Shown here one piece after another: positions 1-64,000 of a stretch of 64,000 bases of DNA; positions within the stretch are counted from its first letter, which is position 1, and every line of letters begins with the position of its first letter. The position numbers were made by a program, and so were the translations under genes. Below the pieces are notes generated by a model that saw only the letters and a list, made by a program, of their open reading frames with translations, did not search any database and was not told the DNA's origin. This stretch comes from Octopus sinensis (taxonomy: Eukaryota): contig NC_043026.1 in the NCBI RefSeq assembly GCF_006345805.1, positions 9,610,001 to 9,674,000 of the forward strand, in the 5' to 3' direction.

Positions 1-325
1 AACGAAAATAAAACAAAACACAAACAGTAGATAAAAAAAAAGATAGCAAATAAGGGAAGTAACTCCGAACGTTTGCTAATATTTGACGATTGTCTGTCCT
101 TGTATAAAGGCAAATGGGGGGAGGGGGGCGAAATAATTTTTTAAAAAGTTTTGAAGTAAAATAGGTTATTTATTTGCAGTTTGAAACAGTTTATTAAAAT
201 ATAACAACGAGAGAAAGAAAATAAAATACGAAAAAATTTAAAAAATTAAAAAAAAAATCTTTGCTTCTTGTGCGTGTGGTGTATGAAGGACGTGAGTTGA
301 TGTGTGTGTGTGTATATTTCAGTGG

Positions 326-586
326 TGGAGGCGCAATGGCCCAGTGGTTAGGGCAGCGGACTCGCGGTCATAGGATCGCGGTTTCGATTCCCAGACCGGG
401 CGTTGTGAGTGTTTATTGAGCGAAAACACCTAAAAGCTCCACGAGGCTCCGGCAGGGGATGGTGGTGATCCCTGCTGTACTCTTTCACCACAACTTTCTC
501 TCTCACTCTTACTTCCTGTTTCTGCTGTACCTGTATTTCAAGGATCAACCGGAACCCTCATCGTCGTAACCGACGGAGTGCTTCCA
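326..586 (+). mobile_element. tRNA-derived SINE, family C, internally deleted copy
   Basis: Pol III A box (TGGCCCAGTGGTT) and B box (GGTTTCGATTCC); 12-bp TSD ATATTTCAGTGG at 314-325 and 586-597; lacks the central segment present in the copies at 1900-2293 and 14739-15115. Confidence 0.85.
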
Positions 587-683
587 TATTTCAGTGGCCC
601 AGTAGGTAAAGGTGTTTAGAAGTAGTAATGTAATACAAGAGTGGAAGTTTCAAATCTCTGCCAAGGAACTTTTAGTAAAGAAA

Positions 684-714
<31 letters not shown>

Positions 715-933
715 TCGGGGTGAGTACTTGATAATTATAAGTACCTGTGTATACCGTTTGGTGGTGTAGGTGGTGGAGTAAATTGATCAAAATAAAAACA
801 TGATGCCAAGGATTCAGCGGTACATATGTTGTGCGCGGCTGAAGAAGGCCACAGACATACATTATGCATTGTTATAAATCTGTCTAATAAAGGCCCGAAA
901 CATATATATATAATATATATATATAAATACATA

Positions 934-1819
934 CAGGGAGGACCAAAATGATCTGACACATTTGGAGGCTTAATAAAAGCAATAAGAAATAATGAAAAGA
1001 AAAATTTTATTTTCTGAATGTACATATGATGCCATTTTATTTCATTAAGTTTTAAAAATTAAATCAGCTAAATGCCTCCCATCATTGTCAGCACACTGTT
1101 GGAGACGATCGTGAAAGTTATCGATAACTCTATGGATCATTTCTTCTGGAATGGTTGCTATTTCTACACAAATTACACATTTTATTCATCGATAGATCGA
1201 AGGCGATGACCGAATACTTTTGATTTTAAATATCCCCACAAGTAAAAATCACATTTCACCATTCCAGAAGAAGTGATCCAAAGAGTTATCGATAACTCTA
1301 TGGATCATTTCTTCTGGAATGGTTGCTATTTCTACACAAATTACACATTTTATTCATCGATAGATCGAAGGCGATGACCGAATACTTTTGATTTTAAATA
1401 TCCCCTCAAGAAGAAATCACATTTCACCATTCCAGAAGAAGTGATCCAAAGAGTTATCGATAACTCTATGGATCATTTCTTCTGGAATGGTTGCTATTTC
1501 TACACAAATTACACATTTTATTCATCGATAGATCGAAGGCGATGACCGAATACTTTTGATTTTAAATATCCCCTCAAGAAGAAATCACATTTCACCATTC
1601 CAGAAGAAGTGATCCATAGAGTTATCGATAACTTTCACGATCGTCTCCAACAGTGTGCTGACAATGATGGGAGGCATTTAGCTGATTTAATTTTTAAAAC
1701 TTAATGAAATAAAATGGCATTATATGTACATTCAGAAAATAAAATTTTTCTTTTCATTATTTCTTATTTTGAGCTTTTATTAAGCCCCCAAATGTGTCAG
1801 ATCGTTTTGGTCCACCCTG
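934..1819. mobile_element. Tc1/mariner-type foldback MITE with ~190-bp TIRs and three internal 168-bp tandem units
   Basis: TA|CAGGGAGGACCAAAA...TTTTGGTCCACCCTG|TA termini; arms 934-1128 and 1621-1819 are reverse complements; palindrome GTTATCGATAAC recurs at 1117, 1285, 1453 and 1621. Confidence 0.85.
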
Positions 1820-1899
1820 TATATAAACGGATACGCATACACATAAGTGTATGAACTCTAACAGATGCGAATATGTGCATACTAAATTTCATATATATA

Positions 1900-2293
1900 T
1901 GGAAGCACTCCGTCGGTTACGACGATGAGGGTTCCGGTTGATCCGAATCAACGGAACAGCCTGCTCGTGAAATTAACGTGTAAGTGGCCGAGTACTCCAC
2001 AGACACGTGCACCCTTAACGTAGTTCTCGGGGATATTCAGCGTGACACAGAGAGTGACAAGGCCGGCCCCTTGAAATGCAGGTACAACAGTAACAGGAAG
2101 TAAGAGAGAGAGAGAGAGAGAGTTGTGGTAAAAGAGTACAGCAGGGATCACCACTATCCCCTGCCGGGGGCCTCGTGGAGCTTTTTTTAGGTGTTTTCGC
2201 TCAATAAACACTCACAACGCCCGGTCTGGGAATCGAAACCGCGATCCTATCACCACGAGTCCGCTGCCCTAACCACTGGGCCATTGCGCCTCA
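1900..2293 (-). mobile_element. SINE family C, full-length
   Basis: Reverse complement of the family C head and 3' end (GTCGTAACCGACGGAGTGCTTCCA). Confidence 0.85.
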
Positions 2294-2776
2294 ACCACTG
2301 AAATATACACACACACACCACACACACACATCAACTCACATCCTTCATACACCCACACGCACAAGAAGCAAAGATCCTAAAGAAAATAAAATACGAAAAA
2401 ATTTAATAAAAAAAAAAAAATCTAAATTTCATACCGCGTTCATCAACGTATAAGATGCATTCACACTTAAGATGCATTCACGCTTAAGATGCACCCCAAC
2501 TTCATATTTTGTGGAAAAAATGAACAAATTGAATATTTCTTCTCAGTCACTCAGTATCTCATCTATAATATGGTCGCATTAGAATGCATGACATTTTTTT
2601 GTTTGTTTAGGTTTAAAGGTTATTGTGCCGGTATATACGATAGATATGCATGAATGCCCTTCTTTGTGCTGTTTTTCAATGCAGACGTTACCTGAGGCAG
2701 CCAAAACAATTGCAATAAATATATTTTAACATGATGTCCGAGTGGTGATTTATGCTCATCGAATTTCCAGATTGGG

Positions 2777-4018
2777 TTATGAACAGCCGTATCTTCGCTT
2801 TCTGGAGCGCGGGCAACAGGACTGTGGACTGCCGGACCTTTGCTTGCTGGACTGCGTGCAGTTAGACTTTTGCCTGCTAGACTTAGGGCACCGAAACCTT
2901 TGCTTGCTGGGCTGTGGGCAACCAGACCTTTCTTTGCTGGGCTGCGGGCTGCCAGACCTTTGCTTGCTGGGCTGCGGGCAGCCAGACCTTTCTTTGCTGG
3001 GCTGCGGGCAGCCAGACCTTTCTTTGCTGGGCTGTGGGCAGCCAGACCTTTCCTTGCTGGGTTGCGGGCAGCCAGATCTTTCCTGGTTGGGCTGCGGGCA
3101 GCCAGACCTTTGCTTGCTGGGCTGCGGACAGCCAGACCTTTCTTTGCTGGGCTGTGGGCAGACAGACCTTTCCTGGCTGGGCTGTGGGCAGACAGACCTT
3201 TCCTGGCTGGGTTGCGGGCAGCCAGACCTTTCCTGGCTGGGTTGCGGACAGCCAGACCTTTCCTGGCTGGGCTGCGGACAGCCAGACCTTTCTTTGCTGG
3301 GCTGCGGGCAGCCAGACCTTTCCTTGCCGGGCTGCGGGCGGCCAAACCGTTGAGGGCTGGTAAGTTGCTTGTAGGGCTTTGGTTGGCTGAAACTTTGCTT
3401 GCTGGACTGTGAACAGCGGAACAATGGACTATTGGATTGTAAACTATTAGACTGTGAACAACTGGAGCTCAAAAGGTCACAAGTCGAGCTGCTGGACCGC
3501 GAACGATCGAAATGTGAACCGTCGGTCGGCGAACCGTCGGTCAACGAACCGTCGGTCAACGAACCGTCGGTCAACGAACCGTCGGTCAACGAACCGTCGG
3601 TCAACGAACCGTCGGTCAACGAACCGTCGGTCAACGAAACGTCTGCCAACGAAACATCGGCCAATGAACCGTCGGTCAACGAACCATCGGTCAACGAACC
3701 ATCAGTCAACGAACCATCAGTCAACGAACCATCAGTCAACGAACCATCAGTCAACGAACCGTCGGACCACAAACTGCTATCAGATCTGCTGGAGCACAAA
3801 CTATTGGAAAGCAAGCTGTCGGATCTGCCGGCGCACGGAATATTGGACCACACACTGCCGGATCTCGAACTCTCGGGCTCTGGGCTGCTGGATCGCGAAC
3901 TTCCACTTGTGGACCACCAGTTTTCTTCGTAAGAACTGTATTCATATTCAACTTTGCTCTCCTCATAAAAGCTGGTCTCTGAGTTTCCGAATCCAAAAAA
4001 AGACAATAATATTTCCAT
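2777..4018 (-). CDS. 413-aa Ser-rich orphan protein with GSLTD pentapeptide and SGCPQPSKER decapeptide arrays; single coding exon
   Basis: Only frame open across both arrays and the spacer; strong start context ACCATGG; upstream acceptor TTTGTTTATTTCAG (exon starts 4207); most unit-to-unit substitutions are synonymous in this frame (CCG/CCA, TGC/TGT, CAG/CAA, AGG/AGA, GAC/GAT, ACC/ACT). Confidence 0.7.
   Translation of the reverse strand: MEILLSFFGFGNSETSFYEESKVEYEYSSYEENWWSTSGSSRSSSPEPESSRSGSVWSNIPCAGRSDSLLSNSLCSSRSDSSLWSDGSLTDGSLTDGSLTDGSLTDGSLTDGSLTDGSLADVSLADVSLTDGSLTDGSLTDGSLTDGSLTDGSLTDGSLTDGSPTDGSHFDRSRSSSSTCDLLSSSCSQSNSLQSNSPLFRCSQSSKQSFSQPKPYKQLTSPQRFGRPQPGKERSGCPQPSKERSGCPQPSQERSGCPQPSQERSGCPQPSQERSVCPQPSQERSVCPQPSKERSGCPQPSKQRSGCPQPNQERSGCPQPSKERSGCPQPSKERSGCPQPSKERSGCPQPSKQRSGSPQPSKERSGCPQPSKQRFRCPKSSRQKSNCTQSSKQRSGSPQSCCPRSRKRRYGCS
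2890..3345. repeat. 30-bp coding minisatellite, ~15 units
   Basis: GCTGCGGGCAGCCAGACCTTTCTTTGCTGG tandem units. Confidence 0.95.
3518..3768. repeat. 15-bp coding minisatellite, ~17 units
   Basis: GAACCGTCGGTCAAC tandem units. Confidence 0.95.
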
Positions 4019-4227
4019 GGTATGGTATCACGTCGTCACAACTGGTTTTAGAAATCTTAAATAAGGATTCACTTCGGTAGCACGCGGGTATAAAACTTTG
4101 ACGGTCTTTCAACAATCTCTTAAGTTGTATGGTTGGTCGATTTTCTTACGGTTATCCAAATTAAGCTGAGTATATTGAGGTAAAAAGAGCAGGGCTTTTC
4201 CAGTTATCTGAAATAAACAAATATATA

Positions 4228-4946
4228 TCTTTATATATAAAAGTCAAGTTGTGTGTACCTGGGCACTGTATACAATAATTTCATTATTATATTTATAAGC
4301 CATTTAAGAAACACAAAAACTGTTAGATTCACTTCATTTAAATTTAATTTGCATTATGGAATTTTGTCGGTGAACAGGTCGCAGTCCCAAAGCGACGAAA
4401 ATATTTTGGCAAATCTTTATATATAAAAGTGAAGTTGTATGTCTGTCTCCTACGATTTAGATTCCTAACTACTCCCACATTTTGCGGTGCAGTTTAACCA
4501 AAACCGGGTATCTTATAGTCGTGATTCATATCGAGCCCTTCTGGGTATTAGCGCGCGTCTACGATGAGTCTACGATTTTTTAAAAAATTTACCATAATTT
4601 TTTTCCATTTTAATGCATTTTTTTGCTATTATATAAGGAAAGTAACTCTCTAAAAATGTCTACGATGAGTCAACGATTTAAAAAAAAATTTTAGCGGTTC
4701 GGCAAAAGAGACCGATAGAATAAGTACTGGGCTTACAAAGAATAAGTCCCGGGGTCGATTTGCTCGACTAAAGGCGGTGCTCCAGCATGGCCGCAATCAA
4801 ATGACTGAAACAAGTAAAAGAGTAAAGAGTATCATTTTTTTCCATTTTTAATGCATTTTTTTGCTATTTTTTGGCTATAACTCTCTAAAAATGCTTATAT
4901 AGTTATTTCCCTTACAAACCCGAGCAACGCCGGGCGATACTGCTAG
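4228..4946 (+). mobile_element. Composite non-autonomous Helitron (core 4414-4946, extra 5' terminus at 4228), with a SINE A 3' fragment inserted at ~4692-4830
   Basis: 5' TCTTTATATATAAAAG (twice); subterminal hairpin CCCGAGCAACGCCGGG and 3' CTAG|T; no TSD; sister copies elsewhere in the window. Confidence 0.75.
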
Positions 4947-5092
4947 TATATATATAAATTGGGGGTTCAAAATTAGGGTTCTCAACTATATTTTGGATAT
5001 AGGCCCCAGCGATACCTATAATACTATATTCATAGCGATTCAACGTTTAAAAAAAATCCTATAGTATTTTTATAATAAAAAAAATAAGGAAT

Positions 5093-5370
5093 TTAGCTGC
5101 GTGGTAAGTAGCTTGCTTACCAACCGCAAGGTTCCGAATTTTAGTCCCACTGCGTGGCACCTTGGACAAGTGTCTTCTACTGTAGCCTCGGAATGACCAA
5201 AGCCTTGTGAATGGATTTGGTAGTCGGAAACCGAAAGAAGCCCGTCGTATATGTGTGTGTATGGCCCTAATATCGCTTGACAACTGATGTTGGTGTGTTT
5301 ACGTCCCCATGACGAAGTGGTTCGGCAAAAAGACATCGAGAGAATAAATACTAGGCTTACGAAGAATAAA
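5093..5370 (+). mobile_element. SINE family A, diverged
   Basis: GTGGTAAGTAGCTTGCTTACCAACC head and TGGCACCTTGGACAAGTGTCTTCT body. Confidence 0.7.
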
Positions 5371-5478
5371 TCCTACGAGCATTAGATTTCTTGGAAGAAG
5401 GATCGAATGTATACGAAACAGGGACAGAAAAACGGACGATGCCACACGAATATAAAATACAAAAAACAATAAAGGTAA

Positions 5479-5809
5479 AGACCCCCTTCGGTCATGAATG
5501 ACCATGGGATTGCACCTAGAAAGTTACCCTCCTAGACACAAGTCTGGGCAAGGTTGGTTTATGGAAGACCAGCAGTCGCCCATGCATACCAGCCTCCCCT
5601 CTCCACGTCACCGATGTTGTCCAAGGGAAAGACAAAGGCCGATACAGCTTGGCACCTGTGACGTCGCAACTCATTTCTACAGCTGAGTGAACTGGAGCAA
5701 CGTGAAATAAAGTGCCATGCTCAAGAACACAACACGCAGCCCGGTCCGGGATTCGAGCTCACGACCTCACGATCGTAAGCTCGACGCTCTTACCACTGAG
5801 CCATGCGCC
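5479..5809 (-). mobile_element. tRNA-derived SINE family E
   Basis: Head GCATGGCTCAGTGGTAAGAGCG...GAGCTCGAATCCCGG; near-identical plus-strand copy at 50046-50379. Confidence 0.85.
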
Positions 5810-6208
5810 TTCACAAAAAACAATAATGAGATACAAAAAACAAAAATGAAATACAAGAAGCAATAATGGTAAAAACAGGACGAAAACAGCGGGTGTCTTA
5901 CGACTAATAACAGTACAACAAGTTTAGCTGGCGTATTTTGGGAAAAATGCCTTTATCGGCAGACGAAGACAAGAGATGTTCTCACTATTTCTTTATTACC
6001 CACAAGGGGCGACGAAGAGGGGACATTACAAAACATTGGGGACATAGAACATTATTATTAAAATCATGAGCAATGAATTATTAAATGAAAAAATGATAAT
6101 ATGAAAAGCGATGCTAACGGCCCCATCCGCCAGCATCACTTACCTGTCCTTCATCACCCATTTCCCATTACAATTCCTTGCTTTTCTATCACACTCTTCG
6201 TTTTCCTT

Positions 6209-7501
6209 TCATACATCTCTTATCATTTCATCCTGCATTGGCGCTGTCATCCATTTTATACCCTCTTCCTCACACTTCCTCGCCAATATCTCCATAAGTT
6301 CATATTCCACAACCGCGTAACTACCATCTTCATGTTCGCGCCATAAGTCTTTATTTATCAACCTTTTCGAGTTCTGAGTGTCTTTTTTCCTCGCAACACA
6401 TAAAAAAATAGGTCCTGGGCCTTTGTTTGTTCTGTGTGCCTGCGCTTGTTTTTGTTTTTCTTGTAGGCGGGGAGCGGGTGGAATCGCTGTTTGCAGGGGA
6501 AGGATGGGACTCAGAGGGTGTGGGTGGTGTTGGGGTTTCGTACTGTTTTCTTTTTTCCTTCTTTTTCTCTTTTTTCTCCCTTCTTCCCACTCTTGCTGGA
6601 TCTCCTCCTCTTCAGTTGCTTCCCTTTCTGTTAGGTTCTCCTTTTCTTTAGTGTCTTCCTTCTTTTGGGGCTCCGTAACGACTTCCTTTTCCTTTGGTGG
6701 GGGAGGGCAGTAGGCTCTTATGTGACCCCTCAGGCCACACTTATAGCACCTGGGCGCCCTGCCCTCCACCCACACTCTCATAATAATGTTCCCAGTTCTT
6801 ATACTATCCGTCAGCCTTTCTATTACTTCCGTCTCCGTCTGTATGTTCATGTCCAAGGTGGCACCTCTCGCGCCTTCGTATTTCATAGTGGCGTGGAGGA
6901 TGTCCACCTTTTCTTCGTTTCCCTTAATCACCGCAGCCGTTATATATTCACCCTCTAGGTGTGGAGGTATTCCCTCCACCCTAATTCTTGTGGTCCTTCT
7001 ATTTAAATACGAGGGTAGCAAGTATATTTTCTCCGTCCTCACCACCTTGGCTGCTATATTCCTGGCAACGTTCTCGCTTCTATATTGCACCGTTACAGTT
7101 CCGTACTCCATTCCTCTTGTCAGGTAAACAATTTCCTCTCCCGCCTGTTTCAATGCCTCTTCAATAGCTTCCATATTGACTATTTCCATCTTTCTTCCTC
7201 CATTCACGTACACTCTATATTTGATGGTTCTACGATTGAACCACTCGTCCCGCTTTGCTGGAGGTGACAGCTCGACTTCGCCGTTCTCCTCCTCCTTCAT
7301 AAATTCCTGGAAGCCTGGTAATTTAGCCAGGTCCACCTCTTTTTCTATCGACTTCTTCGTTGTTCCTGCGTAGGTACTTCCCAGCTTCCTGTCCATTTTC
7401 TCCACCGCGCTTTCCAACTCCTCCTCAGATGTTGAAAATTCTGACAAACTTCCAAATAAATCCTTCTCGGCCATCTCATCCGTTTGGGAGAGGCGGCTCA
7501 T
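6209..7501 (-). CDS. LINE ORF1/gag-like nucleic-acid-binding protein with CX2CX4HX4C zinc knuckle
   Basis: CYKCGLRGHIRAYC knuckle preceded by RRM-like segments (GTVTVQY; RTTRIRVEGIP) and followed by an E/K-rich tract; likely start ATG 7501 (the annotated extension to 7537 lies in the CR1 insert). Confidence 0.8.
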   Translation of the reverse strand: MSRLSQTDEMAEKDLFGSLSEFSTSEEELESAVEKMDRKLGSTYAGTTKKSIEKEVDLAKLPGFQEFMKEEENGEVELSPPAKRDEWFNRRTIKYRVYVNGGRKMEIVNMEAIEEALKQAGEEIVYLTRGMEYGTVTVQYRSENVARNIAAKVVRTEKIYLLPSYLNRRTTRIRVEGIPPHLEGEYITAAVIKGNEEKVDILHATMKYEGARGATLDMNIQTETEVIERLTDSIRTGNIIMRVWVEGRAPRCYKCGLRGHIRAYCPPPPKEKEVVTEPQKKEDTKEKENLTEREATEEEEIQQEWEEGRKKRKRRKKENSTKPQHHPHPLSPILPLQTAIPPAPRLQEKQKQAQAHRTNKGPGPIFLCVARKKDTQNSKRLINKDLWREHEDGSYAVVEYELMEILARKCEEEGIKWMTAPMQDEMIRDV

Positions 7502-7504
7502 AAT

Positions 7505-8162
7505 TTGCGTTGATTTGCAGTGACTTGCGTTGGACAAAGCATATCTCTAAAATTGTCAAGAAGGCCGAGGGTGTCTTGGCATCACTCAGCAAGACTTTTG
7601 TTAGCCGCTCTCCAGCCATCTATTTAAAACTGTATACAGCTATGGTACGACCACACTTGGAATTCGCATCATCAGTTTGGAATCCCTATCTTGCTCAGAA
7701 CATTGACCTCCTGGAATCTGTCCAGAGACGTGCAACCAAACGCATACCCTCCATCAGACACCTACCATATTCTGAGCGCCTTGTTTCCCTGGGCATGGAT
7801 TCACTGAAGCTCCGGCGTCTGGCGACGGACTTGGTAAACACCCACACAAGTTATCAACCACCTCACCAACAACAACACTGAACACCTTTTTGATCTCCAT
7901 GTGTCTAACACACGTGGACATGCCTACAAAGTCAGAAAACAATACAGCTCCCATGACTTTCGGAAACATTTTTTCACGCTCAGAGTTGCTGAAGCGTGGA
8001 ATAAACTGCCTGCGTGAGTTGTTGACTGCCATGACACTGCATCTTTTAAGGCCCACATGCTTTCCGAAATCTGCCGAAACTACACCTGATTATATATACA
8101 CTTTAGATGAGTTGTAGTGCACCTGAGCACTGTACACAATTATTATTATTATTATTATTATT
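7505..8162 (+). mobile_element. 5'-truncated CR1-clade LINE (RT C-terminus and 3' tail), frameshifted
   Basis: LYTAMVRPHLEFASSVWNPY, ESVQRRATK, RGHAYKV, FFTLRVAEAWNKLP motifs; (ATT)n tail; frameshift near 7850; possible ATAAT TSD at 7500-7504 and 8163-8167. Confidence 0.9.
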
Positions 8163-8680
8163 ATAATCACCTCAGACCGAAAAACGGCCGCCCGAACAGA
8201 ACCAGCGCGACGCGAAACCGCACCAACCGACGTTCCAAACTCCACAACAACAACAATTCACTTTTTGTTCTTTTTTTTACCAATATATATATATATATAC
8301 ATACGAACGTGTGCCTAGGGAAAACTAGGTTTATAAAAGTATTTTTCGTTGAATTTATAATAAAATCCTTTAATTTTAGTGGGTTTAAAAGAACTAAATC
8401 TTGAAAGTAGGACCAATATTGAAATTACCTTCTTATTGTCTGCCCTAACAAGATACGCTATTTGCCATTCGTATTACAATACTCCCGTCACTGCAAGTTC
8501 ACCTCCACGAAAGACTGATCTTGCTGCCACAGCTAAAAACCCAATGCAGAAGTTTCTAGAATAAGGCTGAGGACATTTTTTAGTACCCGGAATGAATTGC
8601 AAGGGTGTACGGATAGAAATAAGGTAGTTTTGATTTTATAAATTTACTAAATTTCTTTGTCATAGTTTGACCTACTTTAA

Positions 8681-9265
8681 CCCCTTACCCAACAATTATT
8701 TTGAAAATAAATGTATTTTTTCAGACATATTTTTTAATTGTTTTATTTTACTATGTTTTGAATGGTGATTTCGAGGTATATTTCAAACCTTATTTATTAT
8801 GAATTTTAATTCAATAATATTGATTTTAAATTACCGCTCTGGGCAGAAACGAGTTAACCCGTTTTTTTCTAAAATCATATTACTTTTACAAAAAATCATG
8901 TTATTTTATTTGGTTATCGGCATGGTGGGGTTATAATATAAATGTATAAAAAAACAACGTAAAAACAAAGTGAAAACTTCTATTCATAAAATGTGCCTTC
9001 CAACCCTTCGACTATCTCCAGGTGACTAAATCATACTCGGTCTTCAATGCCTTTCTCAAGCGAAAGGTGGCAGAAATCGTCACTGCCAGACGTATAAAGT
9101 GAGCGAAATATACTCGTATATGTCAAAAAAGAGTTTATAATAGACGAAGGAACTCGTTTGCTGTCGATTTTGGCGAGTCTATCTTTTGACGAGTTAACTC
9201 GCCAGAGATAGAAAAAAAAACGATTTCGGTCAAAACGCATATATTCGTTTCTGCCGGGTAAGGGG
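8681..9265. mobile_element. piggyBac-type MITE
   Basis: TTAA|CCCCTTACCC...GGGTAAGGGG|TTAA: perfect 10-bp TIR with TTAA TSD. Confidence 0.75.
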
Positions 9266-9474
9266 TTAAGTGGAGCGTTTAAAAGCAGTCAGATTGTGAC
9301 TTACCCGTTTGTCAGACGAGATACAAGCGAAAAGAATTCCACGGCGTAACACCGATATTTATGGGTTTGTGAGTGTGTATGTACGTGGGTGTATCTATAT
9401 GTGTTGTGTGTTAATGAACGTGTGTGTTGTTGATTGTGTGTGTGTGTGTGGCCAGGTCGAGTTTATTGTATTAA

Positions 9475-10240
9475 GGCGGCGAGCTGGCAGAACCGTTAGC
9501 ATGCCGGGCGAAATGCGTAACCGTATTTCGTCTGCCGTTACGTCCTGAGTTCAAATTCCGCCGAGGTCGACTTTGCCTTTCATCCCTTCGGAGTCGATTA
9601 AATAAGTACCAGTTACGCACCGGGGTCGATATAATCGACTTAATCCGTTTGTCTGTTCTTGCTTGTCCCCTCTGTGTGTAGCCCCTTATGGGCAGTAAAG
9701 AAATAGGTATTTCGTCTGCCGTTACGTTCTGAGTTCAAACTCCGCCGAGGTCGACTTTGCCTTTTATCCTTTCGGGGTCGATAAATTGAGTACCAGTTAC
9801 GCACCGGGGTCGATATAATCGACCAAATCCGTTTGTCTGTTCTTGTTTGTCCCCTATGTATGTAGCCCCTTGTGGGCAGTAAAGAAATAGGTATTTCGTC
9901 TGCCGTTACGTTGTGAGTTCAAATTCGGCCGAGGTCGACTTTGCCTTTCATCCTTTCGGGGTCGATAAATTAAGTACCAGTTCCGCACTGGGGTCGATGT
10001 AATCGACTTAATACCTATGTCTGTCCTTGTTTGTCCCCTCTGTGCCCCTTGTGGGTAGTAAAGAAATAGGTATTTCGTCTTTCTTTACGTTCTGAGTTCA
10101 AATCCCGCCGGGGTCGAATTTACCTTTTATCTTTTCGGAGATCGATAAATTAAGTACCAGTTGCATAGTGGGGTCGGCCTAATCGACTGCCCCCCCCCCC
10201 CGGCTCCCACCAAATTTCAGACCTTGTGCCTAGGTTAGAA
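9475..10240 (+). mobile_element. SINE family B with ~4 tandem body units
   Basis: Single head GGCGGCGAGCTGGCAGAA followed by repeated GTATTTCGTCTGCCGTTACG...GTAAAGAAATAG units. Confidence 0.9.
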
Positions 10241-10244
10241 AAGA

Positions 10245-11030
10245 AACACTAGCACGCCGGTACGGTGAAACAGCCTGTCCAGATGAATAAACCTGAGGCC
10301 TAGAGTCGCCCCCAGGCCATCAGACTCTACCAACCCATTATATAAAATCCGTGTGGAACCCCCACCGCCGGCGTTGCCCGAGTGCCGGAATAGCAAGAAG
10401 GCCTTACGGCACTCTTTATGCCACTCACTCGACCTCGGTCTACGAGAACACCAGGCTTCCTGTTCGCAAAAACTTTTGAACTCGGGGAACATTTGTCTGG
10501 CCAGCGGAGACCACACCCGTTCACTATCCAGGAGAATCCAGAGGTGCCTCAACCTCAACGCACGGCTGCGCATCATTAACCAAGGCATCCCTAAACCTCC
10601 CTTTAAAGGCTTTTGACAGCAGACAGAGCGTTTCACAAGTGGCGACCTGCCCTTCCACAAAAAGCGAAAGAGCTGTCTCTCCAACCTGATCAACCACGAA
10701 TCCGGACAGGGCACGACGGTCAGGCGGTAGGTAACGACCGATGCGATAAACACATTGGCCACCTCCGCCCTCCCTTTCAGGGATAGCCACCGCCAAGACC
10801 AGGTCTTGACTACTGCAGCCACCCTGCACAATACCTCCGTCCAGTTCTTCTCTATCTGGAGGACTGGTCCAAACCAAACTCCCAGCAACTTAACCGGTCC
10901 CTCAGTCCAGCGTTCAACAACGCTGACTGAAGGCATCGACTTGCCAACCCAGGTGCCGAGCTGCAAGCCGACCGACTTTCCCCGGTTAATCTTTGCTCCT
11001 GCCACCCCCTCGTAAGTCTGAATAGTCTTA
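10245..11030 (-). mobile_element. Tx1/L1-clade LINE ORF2 fragment (post-RT region)
   Basis: GAKINRGKS, VKLLGVWFG, WSWRWLSLKGRAEVANVFIAS, FRFLWKG, KGGLGMP motifs typical of L1/Tx1 ORF2. Confidence 0.85.
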
Positions 11031-11204
11031 CCCACTTGGTCTTGTATTTTAGTAATTCTCTTATGCCAGTTGACGGCTGTCGCGTTCCACCACCAGCCGC
11101 TGACGCAAAACTTTTCCTTTCTTCAATTTGGAAGGTCCTTTCTTCTGTCTTTCTTTTGGTGTTCGTAACTTTTGGTAATGTGTGTGTGTGTGTGTGTGTG
11201 TGTA

Positions 11205-11358
11205 TGCGACGTGCTTCTTTCAGTTTCCGTCGACCAAATCCACTCACAAGGCTTTGGTCGGCCCGAGGCTATAGTAGAAGACACTTTGCCAAGGTGCCAC
11301 GCAGTTGGACTGAACCCGGAACCATGTAATTGGCAAGCAAGCTACTTACCACACACCA
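11205..11358 (-). mobile_element. SINE family A, 5' half
   Basis: Reverse complement of the family A head, next to (GT)n. Confidence 0.8.
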
Positions 11359-11419
11359 CTCGACAGAAGAATGTAAAGAATATTATAAGTAAAGAAGAAT
11401 GTCAAGATCGTAAATGGTG

Positions 11420-11978
11420 GAGTGGAAGCACTCCGTCGGTTACGACGATGAGCACACCACAGACACGTGTACCCATAACGTAGTTCTCGGGGATATTCAG
11501 CGTGACACAGAGAGTGACAAGGCCGGCCCCTTGAAATACAGGTACAACAGAAACAGGAAGTAAGAGTGAGAGAAAGTTGTGGTGAACGAGTACAGCAGGG
11601 ATCACCACCATCCCCTGCCGGAGCCTCGGATGGAAGCACTCAGTCGGTTACGACGATGAGGGTTACCGATTGATCCAAATCAACGGATCAGCCTGCTCGT
11701 GAAATTAACGTGTAAGTGGCTGAGCACTCCACAAACACGTGCACCCTTAACGTAGTTCTCGGGGATATTCAGCGTGACACGGAGAGTGACAAGGCCGGCC
11801 CCTTGAAATACAGGTACAACAGAAACAGGAAGTAAGAGTGAGAGAAAGTTGTGGTGAAAGAGTACAGCAGGGATCACCACCATCCCCTGCTGGAGCTTCA
11901 TGGAGCTTTTAGGTGTTTTCGCTCAATAAACACTCACAACGCCCGGTCTGTGAATCGAAACCGCGATCCTATGACCGC
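11420..11978 (-). mobile_element. Two tandem SINE family C copies (first partial)
   Basis: GGAAGCACTCCGTCGGTTACGACG 3' ends at ~11424 and ~11632. Confidence 0.8.
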
Positions 11979-12139
11979 GCGTCTCGTAAATTGTAATGGC
12001 TTTCAGAATCACTTTCGATTGCTTCAGCCTCGCACATACCAACACGTATAGACGCGATCGACGATTCACAAGCACTCGTAGACGGACTTTTAAATTTAAC
12101 GGAAAACTAGGGGCAGTCGTGATTGTGTGGTAAGTAGCT

Positions 12140-12143
12140 TACT

Positions 12144-12176
<33 letters not shown>

Positions 12177-12380
12177 TTTACTTGTTTCAGTCATTTGACT
12201 GCGGTCGTGCTGGAGCACTGCCTTTAATCGAGCAACTCGACCCCGGGACTTATTCTTTGTAAGCCCAGTACTTATTCTATCGGTCTCTTTTTGCTGAACT
12301 AAGTGACGGGGACATAAACACACCAGCATCGATTGTCAAGCAATGATAGTGGGACGAACACAGACACACAAACATACACG

Positions 12381-12429
<49 letters not shown>

Positions 12430-12587
12430 CGGGCTTCTTTCAGTTTCCGTCTACCAAATCCACTCACAAAGATTTGGTTGGCCTGAGGCTCTAGTAGAAG
12501 ACACTTGCCCAAGGTGCCACGCGGTGGGACTGAACCCGGAACCATGTGGTTGGTAAACAAGCTACTTACCACACAGCCACTCCGGCG

Positions 12588-12622
<35 letters not shown>

Positions 12623-12900
12623 GACGGGCTTCTTTCAGTTTCCGTCTACCAAATCCACTCACGAGACTTTGGTCGGCCCGAGGCTATAGTAGAAGACACT
12701 TGACCAAGATGCCACGCAGTGGGACTGAACCCGGAACCATGTGGTTGGTAAACAAGCTACTTACCACACAGCCACTCCCATCCACATGCTTCTGGGTTCA
12801 GTTCCACCGTGTGGCACCTTGGGCAAGTATTTCCTATAGCATCGAGCCGACCAAAGCCTTGTGAGTAGATTTGGTAGACGGAAACTGATAGAAGCCCGTC
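12140..12900. mobile_element. Cluster of SINE family A copies (two minus, one plus fragment) with (TA)n
   Basis: Repeated family A head and tail segments. Confidence 0.8.
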
Positions 12901-12932
12901 ATATATATATCTTACATATATATATATCTCAA

Positions 12933-13666
12933 GGCGGCGAGCTGGCAGAAACGTTAGCACACCAGGAGAAATGCACAGCCGTATTTCGTCTGCCGTTACG
13001 TTCTGAGTTCAAATTCTGCCGAGGTCGACTTTGCCTTTCATCCTTTCGGGGTCGATTAAATAAGTACCAGTTACGCATTGGGGTAGATGTAATCGACTTG
13101 ATCCGTTTGTCTGTGCTTGTTTGTCCCCTCTATGTTTAGCCCCTTGTGGGTAGTAAAGAAATAGGTATTTTGTCTGCCGTTACGTTCTGAGTTCAAATTC
13201 CGCCGAGGTCGACTTTGCCTTTCATCCTTTCGGGGTCGATTAAATAAGTACCAGTTACGCATTGGGGTAGATGTAATCGACTTGATCCGTTTGTCTGTGC
13301 TTGTTTGTCCCCTCTGTGTTTAGCCCCTTGTGGGTAGTAAAGAAATAGGTATTTTGTCTGCCGTTACGTTCTGAGTTCAAATTCCGCCGAGGTCGACTTT
13401 GCCTTTCATCCTTTCGGGGTCGATTAAATAAGTACCAGTTCCGCACCAGTGCGGTATTTAGCCCCTTGTGGGTAGTAAAGAAATAGGTATTTTGTCTGCC
13501 GTTACGTTCTGAGTTCAAATTCCGCCGAGGTCGACTTTGCCTTTCATCCTTTCGGGGTCGATAAATTAAGTACCAGTTACGCACTGGGGTCGATGTAATC
13601 GACTTAATACCTATGTCTGTCCTTGTTTGTCACCTCTGTGTTTAGCCCCTTGTGGGTAGTAAAGAA

Positions 13667-13669
<3 letters not shown>
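12933..13669 (+). mobile_element. SINE family B with ~4 tandem body units
   Basis: Head at 12933 followed by repeated bodies, one internally deleted. Confidence 0.9.
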
Positions 13670-13701
<32 letters not shown>

Positions 13702-13704
<3 letters not shown>

Positions 13705-14030
13705 TACTTATTAAAACTGAGAATGTGTGTTTGTGTATCAGTATGTCCTCGTTTTGCATCGAAACGGCTCGACCGATTTTTCTTAAACTTCACACGCTCG
13801 TTGCTTATGTGTCTGGGGAGGTTTCAAGTATAAATTGATTTAGAAAATAATTTTCGGGTAAACGGCGTGAGGAATAACATTCGGGTGTGAATGAACGGTA
13901 GAAATAATGATTTTTAAGCTTTCAAGGGAAATAACCCATTCCCTCTTGGAAATAACCACCAAGGGAAATAACCCATTCATTTTCGTAATGCTTACTTCTT
14001 AGAATTTGAACTATTTTAGTCATTTTCTCA
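13702..14030 (+). mobile_element. Second Helitron-like family, 5' fragment
   Basis: Starts ATCTTACTTATTAAAACTGAGAATG(TG)n after a (TA)n run, the 5' architecture seen in non-autonomous Helitron/DINE-like elements. Confidence 0.45.
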
Positions 14031-14056
14031 TTTTATCCGATACTACTATTTTACTC

Positions 14057-14246
14057 TTTTACTCGTTTCAGTCATTTGGAGCACCGCCTTTAGTCGAGCA
14101 AATCGACCCCGGGACTTATTCTTTGTAAGCCCAGTACTTATTCTATCGGTCTCTTTTGCCGAACCGCTAAGTGACGGGGACGTAAACACACCAGCATCGG
14201 TTTGTCAAGCAATGCCAGGGGGACAAACACAGACACACAAACATAT

Positions 14247-14282
<36 letters not shown>

Positions 14283-14431
14283 TACATACATAATACGACA
14301 GGCTTCTTTCAGTTTCCGTCTACCAAATCCACTCACAAGGCATTGGTCGGCCCGGGGCTATAGCAGAAGACACTTGCCCAAGATGCCACGCAGTGGGACT
14401 GAACCCGGAACCGTGTGGTTGGTTAACAAGT
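14057..14431 (-). mobile_element. SINE family A
   Basis: Full body with internal (CA/TA)n. Confidence 0.85.
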
Positions 14432-14738
14432 GCTTAAACAAGTAAATAGTATTCTCCTAAACAATAGATCCACTTATTTCGGTTGGTGGCTTATTCACGA
14501 ATATACCAACACTAGCTTCGCTGAGGGTAATATTCTCTGGGAACGCACAAAAGCTTTTTTTTTTCACAGTTAATTACTTTGAATTGTTATTATCTCATAT
14601 CTGATTAGCCTGCTATTACGTAACAGGTTTCACGATTTTTGTAGACATACCTGATTAGAATTTCCACCTAAAATCTATATACTCTGGGAACCTATTAAAG
14701 CCCTTTCGGGGCTACTTTACTTGAATTCTTACTATGGA

Positions 14739-15115
14739 TGGAAACACTCCGTCGGTTACGACGACGAGGGTTCCGGTTGATCCGATCAACGGAACAGCCT
14801 GCTCGTGAAATTAACGTGTAAGTGGCTGAGCACTCCACAGACACATGCACCCTGAATGTAGTTCTCGGGGATATTCAGCGTGACACAGAGAGTGACAAGG
14901 CCGGCCCCTTTGAATACGGTACAAAGAAACAGGAAGTAAGAGTGAGAGAAAGTTGTGGTGAAAGAGTACAGCAGGGATCACCAACATCCCTGCCAGAGCC
15001 TCGTGGAGCTTTAGGTGTTTTCGCTCAAAAACTCACAACGCCCGGTCTGGGAATCGAAACCACGATCCTACGACCGCGAGTCCGCTGCCCTAACCACTGG
15101 GCCATTGCGCCTCCA
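14739..15115 (-). mobile_element. SINE family C, full-length
   Basis: Full head to tail; TSD ATTCTTACTAT at 14725-14735 and 15115-15125. Confidence 0.9.
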
Positions 15116-15244
15116 TTCTTACTATACAGCATATATTACAGAGATATGAAACTGTACATCTCGATAGTAATCGAGCAAATGTTGAGTCTTAAGCTTAGAC
15201 TATCTCAGAAAAACCAATAAATAACCTTATTAAAAAAAATTAAT

Positions 15245-15626
15245 AGGCGTAGGAGTGGCTGTGTGGTAAGTAGCTTGTTTACCAACCACATGGTTCCGGG
15301 TTCAGTCCCACTGCATGGCATCTTGGACAAATGTCTTCTGTTATAGCCCCGGGCCGACCAAAGCCTTGCGAGTGGATTTGGTAGACGGAAACTGAAAGAA
15401 GCCCGTCGTATGTATATATGTACGTGTGCCTGTGTTAGTCGTCCCCCTAGCATTGCTTGACAACCGATGCTGGTGTGTTTATGTCCCCGTCACTTAGCGG
15501 TTCGGCAAAAGGGACCGATAAAATAAGTACTGGGCTTACAAAGAATAAGTCCCGGGGTCGAGTTGCTCGATTAAAGGCGGTGCTCCAGCATGGCTGCAGT
15601 CAAATGACCGAACAAAGTAAAAAGAG
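15245..15626 (+). mobile_element. SINE family A
   Basis: GGCGTAGGAGTGGCTGTGTGGTAAG head to GACCGAACAAAGTAAAAAG tail. Confidence 0.9.
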
Positions 15627-15629
15627 GTG

Positions 15630-15765
15630 GGTACATTATTTACATTTGACGGTTATTTCTCATCTTGCTTGCTAACACAACGTTACGGCTGATGTACCCT
15701 TCAGCCTTCACCGGGTGCCTTGGGGAAATTTCGAACGTGGGTTCTCATTCCTAAGGTTATTTTGA
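15630..15765 (-). mobile_element. Penelope-like pLTR remnant with degenerate hammerhead core
   Basis: Inverted homologue of 16305-16470; consensus of the two is CTGATGA-AGGCTG...CAGCC-GAAACGTT. Confidence 0.55.
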
Positions 15766-15769
15766 TTGA

Positions 15770-16275
15770 CTTGCTTTACATTTGTACAAGTTGGCTCGAA
15801 GTCTCACCCAGATATCTCAAGAGACAACAAGCTGGAAGTTCATGTTGATGTTATGCCTGGGGTGTCATATAATAATGATAATAATAATAACATTGTGTAC
15901 AGTGCTCAGGTGCACTACAACTCATCTAAAGTGTATGTATAGTCAGGTGTAGTTTCGGCGGATTTCGGAAAGCATGAGGGCCTTAAAAGACGCAGTGTCA
16001 TGGCAGTCAACAACTGACGCAGGCAGTTTGTTCCATGCTTCAGAAACTCTGAGCGCGAAAAAATATTTGGTTTTGTACATGGTCTTGTTCTAGAGAATGT
16101 TGAAGAAACCACAAGAAAATGTGTTTGTTTTAAATTTGAGATTACATAGAAAGTATTTTGCGTAGGATACGGGCAGTTCTCATGAGCACTATCTTTTGAA
16201 TTTCTGCAATTTTGGGGTTTCCTGATATCTGAGCCAGGTAGCAATCAGCCTCTTTTGCTATCATTCCCAAGGCAC
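15770..16275 (-). mobile_element. Dong/R4-type (restriction-like endonuclease) non-LTR 3' fragment, interrupted by a CR1 3' end at ~15875-16070
   Basis: Minus-strand translation GALGMIAKEADCYLAQISGNPKIAEIQKIVLMRTARILRKILSM*; CR1 tail matches 7960-8160. Confidence 0.65.
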
Positions 16276-16304
16276 CGCCATCATTATCAGCCTCATCATC
16301 ATGT

Positions 16305-16470
16305 CGAAAAATACCTTAGGCATGACAACCCAGGTTCGAAACTTCCCCAAGAAACCTGATGAAGGCTGGAGGGTATACCAGCCAAAACGTTGTGTTAATA
16401 ACAAACAAGATTAGGGCAAATATAAATAACGTACATAATTCCTCATCTCTTAATTATAGATCTGAAATAG
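16305..16470 (+). mobile_element. Penelope-like pLTR remnant with hammerhead-like core
   Basis: CCTGATGAAGGCTGGAGGGTATACCAGCCAAAACGTTGTGTT. Confidence 0.55.
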
Positions 16471-16534
16471 GTGTTTTCATTATTGAACAAGCATTCCAAT
16501 AAACCGTTAGATTCACTTCAATATTTAAATTTTA

Positions 16535-16830
16535 CAAGCAGTATCGCCCGGCGTTGTTCGGGTTTGTAAGGGAAATAACTATATAAGCATTTTTAGAGAG
16601 TTACTTCCCTTATATAATAGCGAACGAATGCATTAAAATGGGAAAAAAATGGTAATTTTTTTTTTTTTAATCGTTGACTCATCGTAGACGTGCACTAATA
16701 CCCAGAAGGGCTCGATATGAACCACGACTATAAGATATCCGGTTTTGGTTAAACTGCACCGCAAAATGTGGGAGTAGTTAGGAATCTAAATCGTAGGAGA
16801 CAGACACAACTTCTCTTTTATATATAAAGA
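16535..16830 (-). mobile_element. Non-autonomous Helitron (same family as 4414-4946), inserted in a ~130-bp palindromic element
   Basis: Same termini and hairpin; host arms GTTAGATTCACTTCA (~16506) and TGAAGTGAATCTAAC (~16908). Confidence 0.75.
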
Positions 16831-16964
16831 TTTGCCAAAATATTTTCGTCGCTTTGGGACCGCGACCTGTTCAACGACAAAATTCCATAATGCAAATTAA
16901 ATTTAAATGAAGTGAATCTAACAGTTTTTGTGTTTCTTAAATGGCTTATAAATATAATGAAATT

Positions 16965-17475
16965 ATTGTATACAGTGCTCAGGTGCACCACAACTTGTCA
17001 GAAAGTGCGTATAAAGCATATGCAGTAATGTAGAAATGTCTGGAAAGCGAACAATGTATGAGTCAGATACATGCTTGTGTGTGTATGGAGGGGAGAAAAT
17101 CAGGTGGTAATGTTGGCGAATCTCAGGAAGCATGGAAGTTTTGAAGGATGCAGTGCTCCGACAACTAAAACTGATGCCGGCAGTTTGTTCCATGCTTCAG
17201 CAACTCTCAGCGTGAAAAAAAATGTTTCCTAAAGTCATGGGAGCTGTGCTGTTTTCTGACTTTGTAAACATGTCCACAGGTGTTAGACGGGTGGAATTTG
17301 AAAAAGTGCTCAGAGTTATTGTTAGTAAGATGGTTAATAATGTTATGGGTGTCTGCCAAGTCAGCTGCCAGACGTCGGAGTCTCAATGTTTCCATGCCCA
17401 GGGAAGTAAGGCGTTCAGAATATGCCAAATGCCTGATGGAGGGTATTCCACGCTGCAATTCTTTTCGTTCTAGCA
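16965..17475 (-). mobile_element. CR1-clade LINE 3' fragment (second subfamily)
   Basis: IPSIRHLAYSERLTSLGMETLRLRRL, CGHVYKVRKQHSSHDFRKHFF; homologous to 7740-8140. Confidence 0.85.
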
Positions 17476-17805
17476 CACGATCTCAGTTCAAGTCACTTGC
17501 TGAGCAAGGGCATCTCCATAATTCCAATCAAGTGAAGCAAAAAAAATATCAAATCCAGAAATAAAAAAATTAAGGGAGATAACTTCTAATATTTGTCAGT
17601 TATTTCATAATTCAACCTGTCTAATTATATACACGTACGCAATCTATTTTAGCCCCCGAGGTTAGTAAAATCGAGAGGAGGGCTAAATCGATTGCATAGA
17701 CACCAGTGTTCAATTGGTACTCGTTCTATCGACAGTGAAAGGCTGCAAAGTAAGGCAATCCTTCGGTATTGGTAGACGACATTCACCTGTACACCATTTC
17801 TCCAT

Positions 17806-18120
17806 ACGCAAAGTGGTATCAAAAAGTTCTTGAACTAATGCTTAAAGAAAAAAAAACTACAAAATTTACGAAAAGCATCTTGCACAGCAATAGACCGGTC
17901 CCAGCATTCTTACCACTTTTGGAATCTGGCCTGGAAGTCGATTCCCGAAAGCGAGTCGGGGACCTGCGATTCACTCGTAAAGGAACAAGGTAGGCTCATA
18001 AAGAGGGTTAATTATACCATCCGGTTATAGCACTGTACACCAATACCGAAGGATCGGCGAAAGCAACGGACCATGAACAACGAACGTGAAGTCTACTTGG
18101 CATTTCGTCCGAAACGATCT
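17806..18120 (-). mobile_element. Highly degraded mariner remnant
   Basis: TIR-like TACGCAAAGTGGTATCAAAAAGTTC; minus-strand FQARFQKVVECWDRSIA resembles a mariner C-terminus. Confidence 0.4.
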
Positions 18121-18290
18121 CTCTCTGTTTGAGAGAGAGAGAGGAGAGAGAGAGTAGAGAGAGAGAGAGAGAGAGGAGAGAGAGGAGAGAGAGGGAGAGG
18201 AGGAGAGAGAGGAGAGAGAGAGAGGAGGACACCACACCAACACACACACACACACCAACACACACACAGACAGACAGACAGACACACACT
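18120..18290. repeat. (GA)n/(CA)n microsatellite
   Basis: Direct inspection. Confidence 0.95.
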
Positions 18291-18685
18291 GAGTAAATTT
18301 CAGAAAGTATTGAAATTTTAAAAAGTCTAATTTAATTAGAATTCGAAAATAAGTATTCAAATCTAGCCACGAAAAGAAAAAAAAAGAAAAGTTCAGAACA
18401 ACTTAAGCATTTTACAAAATTTTCTTAAATTGTATCTGAGGCGAAAAACGAAAAGGTTTTAACAGATATTTTACAAACTGATGACAGTATTAGCACAGGT
18501 CTTTCTGTAGATGTTCCATAGATATTAAATTAGCTTTTCCTTCGAAAGCAGGGGCTAGCAACATTTACATATACAGCGAAATATATATACATTTGTGTAC
18601 ATACTTTTACATATACATTTATACAGGGAAATATATACATTTGTGTTTATACTATACATATGTATGTATATCAAATGTTTAAACA

Positions 18686-18990
18686 CAAAAGCCAGAGCAA
18701 ATGGAAATTTCAAACGGACGTGTAGTCTGTCCCGGCTTACATGAAATGTACGTGAAATAGCGAAAACAATTTTAATATGTTTCAAGATATTATCGAAGAA
18801 AGTATTTAGACTTTTCCAGTGATAAACTGACAAAAGCCAGAGCAAATGGAAATTTCAAACGGACATGTAGTCTGTCTCTCGACTTACACGAAATGTACGT
18901 GAAATTTTATATTACTTTTGTGAAACAGCGAAAACAATTTTAATATGTTTCAAGATATTATCGAAGAAAGTATTTAGACTTTTCCACGTT
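18686..18990. repeat. Imperfect ~145-bp tandem duplication
   Basis: CAAAAGCCAGAGCAAATGGAAATTTCAAACGGAC...TTTAGACTTTTCCA twice. Confidence 0.9.
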
Positions 18991-19099
18991 CCTGTTTGGA
19001 GTCGAACCCACTTCAGAACTACACTGGAACGTTTCTGCAACAACAGAGCATACACGGCTGAGTCGATGTCGAGTCCTTCGATATCCAGCCGTTGAAGCT

Positions 19100-19387
19100 T
19101 CACCATCGCGATCTTGATTTCACATGTCGGCTTCCTGTAGACGAATGGCCATCGAAGGACAATTCGTGGTAGCGATAATAACCGCCTTCGTCCCTTTGGT
19201 GATCCTTATCGAAGTCAATCACTGCTTTTGCCACCACAGGTATTACGCCTTTAATCACGGGTTCCAGGATTTTTAAGCTCGGACATGCATCGAATATAAG
19301 TCGGGACACAAAGTTGACGACATCGGCGAAACCCTTAATAATAGCTTCTTCAGACATTTTCGTATGATTGTTCGGATTTAAATTCAT
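19100..19387 (-). CDS. 95-aa orphan ORF, overlapped at its stop by a second ORF (18912-19106)
   Basis: Acceptor TTTTCTTTTTTATTTCAG with exon starting 19419; non-repetitive protein-like composition; ATGGTGA start/stop overlap. Confidence 0.4.
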   Translation of the reverse strand: MNLNPNNHTKMSEEAIIKGFADVVNFVSRLIFDACPSLKILEPVIKGVIPVVAKAVIDFDKDHQRDEGGYYRYHELSFDGHSSTGSRHVKSRSRW

Positions 19388-19519
19388 TAAAAATGCAAAT
19401 ATAAACAGGATTCAGTCACCTGAAATAAAAAAGAAAATACCAACTGATTGCCGGTTTAACGGAGATTTTACACGAAGGTCCTGAAACTTACTGGACCACA
19501 GCCCCCTCAGAGCCACGTA

Positions 19520-19835
19520 ATACCTATTTCTTTATTACCCACAAGGGGCTAAACATAGAGGGGACAGACATAGGTATTAAGTCGATTACAATTTGAACTC
19601 ACAACGTTACGGCAGCCGAAATACCTATTTCTTTATTACCCACAAGGGGCTAAACACAGAGGGAACAAACAAGGACAGACATAGGTATTAAGTCGATTAC
19701 ATCGACCCCAGTGCGTAACTGGTGCTTAATTTATCGACCCCGAAAGGTTGAAAGGCTAAGTCAACCTCGGCGGAATTTGAACTCAGAACGTTACGGCAGA
19801 CGTGCTAACGATTCTGCCAGCTCGCCGCCTTAAAT
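19520..19835 (-). mobile_element. SINE family B with partial tandem units
   Basis: Reverse complement of the family B head and body. Confidence 0.85.
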
Positions 19836-19869
19836 ACCTTCAGAGCCGTAGCCCTATACTCTCTCTCTC

Positions 19870-20275
19870 TTACTCTTTTACTTGTTTCAGTCATTTGACT
19901 GCGGCCATGCTGGAGCACCGCCTTTAATCGAGCAACTCGACCCCGGAACTTATTCTTTTTTTTGTAAGCCCAGTACTTATTCTATCAGTCTCTTTTTGCC
20001 GAACCGCTAAGTAACGGGGACATAAACACACCAGCATCGGTTGTCAAGCAATGCTAGGGGGACAAACACAGACACCCAAACAAACACACATGCATATATA
20101 TATACATATATACGACAGGCTTCTTTCAGTTTCCGTCTACCAAATCCACTCACAAGGCATTGGTCGGCCCGGGGCTATAGCAGAAGACACTTGCCCAAGA
20201 TGCCACGCAGTGGGACTGAACCCGGTACCATGTGGTTGTTAGCAAGCTACTTACCACACAGCCACTCCTGCGCCT
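19870..20275 (-). mobile_element. SINE family A
   Basis: Full body. Confidence 0.9.
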
Positions 20276-20319
20276 ATGTATACATATTTTATATTTTACT
20301 AATTATATATATATATATA

Positions 20320-20362
<43 letters not shown>

Positions 20363-20734
20363 TATGAATCATTTGATATTTAATATATAATTTGTAAATA
20401 CTATATTATAAAAAATTCATAGGTACTACTAGCGAACAGTGAGACTCCGTAGACATTCAAGTCGCGAACTAAAGGGAGCAGCTAGATACATGCTGAAATA
20501 ACAGAACCTTAACGAGGAGCAACGAAACAGAAAACGTGGTGTATTTACAAGAATTTGGTCAGAGACGAAACAACTCTACAACGTTGCTTAACCACAAGCT
20601 GTGAGCTAATTTGCATACCTTGTCCATCCCTGGAAAACAACGTAATTTTTAAAGTAATTAACAACGTTGTCTTTCTGAATAGGGTTGAATTTAACAAGGT
20701 TCGTTCGATAGCGGAAATTGGCAAGGTGCGGCTG

Positions 20735-21025
20735 AAAGAATTTTGCTTCCCAACCACGTGGATCTGGTTTCAATTCCCAGAGGCGTCATGAGTGTGTTCT
20801 ATTACCTCTGGCAGACTAGAAACTTGAGCGGATTTGGGAGGCAGAAACTAAAAGAAGCCTGACGTGTGCATGTGTGTGTGTGTATGTCCCACCACCGCTT
20901 TAGCGTGTTTATATGACCGTTATTTAGTAGTTCAGCAAAGTAGCCCTTGGGTATGAGAGCCAGACTTGAAATTCCTAAATTCTTCGAAACGGTACCTCAG
21001 CATGGCCGTAGTAGGACAAGTAAAA
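20735..21025 (+). mobile_element. Old diverged SINE family A copy
   Basis: TTGCTTCCCAACCACGTGG...GAAACTAAAAGAAGCC...CAGCATGGCCG degenerate matches. Confidence 0.55.
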
Positions 21026-22032
21026 TACGAAGAGAAAACCGTAATATATAGAGCTTACCTTGTATTATATTAAAAAACTATTCGGTACTGGCTCTTCTGC
21101 AGATTCTGTTCAGTATACGTATTTGTTCAGTTATCGAAGAAAGACTTGAGAAAATTCACTAAGAGAAACGAAAATAGAAGGAATTCGGATATTAAAAATA
21201 TTCTATCATAAATACTCGAAATTAAATTAATGAGGGGCATGCATTTTTTTGTGTGTGAATTAAACTGTGCTATAAGGGACCAGCGTGCTGAAGAGAGGTC
21301 CCAACGTTTGCTCTGCGAGTCGTGAAAAGGTGACTAAAAGTAGGAGGTAGAAATTGCACTCCGACCTCATAAAAACCCTTACCGGCAACGAGGACGACCC
21401 CAAAAGACCCATGGATTGGAAGGTTGCCGTCCGAGTGGCGACAAGATGACATCTGCTCCGAGTAGTATGGAATCGCCCACAAATGGCGAATGCAGTGATG
21501 CGCTCTTACAACGCCATTTTCATCCTTCTTTATTAATAATGTTAGGTTCACCATTATTATCGACATGTCAAAGAAAACACCCAACGATTCCTTGGCGTAC
21601 CGTAAATGGCGACTAAAAATGGTTGGAGTGGGGCCCAACATCGTAAAAATTCACTAGCAACGACTACCCAAACATATCCATGGGTCAGTGTGCTGTCGCC
21701 TGAGTGGTGACAAGGTGTCGTCTGCCAGCAACAAAGTGTCGTCTGCGAAGACTAGTAATATGCTGTGTAGGGGACCGACATGTCAAAGAATAGACGCAAC
21801 GTTTCCTCTGAGCGTCATAAGATGCGATTAAAGGTTGATGTAGGATTTGCATTCCGCTTTCGCAGAAACCTCTCATCAAGAACGGCTACACGAAACATTC
21901 GCATGGGTTGGAAGATTATCTCCTGAGTGGCGGCAAGATGCCGCCTGTCAGGAGTAGCGTGTCGTCTGCCAACAAATGGTGGAGCGAGCGTACAGCAGAT
22001 GTCCAAAACCTACTAGTGTGGGGAAAAAAATC

Positions 22033-22067
<35 letters not shown>

Positions 22068-22764
22068 TATATCAATAATAATAAAGGGTGAAATTAATTA
22101 ATTTGGAATAATCATTAATTTCACCAAGTAGATTTCGGCATGTAAAAGCCCCATTCAAGGAAGGTTTAAGTAATACTAAGTAATTAAGGCTTTAGCAACG
22201 ATTTGCCTCACCACACACCGAATTTAGAAATAGCAGTCAAAGAGTTTTGGCTATTCTTAATTATTATATATATATATATATATATAGGAATAAAAGCAAT
22301 AAAGTTTTGAATTAAACATAGGTAGTTATACAGATTATCGGATCGTCACTCACCGTTCTCTAAAACAAAATGCAACTAAAAGCAAACACGATATCAATAT
22401 TTATAGAAGATTGAACGTGTGTGCATGTGAGTAGATTTATATGTGTGAAAGTATTAATGAATGTTTGTATGCTTGATTGCGTGTGTGTGTGTGTGGCCAA
22501 GTCGAGTCTATTGTAGCTTAGGTGACGACAAAACCAAACAGTTATAAAGTGGCTCATTGCTCTACTGTTTGGTTAAATGTTGTTGTTGTTGATACGACTG
22601 AGGTGAGTGCAGTACTTAGTTCGAATCTCGCCTACGACTGGCAGTTGATTTACTAATTAAAATCTCTAACAAGTCCGTCCATCTACGATGGCGGTATAAA
22701 ACGAGGGAGACAAATTATAACAACAGTATGTATTGAAAAATGTGTCAATGGATTTTAATATCAA

Positions 22765-23157
22765 CTAGCAGCATCGCCCGGCGTTGCTCGGGTTTGTAAG
22801 GGAAATAACTATAAAGCATTTTTAGAGAGTTATAGCCTAAAAACAGCAAAAAATGCATCAAAAATGGAAAAAAAATTATGGTAAATTTTTTTTTTAATCG
22901 TTGACTCATCGTAGACATTTTTAGAGAGTTACTTCCCTTTATTTAAAAAATATGCTTTAAAATGGGAAAAAATGATGGTAAATTTTTTTTTTAATCGTAG
23001 ACTCATCGTAGACGCGCGCTACCCAGAAGGGCTCGATATGAATCACGACTATAAGATACCCGGTTTTGGTTAAACTGCACCGCAAAATGTGGGAGTAGTT
23101 AGGAATCTAAATCGTAGGGGACAGACACTCACACAACTACAGTTTTATATATATAGA
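22765..23157 (-). mobile_element. Non-autonomous Helitron
   Basis: A|CTAG end with hairpin; matches 4414-4946. Confidence 0.8.
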
Positions 23158-23474
23158 TATGATTACAAAACTTATTTTCTGTTTGGTCGATACTAATTTT
23201 CAAATTACAGGAGCCCGTTGCTCTACTTATAACGACGTGACCGTGTGTAAACATTGAAGTGGGTAAAAATACACCTACACGATCTATATAGTCAGGCCCT
23301 GTGCCTTGTTTGCTGTGAATGAGAATGCCAGTTTTATAGAAAACTCCCTGCATCTTAATTGGAACGGAAACTGGTTATCGGTTGGATTAAGGGGTATCCG
23401 CGGAATGAACAGGCGTTTACTATTGTGGAGGCCAGTTGCAATCACTGCTTTGATAACATTGGAATTTAGTTCCG

Positions 23475-24848
23475 CTACCTATTTCTTTACTACCCACAAC
23501 TGGTACTTAATTTATCGACCCCAAAAGGATGAAAGGCAAAGTCGACCTCGGCCGAATTTGAACTCAGAACGTAACGGCAGACGAAATACCTATTTCTTTA
23601 CTACCCACAAGGGGCTAAACACAGAGAGGACAAACAAGCACACGGATTAAGTCGATTCTATCGACCCCAGTGCGCAACTGGTACTTAATTTATCGACCCC
23701 AAAAGGATGAAAGGCAAAGTCGACCTCGGCGGAATTTGAACTCAGAACGTAACGGCAGACGAAATACCTATTTCTTTATTACCCACAAGGGGCTAAACAC
23801 AGAGAGGACAAACAAGGACAGACAAACGGATTAAGTCGATTCTATCGACCCCAGTGCGTAACTGGTACTTAATTTATCGACCCCAAAAGGATGAAAGGCA
23901 AAGTCGACCTCGGCGGAATTTGAACTCACAACGTAACGACAGACGAAATACCTATTTCTTTACTACCCACAAGGGGCTAAACACAGAGAGAACAAACAAG
24001 TACACGGATTAAATCGATTCTATCGACCCCAATGCGTAACTGGTACTTAATTTATCGACCCCGAAAGGATGAAAGGCAAAGTCGACCTCGGCGGAATTTG
24101 AACTCAGAATGTTGCGGAAGACGAAACACCTATTTCTTTACTACCCACAAGGGGCTAAACACAGAGAGGACAAACAAGCACACGGATTAAGTCGATTCTA
24201 TCGACCCCAGTGCGTAACTGGTACTTAATTTATCGACCCCGAAAGGATGAAAGGCAAAGTCGACCCCGGCGGAATTTGAACTCAGAATGTAACGGCAGAC
24301 GAAATACCTATTTCTTTACTACCCACAAGGGGCTAAACACAGAGAGAACAAACAAGCATACGGATTAAGTCGATTCTATAGACCCCAGTGCGTAACTGGT
24401 ACTTAATTTATCGACCCCGAATGGATGAAAGGCAAAGTCGACCTCGGCGGAATTTGAACTCAGAATGTAACGGCAGACGAAATACCTATTTCTTTACTAC
24501 CCACAAGGGGCTAAACACAGAAAGGACAAACAAGGACAGACAAACGGATTAAGTCGATTCTATTGACCCCAGTGCGTAACTGGTACTTAATTTATCGACC
24601 CCGAAAGGATGAAAGGCAAAGTCGACCTCGGCGGAATTTGAACTCAGAACATAACGGCAGACGAAATACCTATTTCTTTACTACCCACAAGGGGCTAAAC
24701 ACAGAGGGGACAAACAAGGACAGACAAACGGATTAAGTCGATTCTATCGACCCCAGTGCGTAACTGGTACTTAATTTATCGGCCCCAAAAAGATGAAAGG
24801 CAAAGTCGACCCCGGCGGAATTTGAACTCAGAACGTAACGGCAGACGA
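23475..24848 (-). repeat. SINE B-derived tandem array, ~8 units of 178-184 bp
   Basis: GAAATAC anchor at 23583, 23761, 23945, 24123, 24301, 24479, 24663. Confidence 0.95.
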
Positions 24849-24849
24849 T

Positions 24850-24995
24850 CCAGTCTGTCTTCCCATTCGTTTCTTTTTATATATTGTTAATTTTTAATCT
24901 CACATTTTTGTAAAAATCATACGTTTATCTGACCCCCAAATCAGATTGTGATGTCCCCTCTATGTTGGCCCCTTGTGGGCAATAAAAAAAAAAAT
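24850..24995 (+). mobile_element. LINE 3'UTR remnant sharing the SINE B tail
   Basis: TTGTGATGTCCCCTCTATGTTGGCCCCTTGTGGGCAATAAAAAA, similar to the tail at 5985-6030. Confidence 0.5.
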
Positions 24996-25423
24996 CAGTA
25001 AGCATTGATGCTTAGGACAGGGAAAAGACAATTTATTATTTCCTAAGCAGTTCGTGTTTTTGCTTTATGCCGTGGTGTCACCCCTACTGTAAAAATGAAG
25101 TAATCGTAGTCACACTCTAGTATAAATATCGATATTTTGGCGGTCGTCCTTTTTGCAACAGACGGTAAGTAGTTACAGCTTCCTTCTAGAAGAGGTTCAT
25201 TGTCTCTTGTGACATTTGTAAAATTTTGAACATTTTTGAACTCATTGAAAAAAAAGAACATTGTCTTAGAGAAGCGGGGGTCGGCAGGCGCTTTCGTCTT
25301 CTCCCATCACCATCTTCGTTCCCTCACCATCATTCATTAATGTCTATGTCCAGCCCGCGAAGCTACTCTCTGTGTACTGCCCTTGTGGCAAATTAAATAA
25401 AATTAACTAGCTTCCTTCTAGTG

Positions 25424-25575
25424 GAGGCGCAATGGCCCAGTGGCTAGGGCAGCGGACACGCGGTCGTGGGATCACGGTTTCGATTCCTAGACCAGGCATT
25501 GTGTGTGTTTATTGAGCGAAAACACCTAAAAGCTCCACTAGGCTCCGGCAGGGGTTAGTGTGGTGGCGACTTCCT
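25424..25575 (+). mobile_element. SINE family C, 5' fragment
   Basis: Head GGAGGCGCAATGGCCCAGTGG. Confidence 0.8.
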
Positions 25576-25607
25576 GTTGTTTAAAGCAAAGCTATATTGC
25601 TCTATAT

Positions 25608-25814
25608 CAGGGGTGGGCGAACTTTTTTGATCGCGGGCCGCACAGTGCGTCTTTGGAACCTTGGCGGGCCTCATTTATAAAAATCAAGTGAAAATATTTT
25701 TAAAGGCGGTTATAGACCTATAGACACACAATTGATTGAAAAGAAATTTTGTGTAATATTCCTCTCGGCGGGCCGCATGAAAACCTATGGCGGGCCGTAG
25801 TTTGCCCACCCCTG
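25608..25814. mobile_element. hAT-type MITE
   Basis: TIR CAGGGGTGGGCGAACT / AGTTTGCCCACCCCTG; exact 8-bp TSD CTCTATAT at 25600-25607 and 25815-25822. Confidence 0.9.
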
Positions 25815-26156
25815 CTCTATATACTGCTTTTATGGCAAATTCGATAAAATAAATTCTACAATTTTTAGACTCAAACTCTTTATGCAGACTAGTTTTAATG
25901 TTCTGTTCATTTTAAAATTTGACTTCAAAAATATTTATACCGTGTTTATTCTGTTATCTAATTTGTTTAATTATCTACAAATTTCATCCTACCGTTTTGA
26001 AACTTTGAATTATTCTCGTTAGACATTTTAAAGTTCCATGCATTTTTAAGTTCAACCCTCAAAATATACGTTATTTAATCTGCTTTGTTCAGTTTAATTA
26101 AACCCTTTGTCATTTTATCTGTAAAAAAAAAAATTCTTATGTAAATGACTTTTATA

Positions 26157-26554
26157 TCTTTATATATAAAAGTAAGGTTGTGTGTGCTGTCTGTCTCCTA
26201 CGATTTAGATTCCTAACTACTCCCACATTTTGCGGTGCAGTTTAACCAAAAGCGGGTATCTTATAGTCGTGATTCATATCGAGCCCTTCTGGGTATTAGC
26301 GCGCGTCTACGATGGGTCTACGATTTTAAAAAAAATTTACCATCAATTTTTCCCACTTTTAATCCATTTTTGGCATATATAAGGGAAGTAACTCTCTAAA
26401 AATTTATTATTAAATCTCAGAACGTAAAAAAGCTACAGTAACACCCCCCTTTGTGGTTGGCCATATTGAGATGGCTATTACACTTTACATCTCTAAAAAT
26501 GCTTATATAGTTATTTCCCTTACAAACCCGAGCAATGCCGGGCGATACTGCGAG
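26157..26554 (+). mobile_element. Non-autonomous Helitron with variant internal segment
   Basis: Family termini; unique ~95-bp segment at ~26400-26490. Confidence 0.8.
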
Positions 26555-26596
26555 TAGCATATATTTAGAAAGCGAGTCAGCTTTCTCTTTTCTCTT

Positions 26597-26793
26597 TTTC
26601 TTGTTTCAGTCATTTGACTGCGGCCATGCTGGAGCACCGCCTTTTATCGTCGAGCAAATCGACCCCGGGACTTATTCTTTGTAAGCCCAGTACTTATTCT
26701 ATCGGTCTCTTTTGCCGAACCGCTAGGTGACGGACGTAAACACACACCAGCATCGGTTGTCAAGCAATGCTAGAGGGACAAACACAAACACAC

Positions 26794-26838
<45 letters not shown>

Positions 26839-27006
26839 CACATATATACGACAGGCTTCTTTCAGTTTCCGTCTACCAAATCCACTCACAAGGCATTGGT
26901 CGGCCCGGGGCTATAGCAGAAGACACTTGCCCAAGATGCCACGCAGTGGGACTGAACCCAGAACCATGTGGTTGGGAAGCAAGCTACTTACCACACAGCC
27001 ACTCCT
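26597..27006 (-). mobile_element. SINE family A
   Basis: Full body. Confidence 0.9.
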
Positions 27007-27380
27007 GCAAAATCGTTGGACAAAATGCTTAGTAGATATGTTTTGCACTTGGTTTATGCTTTGAACCCCAAATCTGCAGATGTCGACTCCACCTTTTTAT
27101 CGTTCTAGATCGATAAAATCTCTGGCTGGCAATTTTGACAAATGTCCCACGGGGGAAAGCAAGGGCGTCGGATAAGGCGGATGCCGTCGTTGTTAAGGAA
27201 CAGAGCTCGTATCTGTGAGTGTCAGTGGGAATGCAGGTTCATATGTGGTCCCTTATCACGTGCAAGCACACTTTGGGGATAGTGTGATCCGTAGCAGCCC
27301 CGCCTCGCCGTCGTTTGTCGACCGTTGAATAGAATTCGCTGACCCAATGACTGCCAATGATCGGAGCAGGTATAGCTTCT

Positions 27381-27612
27381 GCGGAGAGCTGGCAGAAACG
27401 TTAGCACGCCGGACGAAATGCTTAGCGGTATTTCATCTGCCGCTACGTTCTGAGTTCACATTCCGCCGAGGTCGACTTTGCCTTTCATCCTTTCGGGCTC
27501 GATAAATTAAGTACCAGTTACGCACTGGGGTCGATGTAATCGACTTAATACCCATGTCTGTCCTTGTTTGTCCCCTCTGTGTTTAGCCCCTTGTGGTTAG
27601 TAAAGGAATAGG
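27381..27612 (+). mobile_element. SINE family B monomer
   Basis: Single unit; flanking AGGTATAGCTT(C/T)TGC repeat consistent with a TSD. Confidence 0.85.
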
Positions 27613-28102
27613 TATAGCTTTTGCATAGAAGCAGTTGATGCACATGTCATTTAACCCATAAGCCGGGGCCCTAACAAGTGCTAATAGTCCGGGTCAGATC
27701 TGGGAACAGTAGTGGCGAAGAAGGGGTTCAACATTCGTCCGAGCCCTGGAACTTCCGAACCAAGGTCCCACTATCGGTTGCGGTTTTAAGTTTTACTCGG
27801 GACCAAGTGACCACATCATCCGTTGGTGATTCGGTGCCAGTCTGGCGTGTGATCTACGGGGGGAGGTTACTGTCGGACATACTTAGCATTGTAAATGTAT
27901 TCTTTCAAAATTCTGACGATTTTAATAAGAAAATCCTGTTTCATTTGACTTAGTAAACAAGAAGTTAAGGATAAACAACCTAAATGAGTGTAGGTCACCC
28001 ACCGAAGTATATTTGTTCACATAGATCACACAGCAATAATCTGAATTCTCGTCAAAGAAAAAGCATTCACTAAATCCACAGCTAAGTTAATATATATATA
28101 TA

Positions 28103-29002
28103 CTAGCAGTATCGCCCGGCGTTGCTCGGATTTGTAAGGGAAATAACTATATAAGCATTTTTAGAGAGTTATAGCCAAAAAATAGCAAAAGAATGCATAA
28201 AAAAATGGAAAAAAAATTATGGTAATTTTTTTTTAATCGTTGACTCATCGTAGACATTTTTAGAGAGTTACTTCCCTTATATAATAGCGAAAAAATGCAT
28301 TAAAATGGGAAAAAAATGATGGTAAATTTATTTTTAAATCGTAGACTCATCGTAGACGCGCGCTAATACCCAGAAGGGCTCGATATGAATCACGACTATA
28401 AGATACCCGCTTTTGGTTAAACTGCACCGCAAAATGTGGGAGTAGTTAGGAATCTAAATCGTAGGAGACACACAACTTCACTTTTATATATATACTAAGA
28501 GTATCGCCCGGCGTTGCTCGGGTTTGTAAGGGAAATAACTATATAAGCATTTTTGGAGTTACTTCCCTTATAGATGCCAATTCGGGCTTTCTTAGCTATT
28601 TCTGTTTTGGTGTCTTCAAGCCATGAAGTCGTTGTTCTAAAAGAACGCTGGTCTCCTTGACAACGCTTTACGACGTTGATTTCCTTACACTCCCTTCCCC
28701 ACAGCTTCACGAGGGAGGGAAGAAGGGGAGAAGCAACACAGGTGCAGGTGTGACCATGGACGCCAACTCCGCCGCCATCGACACACGAAAAAATATGCGT
28801 TAAAATGGAAAAAAATGATGTTAAATTATTTTTAAAATCGTAGACTCATGGTAGACGCGCGCTAATAGTCAGACGGGCTAGATATGAATCACGACTATAA
28901 GATACCCGAATTTGGTTAAACTGCACCGCAAAATGTGGGAGTAGTTAGGAATCTAAATCGTAGGAGACAGACAGCACACAACCTTACTTTTATATATAAA
29001 GA
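28103..29002 (-). mobile_element. Two head-to-tail Helitron copies (28103-28494; 28495-29002, the latter with a ~230-bp unique internal segment)
   Basis: Family termini and hairpin repeated; unique segment at ~28570-28795. Confidence 0.8.
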
Positions 29003-30360
29003 TGTATATATAATTTTTATTTCTCGATTTCAGAATATATCCCGCTCGCTGTGATACTATAATCAGCTTCATTTGAAATACTGTACGAAAATGTTCCTGT
29101 GGTTTTTAAGGCTTTACTTAAGAGGCCTCAGATATGCATACCGAGTTGCAAGCAGAACGCTTTCGTTGGTAAATGCCCTGCGTTATGGTGGACCACGCGG
29201 AAGACGAGCCATAAGGAACTAATCGATTGGACCTCACAATATGGCAGCCTCGAGTAGTAAAAAAAAATATTTAAAAAAAACTGCTCGTTTGGCAGTTATG
29301 TCCTAAAAAAAACAAAACCATTATCTATAACGTAAAAATGGCAGCTTGGTCGTCAGACGGTTCTTCCTCGAAGGACAGTCTTTGAATTATGCTTCGTCCA
29401 CTGATGGCTGAAGGGAGAGAAGTTGGCGGTATGATTCGTGATGGCGGACGTAGAAGAATCCAACACAGGCTCTGCCAAGTATTCCGTGATGTTGTAGAAA
29501 CCTCCAATGAAGTGCTGAAGTGGTTCGTCTCCGATGAAGAACGTGGCAGATTAAATACTTCGAAATATAAAATTGTTTCGGTTGTTTTTAGAAAGCATTA
29601 TAAAATACCAGGTACATTTAGTTTAAATCAGAAAATCCAATCGTTTTAAAACTTGATGTACACCATCTTTCCTCGGTTTATCGTCTTTACTTTTTATAAA
29701 GACTAATACACATGGTTATGTAGTATATACCCACAATGGTTTATACCTCGTTGTATATATGTATATATATCTACCGGCTACTTTTCCTTCCTTTGGGAAG
29801 GAAAAGCATCAATAGACCGGGTAAAGATTAATTTTTTTTTTTGCTTTTAATTTCAATGTTAATTTTAAGTCTTAAATTAAAATTTTTTCGAACTTTCGTT
29901 CCGCATAAGGCCTCTCTTTTTAAAACGTCTTAAAATTGTTCTGTATTTTTTTCATATTTTTGTTTCATGAATAAATTTAACTAAATTTCGAATTGTAATT
30001 AAATTACATTTTTTTTTTTTTTTTTACACTTTTTTGTAATCTTATTTCGTCTTACCTTTTAAATGGCGGTGCCCCAGCATGGCCACAGCTCATGAGCTGA
30101 AACTAGAATCAATCAATCAATCATATGAATCTAAGTAACAGGGTGATAAGTAACAGCAAAAAAAGTTCGTTTTACTTTTGATTCTAACATTGAATACTTC
30201 TGTTTATAGAACATTCTGATAGAAATAAGAATTCTTTGTTTTTCCAATAACTGATGCAAATTTAATACAATGAAAATGTCCCCTTAATGGTTCACGAAAT
30301 CCTTAAACATTTTATAGGAGTTACCTTCCTTCGTTCTCCTCTCCCTAAATCTGTAATGAG

Positions 30361-30665
30361 TGGAGGTGTAATGGCCCAGTGGTTAGGGCAGCAGACTCGC
30401 GGTCATAGGATCGCGGTTTCGATTCCCAGACCGGGCGTTGTGAGTGTTTATTGAGCGAAAACACCTAAAAGCTCCACGAGGCTCCGGCAGGGGATGGTGG
30501 TGATCCCTGCTGTACTCTTTCACCACAACTTTCTCTCACTCTTACTTCCTGTTTCTGTTGTACCTGTATTTCAAAGGGCCGGCCTTGTCACTCTCTGTGT
30601 CACGCTGAATATCCCCGAGAACTACGTTAAGGGTGCACGTGTCTGTGGAGTGCTCAGCCACTTAC
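30361..30665 (+). mobile_element. SINE family C, 3'-truncated by the SINE B array
   Basis: Head and body up to CACTTAC. Confidence 0.85.
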
Positions 30666-32380
30666 AAGGACAGACAAATGGATTAAGTCAATTATATCGA
30701 CCCCAGTGCGTAACTGGTGCTTAATTTATCGACCCCGAAAGGATGAAGGGCAAAGTCGACCTCGGCGGAGTTTGAACTCAGAACGTAGCGGCAGACGAAA
30801 TACCTATTTCTTTACTACCCACAGGGGACAAACAAGGACAGGCAAACGGATTAAGTCAATAACATCGACTCCAGTGCGTAACTGGTACTTAATTTATCGA
30901 CCCCGAAAGGATGAAAGGCAAAGTCGACCTCGGCGGAATTTGAACTCAGAATGTAACGGCAGACGAAATACCCATTTCTTTACTACCCACAAGGGGCTAA
31001 ACACAGAGAGGACAAACAAGGACAGACAAACGGATTAATTTATCGACCCCGAAAGGATGAAAGGCAAAGTCGACCTCGGCGGAATTTGAACTCAGAATGT
31101 AACGGCAGACGAAATACCTATTTCTTTATTACCCACAAGGGGCTAAACACAGAGAGGACAAACAAGGACAGACAAACGTATTGAGTCAAGTACCAGTGCG
31201 TAGATGGTACTTAATTTATCGACCCCGAAAGGATGAAAGGCAAAGTCAACCTCGACGGAATTTGAACTCAGAACGTAACCGCAGACGAAATACCTATTTC
31301 TTTACTACCCACAGGGGACAAACAAGGACAGGCAAACGGATTAAGTCAATAACATCGACTCCAGTGCGTAACTGGTACTTAATTTATCGACCCCGAAAGG
31401 ATGAAAGGCAAAGTCGACCTCGGCGGAATTTGAACTCAGAATGTAACGGCAGACGAAATACCCATTTCTTTACTACCCACAAGGGGCTAAACACAGAGAG
31501 GACAAACAGGACAGACAAACGGATTATTTATCGACCCCGAAAGGATGAAAGGCAAAGTCGACCTCGGCGGAATTTGAACTCAGAATGTAACGGCAGACGA
31601 AATACCTATTTCTTTATTACCACAAGGGGCTAAACACAGGAGGACAAACAAGGACAGACAAACGGATTAATTTATCGACCCCGAAAGGATGAAAGGCAAA
31701 GTCGACCTCGGCGGAATTTGAACTCAGAATGTAACGGCAGACGAAATACCCATTTCTTTACTACCCACAAGGGGCTAAACACAGAGAGGACAAACCATGA
31801 CAGACAAACGGATTAATTTATCGACCCCGAAAGGATGAAAGGCAAAGTCGACCTCGGCGGAATTTGAACTCAGAATGTAACGGCAGACGAAATACCCATT
31901 TCTTTACTACCCACAAGGGGCTAAACACAGAGAGGACAAACAAGGACAGACAAACGGATTAATTTATCGACCCCGAAAGGATGAAAGGCAAAGTCGACCT
32001 CGGCGGAATTTGAACTCAGAATGTAACGGCAGACGAAATACCCATTTCTTTACTACCCACAAGGGGCTAAACACAGAGGACAAACAAGGACAGACAAACG
32101 GATTAATTTATCGACCCCGAAAGGATGAAAGGCAAAGTCGACCTCGGCGGAATTTGAACTCAGAATGTAACGGCAGACGAAATACCCATTTCTTTACTAC
32201 CCACAAGGGGCTAAACACAGAGAGGACAAAGAAGGACAGACAAACGGATTAATTTATCGACCCCGAAAGGATGAAAGGCAAAGTTGACCTCGGCGGAATT
32301 TGAACTCAGAACGTAGCGACGGACGAAATATCGCTAAGCATTTCCCCGGCGTGCTAACGATTCTGCCAGCTCGCTGCTTT
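30666..32380 (-). repeat. SINE B-derived tandem array, ~11 units of mixed length (~145-176 bp), single head at the distal end
   Basis: Repeated ATCGACCCCGAAAGGATGAAAGGCAAAGTCGACC; head GCTAACGATTCTGCCAGCTCGC at ~32352-32373. Confidence 0.95.
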
Positions 32381-32477
32381 CATCTCTCGACATATTAACC
32401 CGTATATTTTCACTGAGATGTCAATTAAATATATATTTGAACGAAAGTATACGTTTACTGTACTCTGAGGGATTTGT

Positions 32478-32657
32478 GGCAATCTTTCGTCTCTAGTAGA
32501 CCTTTCCGTCGATTTCCGTAAAAAACTTCCTTTTTTTTTTTTACATATGGGCTTGCGGGAACACTAACAGAAGCACTTCACTTACACAACATACTGTCTG
32601 TCTCCCACACCCCATCACACACACACACACACATACACACATACACCACACACACAT

Positions 32658-32742
<85 letters not shown>

Positions 32743-33005
32743 TATACACACACACAACACATATACACACACACACCACACACATATACACACACATATA
32801 CACACACCACACACACATACACACACACACACAACACATATACACACACATATACACACACACACACATATACACACCCACACACATATACACACCCACA
32901 TATACACACCCACACACACATACACACACACACATATACACACACACATATACACACACACATACACACACACATACACACACACATATACACACACACA
33001 CATAT

Positions 33006-33036
<31 letters not shown>

Positions 33037-33302
33037 TACACACACACACACACACCACACACACATATACACACATACACACACACACATATACACATAC
33101 ACATACACACACACACATACATACATACATCAATGTTTCCCATGCACGGTAACTTCAAGAGAACTTCCCACGTCATACAATCGCTTTCTCTTAGTCTCTT
33201 TCGCTGTCATTACTTCAAAAAGCCCCGCAAGCCCATATGTAAAAAGAAAAAAAGATTTTTACGGAAATCGACGGAAAGGTCTATTAGAGACGAAAGATTG
33301 CC
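32478..33302. mobile_element. Merlin-like MITE carrying an expanded (CA/TA)n microsatellite
   Basis: ~70-bp TIRs starting GGCAATCTTTCG; exact 8-bp TSD GGATTTGT; GG termini with 8-bp TSD fit the Merlin/IS1016 pattern. Confidence 0.75.
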
Positions 33303-33539
33303 GGATTTGTTAATAATGTCTAACCCGAGAAACATCGTTTGTGATGTTATTCCCGTTTTTTTGTTTTTTTTTTATCATTGTCGTTTCTATCAGTGACTTC
33401 ATAATAAATTATAACTCATTCGAAATAATGTGTTCTTATTCTTTCTTATATACAGATTCAATAAAAAATTTACATGAAAATGCAAAAATAAAATGGATGT
33501 TAAGAGGTTGGCAAATATTACGGATCTTTTCACTTTGAC

Positions 33540-34570
33540 CGGCAGATTTTTAAAATAATTCCTTTGCAACTAAACACTTTTAAACTTCGTATACTGGTAG
33601 AATGTGTTACATAAAACATCTTTTTCTCTTGGCTTTATTGAGAAAATTCTATAGTTTGTAAGATATGGATCTTTTCGGTTTGAGCGGCAGTTTTTAACAT
33701 AATTTCTAGGTAACTAAAAAATGTTAAACTTCGTATATTGGTAGAATGTGTTTATAAAACATCTTTTTCTCTTGGCTTTATTGAGAAAATTCTATAGTTT
33801 GTAAGATATGGATCTTTTCGGTTTGAGCGGCAGTTTTTAACATAATTTCTAGGTAACTAAAAAATGTTAAACTTCGTAAATTGGTAGAATGTGTTTATAA
33901 AACATCTTTTTCTCTTGGCTTTATTGAGAAAATTCTAGAGTTTGTAAGATATGGATCTTTTCGCTTTGAACGGCAGTTTTTAACATAATTTCTAGATAAC
34001 TAAAAAATGTTAAACTTCGTATACTGGTAGAATGTGTTACATAAAACATCTTTTTCTCTTGGCTTTATTGAGAAAATTCTAGAGTTTGTAAGATATGGAT
34101 CTTTTCGCTTTGAACGGCAGTTTTTAACATAATTTCTAGGTAACTAAACACTTTTAAACTTGCATACTGGTAAAAAAAATATTAAAAAAGGAAGTTTAAT
34201 ATTTTTTTAGTGTAGATGTGTTACATAAAACATCTTTTTCTCTTGGCTTTATTGAGAAAATTCTAGAGTTTGTAAGATATGGATCTTTTCGCTTTGAACG
34301 GCAGTTTTTAACATAATTTCTAGGTAACTAAACACTTTTAAACTTTGCATACTGGTAGAATGTGTTACATAAAACATCTTTTTCTCTTGGCTTTATTGAG
34401 AAAATTCTAGAGTTTGTAAGATATGGATCTTTTCGCTTTGAACGGCAGTTTTTAACATAATTTCTAGGTAACTAAACACTTTTAAACTTTGCATACTGGT
34501 AGAATGTGTTACATAAAACATCTTTTTCTCTTGGCTTTATTGAGAAAATTCTAGAGTTTGTAAGATATTT
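33540..34570. repeat. ~143-bp AT-rich tandem repeat, ~7 units
   Basis: AATGTGTT anchor at 33601, 33745, 33888, 34031; unit contains GAGAAAATTCTA and ATGGATCTTTTCG. Confidence 0.9.
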
Positions 34571-35689
34571 GTTGTTTACTTTCTTGCATTTCGGCAATTT
34601 CAACCAATCAATGACGTCTATTGAGGTGAATACAATTTCTGCTGTAGTTTGTCAACAACAACTTCCTGAGGTCTCGAAAGTTTCCTTTAAAAAATATCCA
34701 TTTTTCTGCAAGTTATGAGGAAACAAAGTCTGTGGGGTATATATCTGTAGTTATGCCGAATTTGCTTCCTCACAACATTCGCAAAATTAAATATTTTTTA
34801 ATGAAATTTTCTACAAATATTCTTCAGATGGTTTAGATTCCGATTAAATCGGAATTCATTGTGAAAACCGTTTGTCCCTGGGTGGGAAAAGCAGTTTTAG
34901 AAAATTCACAAGATTTGCCTTTGTTATGAAAGAAAAAAAGTTTTTTCCCATAAATCCCCATAGAATCGGAATCTACACCATCTGAAGCATATTTGTAGGA
35001 AATTCCATGAAAAATATCCATTTCTCTGCAAGTTCTTAGGGAAGAAGCTTATACATCATAAAGGAACAATTATACACATGTATATTTATATATACCTACA
35101 TATACACACATGTCTTTGCTATGTTTTTTAAACACATAAAACTCATAGATGTATACTTTTATAATATTTTACACTTAAACCGCCACAGGACAATATTTTT
35201 AGAGTTGCTTCTTAAAGTGTCCTTCACTTTTTTTATGAAAAAAGATACAAATTTCAGAGTATTTGGCTGTTATTTCTAGCATAATGTTAGGCCATCTACA
35301 GGACAATATTTGACATGGATGCTTTGAAAATTGTCCTTCGATTTTTTTTTGTGATGAAACAAAAATGTGAAGGTTTAGGTGGCTCTTTCTAGCCTGAAAT
35401 GAGACCATATACAGGCCAATTTTATTTATAAAAGGTTCTTATCCGTCCTTCAAAATTTATATGAAAAATAAAGTGGTTTCTATTTCTAGCATGAAAAATG
35501 ACCAGCTATGGGAAAGCTTTTACTGAATGCTTCTTAAAGTGTCCTTCTCTTTTGTATGAACCCCCAACAACAACAACAACAACCCTACGAGGACGAAAGG
35601 CAATGTTTGTGCGTGTGTGCAGTTGGAATGTGACTGCAACAACAACAACAACAACAACAATCTATTCTTATTAAACGTTAAAAACTGTC

Positions 35690-35865
35690 AGATGCAGACT
35701 GCACACACGCACACACAACGCTGATGACGACGACGATGATGATGATGATGGAGGCGGCGGTGGTGATGATGAAGATGATGATGATGATGGTGGTGTGGTG
35801 GTGGTGGTGATGAAGGAGGCGGCGGTGGAAGTTGTCGTCTGCTGTTGTTGTTGTTGTTGGTCGTC
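35690..35865. repeat. Compound trinucleotide microsatellite (GAT/GGT/GTT)
   Basis: Direct inspection. Confidence 0.9.
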
Positions 35866-36059
35866 TGCCTTTTAATGGAGCATCAATGATTATGAAAGTC
35901 TCTGGTTTCGGACCAGACATTCCTATACGTACATGCATGCGTATATATATAATAATAATATATATATATATATATATATACACACAAACGTGCATATTTA
36001 AACATTACATAAACACACACACACACACACACATTCATATATATATATATATAATATAT

Positions 36060-36111
<52 letters not shown>

Positions 36112-36122
<11 letters not shown>

Positions 36123-36308
36123 GTGTATATACACATTTTCGTAAAACTGCAAAATTATCCCAGAACCGTTACACATATTTTTTTTACTTGTTTTCAGTGA
36201 TTTGAATGCGGCCATGCTGGAGCACCTCATTATGTGGGCTCAAAAGTGGGCTCATAATTTTGTTTATAGCCTTATTTCTATACATATATTCGTAAATATG
36301 TGTGTATG

Positions 36309-36377
<69 letters not shown>

Positions 36378-36611
36378 TATATATATATATATATATATAC
36401 CCACACACACACGTGTATATACACATTTTCGTAAAACTGCAAAATTATCCCAGAACCGTTACACATTATTTTTTTACTTGTTTTCAGTGATTTGAATGCG
36501 GCCATGCTGGAGCACCTCATTATGTGGGCTCAAAAGTGGGCTCATAATTTTGTTTATAGCCTTATTTCTATACATATATTCGTAAATATGTGTGTATGTA
36601 TGTATATATAT

Positions 36612-36643
<32 letters not shown>

Positions 36644-36670
36644 ATATATATATATATATATACTGTATAT
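36112..36670. repeat. ~290-bp near-identical tandem duplication bounded by (TA)n
   Basis: CACGTGTATATACACATTTTCGTAAAACTGC...CATATATTCGTAAATATG twice. Confidence 0.9.
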
Positions 36671-36818
36671 AAATATACACACACACACACAAAGAAAATG
36701 TGTTACAATCCTGATTGTTGGTGTGTAGAATGCAATGCATGCGATGCAGGTTCGATTCCTGGGTGAACCCATTTACAATAATAATATTAAGATCGAAGTT
36801 TAATATTTCTGGAAATAT

Positions 36819-39800
36819 TTATTTGTCAAAATAAAAGAAAGCAAAAGATTGACGTCCAGGAATAATTCCAAAAACCATCAAAGAATTGTCTGAAACATCC
36901 AAACCAAGAACTTCAAAGACTTCATTATCATCCTCACTGAGGAGTAAATATTTTGGATTATCTTCAGATATCAGGATTTCATTATCTTCAGATGTTTCCT
37001 CTTCAATATGTCGAGGTATTTCGTAAATATTGTTCTTTAAATCTGTTATATAAACACATTCACCAATTATGGTCAGACGAGGTCTTGGAATATAATATTC
37101 CAGACCATAAAACATTCCTCCTATTCTTATCCTCCTCACCAAAGACTTTTCCCTGAACCATTCCACAAAACACAAAGCTTCGCATTGTCCAAAATCCTCC
37201 TTCTTCATCTCCCTCCCCAAAACAACAACATCACCAAAAGATGTGACTCCCACACCATCCACACCATCATCTCCCTCAAACCTTCCCCATCTCCTCATCT
37301 CCCCACGATACACTTCATCTTTACATTTCCCATCTTTGATATCAACCACATCCACATAATAAGGGTCTAAGATGTCAAGGTCTTTGCAAAAATAGTAATA
37401 CTTGTTGTTTCTCCATATTCTTTGGTATTTCTTGTGTCTCTCTTCTTGAGTTATGTCTCTAATATCATGACCACCACACACGAGTTGATTGTAGTTGTAT
37501 TTATAAATCCTGTTGTAGTATTTCTCAGTTCTGATGGTTTTTAAACGACAGAGATCCCCGTTGAAGACCTTCATTTCTCTCCCAAAGGCGACAATGAAAC
37601 ATTCCTCTGTCCACTGACATATGTCCAGTGGTGGTCGTTGTTGTTGTTCATATTGAAGTATGTCCACTGTTGTTGTTGTTGTTCTGATTAATGTGACACT
37701 TTCTCGAAACATCAACACACTCACATTCTCACCTAACTTTATTAGTTTACTGTTCCAATCCCTAATGTCCCCACAATCATAATCAACAAGTTCCTCAAAT
37801 GCAGGAATGGAAAAAGGGACCATTGCTGTCCTATATGGAAGTCTCCTCACTGATATTTCATCAGTTCCTGAATTATTAATCTCCGCTATGTAATTACTAC
37901 ATCTCACCTTTAATCTACCTTTACCAATTATTTCACCGGATTTACCTCTTCTTTTTCCTCCTCTATCTCCATCTCCTCCTCTGTATTCCAATTTATTAAT
38001 TAATTCATTACTGAATATTTCCTTGTTCGTTTCAGATGTAATGGAAGGGAAACGAAGACCAGAATCAAGATTTAATAACGACACAGATTCCAGAATGTTC
38101 ACTTGGTCCCCATCAATCTTTATGCAATGACATTCAATCAATTCAATATGTACACACCAGTAAATACCCCCCACTTTTCTCCATATTACACCATAAGGGA
38201 TGAGACTCGACCAAACTTGAGATGTCTGCAAATCTTCTCCATTCAGTTGAAATATTTCTTTCCTTTTAGGAACCGTGGCCATTATGTGTGATTCTTGTGT
38301 AAAACACACACCACCAACTAAACTTGCAACATTTCTGTGACATAGCAACTGGCCATCTTCATCGAATATTTTAACATTTCCATTATTGGCTTTTTCACAC
38401 ACAACTGTCTTTCCTTCCTCAGAGACATCAAAATCTTTTACTTGAACAAGACATTCGTCTGTTTGTAAACGAGCAACCGGGAAGCTGTCTCGATTCACCA
38501 TAAACAACCCTTCAACATACGATTCATTCTCTCTCCTCGTGGGGCTTCCAATAAACCTTGGTCCTTTACAGTCTATACTGGAGAAATCTACGTCATCTTT
38601 ATAAATTCTTTTATTTAAAAATATTCTCTTGTATTCCCCATTCTGGGTCAAACAAAAAATGTTTCGATATCCAGATAAACCAAAATATTTCTCCCAATGA
38701 CAAAAAATGTACAAAAAACTGTCATCAATTGTCATCCTGTCATCAACACCCCTAAAAAAATAATCATACAGCATATAGTGTCTGACTGAATGTAAATATT
38801 GACCACCACTGTTGAAGAAAATGATGAATCTCCAGTTGAAGACAATGATGACATTTTCATCTGTAACTTTAATATCCAGGATTCTATCAGAATAATTTCC
38901 ATCTTCTTTTCTCATTCTTAATGGTTCAGGTATGTATATTTGTTTTATTTCCTCCACACTCGAATGTATTTCATCAATATCAACAAAATACAAATGAACT
39001 CCATCTCTCCAATCACTAAAAACCAGTTGATTGTTTGATAAAGAAGCCACACAACCATAATAATTTCTCGTTTGGTAAATTACCAACGACAATGGAAACT
39101 CCACTTTTAATGTCAACAGTTGGAGTTTATTATAAAAATTCCTATTCATAATGACCAGTGTGTTTGACTGCCATCGACACATTTTAATATAAGGATTAAC
39201 ATTCGCTTTGATCGAATCCAAAAGCTGACCATCCAATGTGAATATCTTAATGTTTTTATTCTTCTCGTCACATCCTGCAATCAGATTATTTTCAGTAAGA
39301 ACCAAATGATTAATCCTCGCTGGTCCTTTGTCTCCCAAATGTTTAGGGACAGGAATATGTCTGGCTTTATCAGAAACTGTCAGGTCCTGTAGATATAAAG
39401 TGGAAGACAACATTTCACTGACAGAAATGTTTCTGGAAAATACATCCACCAGGTCGATGTAATAATTAAGTTGATTATTAGTAACGAGATCATTAACCAC
39501 CAAATTATGATCAGTTATAGCAAACATACGGCTTCCGTCTATCAGATAGACAAACGTTTGGTCAATAGATCCACCTTGGAGACTGAGGGGACGTTTCACT
39601 TGGGACATTAAAACACTGGGGACCATTTGACGACCGCCATGACCACCACCACCTATTGTAGTGTTGTACTGAAAAACTTTTTCCTTAGTAACAATTAATA
39701 GCTTTTCTGTTTTCTTGTCTATTGATAATGATTTCACAAAAACAGGGATATTAATTGTCTTAATTACTTCAACTTGATTATAATAAATGATGGCTAAAAT

Positions 39801-42218
39801 GTTTAAATGTGATGGTTTATCACAATAACAAACAATTTCACCTTCACCCATCTTACACACCTGGACATAAGGCTGCCTTAATGACACACTTCTCACTGTC
39901 TTTGACAGGTTTCCGATGACTCTTAATTGTTTCTGTAGGGGTAATGTGACACCTATATGATTAGAATCCCATCGACATATATCTGTGGCTGTAGATGGCA
40001 GAGATAATCTGGACACAATGTCTCCTTCCTGAGAAATGTATAACAAGCAATCATGGTTGATGTCGGACACCACTAGCTGTCCATTGGACAGATTACATAT
40101 TTCGCCAATGACAAGTTTTTGGTCATTTTCCTTTTCTTTGAGTCGTAGATTTAGATTTCTGATATAAGGATTTTTCATGTGTAAACAACAGCCAGACGAC
40201 TGGTCATGATTCTTGTAAAGAAGAACCCTGTTGAGTTGAGTGTCCGGGACATAAAGTGTTCCTTGGAAAACAGCAATGTGAGGGTGAACAGGGAAAGGCA
40301 GTTCCCACTGCCATTTCATTTCTCCATATAGATTGTAACATCTGAGAATAGATTGTCTCCTGAAGAGGACATAGAAATAAACATTATCAGAGTAGATGTG
40401 ATGAGGGTAGCCATATAATGGAAGGTGTTTTTGAAAAAGTTCTTCACCACATGTGGAATAAAATACCATTTTATTTTCGCTTCCATCTACGACTACAAAA
40501 TTAATTGGAGTTGCAGCAATGCTGACATTATAATGTCCCAGAGAAATTCTTTCTATAATGTCAACTTTATCATCCTTCATCAAGAGGATATGGACCTCGT
40601 GTTTGTTTCCATTTGTGGTTAGAGTTAAACACTTATTTGATACAACATGACATAGTTTAATGTAATCAGTATGGACTTTCATTAAAGGGCCTTTCATTAG
40701 CCCAGGGTATGTGATACACTGAAATTCTTTGTTTTCACGGTAAAACACCAGAAATCCTTTAGAATTCATTCTACAAAAGCAAGAAGGAATCTCAAGGAAA
40801 GTTGAATTATTTTGGTTAATTATTTCTCCAGTCTCAGTGAATAATATAGCTTTATTATTCCTGTAGAATATTAATATAGAAGATGTAGACATAGGTAGAA
40901 TATTAGTCATGTTGTAGCAATCCTCAATATAAATATAGTTGTTCAATGTTGGGGTCCATAGCTGGGGGTTATATGACTGCCTGGGCCAAAAGTCTTCATT
41001 TGTTCCAATGATATGAAGGACATCAAAATAATCGGTTACAAAAATGTTTTTTTTGCCAACAGAAATATGGCGGCATTTCATGCCAATTTCTCTTGTTGTC
41101 ACAGCACCCGTACCTGAAATCCGATAAATAATAGGTCCCTGGAGGACATAAAAATGGTTTTGGTACACAGTGATGTGGCTTGGAATGTCCAGGGAATTGG
41201 TATCCACCTCAAATAACTGCTGGCCATCTACATTGTAACAGGTAACCCTGTTAATACTGGGAAAGGATACTAAGAGTTTATTTTGTGCTCCTACAGCAAT
41301 ATCTGTTGGTGTTTCTTTGGTTATGAATTTGTATTTTATTCTATTCTCTTCCCAGTCAATGATGTATATGGTCCGACCAAACATTTCTACACCTATAAGC
41401 GTAGAATGTTCCAAATAAGAAACTAAGATTAATCCTAGCTGAATTCTTTTGATTTTAAAACTTAATGGGTTGATAATAAGAATCATTTTTTTGAAGGGGA
41501 GGGTGGCCAGGACTGTATCTTCACTGATTCTGGTAAAATCAGTAACAGAAGATGAGCAATGAACTTCATTTCTGTTGCCGTCTCTTGTTACACAACATAT
41601 TGTCATACAGTGGCGGGAATATGTTACAATACCCCCTTGTATGACAACAATATTGGATATTGGGTTGCTTAAGTCTTCACCAGATTCCTTGATCTTTGCT
41701 TCTCTGGTCACAACTGGTCGAAGAGGCCGAAATTTTGTGGTTACTTTTGGTGGTTCAATGGTCTTGTGGTTGTATGGGTTACAAGTGACATAAATGTCAA
41801 AGAGTCTTTGTTGAAACCAATCAAGGTTTTGGTGAACAAAATCATTATTTGGTTTTGCAGATTCCAGAAATCTTGGCATTTTACGTTTGACATTATTTAA
41901 AATTCGAGATCCATTTAAACCCAGAGAGTCCATGTGATTACATTTATCCTTTACATAATCTATAAATGTATTGATGTGGTCTGTTTTGATTAGTGTTCGG
42001 TAACATGTCACAATATGAAGGAAACTTGGTAACATGGACTTTTCCTGTTCCTCAGATTTCTTTGTGTCTTTTCTTTCCTGTTCTTCTGTTTTCTTTGTGT
42101 TTTGTGTATGTAATATTTGGGGAAGAATTGGTGTAGTTTCCTTATAAATTGGTGTTGTATCACAGACTGTGGCAGGAACGAGAGCCAACATTTTGTTTTC
42201 TTCATTAATCTTCTCCAT
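36819..42218 (-). CDS. 1799-aa intronless protein: short N-terminal region plus six tandem NHL-like beta-propeller modules
   Basis: 5400-bp uninterrupted ORF in very AT-rich DNA; AAAATGG start with in-frame stop at 42234-42236; acceptor TTGTATTTCAG (exon starts 42335); AATAAA overlaps the stop; recurring blade motifs about every 235-290 aa (DICRWDSNHIGVTLP, DICQWTEECFIVAF, GVCFTQESHIMATVP, DFTRISEDTVLATLP). Confidence 0.9.
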   Translation of the reverse strand: MEKINEENKMLALVPATVCDTTPIYKETTPILPQILHTQNTKKTEEQERKDTKKSEEQEKSMLPSFLHIVTCYRTLIKTDHINTFIDYVKDKCNHMDSLGLNGSRILNNVKRKMPRFLESAKPNNDFVHQNLDWFQQRLFDIYVTCNPYNHKTIEPPKVTTKFRPLRPVVTREAKIKESGEDLSNPISNIVVIQGGIVTYSRHCMTICCVTRDGNRNEVHCSSSVTDFTRISEDTVLATLPFKKMILIINPLSFKIKRIQLGLILVSYLEHSTLIGVEMFGRTIYIIDWEENRIKYKFITKETPTDIAVGAQNKLLVSFPSINRVTCYNVDGQQLFEVDTNSLDIPSHITVYQNHFYVLQGPIIYRISGTGAVTTREIGMKCRHISVGKKNIFVTDYFDVLHIIGTNEDFWPRQSYNPQLWTPTLNNYIYIEDCYNMTNILPMSTSSILIFYRNNKAILFTETGEIINQNNSTFLEIPSCFCRMNSKGFLVFYRENKEFQCITYPGLMKGPLMKVHTDYIKLCHVVSNKCLTLTTNGNKHEVHILLMKDDKVDIIERISLGHYNVSIAATPINFVVVDGSENKMVFYSTCGEELFQKHLPLYGYPHHIYSDNVYFYVLFRRQSILRCYNLYGEMKWQWELPFPVHPHIAVFQGTLYVPDTQLNRVLLYKNHDQSSGCCLHMKNPYIRNLNLRLKEKENDQKLVIGEICNLSNGQLVVSDINHDCLLYISQEGDIVSRLSLPSTATDICRWDSNHIGVTLPLQKQLRVIGNLSKTVRSVSLRQPYVQVCKMGEGEIVCYCDKPSHLNILAIIYYNQVEVIKTINIPVFVKSLSIDKKTEKLLIVTKEKVFQYNTTIGGGGHGGRQMVPSVLMSQVKRPLSLQGGSIDQTFVYLIDGSRMFAITDHNLVVNDLVTNNQLNYYIDLVDVFSRNISVSEMLSSTLYLQDLTVSDKARHIPVPKHLGDKGPARINHLVLTENNLIAGCDEKNKNIKIFTLDGQLLDSIKANVNPYIKMCRWQSNTLVIMNRNFYNKLQLLTLKVEFPLSLVIYQTRNYYGCVASLSNNQLVFSDWRDGVHLYFVDIDEIHSSVEEIKQIYIPEPLRMRKEDGNYSDRILDIKVTDENVIIVFNWRFIIFFNSGGQYLHSVRHYMLYDYFFRGVDDRMTIDDSFLYIFCHWEKYFGLSGYRNIFCLTQNGEYKRIFLNKRIYKDDVDFSSIDCKGPRFIGSPTRRENESYVEGLFMVNRDSFPVARLQTDECLVQVKDFDVSEEGKTVVCEKANNGNVKIFDEDGQLLCHRNVASLVGGVCFTQESHIMATVPKRKEIFQLNGEDLQTSQVWSSLIPYGVIWRKVGGIYWCVHIELIECHCIKIDGDQVNILESVSLLNLDSGLRFPSITSETNKEIFSNELINKLEYRGGDGDRGGKRRGKSGEIIGKGRLKVRCSNYIAEINNSGTDEISVRRLPYRTAMVPFSIPAFEELVDYDCGDIRDWNSKLIKLGENVSVLMFRESVTLIRTTTTTVDILQYEQQQRPPLDICQWTEECFIVAFGREMKVFNGDLCRLKTIRTEKYYNRIYKYNYNQLVCGGHDIRDITQEERHKKYQRIWRNNKYYYFCKDLDILDPYYVDVVDIKDGKCKDEVYRGEMRRWGRFEGDDGVDGVGVTSFGDVVVLGREMKKEDFGQCEALCFVEWFREKSLVRRIRIGGMFYGLEYYIPRPRLTIIGECVYITDLKNNIYEIPRHIEEETSEDNEILISEDNPKYLLLSEDDNEVFEVLGLDVSDNSLMVFGIIPGRQSFAFFYFDK

Positions 42219-42850
42219 TTTATGAATATAGAATTATTATCTTTTTCTGTTAAATATATTCTTTTCTGTGGATTTTTTTTTCTTCCTTTCGAATACAATT
42301 TATCTCTTCAAAATTCACTAATTTTTACATGAAAGCTGAAATACAATGAAAACTTTATTAGTTTTGTGAAAAGCTTTTAATAAAATAGTATTTACTTGAT
42401 TCATTCAAACAATTTCAAGGAAAACAGACATTTCATTAAATATATTTAGTAAATTGTTTAATTGACAGTGAAGTTAAACATTTAAACTGTTTTCAATGGA
42501 ATAATCATTAGAAATAAAACTTGAAGATATAAATACACCATTATCTTTATTGACTGAATATAAGTGATGGTGAAAAGTTTTGGAGTAAGAAGGAATATAA
42601 ATATTTTGTTGAGGTTATTTCTACAGATATTATCGGTAGAAATTATAGCCAGGACTGATTTCCTGCTACAACATTTCATATCGAAATGTCAGACGGAAAC
42701 AAACAATGAGATCAAAGAGAAAAACATCTGTTGTTTGTTTACATCTGACATCTCGATAGGAAACGTTTTAGCAAAAAATCAGAGCCAACTATAATTTCTA
42801 TGGAATATCAATAGAATAATGTGAAAAACACTGCTAACAATGTAGAATGT

Positions 42851-42967
42851 GAAATCTTAAGAACAGGAAAAGTCCATGTTACCAAGTTTTCTTCATATTG
42901 TGACATGTTACTGAACACTAATCAAAACAGACCACATCAATACGTTTATAGATTATGTAAAGGATAA
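42851..42967 (+). pseudogene. Inverted 117-bp duplicate of codons ~53-92 of the 1799-aa ORF
   Basis: Reverse complement of 41944-42060 with 5 mismatches, two creating stops (GAG>TAA, CGA>TGA). Confidence 0.9.
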
Positions 42968-43009
42968 GAAAAACCTACACAAAGAGTGTGATCAATGACT
43001 GAGCGGCTA

Positions 43010-43358
43010 ACCGGCTTCCGTGCCAGTGGCACTCGAAAGGCACCATTTCATTGTGATCATTACCAGCGTCGCCTTACTGGCACTCAAGCCCCATGCTAGT
43101 AGGGTATTAAGAGCACCATCCAAGCATGATTGTTGCCAGAGCAGCTATGTGGCACCTGTGCCGGTGGCACATAAACAACACCATTTGAGCATGATCGTTA
43201 CCAGCATTGCCTTACCGGCACTTGTGCCGGTGGCATGTGTAAAAGAGTCATTGCCAGTACTGCCTGACTGGCCCCGTGCTGGTGACACGTAAAAGCACCC
43301 ACTACACTCTCAGAGTGGTTGGCATTAGGAAGGGCATCCAGCTGTAGACACTCTGCCA
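43010..43358 (+). mobile_element. SINE family D (GTGCCGGTGGCACGTAAAAGCACC type), diverged
   Basis: GGTTGGCATTAGGAAGGGCATCCAGCTGTAG core; sister copies at 47870-48226, 49355-49620, 51790-52050 and 53335-53860. Confidence 0.75.
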
Positions 43359-43399
43359 GATCAACTTTTTTTGGTAATATTTTGAAGATAATAATAACC

Positions 43400-43659
43400 C
43401 TTTCTACTATAGGCACAAGGCCTGAAATTTTGGGCGTTGGGGGTTAATTGATTACATCACCCCCTAGCCCCTAACTGGTTCTTGTTTTATCAATCCCAAA
43501 AGGACAAGGGGCAAAATCAACCTTGGCGGAATTTGAACTCAAAACGTAAACTTGGAAGAAATGATGCAAAGTATTTTGTCTGGCATTTTGTAACAATTCT
43601 GCTTGTTCGTCACATTAATAATGATGATGATGATGATGATGATGATAATGATGAATAAC

Positions 43660-43696
<37 letters not shown>

Positions 43697-44228
43697 TTAG
43701 CAGCAGCAGCAGCAAAAACAACAACAGCAATTTCTTTTATTTTTTTTAATATGATAAAAATGATTTCAAGTTTTGGCACAAGGCCAGCAAGTTCAAGGAA
43801 GGGGCCAGTCTATTACACTGACCCCAGTACTCAACTAGTACTTAATTAATCGATCCGAAAAGGATGAGAGGCTAAGTCAACCTTGGTGGAATTTGAACTC
43901 AAAATGTAAAGATGGACAAAATGCCGCTCAACATTTTGCTTTGCATCCTCACAATTCTGCCAGCTCATCACAGTAGTAATAATAATAATAATAATAATAA
44001 ATAATAATAATGATAATGATAATAATAAATAAATAATAATAATAAATAATAATAAATAATAATAATACTTTCTTACTATAGGCACAAGGCCTGAAATTTG
44101 GGGTGAGGGGACTAGTAAATTACATTGCCTCAATTGCATAACTGGAACTTATTGAATCGACCCCAAAAGGATGAAAGGCAAAGTTGACCTTGGTGGAATT
44201 TGAACTCAGAATGTAGTGCAGATGAGTC

Positions 44229-44262
<34 letters not shown>

Positions 44263-44515
44263 TAATAATGATAATAGTAATAGTAATAATAATAATAGTA
44301 ATAATAATGGCTTCAAATTTTAACAGAAGGCCAGCAAGTTCTGGAGAGCAGGTAAATTGATTACATCGACCCCAGAACTCAAAAGGTACTTATTTTATTG
44401 ACCCCGAAAGAAGGAGGGTTGATGTCAGCAAAATTTGAACTCACAACGTAAAGGCAAACAAATAGCTGCCTAGCATTTTGCCCGGCATGCTAACGATTCT
44501 GCCAGCTCACCACCC
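43400..44515 (-). mobile_element. Cluster of old SINE B-related copies separated by (AAT)n
   Basis: Four diverged AGGCACAAGGCC...GGCGGAATTTGAACTCA units. Confidence 0.7.
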
Positions 44516-46465
44516 AAATAATAGTAATAGTAATTAATAATAATGATAATAATAATAGTAATAGTAATTAATAATAATGATAACAACCCTTCCTTTCCTA
44601 TTTTATATCCTTCATATGTCCTTCTCTTCTTTTACTTTCTTCTCGCTCTCTCTCTCTTTCTCTCATTCCCTCTCTCCTTTTAAATATCAACTTCAACATT
44701 TTATTACCCTTTTACATAAACATGTATATATTTTGTCTGTGTGTGTGTGTTTATATAGTGTACGTGTATATATGTATATATATATATTCTTTTATTCTTG
44801 TACTTGTTTCAGTCATTTGACTGTGGCCATATTGGAGCACCGCCTTTAGTCAAACAAATTGAACCCAGGACTTATTTTTTGTAAGCCTAGTACTTATTCT
44901 ATTGGTGTCTTTTGCTGAACAACTAAGTTACAGGGATGTAAACACACCAACATCGGTTGTCAAGCACTGTTGGTGGGACAAAAATAAAGAAAATATAAAG
45001 TGGTAGGAGGAAATTAGCACAAACGTGAAGAGTGTGCGTATATATGTATGTATACAAGTGTGTATCTCTCTCTCTCTCTCACTTTATATGTATATATATA
45101 TATATATATTCTTTCCATCATTTAATCATTAGTACTTACTGTTTAATTAAAATTTCATCTTCATTTCCTAACCTAGCTGATCCACAAATAGATTCAGTTA
45201 AAATATGTACCGGACTGAAAAAGAAATACTGGTGCTAATACGATCAGTTAAATGCATAAAGGCAATGCTCCATCATGGCCATGGTTCAATAACTAAAGGA
45301 ATAAAACACATCAGCCACACATTACATACATAACTTGAAATCTTTCTACCACCACGACCACCACCATTTAGTCTGTTAACCTATCTCTATAAATGACACA
45401 TCCTCTCTTCAATTATTATTCATGTCTTTCTCATCCACAAATATACAATTTTTAAAAAAAAACCATCACTATTTTATTTCTCAACCACAGAAATCTCCAA
45501 GAATATTTCTAAATTTACCAAATTATAACATAGATTATTCCTTCAAATACAATATTTAAATGTAATTTAGAAAAATATATTAAAAATATAATCTTTTAAA
45601 TATTAATAGGATGTTTAACTTTTATAATGTCAGAATACAATTTATGAAGTTGAAATACTTAAATTATTTTTATAAACATTATATTTGAAATGTAACAAAT
45701 ATATTTGTTTAAAATAAATTAAAATTATGGCTTCTGTTGTTGATGTTTAACTGAAAGTTAATTCTTATCTAGCCACCCTATGGCCAGACATTCTATCCAT
45801 GACCCCAGCTATAAGTTGTTATTATCTAACTTGATTTTAGGGGCGTTTTTGGGTCTTTGTTGTTGGTTTGTAATAGAATTTATAATATTTGCAGACAATG
45901 TGAAATAATTCTCAGAAGCCATCCATCTGATAAATAATATCGAAGATGGTGAGAAAACATATTTAATGCATTGCACATGAAAATGTTGATGTAGGATAAA
46001 GATGTGCTGAGAGAGGAAATATATGTTGTCACCAAATAGTTTAATATTTAAACAATTCTTCTTCTTTAGTTCAAGATATAAAATAGAAATGAAATCACCA
46101 GAACAATTTCATTTGTAATCAAAGATTAATATTAAAATAAAAAAATTAGTTTAAAACATTTCATTGATTAAAAGAAGAAAAAAATCAATTCGTAGAATCA
46201 TTAGAATGGTATTAGTACTGACACTTTGTGTTCTGGGTTCAAATTCTAGCAAGGTCAACTTTGACTTTCATTATGCAGGGGTCAATCATTTAAATACTAG
46301 TTTGAGGTGGTAGAATTAAATACTGGACAAGATGGCTTGCAGACGTAATCTATCACCTAATTTCACACCAAAAGCTGGCCCCTGAGCTGCTTTTAGCAGA
46401 GGATTTCTCTTTTGTGTGCATTCAGATTAGGCCTCTTGTTTTGAGAATGTCTTTCTCCCACTCAC

Positions 46466-46510
46466 CACTGTCGAAGAAAAAGTTAGGGTCATATGCAGGG
46501 CCGTTCTTGA
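46466..46510 (-). other. Candidate 45-nt exon
   Basis: Branch-like CTTAAT and T-rich tract then CTTAG acceptor; GTGAGT donor; open frame KNGPAYDPNFFFDS. Confidence 0.3.
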
Positions 46511-47144
46511 CTAAGCTTTTAAAAAATTAAGTTTATGAAAAACAACTAATTAATTTATCTGCCATAAAATTAATTTGCAAATTTTTAATTTCACTTGAGA
46601 CTTAGAAATCCACTTTAAACTACGTAAAATGATGATCCTAGTTGAACATTTCCATCAAATAGTTTTGACATAGTTATAACACAACCATACTTTATATTCT
46701 GGATATGAAAGGTTTTACTTGTGATGAGACACTGCAAAATGTTTAAACAATGTCTAGTCTATAGACATTGTTTGCAAATAAAACAATATCTATAGAACAG
46801 TATATTTTGAAATAAGTCTAATGAATGTTTAGCAATGTAAATGTGGTGGTAAATTGTGTGTTAAATAAATAGGAGAAGAATATTATTTACCAGGGTTGGT
46901 TATTGGGTTTTGATACTGGCTTGAAGTCTTTCTGTCTCAGAAATATTCTGTGAGTCTGCTTCGCTCGAACAGCAATGAAGATATGGCAACAGTTAAGAGG
47001 ATACTTATAATATATCCGGGAGTAGTAGACATTGCCTCCTCGTGTGTGTGTGTGTGTATACGTCCTCACGTATGCATGTATATATAGATGGATATACACT
47101 TACATAAATGTCTGTGTGTATATATATTTCTATGTGTGTATAGG

Positions 47145-47302
47145 TGTGGGAGTGGCTGTGTAGTAAGTAGATTGCTTACCAACCACATGGCTCTGGGTTC
47201 AGTCCCACTGTGTGGTACCTTGCACAAGTGACTTCTACTATAGCCTGGGGCCAACCAAAGCCTTGTAAGTAGATTTGGTAGATGGAAACTGAAAGAAGCT
47301 TG

Positions 47303-47339
<37 letters not shown>

Positions 47340-47465
47340 GTGTGTATATGTCCCCCATAGCTTAGCAGTTTAGCAAAAGAGACTAATACAATAAGTACTA
47401 GGCTTACAATGAAGAAATCCTGGAGTAGATTTGCTCAATTAAAGGCAGTGCTCCAGCATAGCCAT
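47145..47465 (+). mobile_element. SINE family A, diverged
   Basis: Head and tail recognisable. Confidence 0.75.
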
Positions 47466-47811
47466 AGTCTTGTTAGAAATAATAAAGAAATTTTCCTGAA
47501 ATAACATACAACCTTCTCATAAATACACACACGCATATGTATAGAAAGGCTTATTTTTATATACGTATGTATATAGTTATGTGTGTATATATATACACAT
47601 ACACTCACATTCACATGTTAATATATACAAATCTATGTTTATATATATATACCTGTATGCGTATGTCTGTAACATAACTATGGTGTTACTGTTGTGAAAC
47701 TGGCATTTATTATGATTTGAGAATTTTGGTATTGGTCTGGAATCTAACAGCCCAGAGCTCAGGTTGCGTTTCTCTGCAAATAATCTACCAGGAACTAATA
47801 TGTATGTATGC

Positions 47812-47867
<56 letters not shown>

Positions 47868-47869
47868 TA

Positions 47870-48226
47870 TATCGAATTGAACCAGCCAGGATCCCTGGCC
47901 TGGTGGTACGTAAAAAGCACTATCCGACTCGGGGCCGATGCCAGCGCCTCCCCAACTGGCTTCCGTGCCAGTGGCACCTAAAATACGCCAATCCAACCGT
48001 GGCCATTGCCAGCCTCGCCTGCCACCTGTGCAGGTGGCACGTAAAAAGCACCCACTACACTCACGGAGTGGTTGGTGTTAGGAAAGGCATCCAGCTGTAG
48101 AAACATTGCCAGATAAGACTGGAGCCTGGTGCAGCCTTCTGGCTTCCCAGATCCCCGGTCGAACTGTCCAACCCATGCTAGCATGGAAAGCGGACGTTAA
48201 GCGATGATGATGATGATGATGATGAT
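47870..48226 (+). mobile_element. SINE family D
   Basis: Ends CATGCTAGCATGGAAAGCGGACGTTAA(GAT)n. Confidence 0.85.
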
Positions 48227-48895
48227 ATATATATATATATTGTTTTATTCCTTTACTTGTTTCAGTAATTTGAATATGGTCATGCTGGAGCACCACCTTT
48301 AGTGAAAATGGAGAAAATATGGATGTGTGAGAAATTTATTTGTATCCTATAAAAATTTTGAAAAATTTATTTGAAACCATAGCAATAGAAATAAATTAAT
48401 TATAAGTTGTAAAGCTGAAAAAATGTGAAAGAGCCTACATATATGTTTCAGGACTATCCCCTAGAAATTAAAATGTTAAACTAAATACTATAAGCTCTTA
48501 ATAACCCTCAAGATGTTCTACCCCCTATAGCTGGACAATGATCCCTTCCTTAGCATTTAAGCAAATGCTTAGAATTCCTCTTCAATGAGGAGATGGTACT
48601 GAAACATACATGTTGGTTAATGTAATCGAAACATATGTTGGGCAATTATTATGATTAAACAAACTGTTAAATAAACCCAAAGGTTGAATGTTCGAATTCT
48701 TCATTCCCCTTATTATCAATATTGTACTTTACACTCAAAGTAGCCAGGAAAAAACTGTAACATTTGATGGGAGCGAAAGAAAATTTACCATAAAATGCCT
48801 CATCTGAAGGAACCAGCACTGACGTTTCTGTATTTTCCTGGATATTATATCTCTCTCCTCTCTCGCTCTCTCTCTCTCTGATATACACACACACA

Positions 48896-48931
<36 letters not shown>

Positions 48932-49294
48932 GTACATACACATGTATCGTGAGAGGGAGACAATAACAGAGAGCTGGCCTTTCTTAAATAGAACCCAAAT
49001 TTTGGCAATTTAGTGAAGAACAGGATTCTGTTTCAGCATGAACATAGTAATTATCTCTTTAATTACTTCAAATTAGGTGTAATCATTTGATTTCTGTGTT
49101 TAATTTCAGTCTTCATATATGGGATTAATATTTATACTTGGAAAGGCATGATTACCCTCTCATTGCATTCATTATCTCAACTTGAATTTTTCATACAAGT
49201 TTTGTAGTCTCTGCTCTACAGGTTACATAATCCACTGCATTCAGATATATTCATCAACACACACACACACACACAGATATATATATATATATAC

Positions 49295-49325
<31 letters not shown>

Positions 49326-49354
49326 ATATATATATACATATATATACATATATC

Positions 49355-49620
49355 CCGTGCCGGTGGCACGTAAAAAGCACCATCCGTCCATGGCCGTTCA
49401 CCAGCTCTGTCTGGCACCTGTGCGGGTGGCACGTAAAAAGCACCCACTACACTCACGGAGTGGTTGGCGTTAGGAAGGGCATCCAGCCGTAGAAACACTG
49501 CCAGATCAGACTGGGCCTGATGCAGCCTTCTGGCTTCACAGACCCCAGTTGAACCGTCCAACCCATGCTAGCATGGAAAGCGGACGCTAAATGACGATGA
49601 TGATGATGATGATGATGATA
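49355..49620 (+). mobile_element. SINE family D
   Basis: Same body and (GAT)n tail as 47870-48226. Confidence 0.85.
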
Positions 49621-50045
49621 TATATACATATATACACTCATATATACATGATGGACTTCTTTCTGTTTCTGTCTACCGAAGCCACTCACAAAGCTTTGGT
49701 TATAGTAGATGACACTTGCTTAAGGTGCCACACAGTGGGACTGAACCTGGAACCATGTAGTTGGGAAGCAAGCCTCTTATCACAAAGACACTCCTGTTGT
49801 TATTTGGATTTGATTTTCACTTCCTCCCTCTTAAGATCTAAAAATCCATTTTGAAATAATTCCAGTTGTTTCCAACTGAGAAAGCATTCATTTACATTTA
49901 CTCAACAACTCAAGTGTTTTGTTTACACATTGGTCCCCACAATGCAAGTATTCACATCCCCACCACAAAAAAGCCACTCTCATCACCATCATCATCTTAT
50001 TCATTAGTTTCAGCAGTCATTTATTAAAAATATAATTATTTATTT

Positions 50046-50379
50046 CGCATGGCTCAGTGGTTAGAGCGTCGAGCTTACGATCGTGAGGTTGTGAGCTCGA
50101 ATCCCGGACCGGGCTGCGTGTTGTGTTCTCGAGCAAGGCACTTTATTTCACGTTGCTCCAGTTCACTCAGCTGTAGAAATGAGTTGCGACGTCACTGGTG
50201 CCAAGCTGTATCGAACCCTTTGCCTTTCCCTTGGATAACACTGGTGGCGTGGAGAGGGGAGGCCGGTATGCATGGGCGACCGCTGGTCTTCCATAAACAA
50301 CCTTTCCCGGACTTGTGCCTCGGAGGGTAACTTTCTAGGTGCAATCCCATGGTCTGTGTCGTGACCGAAGGGGGTCTCA
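50046..50379 (+). mobile_element. SINE family E
   Basis: Homologous to 5479-5809; A and B boxes present. Confidence 0.9.
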
Positions 50380-50861
50380 AATATTCTTTCAACTAATTGG
50401 ACTTTTTTTTATTTCCTTTTCTTGTCCACGGAATAAAAAAGGGAAGCAGGAAAGATGTGTGTCTTTTCTATCAGAATGCTTATCATTTAATGTTTTAAGG
50501 TTTGCAGTATAAACTTTGTGACCCTGCTGGGTCACCACCAACAGCATCAGTTTGGTCCCCATGCCATCCGTCCTCTGCAAAAATCATGCTCACATTGCAT
50601 CACAACACCAAGGCAGAACTTTCTCACCCCCAACGAGCCCCTAATAAGCCATGACACATAGGAGAATAGAACCCCCCCCCCCCCCGATTATTGTATTGAA
50701 ATGGCTCCTGGGTGAATATCTGCAACAAATTTCAGTGAAACCCTATACACCCGGATATAACAGTGCAAACAATAACTCTTTCCTCGAATGGGTTCTGGTG
50801 CCCACAGAATTACTGTAGAGTGAAATATCATTAAATGTCGTTTCCAAGTGGTTTTTATTAA

Positions 50862-51082
50862 CCCTTTCGTTACCAACCCGGCTGAAACCGGCTCTGGCTC
50901 TGTAGTACAAATGTCTTGCTTTCATAAATTTTGAATAAAAATCTTCCAACAAATCTTAGTCACAATTCATGTTCCTAACACTAGCTTAATGATAACCAAG
51001 TTATTTTACTAAATTCTTTGTTACGTCTAAAATAATTGAAAGAAACGCAGAGCATCTCAACAGAAATATGGTAACGAAAGGG
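50862..51082. mobile_element. piggyBac-type MITE
   Basis: TTAA|CCCTTTCGTTACCA...TGGTAACGAAAGGG|TTAA: 14-bp perfect TIR. Confidence 0.9.
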
Positions 51083-51156
51083 TTAAGTTAACCATGGACT
51101 CGGGTAGTTCCAGCTGAAACTTATCCAAGTATATAAGTACGCATACATTAATACAT

Positions 51157-51470
51157 GGAGGCGCAATGGCCCAGTGGTTAGGGCAGCGGACTCGCGGTCG
51201 TAGGATCGCGGTTTCGATTCCCATACCGGGCGTTGTGAGTGTTTACTGAGCAAAAACACCTTAAAGCTCCACGAGGCCCCGGCAGGGGCTGGTGGTGATC
51301 CCTGCTGTACTCTTTCACCACTGTTTTTCTCACTCTCTCTTCTATTGGCCTGCTCGCTTAGCCAGCGGGGTGGCGTCATTCGAAGGCTGCAACAATGCGA
51401 ATGCATTGTGACCAGCGATGTGTAACAACATCTGATGGTCTGGTCGGTCACGTGATCACATTAATACATA
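51157..51470 (+). mobile_element. SINE family C head with a different 3' half
   Basis: Identical head; departs from the other copies after CTCTTTCACCAC. Confidence 0.7.
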
Positions 51471-51500
51471 CATGCACACACACACACACACACACACTAC

Positions 51501-51600
51501 NNNNNNNNNNNNNNNNNNNNNNNNNNNNNNNNNNNNNNNNNNNNNNNNNNNNNNNNNNNNNNNNNNNNNNNNNNNNNNNNNNNNNNNNNNNNNNNNNNNN
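51501..51600. other. Assembly gap (100 N)
   Basis: N run. Confidence 1.
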
Positions 51601-51702
51601 TACAAAACACATCGTCACCCAATCCAGGAATTGAAACCTTAATCTTGTATCACGAGTGCAACACACGGAAATGTGTTGCATCCAGCACATTCACACAGCA
51701 CA

Positions 51703-51744
<42 letters not shown>

Positions 51745-52769
51745 CATATATACATACAAAAAAACATACATAAATCTATACTACATATGTATGTGACGGT
51801 GGCACGTAAAATGCATCATTCAAGCATGCTTGATGCCAGCACTGCCTCAGTGGCCCTGATGCCTGTGGCACATAAAAAGCACCGACTTCACTCTCAGAGT
51901 GGTTGGCATTAGGAATGGTATCCAACTGCAGAAACTTTGCCAGATGAGATTGGGGCCTGGTGCACCCTTCTGGTATGCCAGCCCTCAGTCAAACTGTCCA
52001 ATTCATGCCAGCATGGAAGCAGACGTAAAAGACGACGACGATGATGATGATACATATATGTCTATATGTATGTATGTATTTGTAGCCCTCTTAGACATGC
52101 CAGTGGCCCCTCAGACAGCCATAGTTACCAGCCATGCTAACGATACAAAATTATCAGAGGCAATAAAAAAATTAAAGATGACACACAAGATTACAGCTGG
52201 GGCAAACGACTGAGAAAAGCGGCAAGACCATGGTGGTGCTCCAGCATGACCACAGCTACATGTGTAAAGAAACGTGTAAAAGAATTATATGTCTGTGCAT
52301 ATGTGTATTATGAAACCATATCAAAACTTTCCTGAGTCATTGACTCACACATCACAAATTATCGACTCATAAGGACGGTTTCCCTTATTCTGTCATGTAT
52401 ATATTTCCCCCAATGAAGAGGAAGGTAGGCCATCGTTGGATTCCTTGTTTTTACTAGCCGAATAAATTGGGGGAAGTGGAATGAAGAGAGTTGCTCAAGA
52501 AAACAATCTATCACCCAATCCAGGAATTGAAACCTTAATCTTAGTATCATGAGTGCAACACACTAAAAATGTGCATCCACACATTCACACAGACACACAT
52601 ACACAAACACACATGTACAGGGGTATAAATATACACAAGTATACACCCTTATATATACATATATAATTAAACATATATATATACACATAAATACATACAC
52701 ACACACACACAGTTACAGTAAATATATATATGCATATACATACATATATATATATATACACACACAAAC

Positions 52770-52831
<62 letters not shown>

Positions 52832-53075
52832 GCACAGTAATACTTTTCAAATTAAAATTTTCCCACACTATTTGTTGAAAATCCAACAAAAGCTTTCTAA
52901 GAAAGTGTTTTATGAGAATGCTTATCCAAGTGTAATTAACAACAATTATCAATTTTTACTTAGCATTCATCACACATATTTGAGTTTTGAGATTTCCAAA
53001 CATATACATTCATACACCCATTTATATATACACACACAGATGCCTGCACATGCACACACATAGCAATATATATAT

Positions 53076-53117
<42 letters not shown>

Positions 53118-53287
53118 TCATCATCATTTAGCGTCCGCTTTCCATAGTGGCATGGGTTGGACGGTTACGCATACATTTACACACATACACATATGCACAC
53201 ACACTCACATACATTCATTGATACTATGCCTTTGGCTGATCAGAAAATTGTGATCCTTTTGTGAGAAGAAAATTGAAGAAAACCCCT

Positions 53288-53328
<41 letters not shown>

Positions 53329-53334
53329 TCATCA

Positions 53335-53860
53335 TCATCATCATCATTTAACGTCCGCTTTCCATGCTAGCATGGATTGGACGGTTCAACTGGGGTCTGG
53401 GGAGCCCGAAGGCTGCACCAGGCCAGTCAGATCTGGCAGTGTTTCTACAGCTGGATGCCCTTCCTAACGCCAACCACTCCGAGAGTGTAGTGGGTGATTT
53501 TATGTGCCAGACGAGGCTGGCGAACGGCCACGCTCGGATGGTGTTTTTTTTTGTGCCACCGACACAGGTGCCAGACGAGGCTGGCTGATGGCCACGCTCG
53601 GATGGTGTTTTTATGTGCCACCGACACAGGTGCCAGATGAGGCTGGCGAACGGCCACGATCGGATGGTGTTTGTTACGTGCCCACAGCACGGAGGCCAGT
53701 CGATGCGGTACTGGCTACGGCCACGTTCGGATGGTTTTCTTGTGTGCCACCGGCACTGGTACCACAAAGATACAAATTTCATTGATGTTCATCTATTTTG
53801 ATTTGTTTTGATTTTGATTTTGATTTTCACTTGCCTCAACAGGTCTTCACAAGTGTCACA
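53335..53860 (-). mobile_element. SINE family D, near full-length with internal ~60-bp repeats
   Basis: Reverse complement of the family D tail; repeated GTGCCAGACGAGGCTGGC units. Confidence 0.85.
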
Positions 53861-54233
53861 AGAAGGAAGGTATGCACAGGTGGACTGTGTGTAACATTCG
53901 TGGTGGGAGGGAAGAAGAGAGGGAAAAGAAAAATATGTCAGAGAGGGATAGTGAGAGGGGGAGGGACATAAAATGAAAGAAAAATGTTTAGTAAAAGAGA
54001 GAGAAAAGCTGAGAGAGAGAGAGAGACGGAGAGAGCTAATGATAAAGAGAGTGAGAAAAAGCAAGAGAGGTGGAGTAAAGTCCGGAGGGAGAGAGAGAGA
54101 GAGATAGATTATGTGTGTTCGCCATCTAAATATTGCATAAGGGGAAGAACAACACAAATTTGTGACGACTTAGCTGTTATTTCCAGCATTATATGAAACC
54201 ATATATGAAAAAAGTATTTTTATGGAATGCCTT

Positions 54234-54910
54234 TTACGGGGGTCGGCTGAAAGGTCCATAGGCTGACCAAGATTCTCTCCCGGAAGGTGACCAAATGGGG
54301 TGTATTTTCCGATATAGTCCCCCCTTGAGGTCCACACATTTCTTCTAAACAAAACAAGAACAAAGATCACTTTTCTCTCTGTCTCCCTTCTTCCTTTCTT
54401 TATCCCTTTTTTTTCTCTTTTCTTTCTCTCTCTTACCTTCTCTCATCCCTTTGGTGTTGCAGTGCTTGGCTCCGTTTGCTGAAGAAGCGCTCATCCTGTT
54501 GAGCAACAACAACAAAAAAAAGGCATCGACAGAAGATATGACATCATCATCACTGCGATACTGGTTCCCAGCCAAATGTTACTTCATGTTGGGGATCAGA
54601 TGGGGCCAAATCAGGAGAATAGGGAGGGCGATTAACCTGTTCAAAGCCACAGTCACGCACGGCAACCATTGAAACGAAGGACTTGTGTGCTGGAGCATTG
54701 TCTTGATGAAACAATTCCCCATTCTTCAGTTTTCCTTGGCGTTTGGTCTTGAGAGCATTCCACAACTGCCTCAGGAAGTTGGCAAAGCACTCTCCATTGG
54801 TGGATTTGGCCCTTTATTCCTCCGCCACCTTCTTTTAAAATCATAAAACTGGCATCTGGAAATTGGCCCCTTGGGAAAAACTACAAACAGCAAACCATCC
54901 CGAAATATTA
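54234..54910 (-). mobile_element. Mariner (DD34D) transposase C-terminal fragment with 3' TIR
   Basis: LFHQDNAPAH, PPYSPDLAPSD, KCVDLKGDY motifs; stops, frameshifts and a ~100-bp insertion. Confidence 0.9.
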
Positions 54911-55081
54911 AAATGAAAGCCATCTTACAGAAAAAGCTAAACAAAACAAGAAAAAAGATCGCTTGTTTCTCTATCTCCCTTCTTCCTTTCTTTATCCCTT
55001 TTTTTCTCTTTTCTTTTCTTTCTCTCTTACCTTCTCTCATCGCATCTTTCCTCTTTTTCTATTTACACACAAACCACACAC

Positions 55082-55117
<36 letters not shown>

Positions 55118-55799
55118 TAACAAAGCAAAACAGATTTCAACAAAAGACAAAGTTTCCTGTAAAACTCAAATCTGACAAGTTCCAATGAATGAGATGAAAA
55201 CACTTATAACGAATATCCACCAATTCTCACAACCGCCTTTCTTTAAATCATATAAATCTGCCACATCATCTATCAAATGTCTCTCTACCATTTCTCTATA
55301 ATCTATCTGTCTATCTGCCTATCTACCTATCGATATATCTGTCTCTCTCTCTATCCATCTATCTGTGTGTGTGTGTGTATATATGCTGTCTTGACCGAGC
55401 TAATTTTCTGTTAATAGTATATGAATGGTTATCTCCCTTTAGTTGAATGTCTCTGCGTTAATCCATCCGTGTGTGTAGTTAGGTGGGTAGGTATGTGTAT
55501 ACAGGGGTTGATGAAAAGTACCCGGCATGACCACTGCTGCAGAGGACTGGCTGGAGACCGAACCAGCTGTGTTCTTTTTCCCAGGGCTTAGAAAAACTGA
55601 AGGGCCACTGCAACAAGTGTGTGAATGTGAGAGGGGAGAATATGTTGAATAGAATGCTAATGAAGTGATTCGTCTCTATTTTGTTTTACCTGAAGCCAGA
55701 AACATTTCAATACTCCCTCGTCTGTAGACACACATACACACACACACGCATGCACACATACACAAACGCATACATATACACGCACATGACAGGTGGACC

Positions 55800-56815
55800 C
55801 TTTCAGGCTGACCCGAATAGTGTTGGGACATGGGAGGACCAAATCAGGGAAATGGACCAGCTCCAGAGAAGAGGTAGAAGCTTTTCTGTGTGGGTGGGGG
55901 AGTGATCTACAACCATAACCTCAGAAATCAAGCTCCTAATGTTAACCCAAAAGTCTGTAGAGCTGAAATACCAGGAAATGAGTTCAACGTCAGTTGTCCA
56001 TTCTGGAAAGAAGTGGGACGAGTGGTTGTGAAAGGGGCCAGATCAGGATCAGCTCCTGTCCAAGTGGTGTACCTTATAAAGTATACAAGAAATGCCCATG
56101 GCTCCTTCAGAGGCTGTGGACACTATTCTGAAAGATCTGGACAAATGGTATCATTCCACCGAAAGGAAGTTTTGTGCTGCCAAAGGAAGAAAAACTCATC
56201 AGCCATTAACAAATTCAGGACCATTCTCCTTCCTGAGTGTTGAGGGAAAAACCTTCTGTACTGACCAAAAAAGGGTGACCTCATACAATGAGTATATAAA
56301 CACCTCTATCCAGAAAGGTAGGGGTCTCAGGTTTCTCGGGCTGACTGGAACACAACCAGCTGATTCGGGAGGCCAAGAAGTAAAGGGCTAGGTTTGGCGA
56401 TCTGGGCATGTGCAAACAGCTCAGATAAGCCTGACTGATCAGTTGAGGGAACAATGCAAAGGAGCATCGAGGTCAGAACAGCATACAAGTCAGTGGCAAG
56501 ACCCTTGAGAAAGAATCATAACTGGTTGCACACAATCTCCCCATTCTTTCATCATGGCTATGAATCTCCTCGTGTCAGCTGCTGAAAATGAAGGCCAAGG
56601 ACCAACAATGGAATCAAGCAGCTGTCAGCAGCCAATAAGGGGTTTCATGGATGATATCACGGTAACAACTACAACCCATGTGGAGGCAGAAATGGTGCTG
56701 ACCTCATTTGAACACATGGTAATATTCGTTAGAAAGAAGTTTAAGCCTCCCAAATATAGGGGTATGGTAACCAGAGGAGGTAAAGTAACAAACAAAATTA
56801 AGCTACAAGTGCTAA
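55800..56815 (+). mobile_element. HERO/R2-group non-LTR retrotransposon RT fragment, degraded
   Basis: SAP-PSGVPYKVYKKCP, LSVEGKTF, PIRGFMDDITVTT, FKPPKYRGMV motifs across frameshifts. Confidence 0.75.
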
Positions 56816-57036
56816 ATACAACTAAATTGAAAACCTTTTACCCCTGGCCATATTGATAATTCTGAAAACTTTGGGTGCTTTTTTTAACAATTTTTATCCT
56901 GGAAATCACCTGCATAAATTACACAGGTGCGCAAATTACATGGGTTTTTACGGTAATAATTTTACCTTGTCCTTACCCTTAGAGCAAGTTTTGAAGAGTG
57001 CAGTTCATTTTTAACAGCTATTTTTTCAAAGTTATA

Positions 57037-57516
57037 ATGGAAGTGACAAAGGAGCATATTCGGCATATTTTGTTTTATGAGTTCAATCAAGGCAAAACAC
57101 AACGGAAAATGCAAGGAATATTAATGCAGTGTATGGGGATTGGACAATAAGTGTAAGCCAGTGTCAACGGTGGTCCAGAAATTCCGAGTCAGAAACTATA
57201 GCCTAGAAGACAAGTTTTGTCCTGGAAGATCTGTAGAGCTTGATGAGGACATCCTGCAAACCCTAGTGGAACAAATCCCATAGTAACTGTTGAGGAGCTA
57301 GCAGAACTTGGATTTGGTTACTCAACCATTCATCAACACCTGCGTGCCATTGAAAAAGTCAACAAATAGAGTCAATGGGTTCCTCACAAATTTTCCAAGT
57401 CTAATTGCACGCAGTGAGTGAATGTGTGCTCTTCTTTGCTGTCACATCTCACGAATGAACCATTTTTGGACTGAATAGTGACTGGAGATGAGAAATGGGT
57501 TCTCTATAAAAATGTA
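57037..57516 (+). mobile_element. Mariner transposase N-terminal fragment (pseudogene)
   Basis: MEVTKEHIRHILFYEF, QWVPHKF, IVTGDEKWVLY motifs with stops and frameshifts. Confidence 0.9.
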
Positions 57517-57679
57517 TATAAAATAATGCCAAATCTGCGAAATCCATAGTTTACTGATTGGATCAACATATGATTTGATCCGATGTTCTACATGTAAAAA
57601 TGACAGGAAAATAATTAAGAATAAACCAGCTTTATTTAGATTTCATAATGTCTTCAGAGAGAAATGATGTAAAAAGTAA

Positions 57680-58457
57680 AGATTATAGGCCACACAGTGA
57701 AGAAGATAAGTGATTGAGAAGACAGAGGGACAGATTCGGAGATAGAAAGACAGACAGGCTCTGACATACAGACAGATGGCTACAGTAGGCAGGAGAGGGA
57801 CAACACAAGTGACATGATGTTGGATAATTTGCAGGAACAAGTGGGGAAGAGTGGCGCAGGAATGATGGAATACACACAAGCGTAGTGAATAAATGATTTT
57901 TATTAGAAACTAGAATGACCTGACATTTATTGATGTAAATTATAGGCCACGCAGTCAAGACGATATATAATTGAGAAGGCAGAAAGACAGACAGACACTG
58001 ACAAATAGATTCTCAGATCGGACTGAGACAAACAGACTGAGGGAGAGATAGAGAAACTGAGAGGAGAGTAGTAAAGCTGTGACAGCTGAATTGAGAAGAG
58101 GAGGGAAGGATCATGAGGAATCTCATGGAAAGAGATAAACATAGGGGTGATGAGGTGTTAGAGTTGACCTTCAAAGTACAAGAATGAGTGGGGCAGAGGG
58201 AAGAAAAGTGTGGGACAGTTAGTGGAAGGGTGAAGAGATGGCAAGTAGGCAACCTGCAATGATGCAAGACACATAGGGGAGTAGGAAGTGACTGAGAATT
58301 CAAAGCAGCAGAAGAGTAATGATGACACAGTAGACAGGAGAGGGACAACAGAAGCGACATGATGTTGGATAATTTACAGGAACAGGTGGGGAAGAGTGGG
58401 GCAGGCATGATGGAATACATACAAGCGTAGTGAATAAAGGATTTTTATTAGAAATAC
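57680..58457. repeat. Diverged local duplication of a purine-rich segment
   Basis: CATGATGTTGGATAATTT...AGCGTAGTGAATAAA at ~57812 and ~58358; ATTATAGGCCAC at ~57682 and ~57940. Confidence 0.75.
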
Positions 58458-58959
58458 TACAGCAGTAAGTTACCACAATTATGTCGACACAGTAGTAGTT
58501 ATATGTAAAATAATAGCATTATATTTTGTTTCCTTTGAGAATGCATTGATGATTATATAAGTTATCATAGAATGAACTGTGACAAACACTGCATCTTGGT
58601 TTTACAGCACATGTATGGCATGCCCTGCCTATGGAATGTAAAAGGTGATTAAACGGCTGGCATCAGGAAAAGCATTTAGCTTTAAAAGATTATTTCAAAA
58701 TGGGGAAACAAAATGAGATGAGTGATTAGGAAAAGTCGAGGGTAGATATTGCATCAGCGAATAAAAAAATTGTCTTGAGAGGTTTATCATTGTGTGAGGT
58801 AACGAATTTGGACCAATAATACAGTTGTACTTCCTAAGTGAATAGCTAAATGGGGAGAGATAATTCCCTTTTGTCAGGGAATGATTTCTCAGAGACATCA
58901 CAATGCTGTGACTTTCCTCCTGTCTGAACACATTTGTGAGAATGTAAAACGTTTGCTTG

Positions 58960-60004
58960 AGAAAATGATACACCACAGATGTCACAGTGATATGGTTTAT
59001 CTCCCATATGAATGCATATATGAGTAGTTAAATGAAACCTTCACGTGAATGATTTACCACGGATATCACAGCTATATTGATTTCTTGCATGAATATGTTT
59101 GTAACTAAGGTATTTAAATTACAGAATGATTTACTACCGATATCACAATGGTATGGCCTCCTTTGTGTATGAATATGTTTGTGTCTATTCAAAGCACCAG
59201 TTGTGGAAAATGATTTACCATAGATATCACAACTATTTGGACTTTCACTTGAATGAATATATCTATGTTTAGTAAAGTTAATTTGACAGAATAATTACCA
59301 CAGGTATCACAGTCATATGGCTTCTCTGTATGAATGCATTTAAGTTAGTATTTTCAGAAAAATATTTACCACATATCACAGTGATATGGTTACTCACCTG
59401 TATGAGTACGTTTGTGTTTAGTTAAGTTAACACATTCTGAGAATGATTTACCACAGATATCACAGTGATATGACTTCTATCCTATATGAGTACGTTTATG
59501 GCTAGTGAGACCATCATTTCTAGAGAATGATTTACCACAGATATCACAGTGATATGACTTCTATCCTATATGAGTACGTTTATGACCCGTGAGACCATCA
59601 TTCCTAGAGAATGATTTACCACAGATGTTACAGTGATATGGTTTTTCCCCTGTATGGGTACGTTTGTGTTTAGTTAAGTGACCAGATACAGAGAATGATT
59701 TACCGCAAATATCACAGGGATATGGCTTCTCTCCTGTATGAGTACGTTTATGTCTAGTGAGACCATCATTTTTAGAGAATAGATATGGTTTTTCTCCTGT
59801 GTGAATACGTATGTGGACAGTTAAACTAAACCTTTTAGAGAATGATTCCCCACAAATATCACAGGGATATGGTTTCTCACCTCTATTAATACATTTGTGT
59901 TTAATAAGGTTACTTTCCAGAGCAAATGGTTTCTTACACACACCACAATGGTATGACGATTTTTCAGTCACTTTCTGCATCTCTTCAACAAAATAATAAA
60001 TCAA
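58960..60004 (-). pseudogene. C2H2 zinc-finger array (~11 finger units), truncated or pseudogenised after ~4 intact fingers
   Basis: 84-bp periodic YHCDICGKSFS...HKRTHTGEKP units; third finger partly deleted; TAG stops at 59561 and 59477, further stops and frameshifts below; acceptor TTATTTCAG near 60358. Confidence 0.85.
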
Positions 60005-60659
60005 TCCTTTAAGTCTGTAACATTATCCATTGTTTCAATAGTTTTCTCTTCTCCCAGAACAATATAAATTTATTTCCTTCTTTCACTTTTTATTGTTCAT
60101 TTATTTCAAATGTTTTACAGCTATTTTCTCATCAACTCTGATTTTCATCCAAATTTAATTACAAGTAAGCAAATTCATCTTGTACATACTGCAGACTGTA
60201 CAGTAGGGAAACGCTGCCATTAATCTCCGTTCAGAAGAAATATTTCAGAGTTTATATATTTGTCGCATGTAACGTTTTTCTTTGGTCTTTAAAAGATAAC
60301 AGATGTTGATGATGAATCTGATGAAAGCAATTCTTTGATGTCACAGTTGTCTGATATTCTGAAATAAGAGAGAAACAACAGCATAAGATACAAGAGGATA
60401 TTTTAATAGCAGACATGCAACAGTGCAACTCTTACTACATGTCTACAGAGATAAATTCTAGAAGTAAACAACTGAACTTTTCTTTTCAATTTCTTATTAA
60501 ACTGCCTTTACTTTCGAAATGTGGAGTAATGAAGAAGGGGAATATTCCATGCGTTGTATGTCTCGTTTCTCTGGGGCTTTTTCTGTTGTTTACAAAGAAA
60601 GATCGTTTCTATATTTTTGTTTTTGTTTCTCATTGTGTTCAACATTTTTTTGATGTCCT

Positions 60660-60860
60660 GTATCCATATATGCATGTATATATACATATAGATGTAGGTA
60701 TGTACATATATGTAGGTATATATACATATAGATGTAGGTATGTACATATATGTAGGTATATATGCATATATATGTAGGTATGTACATATATGTAGGTATA
60801 TATGCATATATATGTAGGTATGCATATATATATATGTATATATGCATATATATATGCATG
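60660..60860. repeat. ~38-bp AT-rich minisatellite
   Basis: TATATACATATAGATGTAGGTATGTACATATATGTAGG units. Confidence 0.85.
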
Positions 60861-61069
60861 CATGTATGTATATATACACCCCTCTGTTCCTTAGTCTCTC
60901 ATCCCATCTATGCTTTGATCCCTGCTCCTTGCATGTATAACCTGGCCCTTCGTTGCCTTCTCTCTCCTACTCTCTTGTTGTCCCCTAATCTCTCTCTTTT
61001 GCTCTTTCCTTGACTGGCTATGTACCTCTTCTACAGTTTCTGCCCTCATTCTTAATCTCTCTCTCCATT

Positions 61070-61180
61070 CTTCTCTTGCTCTTATCTCTGGAGATAAGGA
61101 GAAGAGGCTTGAATCCCCTACTCCAATATGGGTCTCACCAGCGTGACGTAGAGCGGTAGGAATATGGCCAGGTAACCATG
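61070..61180 (-). mobile_element. Short CR1-clade fragment
   Basis: FLPLYVTLVRPILE*GIQASSPYLQRD. Confidence 0.55.
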
Positions 61181-61221
61181 TATCTATCTCCTTTACAATT
61201 GCTCCTGGCGTCTTTCATGTT

Positions 61222-61267
<46 letters not shown>

Positions 61268-61672
61268 GGATAACCGCACATCTCGTCTCCAGCAACGTAC
61301 CTATTCCTGCCCTCTTTCTTGAGCAGCCTCTCTCTTTCTCTTGATCTTCTTTCCGGCTAGATAACCAGGCATCCCCTCTTTCTTGTTAAACTCTCTCTGG
61401 CTCACAAGTACAGAAAAAGGGACCGATAGATGGGGAGGGTATTGGGAATGAAGTCGAAACAAATAACATGTTGAGAACGAATGTATGCGTGCACAGACAC
61501 ACATATAGAGACAGGGAAAACGAACTGTGGGATGCGGTGGCAGAGATGGGCTTCATTGCAAACTAAACCGGAAGTTCTGTTACAGGGACATGACAAAAAT
61601 AATTATACTGATTTTACAATAAAAATTAAGGAAGCCACTTTACTCTCATTTTACAGCAAATGTAGGCAATTT

Positions 61673-62078
61673 GGCAATCTTTCGTCTCTAGTAGACCTTT
61701 CCGTCGATTTCCATAAAAAATTTTTTTTTTTTACATATGGGCTTGCGGGAACTTTTGAAGTAATGAGAGCGAAAGAGACTAAGAGAAAGCGATTGTATGA
61801 CGGGGGAAGTTCTTTTGAAGTTACCGTGCATGTGAAGCATTGATGTATATGTGTGTGTGTGTGTTTGATGGGGTGTGGGAGACAGACAGGGGGTTGTGTA
61901 AGTGAAGTGCTTCTGTTAGTATGTGTGAAGAGACAGAGAGAGTAATGTGTGAAAGAAAGAGATAACTGAAATTTTTTACTCGGTGTATGTGTATATGTAT
62001 GTATATTACTTCAAAAGTTCCCGCAAGCCCATATGTAAAAAAAAAAATTTTTTTACGGAAATCGACGGAAAGATCGCC
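61673..62078. mobile_element. Merlin-like MITE (same family as 32478-33302, opposite orientation)
   Basis: Same TIRs (right TIR partly deleted); exact 8-bp TSD GGCAATTT at 61665-61672 and 62079-62086. Confidence 0.8.
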
Positions 62079-62109
62079 GGCAATTTATTTGGCGGAGGTA
62101 AAGAATATG

Positions 62110-62405
62110 GGTATTACTAGCGAACAGTGGGCCCGGTGCGCGCACTCGCGCTAGCTAGACGTAAGTAGTCGATCCTACAACGACTTGCGCGTATGCTTGT
62201 ATTTCAAGGCTGAATCCATATCAAAGAAAATTAAATAATATTTTTCGAACAAAGTAAATAAAACGCAAAGTAAATAATTTTTTAAACTAAGTAAATAAAT
62301 TATTTTTTAAAACAAACTGAGGTTAGGATTAAAAAGTCGTAGGATCGACTACTTACGACTGGCTTGCGAGTGCGCGCACCGGGACCACTGTTCGCTAGTA
62401 GTACC
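62110..62405. mobile_element. MITE with ~60-bp TIRs (GGTA(C/T)TACTAGCGAACAGTGG)
   Basis: Arms are reverse complements; same terminus at ~20422; no TSD found. Confidence 0.7.
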
Positions 62406-62660
62406 GACGTTCAGTATTTGACTTTTCGATTGGTTGTGTTTCTCCAATTTTTTATGTATCAGAGATGTCTATGAATTGTACAAGATTTGGCTGCTATTTC
62501 TAGCTATGGAAGAGAGTTATCTATGATTTAAGCGAGATCTGGTTGCTGTTTCTAGTTATGGAAGAGAAATCACTATGTTTCGTGCCAGATTTGGCTGCTA
62601 TTTCTAGCTATGGAAGCGAGATGTCTATGATTAGTGCGATATCTGGCAGCTATGTATGTA

Positions 62661-62695
<35 letters not shown>

Positions 62696-62934
62696 ATGTA
62701 TGTATGTATGTATGTGTGTATGTATAGGTTCGTTTATAGAAATACATAAACCCGAAGGAGAACCGCACTCTAAGTTAATATTACAGTGGGTAGGCTGGTT
62801 TATAAGGGTACCCTGGGTTTCTCGCTCATAAGGGTTTTAAACCTTACGGTGTATCTTCAGACCCCAAATACAGCTGGCCTGAAGATACGCCGTGAGGCTA
62901 AGCCCTTTATGAGCGAGAAAAGCGAGTGTACCCA

Positions 62935-62975
<41 letters not shown>

Positions 62976-63201
62976 TATATTAAGGTATGTAGAAAAATAC
63001 AACATGGACAAGAACGTATAACTCTTAGAAGACGACACAATAAACATGGACAGGACATTCGAACCCCTCAGTCTTCAGTCAAGAACCGGATCATCGTAGT
63101 AATTTCGGCTGATTAATCTTGATATATATACATACAGACATGAATATGTACGTATATATATATACATACAGACAGCCAGACATGAATATGTACGTATATA
63201 T

Positions 63202-63249
<48 letters not shown>

Positions 63250-63259
63250 GCATATGTAT

Positions 63260-63485
63260 ACTTATTTCTTTACTACCCACAAGGGGCTAAACACAGAGGG
63301 GGACAAACAAGGACAGACAGACGGATTAAGTCGATTACATCGACCCCGGTGCGTAACTGGTACTTAATTAATCGACCCCGAAAGGATGAAAGGCAAAGTC
63401 GACCTCGACGGAAATTGAACTCACAACGTAACGGCAGACGAAATACCGCTCGGCATTTCGCCCGACGTGCTAACGATTCTACCCC
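63260..63485 (-). mobile_element. SINE family B monomer
   Basis: Full head and body. Confidence 0.9.
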
Positions 63486-63519
63486 GTGTAAGGGAAGGAG
63501 TGAGAATGGAAGTGGGAGT

Positions 63520-63639
63520 GGGAGGGGAACGCGCGGGTTAAGTGTCACGTGACTTTCAGAGCAGACGACATCTTCTCAAAACTTGCAAAGATTTTCAAAT
63601 GTCGACCGAGGAAAGAGGCAACAAATAATTAAGGTAAGC
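63520..63639 (+). promoter_or_regulatory. Candidate promoter and first exon of a plus-strand gene
   Basis: CpG-containing CGCGCGGG and palindromic E-box GTCACGTGAC (63544-63553), followed by a consensus donor AAG|GTAAGC at 63633/63634. Confidence 0.35.
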
Positions 63640-63928
63640 CTTTTATTTTATTCTTCTTCTTTTCCAGAATTTCTCAAATTTTCGTTCCTTCACATTTCAA
63701 AGGAATTTTTTGTTTTTGTTTTTTCATGAGTATAAACCCTACACAGCTTTATTTAGGATCTCATATCGAGAAGACTTGCAGCATTTTATTGAGAAAAATG
63801 AGCGCCAATTAAGTTTGTGTAAAGTGATTTTTATTTCGATGAACTGATTCATGAAACTGCAAAATGGAAGAAAGTATCTCGAATACCAACAGAGAATAGT
63901 TTGTGTGAATATGTATATACATACATAC

Positions 63929-63978
<50 letters not shown>

Positions 63979-64000
63979 CGGAGTAAACACATAAATGTGA

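What the first reader, a model, noticed from the sequence alone, without database searches (positions are those of the whole stretch)
2777..4207. Orphan 413-aa protein with two repeat blocks under apparent purifying selection: (GSLTD)17 and (SGCPQPSKER)~15
Seen: a single exon with acceptor and strong Kozak context. Variable positions among repeat units fall mostly on third codon positions of this frame. The protein has an acidic/aromatic N-terminus (YEESKVEYEYSSYEENWW), an acidic pentapeptide block, a basic Cys/Pro/Gln/Lys block and an RKRR tail. Knowledge: Cys-Pro-Gln/Lys repeats typify cross-linked structural proteins (vertebrate SPRR-type transglutaminase substrates), and 5-residue periodicity with central Leu typifies beta-solenoids. 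Inference: a possibly undescribed cephalopod structural or nuclear protein with bipolar charge.
Basis: partly seen in the sequence, partly recalled or inferred. Interest (0 to 1): 0.7.

Follow-up and report, generated by a model that had tools for sequence, protein, structure and literature searches.

The report
Unannotated octopus repeat ORF, coding unproven
An intact 413-codon reading frame built almost entirely from two in-phase DNA minisatellites sits in a transposon-rich part of an Octopus sinensis chromosome; it may be a young octopus-only gene for a floppy, serine-rich protein, but nothing available here shows it is expressed or conserved, and the claimed signs of selection and of a solenoid fold do not hold up.

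Summary
The ORF and both repeat blocks are real. The ORF is at 2777..4018 on the minus strand and has 413 codons. It holds a 15-nt array of about 17 copies (GSLTD) and a 30-nt array of about 17 copies (RSGCPQPSKE). The window is Octopus sinensis CM016888.1:9,610,001-9,674,000.

For a gene:
- It is the only frame open through all non-array segments.
- Its single in-frame ATG lies four codons after the last stop, in an ACCATGG context.
- A 265-nt ATG-free leader precedes it.
- Neither array has an indel.

Against a gene:
- No protein from this locus or any orthologue exists in a 5.8-billion-cluster database that does hold the O. sinensis, O. vulgaris and O. bimaculoides proteomes.
- The arrays are open in three to five or more of six frames anyway.
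- GC3 is 0.62, against 0.33 in the neighbouring gene.
- There is no AATAAA within 370 nt of the stop.

The third-position bias is not significant when counted by distinct variants (10 of 19). It drops to 6 of 15 once CpG transitions are removed.

AlphaFold predicts disorder, not a solenoid. Pfam finds neither a pentapeptide-repeat nor a cornifin/SPRR family match.

Best reading, at about 0.45: a young, lineage-restricted repeat-expansion gene or proto-gene encoding a disordered, charge-bipolar protein. The main rival, at about 0.4: a non-coding compound minisatellite with a fortuitous ORF.

The parts
2777..4018 (-). Intact 413-codon ORF (ATG 4016-4018, TAA 2777-2779); predicted 44.2-kDa product, 25% Ser, one Met
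3516..3765 (-). 15-nt minisatellite, about 17 units, GGTTCGTTGACCGAC = GSLTD; acidic block; CpG observed/expected 2.0
2831..3348 (-). 30-nt minisatellite, about 17 units, AGGTCTGGCTGCCCGCAGCCCAGCAAGGAA = RSGCPQPSKE; basic Cys/Pro/Gln block; open in at least five of the six frames
3766..3910 (-). Older, decayed 15-nt units (SVWSN, SLLSN, SLCSS, SLWSD type; AGY TTR nnn TCC RAY) upstream of the GSLTD array
3349..3515 (-). Linker between the arrays, also made of decayed Ser-rich 5-codon units (CSQSN, SLQSN, CSQSS); the only segment where the sense frame alone is free of stops
3911..4018 (-). Non-repeat N-terminus: short hydrophobic stretch ILLSFFGFG (aa 3-11) followed by the acidic/aromatic YEESKVEYEYSSYEENWW
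2792..2809 (-). RSRKRR basic cluster (aa 404-409) in the C-terminal tail; could be a nuclear localisation signal or a dibasic convertase site (inference)
4019..4283 (-). 265-nt leader without any ATG; in-frame TGA at 4030, four codons before the start; Kozak-type ACCATGG
4207..4239 (-). TATATATAAAG (TATA-like, 4227-4239) followed by tttgtttatttcag (acceptor-like, AG ending at 4207). This is either a TATA box about 30 nt before a transcription start or a 3' splice site. TATATAA occurs 0.5 times per kb in this window, so the signal is weak.

Best explanation
The locus is a compound, in-phase minisatellite that forms one intact ATG-initiated ORF on the minus strand of Octopus sinensis chromosome CM016888.1 (9,612,777-9,614,018).

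Most likely it is a young, octopus-lineage-restricted and so far unannotated gene or proto-gene. It would have grown by successive expansions of 15-nt and 30-nt units inside an older array of Ser-rich 5-codon units.

The whole coding sequence is in one exon. It would be served either by a TATA-like element about 30 nt upstream of position 4207 or by a 5'-UTR intron ending there.

The product would be a 44-kDa, 25% serine, intrinsically disordered polyampholyte. Its acidic half is (GSLTD)17, pI 4.05. Its basic half is (RSGCPQPSKE) about 15 times, pI 10.0, with one Cys, two Pro and a mean of about one Gln and 0.6 Lys per ten residues.

If translated it would act as a flexible, multivalent chain that other molecules or copies of itself bind by charge, and that can be fixed covalently through its regularly spaced cysteines and possibly Gln-Lys isopeptide bonds. 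That means a matrix, coat or gamete structural component rather than a folded enzyme or solenoid.

Shown: the ORF, the repeats, the composition, the lack of homologues, and the predicted disorder. Inferred: transcription, translation, cross-linking and tissue.
For: - The sense frame is the only one of six without a stop across all non-array segments. The linker has 0 stops in the sense frame and 1-4 in the other five frames.
- Dinucleotide shuffles keep the three non-array segments open with P = 0.0084, 0.17 and 0.24.
- The only in-frame ATG of the 413 codons sits four codons after the last upstream stop, in ACCATGG.
- No ATG occurs in any frame for 265 nt upstream. Only 1.7% of ATG-to-ATG gaps on this strand of the window are that long.
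- The antisense frames over the arrays have no ATG start.
- Both arrays have periods that are multiples of 3 and not a single indel in 768 nt, at 86-93% unit identity. Of the eight other arrays in the window at 86% identity or less, five carry 6-11% indels and the three without any are 193 nt or shorter.
- Both serine codon families are three- to five-fold enriched in this frame of the non-array segments: TCN 30 and AGY 27, against 11.2 and 5.5 expected, and 3/12 and 6/1 in the other two sense frames.
- Synonymous variants are 11 of 19 distinct variants.
- No 14-mer of the locus recurs elsewhere in the window, so it is not a dispersed repeat.
Against: - No protein from this locus and no orthologue is present in a database that demonstrably contains RefSeq O. 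sinensis, O. vulgaris and O. bimaculoides proteins. None of three annotation efforts called it.
- The arrays are open in three (15-nt) and at least five (30-nt) of six frames. The N-terminal and C-terminal segments are each open in three of six frames. The shuffle probabilities therefore overstate the surprise. A decayed in-phase repeat would give such an ORF at perhaps 1-6% per locus (my estimate).
- The third-position bias is not significant by distinct variants and is largely CpG decay.
- GC3 is 0.62, against 0.33 for the neighbouring 1799-aa gene.
- There is no AATAAA or ATTAAA within 370 nt after the stop.
- The neighbourhood is transposon debris.
- Another frame of the same DNA reads as an equally protein-like histone-H1-type repeat, scoring 39.9 bits on Pfam HC2. 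Protein-likeness is therefore cheap here.
Confidence: 0.45

Rival explanations
1. A non-coding compound minisatellite. Two GC-rich arrays whose unit lengths happen to be multiples of three expanded inside an older decayed array. Because the units contain no stop in several frames, one frame stays open by chance across the short non-array pieces and happens to begin with an ATG. Nothing is translated.
For: - It is not annotated in three Octopus proteomes, and no homologue exists anywhere.
- The arrays are open in three to five or more of six frames, and the N- and C-terminal segments in three of six.
- A (CA)n microsatellite in the same window produces 170-211-aa 'ORFs'.
- The variant pattern is explained by CpG decay plus unit duplication.
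- GC3 is atypical for the genome.
- There is no canonical poly(A) signal nearby.
- The setting is transposon-rich.
- An octopus genome of about 2.8 Gb that is about 66% repeats (PMC13282606) offers many trials.
Against: - The ATG lies exactly at the head of the open frame, with ACCATGG and a 265-nt ATG-free leader. I estimate roughly 1% jointly by chance.
- The linker is open only in the sense frame.
- There are zero indels in both arrays.
- Two adjacent arrays both have 3n periods.
- Both Ser codon families are enriched in one frame only.
Confidence: 0.4
2. A transcribed but differently read locus. It could be the last exon of a longer unannotated gene whose upstream exons lie beyond 4207, a long non-coding RNA, or a recently dead pseudogene of a repeat protein.
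For: An acceptor-like tttgtttatttcag ends at 4207. The RefSeq model of the neighbouring gene shows that annotation in this region is imperfect.
Against: In-frame stops lie between 4207 and the ATG, the nearest at 4030. An upstream exon could therefore add only untranslated sequence. No called gene is known within reach, and no protein in the database shares the N-terminus.
Confidence: 0.1
3. A folded protein of a known class: the GSLTD array forms a pentapeptide-repeat beta-solenoid and the Cys/Pro/Gln array is a true SPRR/cornifin homologue.
For: The GSLTD array aligns in register (G = i-2, S = i-1, L = i) with solved pentapeptide-repeat solenoids, at E = 2.6e-8 to 9e-3 against PDB sequences. 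The C-P-Q-P-x-K motif resembles SPRR units in composition (my knowledge).
Against: - Pfam Pentapeptide_4 scores 14.6 bits against a cut-off of 38, and PF00805 gives no hit.
- AlphaFold2 finds no strand, with pLDDT 31-40 within the whole protein and 54 for the block alone.
- Gly at every inward-facing i-2 position is atypical (knowledge).
- The in-frame block 2 matches no Pfam family at E <= 10.
- SPRR genes are an amniote family (knowledge).
Confidence: 0.03

Closest known systems
Involucrin and SPRR/cornifin cornified-envelope precursors (amniote epidermal differentiation complex)
   Same: These are short tandem peptide units (10 residues in involucrin, 8-9 in SPRR) rich in Pro, Gln, Lys and, in SPRR, Cys. 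They were built by successive in-frame minisatellite expansions. The whole coding sequence lies in one exon, preceded by an intron in the 5' UTR. The products are disordered and work as cross-linked structural material. All of this is from my knowledge of the families, not tested here.
   Different: There is no sequence homology: no Pfam family matches at E <= 10. The period and motif differ. There are no Gln/Lys-rich head and tail domains; instead there is an acidic GSLTD half. It is a mollusc, not an amniote. Cross-linking is untested.
Pentapeptide-repeat proteins (Rfr-type right-handed quadrilateral beta-helix; Pfam PF00805/PF13599; e.g. Np275/Np276 2J8K, designed 'beta1' 4YC5/5DRA)
   Same: It has a strict 5-residue period with Leu at the centre and a small residue at i-2, over 17 consecutive units. 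phmmer aligns it in register with solved solenoids.
   Different: Gly replaces Ala at i-2 and Ser replaces Asp/Asn at i-1 in nearly every unit. It scores far below the Pfam cut-off. AlphaFold2 predicts no structure. The block is embedded in a Ser-rich disordered protein.
Cys/Pro-repeat sperm-tail and mitochondrial-capsule proteins (Drosophila Mst84D/Mst87F family, mammalian SMCP)
   Same: These are small, fast-evolving, lineage-restricted genes with regularly spaced Cys-Pro repeats that are disulfide cross-linked, and they are often missed by annotation. This is from memory and is a lead only.
   Different: The motifs differ (Cys-Gly-Pro in Mst87F). No expression data exist here, no homology was found, and an acidic pentapeptide half is not a feature of those proteins.
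Coding minisatellites / VNTR exons in general (mucins and other low-complexity repeat proteins)
   Same: The unit lengths are multiples of three, the arrays show a gradient of unit subtypes, older decayed units flank younger homogeneous ones, and the encoded polypeptide is disordered and Ser-rich.
   Different: There are no Thr/Pro-rich mucin units, no flanking folded domains, no clear signal peptide (the short hydrophobic stretch has Glu at position 2), and no evidence of expression.

Membership tests
Pentapeptide-repeat proteins (PF00805 clan) | At least 8 tandem pentapeptides fitting A(D/N)LXX, with Leu/Phe at i and Ala/Cys/Ser/Thr at i-2 | tested here: inconclusive
   There are 17 tandem units with Leu at i in 15 of the 17, but Gly (or Val) at i-2 and Ser at i-1. 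They align in register with solved family members at E = 2.6e-8 to 9e-3.
Pentapeptide-repeat proteins (PF00805 clan) | Score at or above the Pfam gathering threshold | tested here: not met
   The whole protein matches no family at E <= 1. The block alone scores 14.6 bits on PF13599 against a cut-off of 38, and PF00805 gives no hit.
Pentapeptide-repeat proteins (PF00805 clan) | Right-handed quadrilateral beta-helix fold | tested here: not met
   Single-sequence AlphaFold2 gives pLDDT 31-40 over the block within the whole protein and 54 for the block alone (pTM 0.13), with no DSSP strand. Single-sequence prediction is a weak test.
SPRR / cornifin (PF02389) and involucrin | Sequence match to the family profile | tested here: not met
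   The in-frame Cys/Pro/Gln block (window 2780-3349, minus strand) matches no Pfam family at E <= 10. The whole protein matches none at E <= 1.
SPRR / cornifin (PF02389) and involucrin | Gln/Lys-rich head and tail domains flanking a Pro-rich repeat core of 8-9 residues (SPRR) | tested here: not met
   The period is 10 residues. The N-terminal part is acidic/aromatic plus the GSLTD array. The tail is RSRKRRYGCS.
SPRR / cornifin (PF02389) and involucrin | Substrate of transglutaminase; incorporated into a cross-linked envelope | not testable with these tools
   This needs biochemistry.
Bona fide protein-coding gene | Intact ATG-to-stop frame with a start context and leader compatible with scanning | tested here: met
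Bona fide protein-coding gene | Excess of synonymous over non-synonymous change | tested here: inconclusive
   Of 19 distinct variants, 11 are synonymous and 8 non-synonymous; 10 fall on position 3 (P = 0.065), and 6 of 15 without CpG transitions. The antisense frame scores the same.
Bona fide protein-coding gene | Conserved open frame in related species | not testable with these tools
   There is no annotated orthologue in O. vulgaris or O. bimaculoides. Their genomic DNA at this locus could not be reached.
Bona fide protein-coding gene | Transcript and peptide evidence | not testable with these tools
   No RNA-seq or proteome data are available here. The motifs are absent from the searchable literature.

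The most novel reading that the evidence does not exclude
A gene born within the Octopus lineage by in-frame minisatellite expansion. It would encode a disordered acidic-basic diblock protein whose regularly spaced Cys, Gln and Lys residues make it a cross-linkable structural component of a cephalopod-specific material, such as a gamete coat, spermatophore, sucker lining or skin. That would be an invertebrate, independently evolved counterpart of involucrin/SPRR-type envelope proteins.
Probability: 0.15. Interest if true: 0.55.

Novelty: new member of a known kind. Interest (0 to 1): 0.3.

Why it matters
If the ORF is expressed, it would be a clean example of a gene assembled from minisatellites in a cephalopod. 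It would also be a candidate component of a cephalopod-specific biomaterial, and a case that three genome annotations missed, probably because repeat masking hides about 60% of it.

If it is not expressed, it is a useful caution. In repeat DNA with 3n periods, long ORFs, third-position variation and protein-like motifs all arise without selection. Here another frame of the same DNA even scores on a histone-H1-like Pfam family.

Tried and rejected
1. Word-indexed homology search with the whole protein found nothing. An exact look-up of the protein also found nothing.
2. An exhaustive HMMER search of 1.84 billion representatives gave 2,756 hits. Every hit among the 25 of the best 150 that I read was an unrelated penta- or decapeptide repeat such as GQFTD, ANLTD, DGALP or EPSGIPDISG, and none of the 150 covered aa 1-32. 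I rejected them as homologues.
3. I tried to reach the orthologous DNA in O. vulgaris by synteny. The neighbouring 442-aa gag-like ORF is not on record and has no database relative at E <= 1e-20. The only annotated neighbour (LOC115226813) is 31 kb away, beyond the 10-kb flank limit. I abandoned this route.
4. A metagenome contig scan with aa 1-96 found no relative.
5. A look-up of the C-terminal 71-aa suffix, the piece a k=31 assembly should leave as a unique contig, found nothing on record.
6. A literature search for the repeat motifs gave 0 papers. The octopus repeat-annotation paper PMC13282606 says nothing about this array.
7. Rfam found no RNA family in 1-12000.
8. My first Pfam scan of block 2 used an out-of-frame reference (2780-3348). 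It returned HC2/Extensin/GLTT hits for the (AARSPAKKGL)n frame. I repeated it in frame and got no hit. I keep the slip as a control showing how easily these repeats look protein-like.
9. I considered TCN/AGY serine codon swaps at homologous repeat positions as proof of protein-level selection. In the proper register the SLxSN units are homologous at the DNA level (AGY TTR nnn TCC RAY), so the argument fails.
Full report
**1. What is there**

On the minus strand, an ORF runs from ATG 4018 to TAA 2777 and has 413 codons. Tandem Repeats Finder reports two arrays inside it:
- Period 15 nt, 16.7 copies, 93% matches, 0% indels, at 3516-3765.
- Period 30 nt, 17.3 copies, 86% matches, 0% indels, at 2831-3348.

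The repeat finder shows start-to-start spacings of exactly 15 and exactly 30 throughout.

In the ORF frame the units read GSLTD (12 exact, 5 variants) and RSGCPQPS[KQ][EQ] (about 14 core units plus degenerate edge units).

The description of the sequence is therefore correct.

**2. Where it comes from**

The large ORF at 36819..42218 has a 100%-identical RefSeq relative in Octopus sinensis (LOC115226813). Its contig is GCA_006345805.1 CM016888.1. The window equals CM016888.1:9,610,001-9,674,000, at 100% identity over the 26.8 kb that could be compared. The ORF under study is CM016888.1:9,612,777-9,614,018, minus strand.

The surroundings are transposon debris:
- a foldback-like element at about 278-2353;
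- SINE-like arrays;
- LINE reverse-transcriptase fragments;
- a gag-like ORF at 6209-7537.

No 14-mer of the ORF recurs elsewhere in the window. No Rfam family lies in 1-12000.

**3. Is it an orphan?**

Yes, as far as can be seen.
- The word-indexed search of 5.8 billion protein clusters found nothing at E <= 0.001, and the exact protein is not on record.
- That database does contain the O. sinensis, O. vulgaris and O. bimaculoides proteomes. The ORF is therefore not annotated in its own genome, and no orthologue is annotated in two relatives.
- The exhaustive HMMER search gave many 'hits' (best E = 6e-45). On inspection the 25 that I read are unrelated periodic low-complexity proteins such as GQFTD, ANLTD, DGALP, EPSGIPDISG and ETCPSDSREA. 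None of the 150 listed covers residues 1-32.
- Pfam finds nothing for the whole protein.
- The motifs occur in no searchable paper.

**4. Is it under purifying selection?**

This is not shown.
- Counting every difference from the unit consensus gives 13 synonymous to 5 non-synonymous in block 1 and 17 to 12 in block 2, with 29 of 47 differences at codon position 3. These counts repeat a few mutations that were copied along with their units.
- Counting distinct variants, 10 of 19 are at position 3 (P = 0.065 for one pre-chosen phase).
- Four of those ten are CpG transitions, which are mutational hot spots regardless of coding. They include three of the four in block 1, both common ones among them. 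Without them, 6 of 15 variants are at position 3, against one third expected.

**5. Evidence that it could still be a gene**

- (a) Across the non-array segments the sense frame is the only frame with no stop anywhere. In the 53-codon linker the other five frames have 1-4 stops. Dinucleotide shuffles keep the three segments open with P = 0.0084, 0.17 and 0.24.
- (b) The protein has a single Met. Its codon lies four codons after the last in-frame stop (TGA at 4030) and in ACCATGG. For a chance open frame I estimate that an ATG in the first four codons has a probability of about 0.07, from the local ATG frequency of 0.017.
- (c) No ATG occurs in any frame for 265 nt upstream. Only 1.7% of ATG-to-ATG gaps on this strand are that long.
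- (d) The antisense ORFs over the arrays start with GTG or TTG and have no ATG. If anything is translated, it is the minus strand.
- (e) Neither array has an indel. Of the eight other arrays in the window at 86% unit identity or less, five carry 6-11% indels and the three without any are 193 nt or shorter.
- (f) In the 178 non-array codons, both serine codon families are enriched in this frame only: TCN 30 and AGY 27, against 11.2 and 5.5 expected.

**6. Evidence against**

- The arrays are open in three (15-nt) and at least five (30-nt) of six frames. The N- and C-terminal segments are each open in three of six frames. These segments are themselves decayed 15-nt units of the type AGY TTR nnn TCC RAY. 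A composition-only shuffle therefore overstates the surprise. Using the other frames as an empirical null, I estimate a 1-6% chance per locus of one frame staying open throughout.
- The octopus genome is about 2.8 Gb and about 66% repeats (PMC13282606), so it offers many such loci.
- GC3 is 0.62, against 0.33 in the neighbouring gene.
- The nearest canonical poly(A) signal is an ATTAAA 372 nt downstream, inside a neighbouring element's A-rich tail.
- Three annotation efforts did not call the ORF. Tandem-repeat masking of about 60% of the ORF could explain that.
- As an accidental control, the +1 frame of the 30-nt array reads (AARSPAKKGL)n and scores 39.9 bits on Pfam HC2, a histone-H1-like family with a cut-off of 40. 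The (CA)n tract at 32616-33129 yields 172-211-aa 'ORFs'. In this kind of DNA, protein-like readings are cheap.

**7. What the product would be like**

It would be 44.2 kDa with GRAVY -1.15. The composition is Ser 25%, Pro 10%, Gly 9% and Gln 8%, with 23 Cys. Residues 1-170 have pI 4.05 and residues 171-413 have pI 10.0.

AlphaFold2 without an alignment gives mean pLDDT 40.5, pTM 0.14 and no secondary structure. The GSLTD block alone gives pLDDT 54, pTM 0.13 and no strands.

phmmer against PDB sequences aligns the GSLTD array in register with pentapeptide-repeat solenoids:
- designed 'beta1' proteins 5DRA and 4YC5, at E = 2.6e-8 and 1.7e-7;
- Np275/Np276 (2J8K), at E = 4e-4.

In that register G sits at i-2, S at i-1 and L at i. 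However, Pfam Pentapeptide_4 reaches only 14.6 bits against a cut-off of 38. Gly at every inward-facing i-2 position is atypical of the fold (knowledge). The in-frame decapeptide block matches no Pfam family at E <= 10.

The solenoid and SPRR readings are therefore analogies of periodicity and composition, not memberships.

The N-terminal ILLSFFGFG is a 9-residue hydrophobic stretch preceded by Met-Glu. That makes it a poor but not impossible signal peptide. RSRKRR could be a nuclear localisation signal or a dibasic processing site. Neither can be decided here.

**8. Best explanation and rivals**

- About 0.45: a young, lineage-restricted, unannotated gene or proto-gene grown by in-frame minisatellite expansion. 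It would encode a disordered acidic-basic diblock chain that would work by multivalent charge interactions and covalent fixation through its regularly spaced Cys (and possibly Gln-Lys bonds). The nearest functional analogues are involucrin/SPRR-type envelope precursors and Cys/Pro-repeat gamete structural proteins (knowledge, untested).
- About 0.40: a non-coding compound minisatellite with a fortuitous ORF.
- About 0.10: a differently read transcript, such as a terminal exon with a 5'-UTR intron, a long non-coding RNA or a pseudogene.
- About 0.03: a folded solenoid or a true SPRR homologue.

**9. What could not be done**

I could not reach the orthologous DNA of other cephalopods, nor any RNA or peptide data.
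- The synteny walk failed because the nearest annotated gene is 31 kb away, and the adjacent gag-like ORF is neither on record nor represented in the database.
- A metagenome scan and a suffix look-up designed around k=31 assembly break points were negative.

The decisive tests are therefore stranded or long-read RNA mapping to the stated coordinates, and inspection of the syntenic locus in O. vulgaris, O. bimaculoides and more distant octopods.

**10. Verdict**

The feature is real and the observation largely accurate. The selection claim is unsupported, the structural analogies fail membership tests, and the coding status is undecided. Interest is modest (0.3). If it proves to be a gene, it is a new member of a known kind: lineage-specific, minisatellite-built, low-complexity proteins.

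Noticed in passing
window 36819-42218 (-); RefSeq model spans 35389-42218: A continuous 1799-aa intronless ORF belongs to a large octopus-only family. The search returned 40 database relatives, all from O. vulgaris, O. sinensis or O. bimaculoides, at 42-100% identity; many sit on one 29-Mb O. vulgaris contig. It has no Pfam domain apart from a weak WDR90 beta-propeller hit (E = 0.0011). The RefSeq model LOC115226813 gives only 1377 aa, covers 68% of the ORF at 100% identity and runs 1.4 kb past the ORF's stop. The annotated introns therefore probably cut up a single long exon.
   Followed up: partly
window 2620-3345 (-), frame +1 relative to the studied ORF: The same 30-nt array read one base out of frame gives (AARSPA[KR]KGL)n. 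This SPKK-like, histone-H1/protamine-like repeat scores 39.9 bits on Pfam HC2 (cut-off 40). It has no ATG. I treated it as a low-complexity artefact, though it resembles mollusc sperm nuclear basic proteins in composition.
   Followed up: partly
window 214-2420: A foldback-like element has long inverted arms: 302-435 vs 2185-2318 (98%), 278-312 vs 2319-2353, and 981-1155 vs 1594-1768 (99%). It holds an internal 168-nt tandem repeat (1116-1633). It is flanked by 42-nt direct repeats (214-255 and 2379-2420, 93%). It ends about 360 nt downstream of the studied ORF's stop.
   Followed up: no
window 6209-7537 (-): A 442-aa ORF carries a CCHC zinc knuckle (CYKCGLRGHIRAYC) and a Lys/Glu-rich tail, so it looks gag-like or LINE-ORF1-like. 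It has no Pfam hit at E <= 0.01 and no relative at E <= 1e-20 in the 5.8-billion-cluster database.
   Followed up: partly
window 9523-10074, 12981-13584, 23498-24848, 30664-32330: Arrays of 146-184-nt units share the core GTTCTGAGTTCAAATTCCGCCGAGGTCGACTTTGCCTTTCATCC. It is probably a tRNA-derived SINE arranged in tandem, in both orientations.
   Followed up: no
window 59364-59780: An 84-nt-period array (5 copies, 80% matches) has a reverse complement that encodes C2H2 zinc-finger units with the TGEKPY linker. It is a zinc-finger gene or fragment on the minus strand.
   Followed up: no
window 32541-33176: A degenerate (CA)n microsatellite of about 260 units produces three overlapping 172-211-aa Cys/Val/Tyr/Met 'ORFs', two of them starting with ATG. 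It is a local example of spurious long ORFs in repeat DNA.
   Followed up: no
window 4227-4256 and 4413-4442: A 30-nt sequence containing the TATA-like motif upstream of the ORF (ATCTTTATATATAAAAGTSAAGTTGT) occurs twice, 186 nt apart, at 93% identity. The putative promoter region may itself be a local duplication or part of a repeat.
   Followed up: no

What the first reader, a model, noticed from the sequence alone, without database searches (positions are those of the whole stretch)
36819..42335. Intronless 1799-aa protein built from six highly diverged NHL-like beta-propellers
Seen: an intact 5.4-kb ORF in a TE-saturated region. Modules start at about aa 183, 434, 701, 968, 1257 and 1490. 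Each has blade 1 (I..L.NG.LVV.D..N..L...G), blade 2 (DFTRISEDTVLATLP / CFCRMNSKGFLVFY / DICRWDSNHIGVTLP / KMCRWQSNTLVIM / GVCFTQESHIMATVP / DICQWTEECFIVAF) and a Tyr-led blade 3 (YIKLC, YVQVC, YGCVA, YGVIW, YNRIY). There is no signal peptide, TM helix, RING or B-box. Knowledge: this blade pattern resembles the C-terminal NHL-like propeller of the expanded molluscan TRIM/B-box proteins, normally one per chain; TRIM-NHL propellers bind RNA or protein ligands. Inference: a cytosolic multivalent sensor, decoy or scaffold (immunity or RNA control), possibly of retrogene origin. I do not recognise it as a described family. Best candidate for a new system in this window.
Basis: partly seen in the sequence, partly recalled or inferred. 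Interest (0 to 1): 0.85.

Follow-up and report, generated by a model that had tools for sequence, protein, structure and literature searches.

The report
Octopus six-propeller NHL-like protein family
This octopus gene encodes a 1799-residue protein made of six tandem NHL-like beta-propellers derived from the C-terminal domain of mollusc RING/B-box proteins; it belongs to an unnamed, fast-evolving, octopod-only gene family in which two propellers vary strongly on one face, as expected of a binding surface under selection to change.

Summary
Each of the six modules is homologous, in register, to the C-terminal NHL propeller of mollusc RING/B-box proteins (hhalign probability 92-99%, P 5e-7 to 6e-21). 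AlphaFold2 models modules 1, 2, 4 and 6 as propellers of 21-24 strands; module 3 is half resolved and module 5 is poor.

It is not a one-off. About 40 clusters of full-length and fragmentary copies exist in three Octopus species, plus Argonauta, and none has a name or a paper.

New findings:
- The paralogues are module-scale mosaics.
- Modules 4 and 6 and the N-terminus are hypervariable, while modules 2, 3 and 5 are homogenised.
- In module 4 the loops alternate strictly between conserved and hypervariable, so one face varies.
- dN/dS in modules 4+6 is 1.9-2.5 among close copies.
- Open frames and in-frame indels show coding constraint.

Not supported: a retrogene origin. Untested: expression and the ligand.

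Best reading: a RING-less, TRIM-derived intracellular recognition scaffold with two diversifying propellers.

The parts
36819..42218 (-). Single-exon CDS, 1799 aa plus stop (stop codon at 36819-36821)
   Evidence: It is 100% identical to the parts kept by the RefSeq model LOC115226813 of Octopus sinensis (P0005). Full-length single-exon paralogues exist in O. vulgaris.
41673..42218 (-). N-terminal region, aa 1-182: disordered head, three predicted helices (aa 55-145; window 41784-42056), then a conserved linker HKTIEPPK..KFRPL (aa 151-166)
   Evidence: AF2 (helices at pLDDT 50-63, low confidence). The N-terminus comes in several unrelated types among close paralogues (9-33% identity, dS about 1.0-1.3) that are swapped at about aa 150. 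No homology to the TRIM coiled-coil was found.
40920..41672 (-). Module 1 (aa 183-433), NHL-like propeller, under purifying selection
   Evidence: hhalign against the single-propeller profile: 94.3%, P=9.5e-8. AF2 gives 21 strands at pLDDT 70-87. dN/dS is 0.15-0.35, and there are two types at 67% identity.
40119..40919 (-). Module 2 (aa 434-700), NHL-like propeller with a classic last-blade motif LYVPDTQLNRVLLY
   Evidence: hhalign 93.8%, P=1.6e-7. AF2 gives 24 strands at pLDDT 70-84.
39318..40118 (-). Module 3 (aa 701-967), NHL-like propeller with a Gly-rich disordered insert at aa 856
   Evidence: hhalign 97.6%, P=4.7e-12. AF2 resolves the first 18 strands or so, and the rest is below pLDDT 50. 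dN/dS is 0.32-0.72.
38451..39317 (-). Module 4 (aa 968-1256), hypervariable NHL-like propeller: every paralogue has its own version, and one face (b-c and d-a loops) is variable
   Evidence: hhalign 99.3%, P=6.2e-21. AF2 gives 24 strands. Loop entropy alternates at 0.75 vs 1.93 bits, p=1.4e-12. dN/dS is 2.0-2.3 among close copies. dN in the variable loops is 0.18-0.24, against 0.06 elsewhere in the module.
37752..38450 (-). Module 5 (aa 1257-1489), homogenised module: the first half is NHL-like, then comes a disordered basic/Gly-rich insert (RGGDGDRGGKRRGKSGE at aa 1413)
   Evidence: hhalign 92.5%, P=4.9e-7 over module residues 13-142 only. AF2 is poor here (pLDDT 25-55, about 12 strands). It is 91-95% identical across the close subgroup, with dS 0.01-0.075. 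Generic WD40 proteins also hit its first blade weakly.
36822..37751 (-). Module 6 (aa 1490-1799), second hypervariable NHL-like propeller with last-blade motif VYITDLKNNIYEI
   Evidence: hhalign 97.1%, P=6.2e-11. AF2 gives 24 strands, with pLDDT up to 92. dN/dS is 1.7-2.8 among close copies. The same face is variable once a merged d+a strand is split, p=2e-6; this split was made post hoc.
42219..42851 (-). Conserved 5' flank (633 nt) shared with O. vulgaris paralogues: probable 5' UTR or promoter, with a possible splice acceptor (TTGTATTTCAG) about 120 nt before the ATG
   Evidence: Colinear blastn at 90-93% identity to L001 and L002. The function is inferred.
36273..36818 (-). Conserved 3' flank, with ATTAAA 15 nt after the stop
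   Evidence: The poly(A) signal is a sequence match only.
42851..42967 (+). 117-nt inverted copy of the gene's own coding nt 159-275 (window 41944-42060), found only in this copy
   Evidence: 96% complementary arms. Absent upstream of four O. vulgaris paralogues. Its significance is unknown.

Best explanation
SHOWN. The gene encodes a protein with no predicted signal peptide or TM helix. It has a short helical N-terminal region followed by six tandem six-bladed beta-propellers. Each propeller descends from the NHL-type C-terminal propeller of the mollusc RING/B-box (TRIM-like) proteins, and the RING, B-box and coiled-coil have been lost. The gene is one of dozens of single-exon paralogues in octopods. 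The paralogues sit in loose clusters, duplicate at the DNA level, exchange module-sized segments, and are kept open by selection. Within the protein the labour is divided. Modules 2, 3 and 5 are kept nearly identical between paralogues, and module 1 is under purifying selection. Modules 4 and 6 and the N-terminus differ in every copy. In modules 4 and 6 the variation sits on one propeller face.

INFERRED. The variable faces of propellers 4 and 6 are ligand-recognition surfaces driven to diversify. By strand order they are the b-c and d-a loops, the 'top' face that binds RNA in Brat and LIN-41. The conserved propellers and the linker dock constant partners or hold the array together, and the swappable N-terminal helices couple the array to different outputs or oligomeric states. 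The family would then act as an intracellular, multivalent recognition scaffold in a genetic conflict, most likely against viruses or mobile elements. That would make it functionally analogous to TRIM5/finTRIM-type restriction factors, but without its own E3 ligase domain.
For: Homology:
- An exhaustive profile search found, outside the family, RING+B-box+NHL proteins aligned through their NHL region (P0064, E=3.7e-9).
- All six modules match that single-propeller profile in register (92.5-99.3%; reversed controls P>=0.0097).
- The single-propeller profile in turn retrieved 15 proteins, 12 of which are recorded with PF01436.

Fold:
- AF2 gives 24-strand propellers for modules 2, 4 and 6 and 21 strands for module 1.
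- Foldseek E-values reach 3e-21 against tandem-propeller proteins.

Family and constraint:
- 40 clusters, all from Octopus, plus Argonauta.
- None of 2000 neutral simulations keeps the frame open, and CDS indels come in threes while flank indels do not.

Mosaicism:
- dS ranges from 0.01 to 1.3 between modules of one gene pair.
- Module types assort independently.

Diversification:
- Module 4 loops alternate at 0.75 vs 1.93 bits (p=1.4e-12).
- Modules 4+6 have dN/dS 1.9-2.5 (Fisher p 0.0014-0.0064).
- Every paralogue has its own module 4.
- A sister lineage (P0044) is 99.6% identical between O. vulgaris and O. sinensis and 93.9% to O. bimaculoides. The window protein's best matches are 87% (O. 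vulgaris) and 70-78% (O. bimaculoides).
Against: - There is no expression evidence. None of the family members whose sources were shown comes from a run (Logan) assembly, whereas the single-propeller relatives do.
- No ligand, localisation or immune link was tested.
- The dN/dS values are pairwise Nei-Gojobori estimates on only 11-16 synonymous differences. The three pairs are not independent, and gene conversion distorts dS.
- The face assignment rests on strand order in AF2 models of moderate confidence (mean pLDDT 58-66), not on coordinates. For module 6 it needed a post hoc strand split.
- Modules 1 and 2 show no clear face bias.
- Many copies are truncated, so part of the family is decaying.
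Confidence: 0.45

Rival explanations
1. A multivalent RNA-binding regulator. Like the NHL domains of Brat, LIN-41/TRIM71 and Mei-P26, the propellers would bind RNA motifs on their top faces. Six propellers plus basic or RGG-like inserts would give a combinatorial mRNA-binding platform for post-transcriptional control, and the paralogues would recognise different RNA sets.
For: - The modules descend from TRIM-NHL-type propellers.
- Disordered basic/Gly-rich inserts occur in modules 3 and 5 (RGGDGDRGGKRRGKSGE here; RRRRR..KKKKR in paralogues).
- The variable face is the one that binds RNA in known NHL domains (established knowledge).
Against: - Regulators of endogenous mRNAs are usually conserved single-copy genes. 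This subfamily changes 13% of its residues between sister species and has dN/dS>1 in two modules.
- No RNA-binding test or electrostatic analysis was done.
- This rival overlaps with the best explanation if the RNA is foreign.
Confidence: 0.2
2. A constitutive structural or trafficking scaffold of the multi-propeller kind (as DDB1, IFT-A, EML or Utp proteins are). The extra copies would be redundant duplicates drifting under relaxed constraint.
For: - Foldseek's best matches are such scaffolds.
- The P0044 lineage is conserved (93.9-99.6% between species).
- Overall dN/dS of 0.5-0.8 is compatible with relaxation.
Against: - The Foldseek matches have TM of only about 0.2 and reflect the generic fold.
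- Relaxation does not explain the strict alternation of conserved and hypervariable loops in module 4.
- It does not explain dN>dS confined to modules 4 and 6 while module 1 sits at 0.15-0.35.
- It does not explain why long frames stay open in many copies.
Confidence: 0.12
3. A rapidly evolving reproductive or self/non-self recognition protein (gamete interaction, allorecognition), which would also produce clustered, positively selected paralogues.
For: Clustered expansion, fast evolution and surface-restricted variability.
Against: No signal peptide or TM helix, so an extracellular recognition role is unlikely. No tissue data are available.
Confidence: 0.08
4. Non-functional or selfish DNA: either a decaying segmental-duplication family whose ORFs are annotation noise, or the cargo of a mobile element.
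For: - The region is rich in interspersed and tandem repeats.
- Many truncated copies exist.
- No transcripts were seen here.
- Some annotated models are fused to hAT-like or zinc-finger domains.
Against: - The 5.4-kb frame is open in at least five sequenced copies at 7-30% divergence, while 0 of 2000 neutral simulations stay open.
- CDS indels are in frame.
- Module 1 is under purifying selection.
- The six-module architecture is kept from Octopus to Argonauta.
- There is no transposase, RT or integrase domain.
- No terminal repeats bracket the gene.
- Flanks are colinear between copies.
Confidence: 0.05

Closest known systems
Mollusc RING/B-box proteins with a C-terminal NHL propeller, TRIM-NHL-like (e.g. 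P0064, CAE1315789.1 of the cuttlefish Acanthosepion pharaonis; NHL protein KAL3857364.1 of the bivalve Sinanodonta woodiana)
   Same: Each of the six modules is homologous, in register, to their C-terminal propeller. They share the blade motifs (I..L.NG.LVV.D, DIC.W...I.VTLP, Y..VA) and a last-blade NHL signature. The CDS is single-exon in both.
   Different: Those proteins have one propeller preceded by RING, B-box and coiled-coil, and are 280-860 aa long. The window protein has six propellers and no RING or B-box, and its N-terminal helices show no detectable homology to their coiled-coil.
Canonical TRIM-NHL proteins (Brat, LIN-41/TRIM71, TRIM2/3/32; Pfam NHL PF01436)
   Same: A six-bladed propeller of four-stranded blades. 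The face that varies here is, by strand order, the face that binds RNA in Brat and LIN-41 (established knowledge).
   Different: The window protein does not reach the Pfam NHL threshold. It is not conserved across animals, and it has no E3 ligase module.
Diversified TRIM restriction-factor families (primate TRIM5alpha, fish finTRIM/bloodthirsty)
   Same: A lineage-specific clustered expansion, with positive selection concentrated in surface loops of the C-terminal recognition domain. This is a 'works like' comparison based on established knowledge.
   Different: Their recognition domain is B30.2/SPRY, not NHL. They have one domain per chain and keep the RING. No antiviral activity was tested here.
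Tandem multi-propeller proteins (DDB1, IFT-A subunits, Utp21, LRP2/LRP4 YWTD arrays)
   Same: Several beta-propellers in one chain. They are the top Foldseek matches, with E down to 3e-21.
   Different: There is no sequence homology and TM is about 0.2. Those are WD40 or YWTD propellers, conserved across eukaryotes, and the LRP arrays are extracellular with EGF spacers.

Membership tests
NHL-repeat beta-propeller (Pfam PF01436) | Match to the NHL repeat HMM at Pfam's gathering score | tested here: not met
   No NHL hit for the window protein even at E<=10. The paralogue P0044 scores 18.5 bits against a cut-off of 20.
NHL-repeat beta-propeller (Pfam PF01436) | Demonstrable homology to domains that do pass the NHL threshold | tested here: met
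   The family profile hits P0064 at E=3.7e-9 (NHL 29.1 bits), P0070 (32.9 bits) and P0068 (22.1 bits). All six modules match their alignment at 92.5-99.3%. That alignment retrieved 15 proteins, 12 of which are recorded with PF01436.
NHL-repeat beta-propeller (Pfam PF01436) | Six blades of four antiparallel strands in about 250-300 residues | tested here: met
   AF2 gives 24 strands in modules 2, 4 and 6 and 21 in module 1. This is inconclusive for module 3 (18 strands resolved) and module 5 (about 12 strands, low pLDDT).
NHL-repeat beta-propeller (Pfam PF01436) | Closest structural neighbours are solved NHL propellers | tested here: inconclusive
   Only multi-module models could be searched, and the top Foldseek matches are tandem WD40 or YWTD proteins.
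TRIM (tripartite motif) proteins | N-terminal RING finger | tested here: not met
   No RING family in Pfam at E<=10.
TRIM (tripartite motif) proteins | B-box zinc finger | tested here: not met
   No B-box hit. The N-terminal 182 residues have no Cys/His cluster.
TRIM (tripartite motif) proteins | Coiled-coil after the B-box | tested here: inconclusive
   Helices are predicted at aa 55-145 with low confidence. The profile comparison with the coiled-coil and linker of the RING/B-box relatives gives P=0.16, the same as the reversed control.
Diversifying immune-type recognition families (works-like comparison) | Lineage-specific clustered multigene family | tested here: met
   40 clusters restricted to octopods. 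O. vulgaris copies lie at 9.57, 21.9, 22.0 and 22.7 Mb of one 29-Mb chromosome, two of them 5 kb apart.
Diversifying immune-type recognition families (works-like comparison) | Positive selection focused on a surface of the recognition domain | tested here: met
   This rests on pairwise estimates only; recombination-aware site models were not run.
Diversifying immune-type recognition families (works-like comparison) | Expression in immune tissue or induction by infection; binding of a foreign ligand | not testable with these tools
   No expression data or binding assays are available here.
Retrogene | Intronless copy of an intron-containing parent, with a poly(A) remnant and target-site duplication | tested here: not met
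   The relatives P0064 and P0044 are also single-exon. Recent copies share kilobases of flank on both sides. No A-tract follows the 3' end. TSDs were not searched for systematically.
Transposable-element protein | Transposase, RT or integrase domain, and terminal repeats bounding the copy | tested here: not met
   No such domain. No LTR- or TIR-like pair brackets the gene.

The most novel reading that the evidence does not exclude
Octopods have built a new class of intracellular recognition receptor by concatenating six TRIM-derived NHL propellers. Two 'variable' propellers (4 and 6) and a swappable N-terminal module are diversified by positive selection and by cassette-like exchange between clustered paralogues, while the other propellers are kept uniform by concerted evolution. 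This would be a germline-encoded combinatorial repertoire, analogous in logic to TRIM5/finTRIM or NLR/VLR diversification, and would point to an unrecognised arm of cephalopod innate immunity or genome defence.
Probability: 0.3. Interest if true: 0.85.

Novelty: new variant of a known kind. Interest (0 to 1): 0.62.

Why it matters
Cephalopod innate immunity is poorly mapped, and octopus genomes are known for lineage-specific expansions (protocadherins, C2H2 zinc fingers, GPCRs). This family is not among those described. It combines three things:
- a known binding fold (the NHL propeller) in an architecture not seen elsewhere among 1.84 billion representative proteins at HMMER sensitivity: six per chain, with no E3 module;
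- a clear split between constant and hypervariable propellers;
- the genomic signatures of a conflict-driven repertoire: clustering, module exchange, variability confined to one face, and dN>dS.

If the members are expressed, the family offers a tractable entry to non-self recognition in cephalopods and a natural experiment in how propeller surfaces diversify. If they are not expressed, it is still a striking case of long ORFs maintained in a repeat-rich genome.

Tried and rejected
- Self-BLASTP of the protein found no internal hit at E<=10. The repeat needs family profiles to be seen.
- Pfam and PDB sequence searches of the whole protein found nothing usable: WDR90, 18.5 bits, below cut-off; nitrite reductase, E about 2.4.
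- N-terminal helices against the coiled-coil and linker of the RING/B-box relatives: P=0.16, equal to the reversed control. The idea that they are a coiled-coil remnant is dropped as unsupported.
- The second word-indexed protein search, using the single-propeller alignment, gave only 15 hits and no informative names. It served only to show that the profile is NHL-class.
- An exact-sequence look-up of the window protein in public assemblies found nothing on record, so no transcript-like contig was found. Cluster look-ups of ten family fragments traced all of them to Octopus genome annotations.
- Four literature searches found no paper on the family or its locus names.
- Pfam on the two flanking TE-like ORFs gave no hit. 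'TE-saturated' is therefore supported only by the many dispersed and tandem repeats.
- TE or retrogene origin was considered and rejected.
- The WD40 hits of the profile search cover only one blade of module 5 and are generic.
Full report
**1. Observation**

Window 36819..42218 (minus strand) is an open frame of 1799 codons. An in-frame TAA lies 18 nt upstream of the ATG. It is the only ORF above 450 aa in the 64-kb window.

The spacing between successive blade-2 motifs is regular, at 229-291 residues. Pfam and PDB sequence searches find nothing significant. Self-BLASTP finds no internal repeat. On its own, the sequence looks like an orphan.

**2. Origin and family**

A search of 5.8 billion protein clusters gave 40 hits, all from Octopus vulgaris, O. 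sinensis and O. bimaculoides. All are labelled 'uncharacterized' or 'hypothetical'. P0005 (O. sinensis LOC115226813) is 100% identical over the parts it keeps, so the window is O. sinensis.

That RefSeq model is shorter (1377 aa) for two reasons. It splices out aa 1220-1563 through canonical AG|GT ... CAG|A sites, and it leaves the ORF at a GTGAAT donor after aa 1719. The full-length frame is the one conserved in the paralogues.

An exhaustive HMMER search with a profile of modules 3-6 against 1.84 billion representatives added two things:
- a full-length six-module protein from Argonauta hians (P0043, 1913 aa, 38% identity to P0001);
- a divergent paralogue lineage (P0044). This lineage is 99.6% identical between O. 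vulgaris and O. sinensis and 93.9% to O. bimaculoides. By contrast, the window protein's best matches are 87% (O. vulgaris) and 70-78% (O. bimaculoides).

No six-module protein was found outside octopods, although the cuttlefish proteome is in the library. Many further hits are fragments annotated in Octopus genomes.

**3. The six-fold repeat is real**

Ten of the 15 pairs have P<0.01. The best are 4 vs 6 at 2.4e-6, 3 vs 6 at 2.6e-6 and 3 vs 4 at 4.4e-5, and nearly all of the ten align in register. Thirty comparisons against reversed modules gave no P below 0.028.

**4. What the modules are**

Outside the family, the exhaustive search hit proteins of 280-860 aa that aligned to a single module:
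- P0064, a cuttlefish protein with RING, B-box and NHL, aligned through its residues 387-622 (E=3.7e-9);
- P0066, with B-box and NHL;
- P0068 and P0070, with NHL (P0070 is from a bivalve);
- P0076, with RING and B-box.

Against an alignment of seven such C-terminal domains, the six modules score as follows, all in register:

| Module | hhalign probability | P |
|---|---|---|
| 1 | 94.3% | 9.5e-8 |
| 2 | 93.8% | 1.6e-7 |
| 3 | 97.6% | 4.7e-12 |
| 4 | 99.3% | 6.2e-21 |
| 5 | 92.5% | 4.9e-7 |
| 6 | 97.1% | 6.2e-11 |

Reversed controls were all P>=0.0097. Used as a query, the single-propeller alignment retrieved 15 proteins, 12 of them recorded with PF01436.

The window protein itself does not reach Pfam's NHL threshold, so 'NHL-like by descent' is the accurate wording. 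A few WD40 proteins hit one blade of module 5 only. That match is generic.

**5. Structure**

AF2 was run on aa 968-1799 with a 30-sequence alignment (mean pLDDT 65.5, pTM 0.68):
- module 4 has 24 strands (pLDDT about 70-88);
- module 6 has 24 strands (pLDDT up to 92);
- module 5 is poor: about 12 strands plus a disordered insert.

AF2 on aa 1-967 gave mean pLDDT 57.7:
- the first 50 residues or so are disordered;
- helices span aa 55-145 at low confidence;
- module 1 has 21 strands and module 2 has 24 (pLDDT 70-87);
- the first 18 strands of module 3 are resolved.

Foldseek against the PDB returns tandem-propeller proteins (IFT-A, DDB1, Utp21, LRP2/LRP4) with E down to 3e-21 but TM of only about 0.2. 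This confirms the generic fold and does not indicate a specific relationship.

There is no TM helix and no conserved signal peptide. The N-terminal helices show no detectable homology to the coiled-coil of the RING/B-box relatives.

**6. Genomic behaviour**

In O. vulgaris the copies lie at 9.57, 21.89-21.93, 22.02 and 22.66 Mb of one 29.2-Mb chromosome (OX597841.1). Two of them are 5 kb apart. P0044 lies on another chromosome.

The coding sequence is a single exon in every copy checked. It is also a single exon in the cuttlefish RING/B-box/NHL relative.

The window shares colinear flanks with two O. vulgaris copies, interrupted by repeat insertions. The shared flank runs 633 nt continuously upstream, with blocks out to about -4.7 kb, and about +2.1 kb downstream. 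Recent duplication was therefore at the DNA level, and the retrogene idea is not needed.

No transposase or RT domain is present, and no terminal repeats bracket the gene.

**7. Selection**

- **Coding constraint.** At 3.75-30% neutral substitution, 0 of 2000 simulated copies keep the frame open. At least five sequenced copies at 7-30% divergence are intact. CDS indels come in threes and sixes, while flank indels are 1, 2, 5, 8, 14 nt and so on.
- **Mosaicism.** Within a single pair of genes, dS ranges from about 0.01-0.03 (module 5) to 0.77 (module 1) or 1.26 (N-terminus). Module types assort independently: N-terminus A with m1 A, A with B, B with B, and C/D/E with A. Homology to two other copies starts only at codon 150 or so, where the N-terminal types join.
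- **Division of labour.** In the close subgroup, modules 2, 3 and 5 are 81-95% identical. Module 1 has two types. Module 4 is unique in every copy (79-81%, then 60-64%). Module 6 has four types. The N-terminus falls to 9-33%.
- **dN/dS.** Module 1 is at 0.15-0.35 and module 3 at 0.32-0.72. Modules 4 and 6 are at 1.7-2.8 among the three closest copies. For modules 4+6 together, dN/dS is 1.9-2.5 with Fisher p=0.0014-0.0064.
- **Variability confined to one face.** The 23 inter-strand loops of module 4 alternate without exception between conserved (mean 0.75 bits) and hypervariable (mean 1.93 bits), with Mann-Whitney p=1.4e-12. dN in the variable loops is 0.18-0.24, against 0.06 in the rest of the module. 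With the NHL strand order a-b-c-d, which I read from the motif alignment, the variable loops are b-c and d-a. These form the conventional top face. Module 6 shows the same pattern (1.71 vs 1.06 bits, p=2e-6) once a 16-residue strand is split into its d and a parts. That split is justified by homology with module 4, but it was made post hoc. Modules 1 and 2 show no significant bias.

Caveats:
- The dN/dS values are pairwise Nei-Gojobori estimates with few synonymous changes.
- The gene pairs are not independent.
- Gene conversion perturbs dS.
- Faces were inferred from strand order, not from coordinates.

**8. Mechanism**

Shown:
- a RING-less chain of six NHL-derived propellers with a helical N-terminal region;
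- a clustered, recombining, coding-constrained octopod family;
- two propellers whose one face diversifies.

Inferred:
- Propellers 4 and 6 are ligand-recognition surfaces in a genetic conflict.
- The uniform propellers and the conserved linker (HKTIEPPK..KFRPL) provide constant contacts.
- The exchangeable N-terminus provides different couplings.

I put about 0.45 on this recognition-scaffold reading. Within it, foreign nucleic acid or viral protein is the likeliest ligand class. About 0.2 goes to an endogenous RNA-regulatory role, and smaller weights go to a constitutive scaffold, a reproductive or allorecognition protein, or non-functional DNA.

**9. What remains open**

- Expression is untested. 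None of the family members whose sources were shown comes from a run assembly, although the single-propeller relatives have transcript-like contigs.
- Some RefSeq members carry isoform labels. By my knowledge of the Gnomon pipeline this usually implies transcript support, but I could not verify it.
- The ligand, the localisation and the completeness of module 5 are unknown.

**10. Verdict**

The structural interpretation is supported and has been sharpened. The functional interpretation is plausible but unproven, and the retrogene origin is not supported.

Novelty: a new variant of a known kind. It uses a known fold and has a known ancestor family, but the six-propeller architecture and the evolutionary mode are previously undescribed.

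Noticed in passing
window 42851-42967 (partner arm 41944-42060): A 117-nt inverted copy (96% complementary) of the gene's own coding nt 159-275 lies 633 nt upstream of the ATG, exactly where colinearity with the O. vulgaris paralogues ends. It is absent upstream of four O. vulgaris copies. If co-transcribed it would form a long hairpin (a possible dsRNA, editing or RNAi substrate); otherwise it is a rearrangement scar.
   Followed up: partly
window 36819-42218, aa 1220-1563 and after aa 1719: The RefSeq model of this gene (P0005, 1377 aa) removes 344 codons through canonical GT-AG sites inside the ORF and exits the ORF at a GTGAAT donor. Either cryptic splicing yields an isoform lacking module 5 and the start of module 6, or the model is an artefact.
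   Followed up: partly
window about 42673-42748 (455-530 nt upstream of the ATG): A short palindrome (ATCGAGATGTCAGATGTAAACAAACAA ... TTGTTTGTTTCCGTCTGACATTTCGAT) sits in the conserved 5' flank and is also seen as a self-inverted match in the O. vulgaris copy. It could be MITE-like or regulatory.
   Followed up: no
window 36037-36691: A 290-bp unit with (TA)n runs is tandemly duplicated 130-780 nt downstream of the stop (98% identical copies). A tRNA-like SINE fragment lies about 50-90 nt after the stop, and ATTAAA lies 15 nt after it.
   Followed up: no
L003 21460-22245 (O. vulgaris OX597841.1, P0012 locus): Two extra tandem copies of the last 240 nt or so of the CDS lie just downstream of the stop codon of this paralogue (81-82% identity to its own CDS). 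They may be traces of unequal exchange in module 6.
   Followed up: no
aa 856 (window about 39630-39653) and aa 1413 (about 37930-37980): Disordered Gly-rich or basic inserts occur in modules 3 and 5 (GGGGHGG; RGGDGDRGGKRRGKSGE). In paralogues the module-3 insert becomes poly-Ser, RRRRR..KKKKR, or a 70-residue Ser/Gly repeat. These may be NLS-like or RGG-like; this was not tested.
   Followed up: no
window 2620-4080: ORFs of 150-413 aa run on both strands across a coding-like minisatellite of roughly 30-nt units (GLAARSPARK-type and PSVNE-type repeats), in a local GC peak of about 0.50.
   Followed up: no
window 6209-7537 (-) and 10235-11035 (-): One ORF of 442 aa has a CCHC knuckle (CYKCGLRGHIRAYC). 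A second ORF of 266 aa reads like the tail of a non-LTR reverse transcriptase. Neither has a Pfam hit at E<=0.01.
   Followed up: partly
window 30664-32330 and 33522-34568: There are two satellite-like arrays. The first has 146/168-nt units, with 96% matches in its best stretch; its unit looks SINE- or tRNA-derived, and three weak copies recur at 43450-44230 upstream of the gene. The second has 143-144-nt units, with up to 99% matches. A 514-nt (CA)n tract lies between them.
   Followed up: no
P0010, P0015 (O. vulgaris annotation): Two annotated family members are fused to C2H2 zinc fingers or to a DUF4371 (hAT-like) domain. These are probably merged gene models and not real architectures.
   Followed up: no
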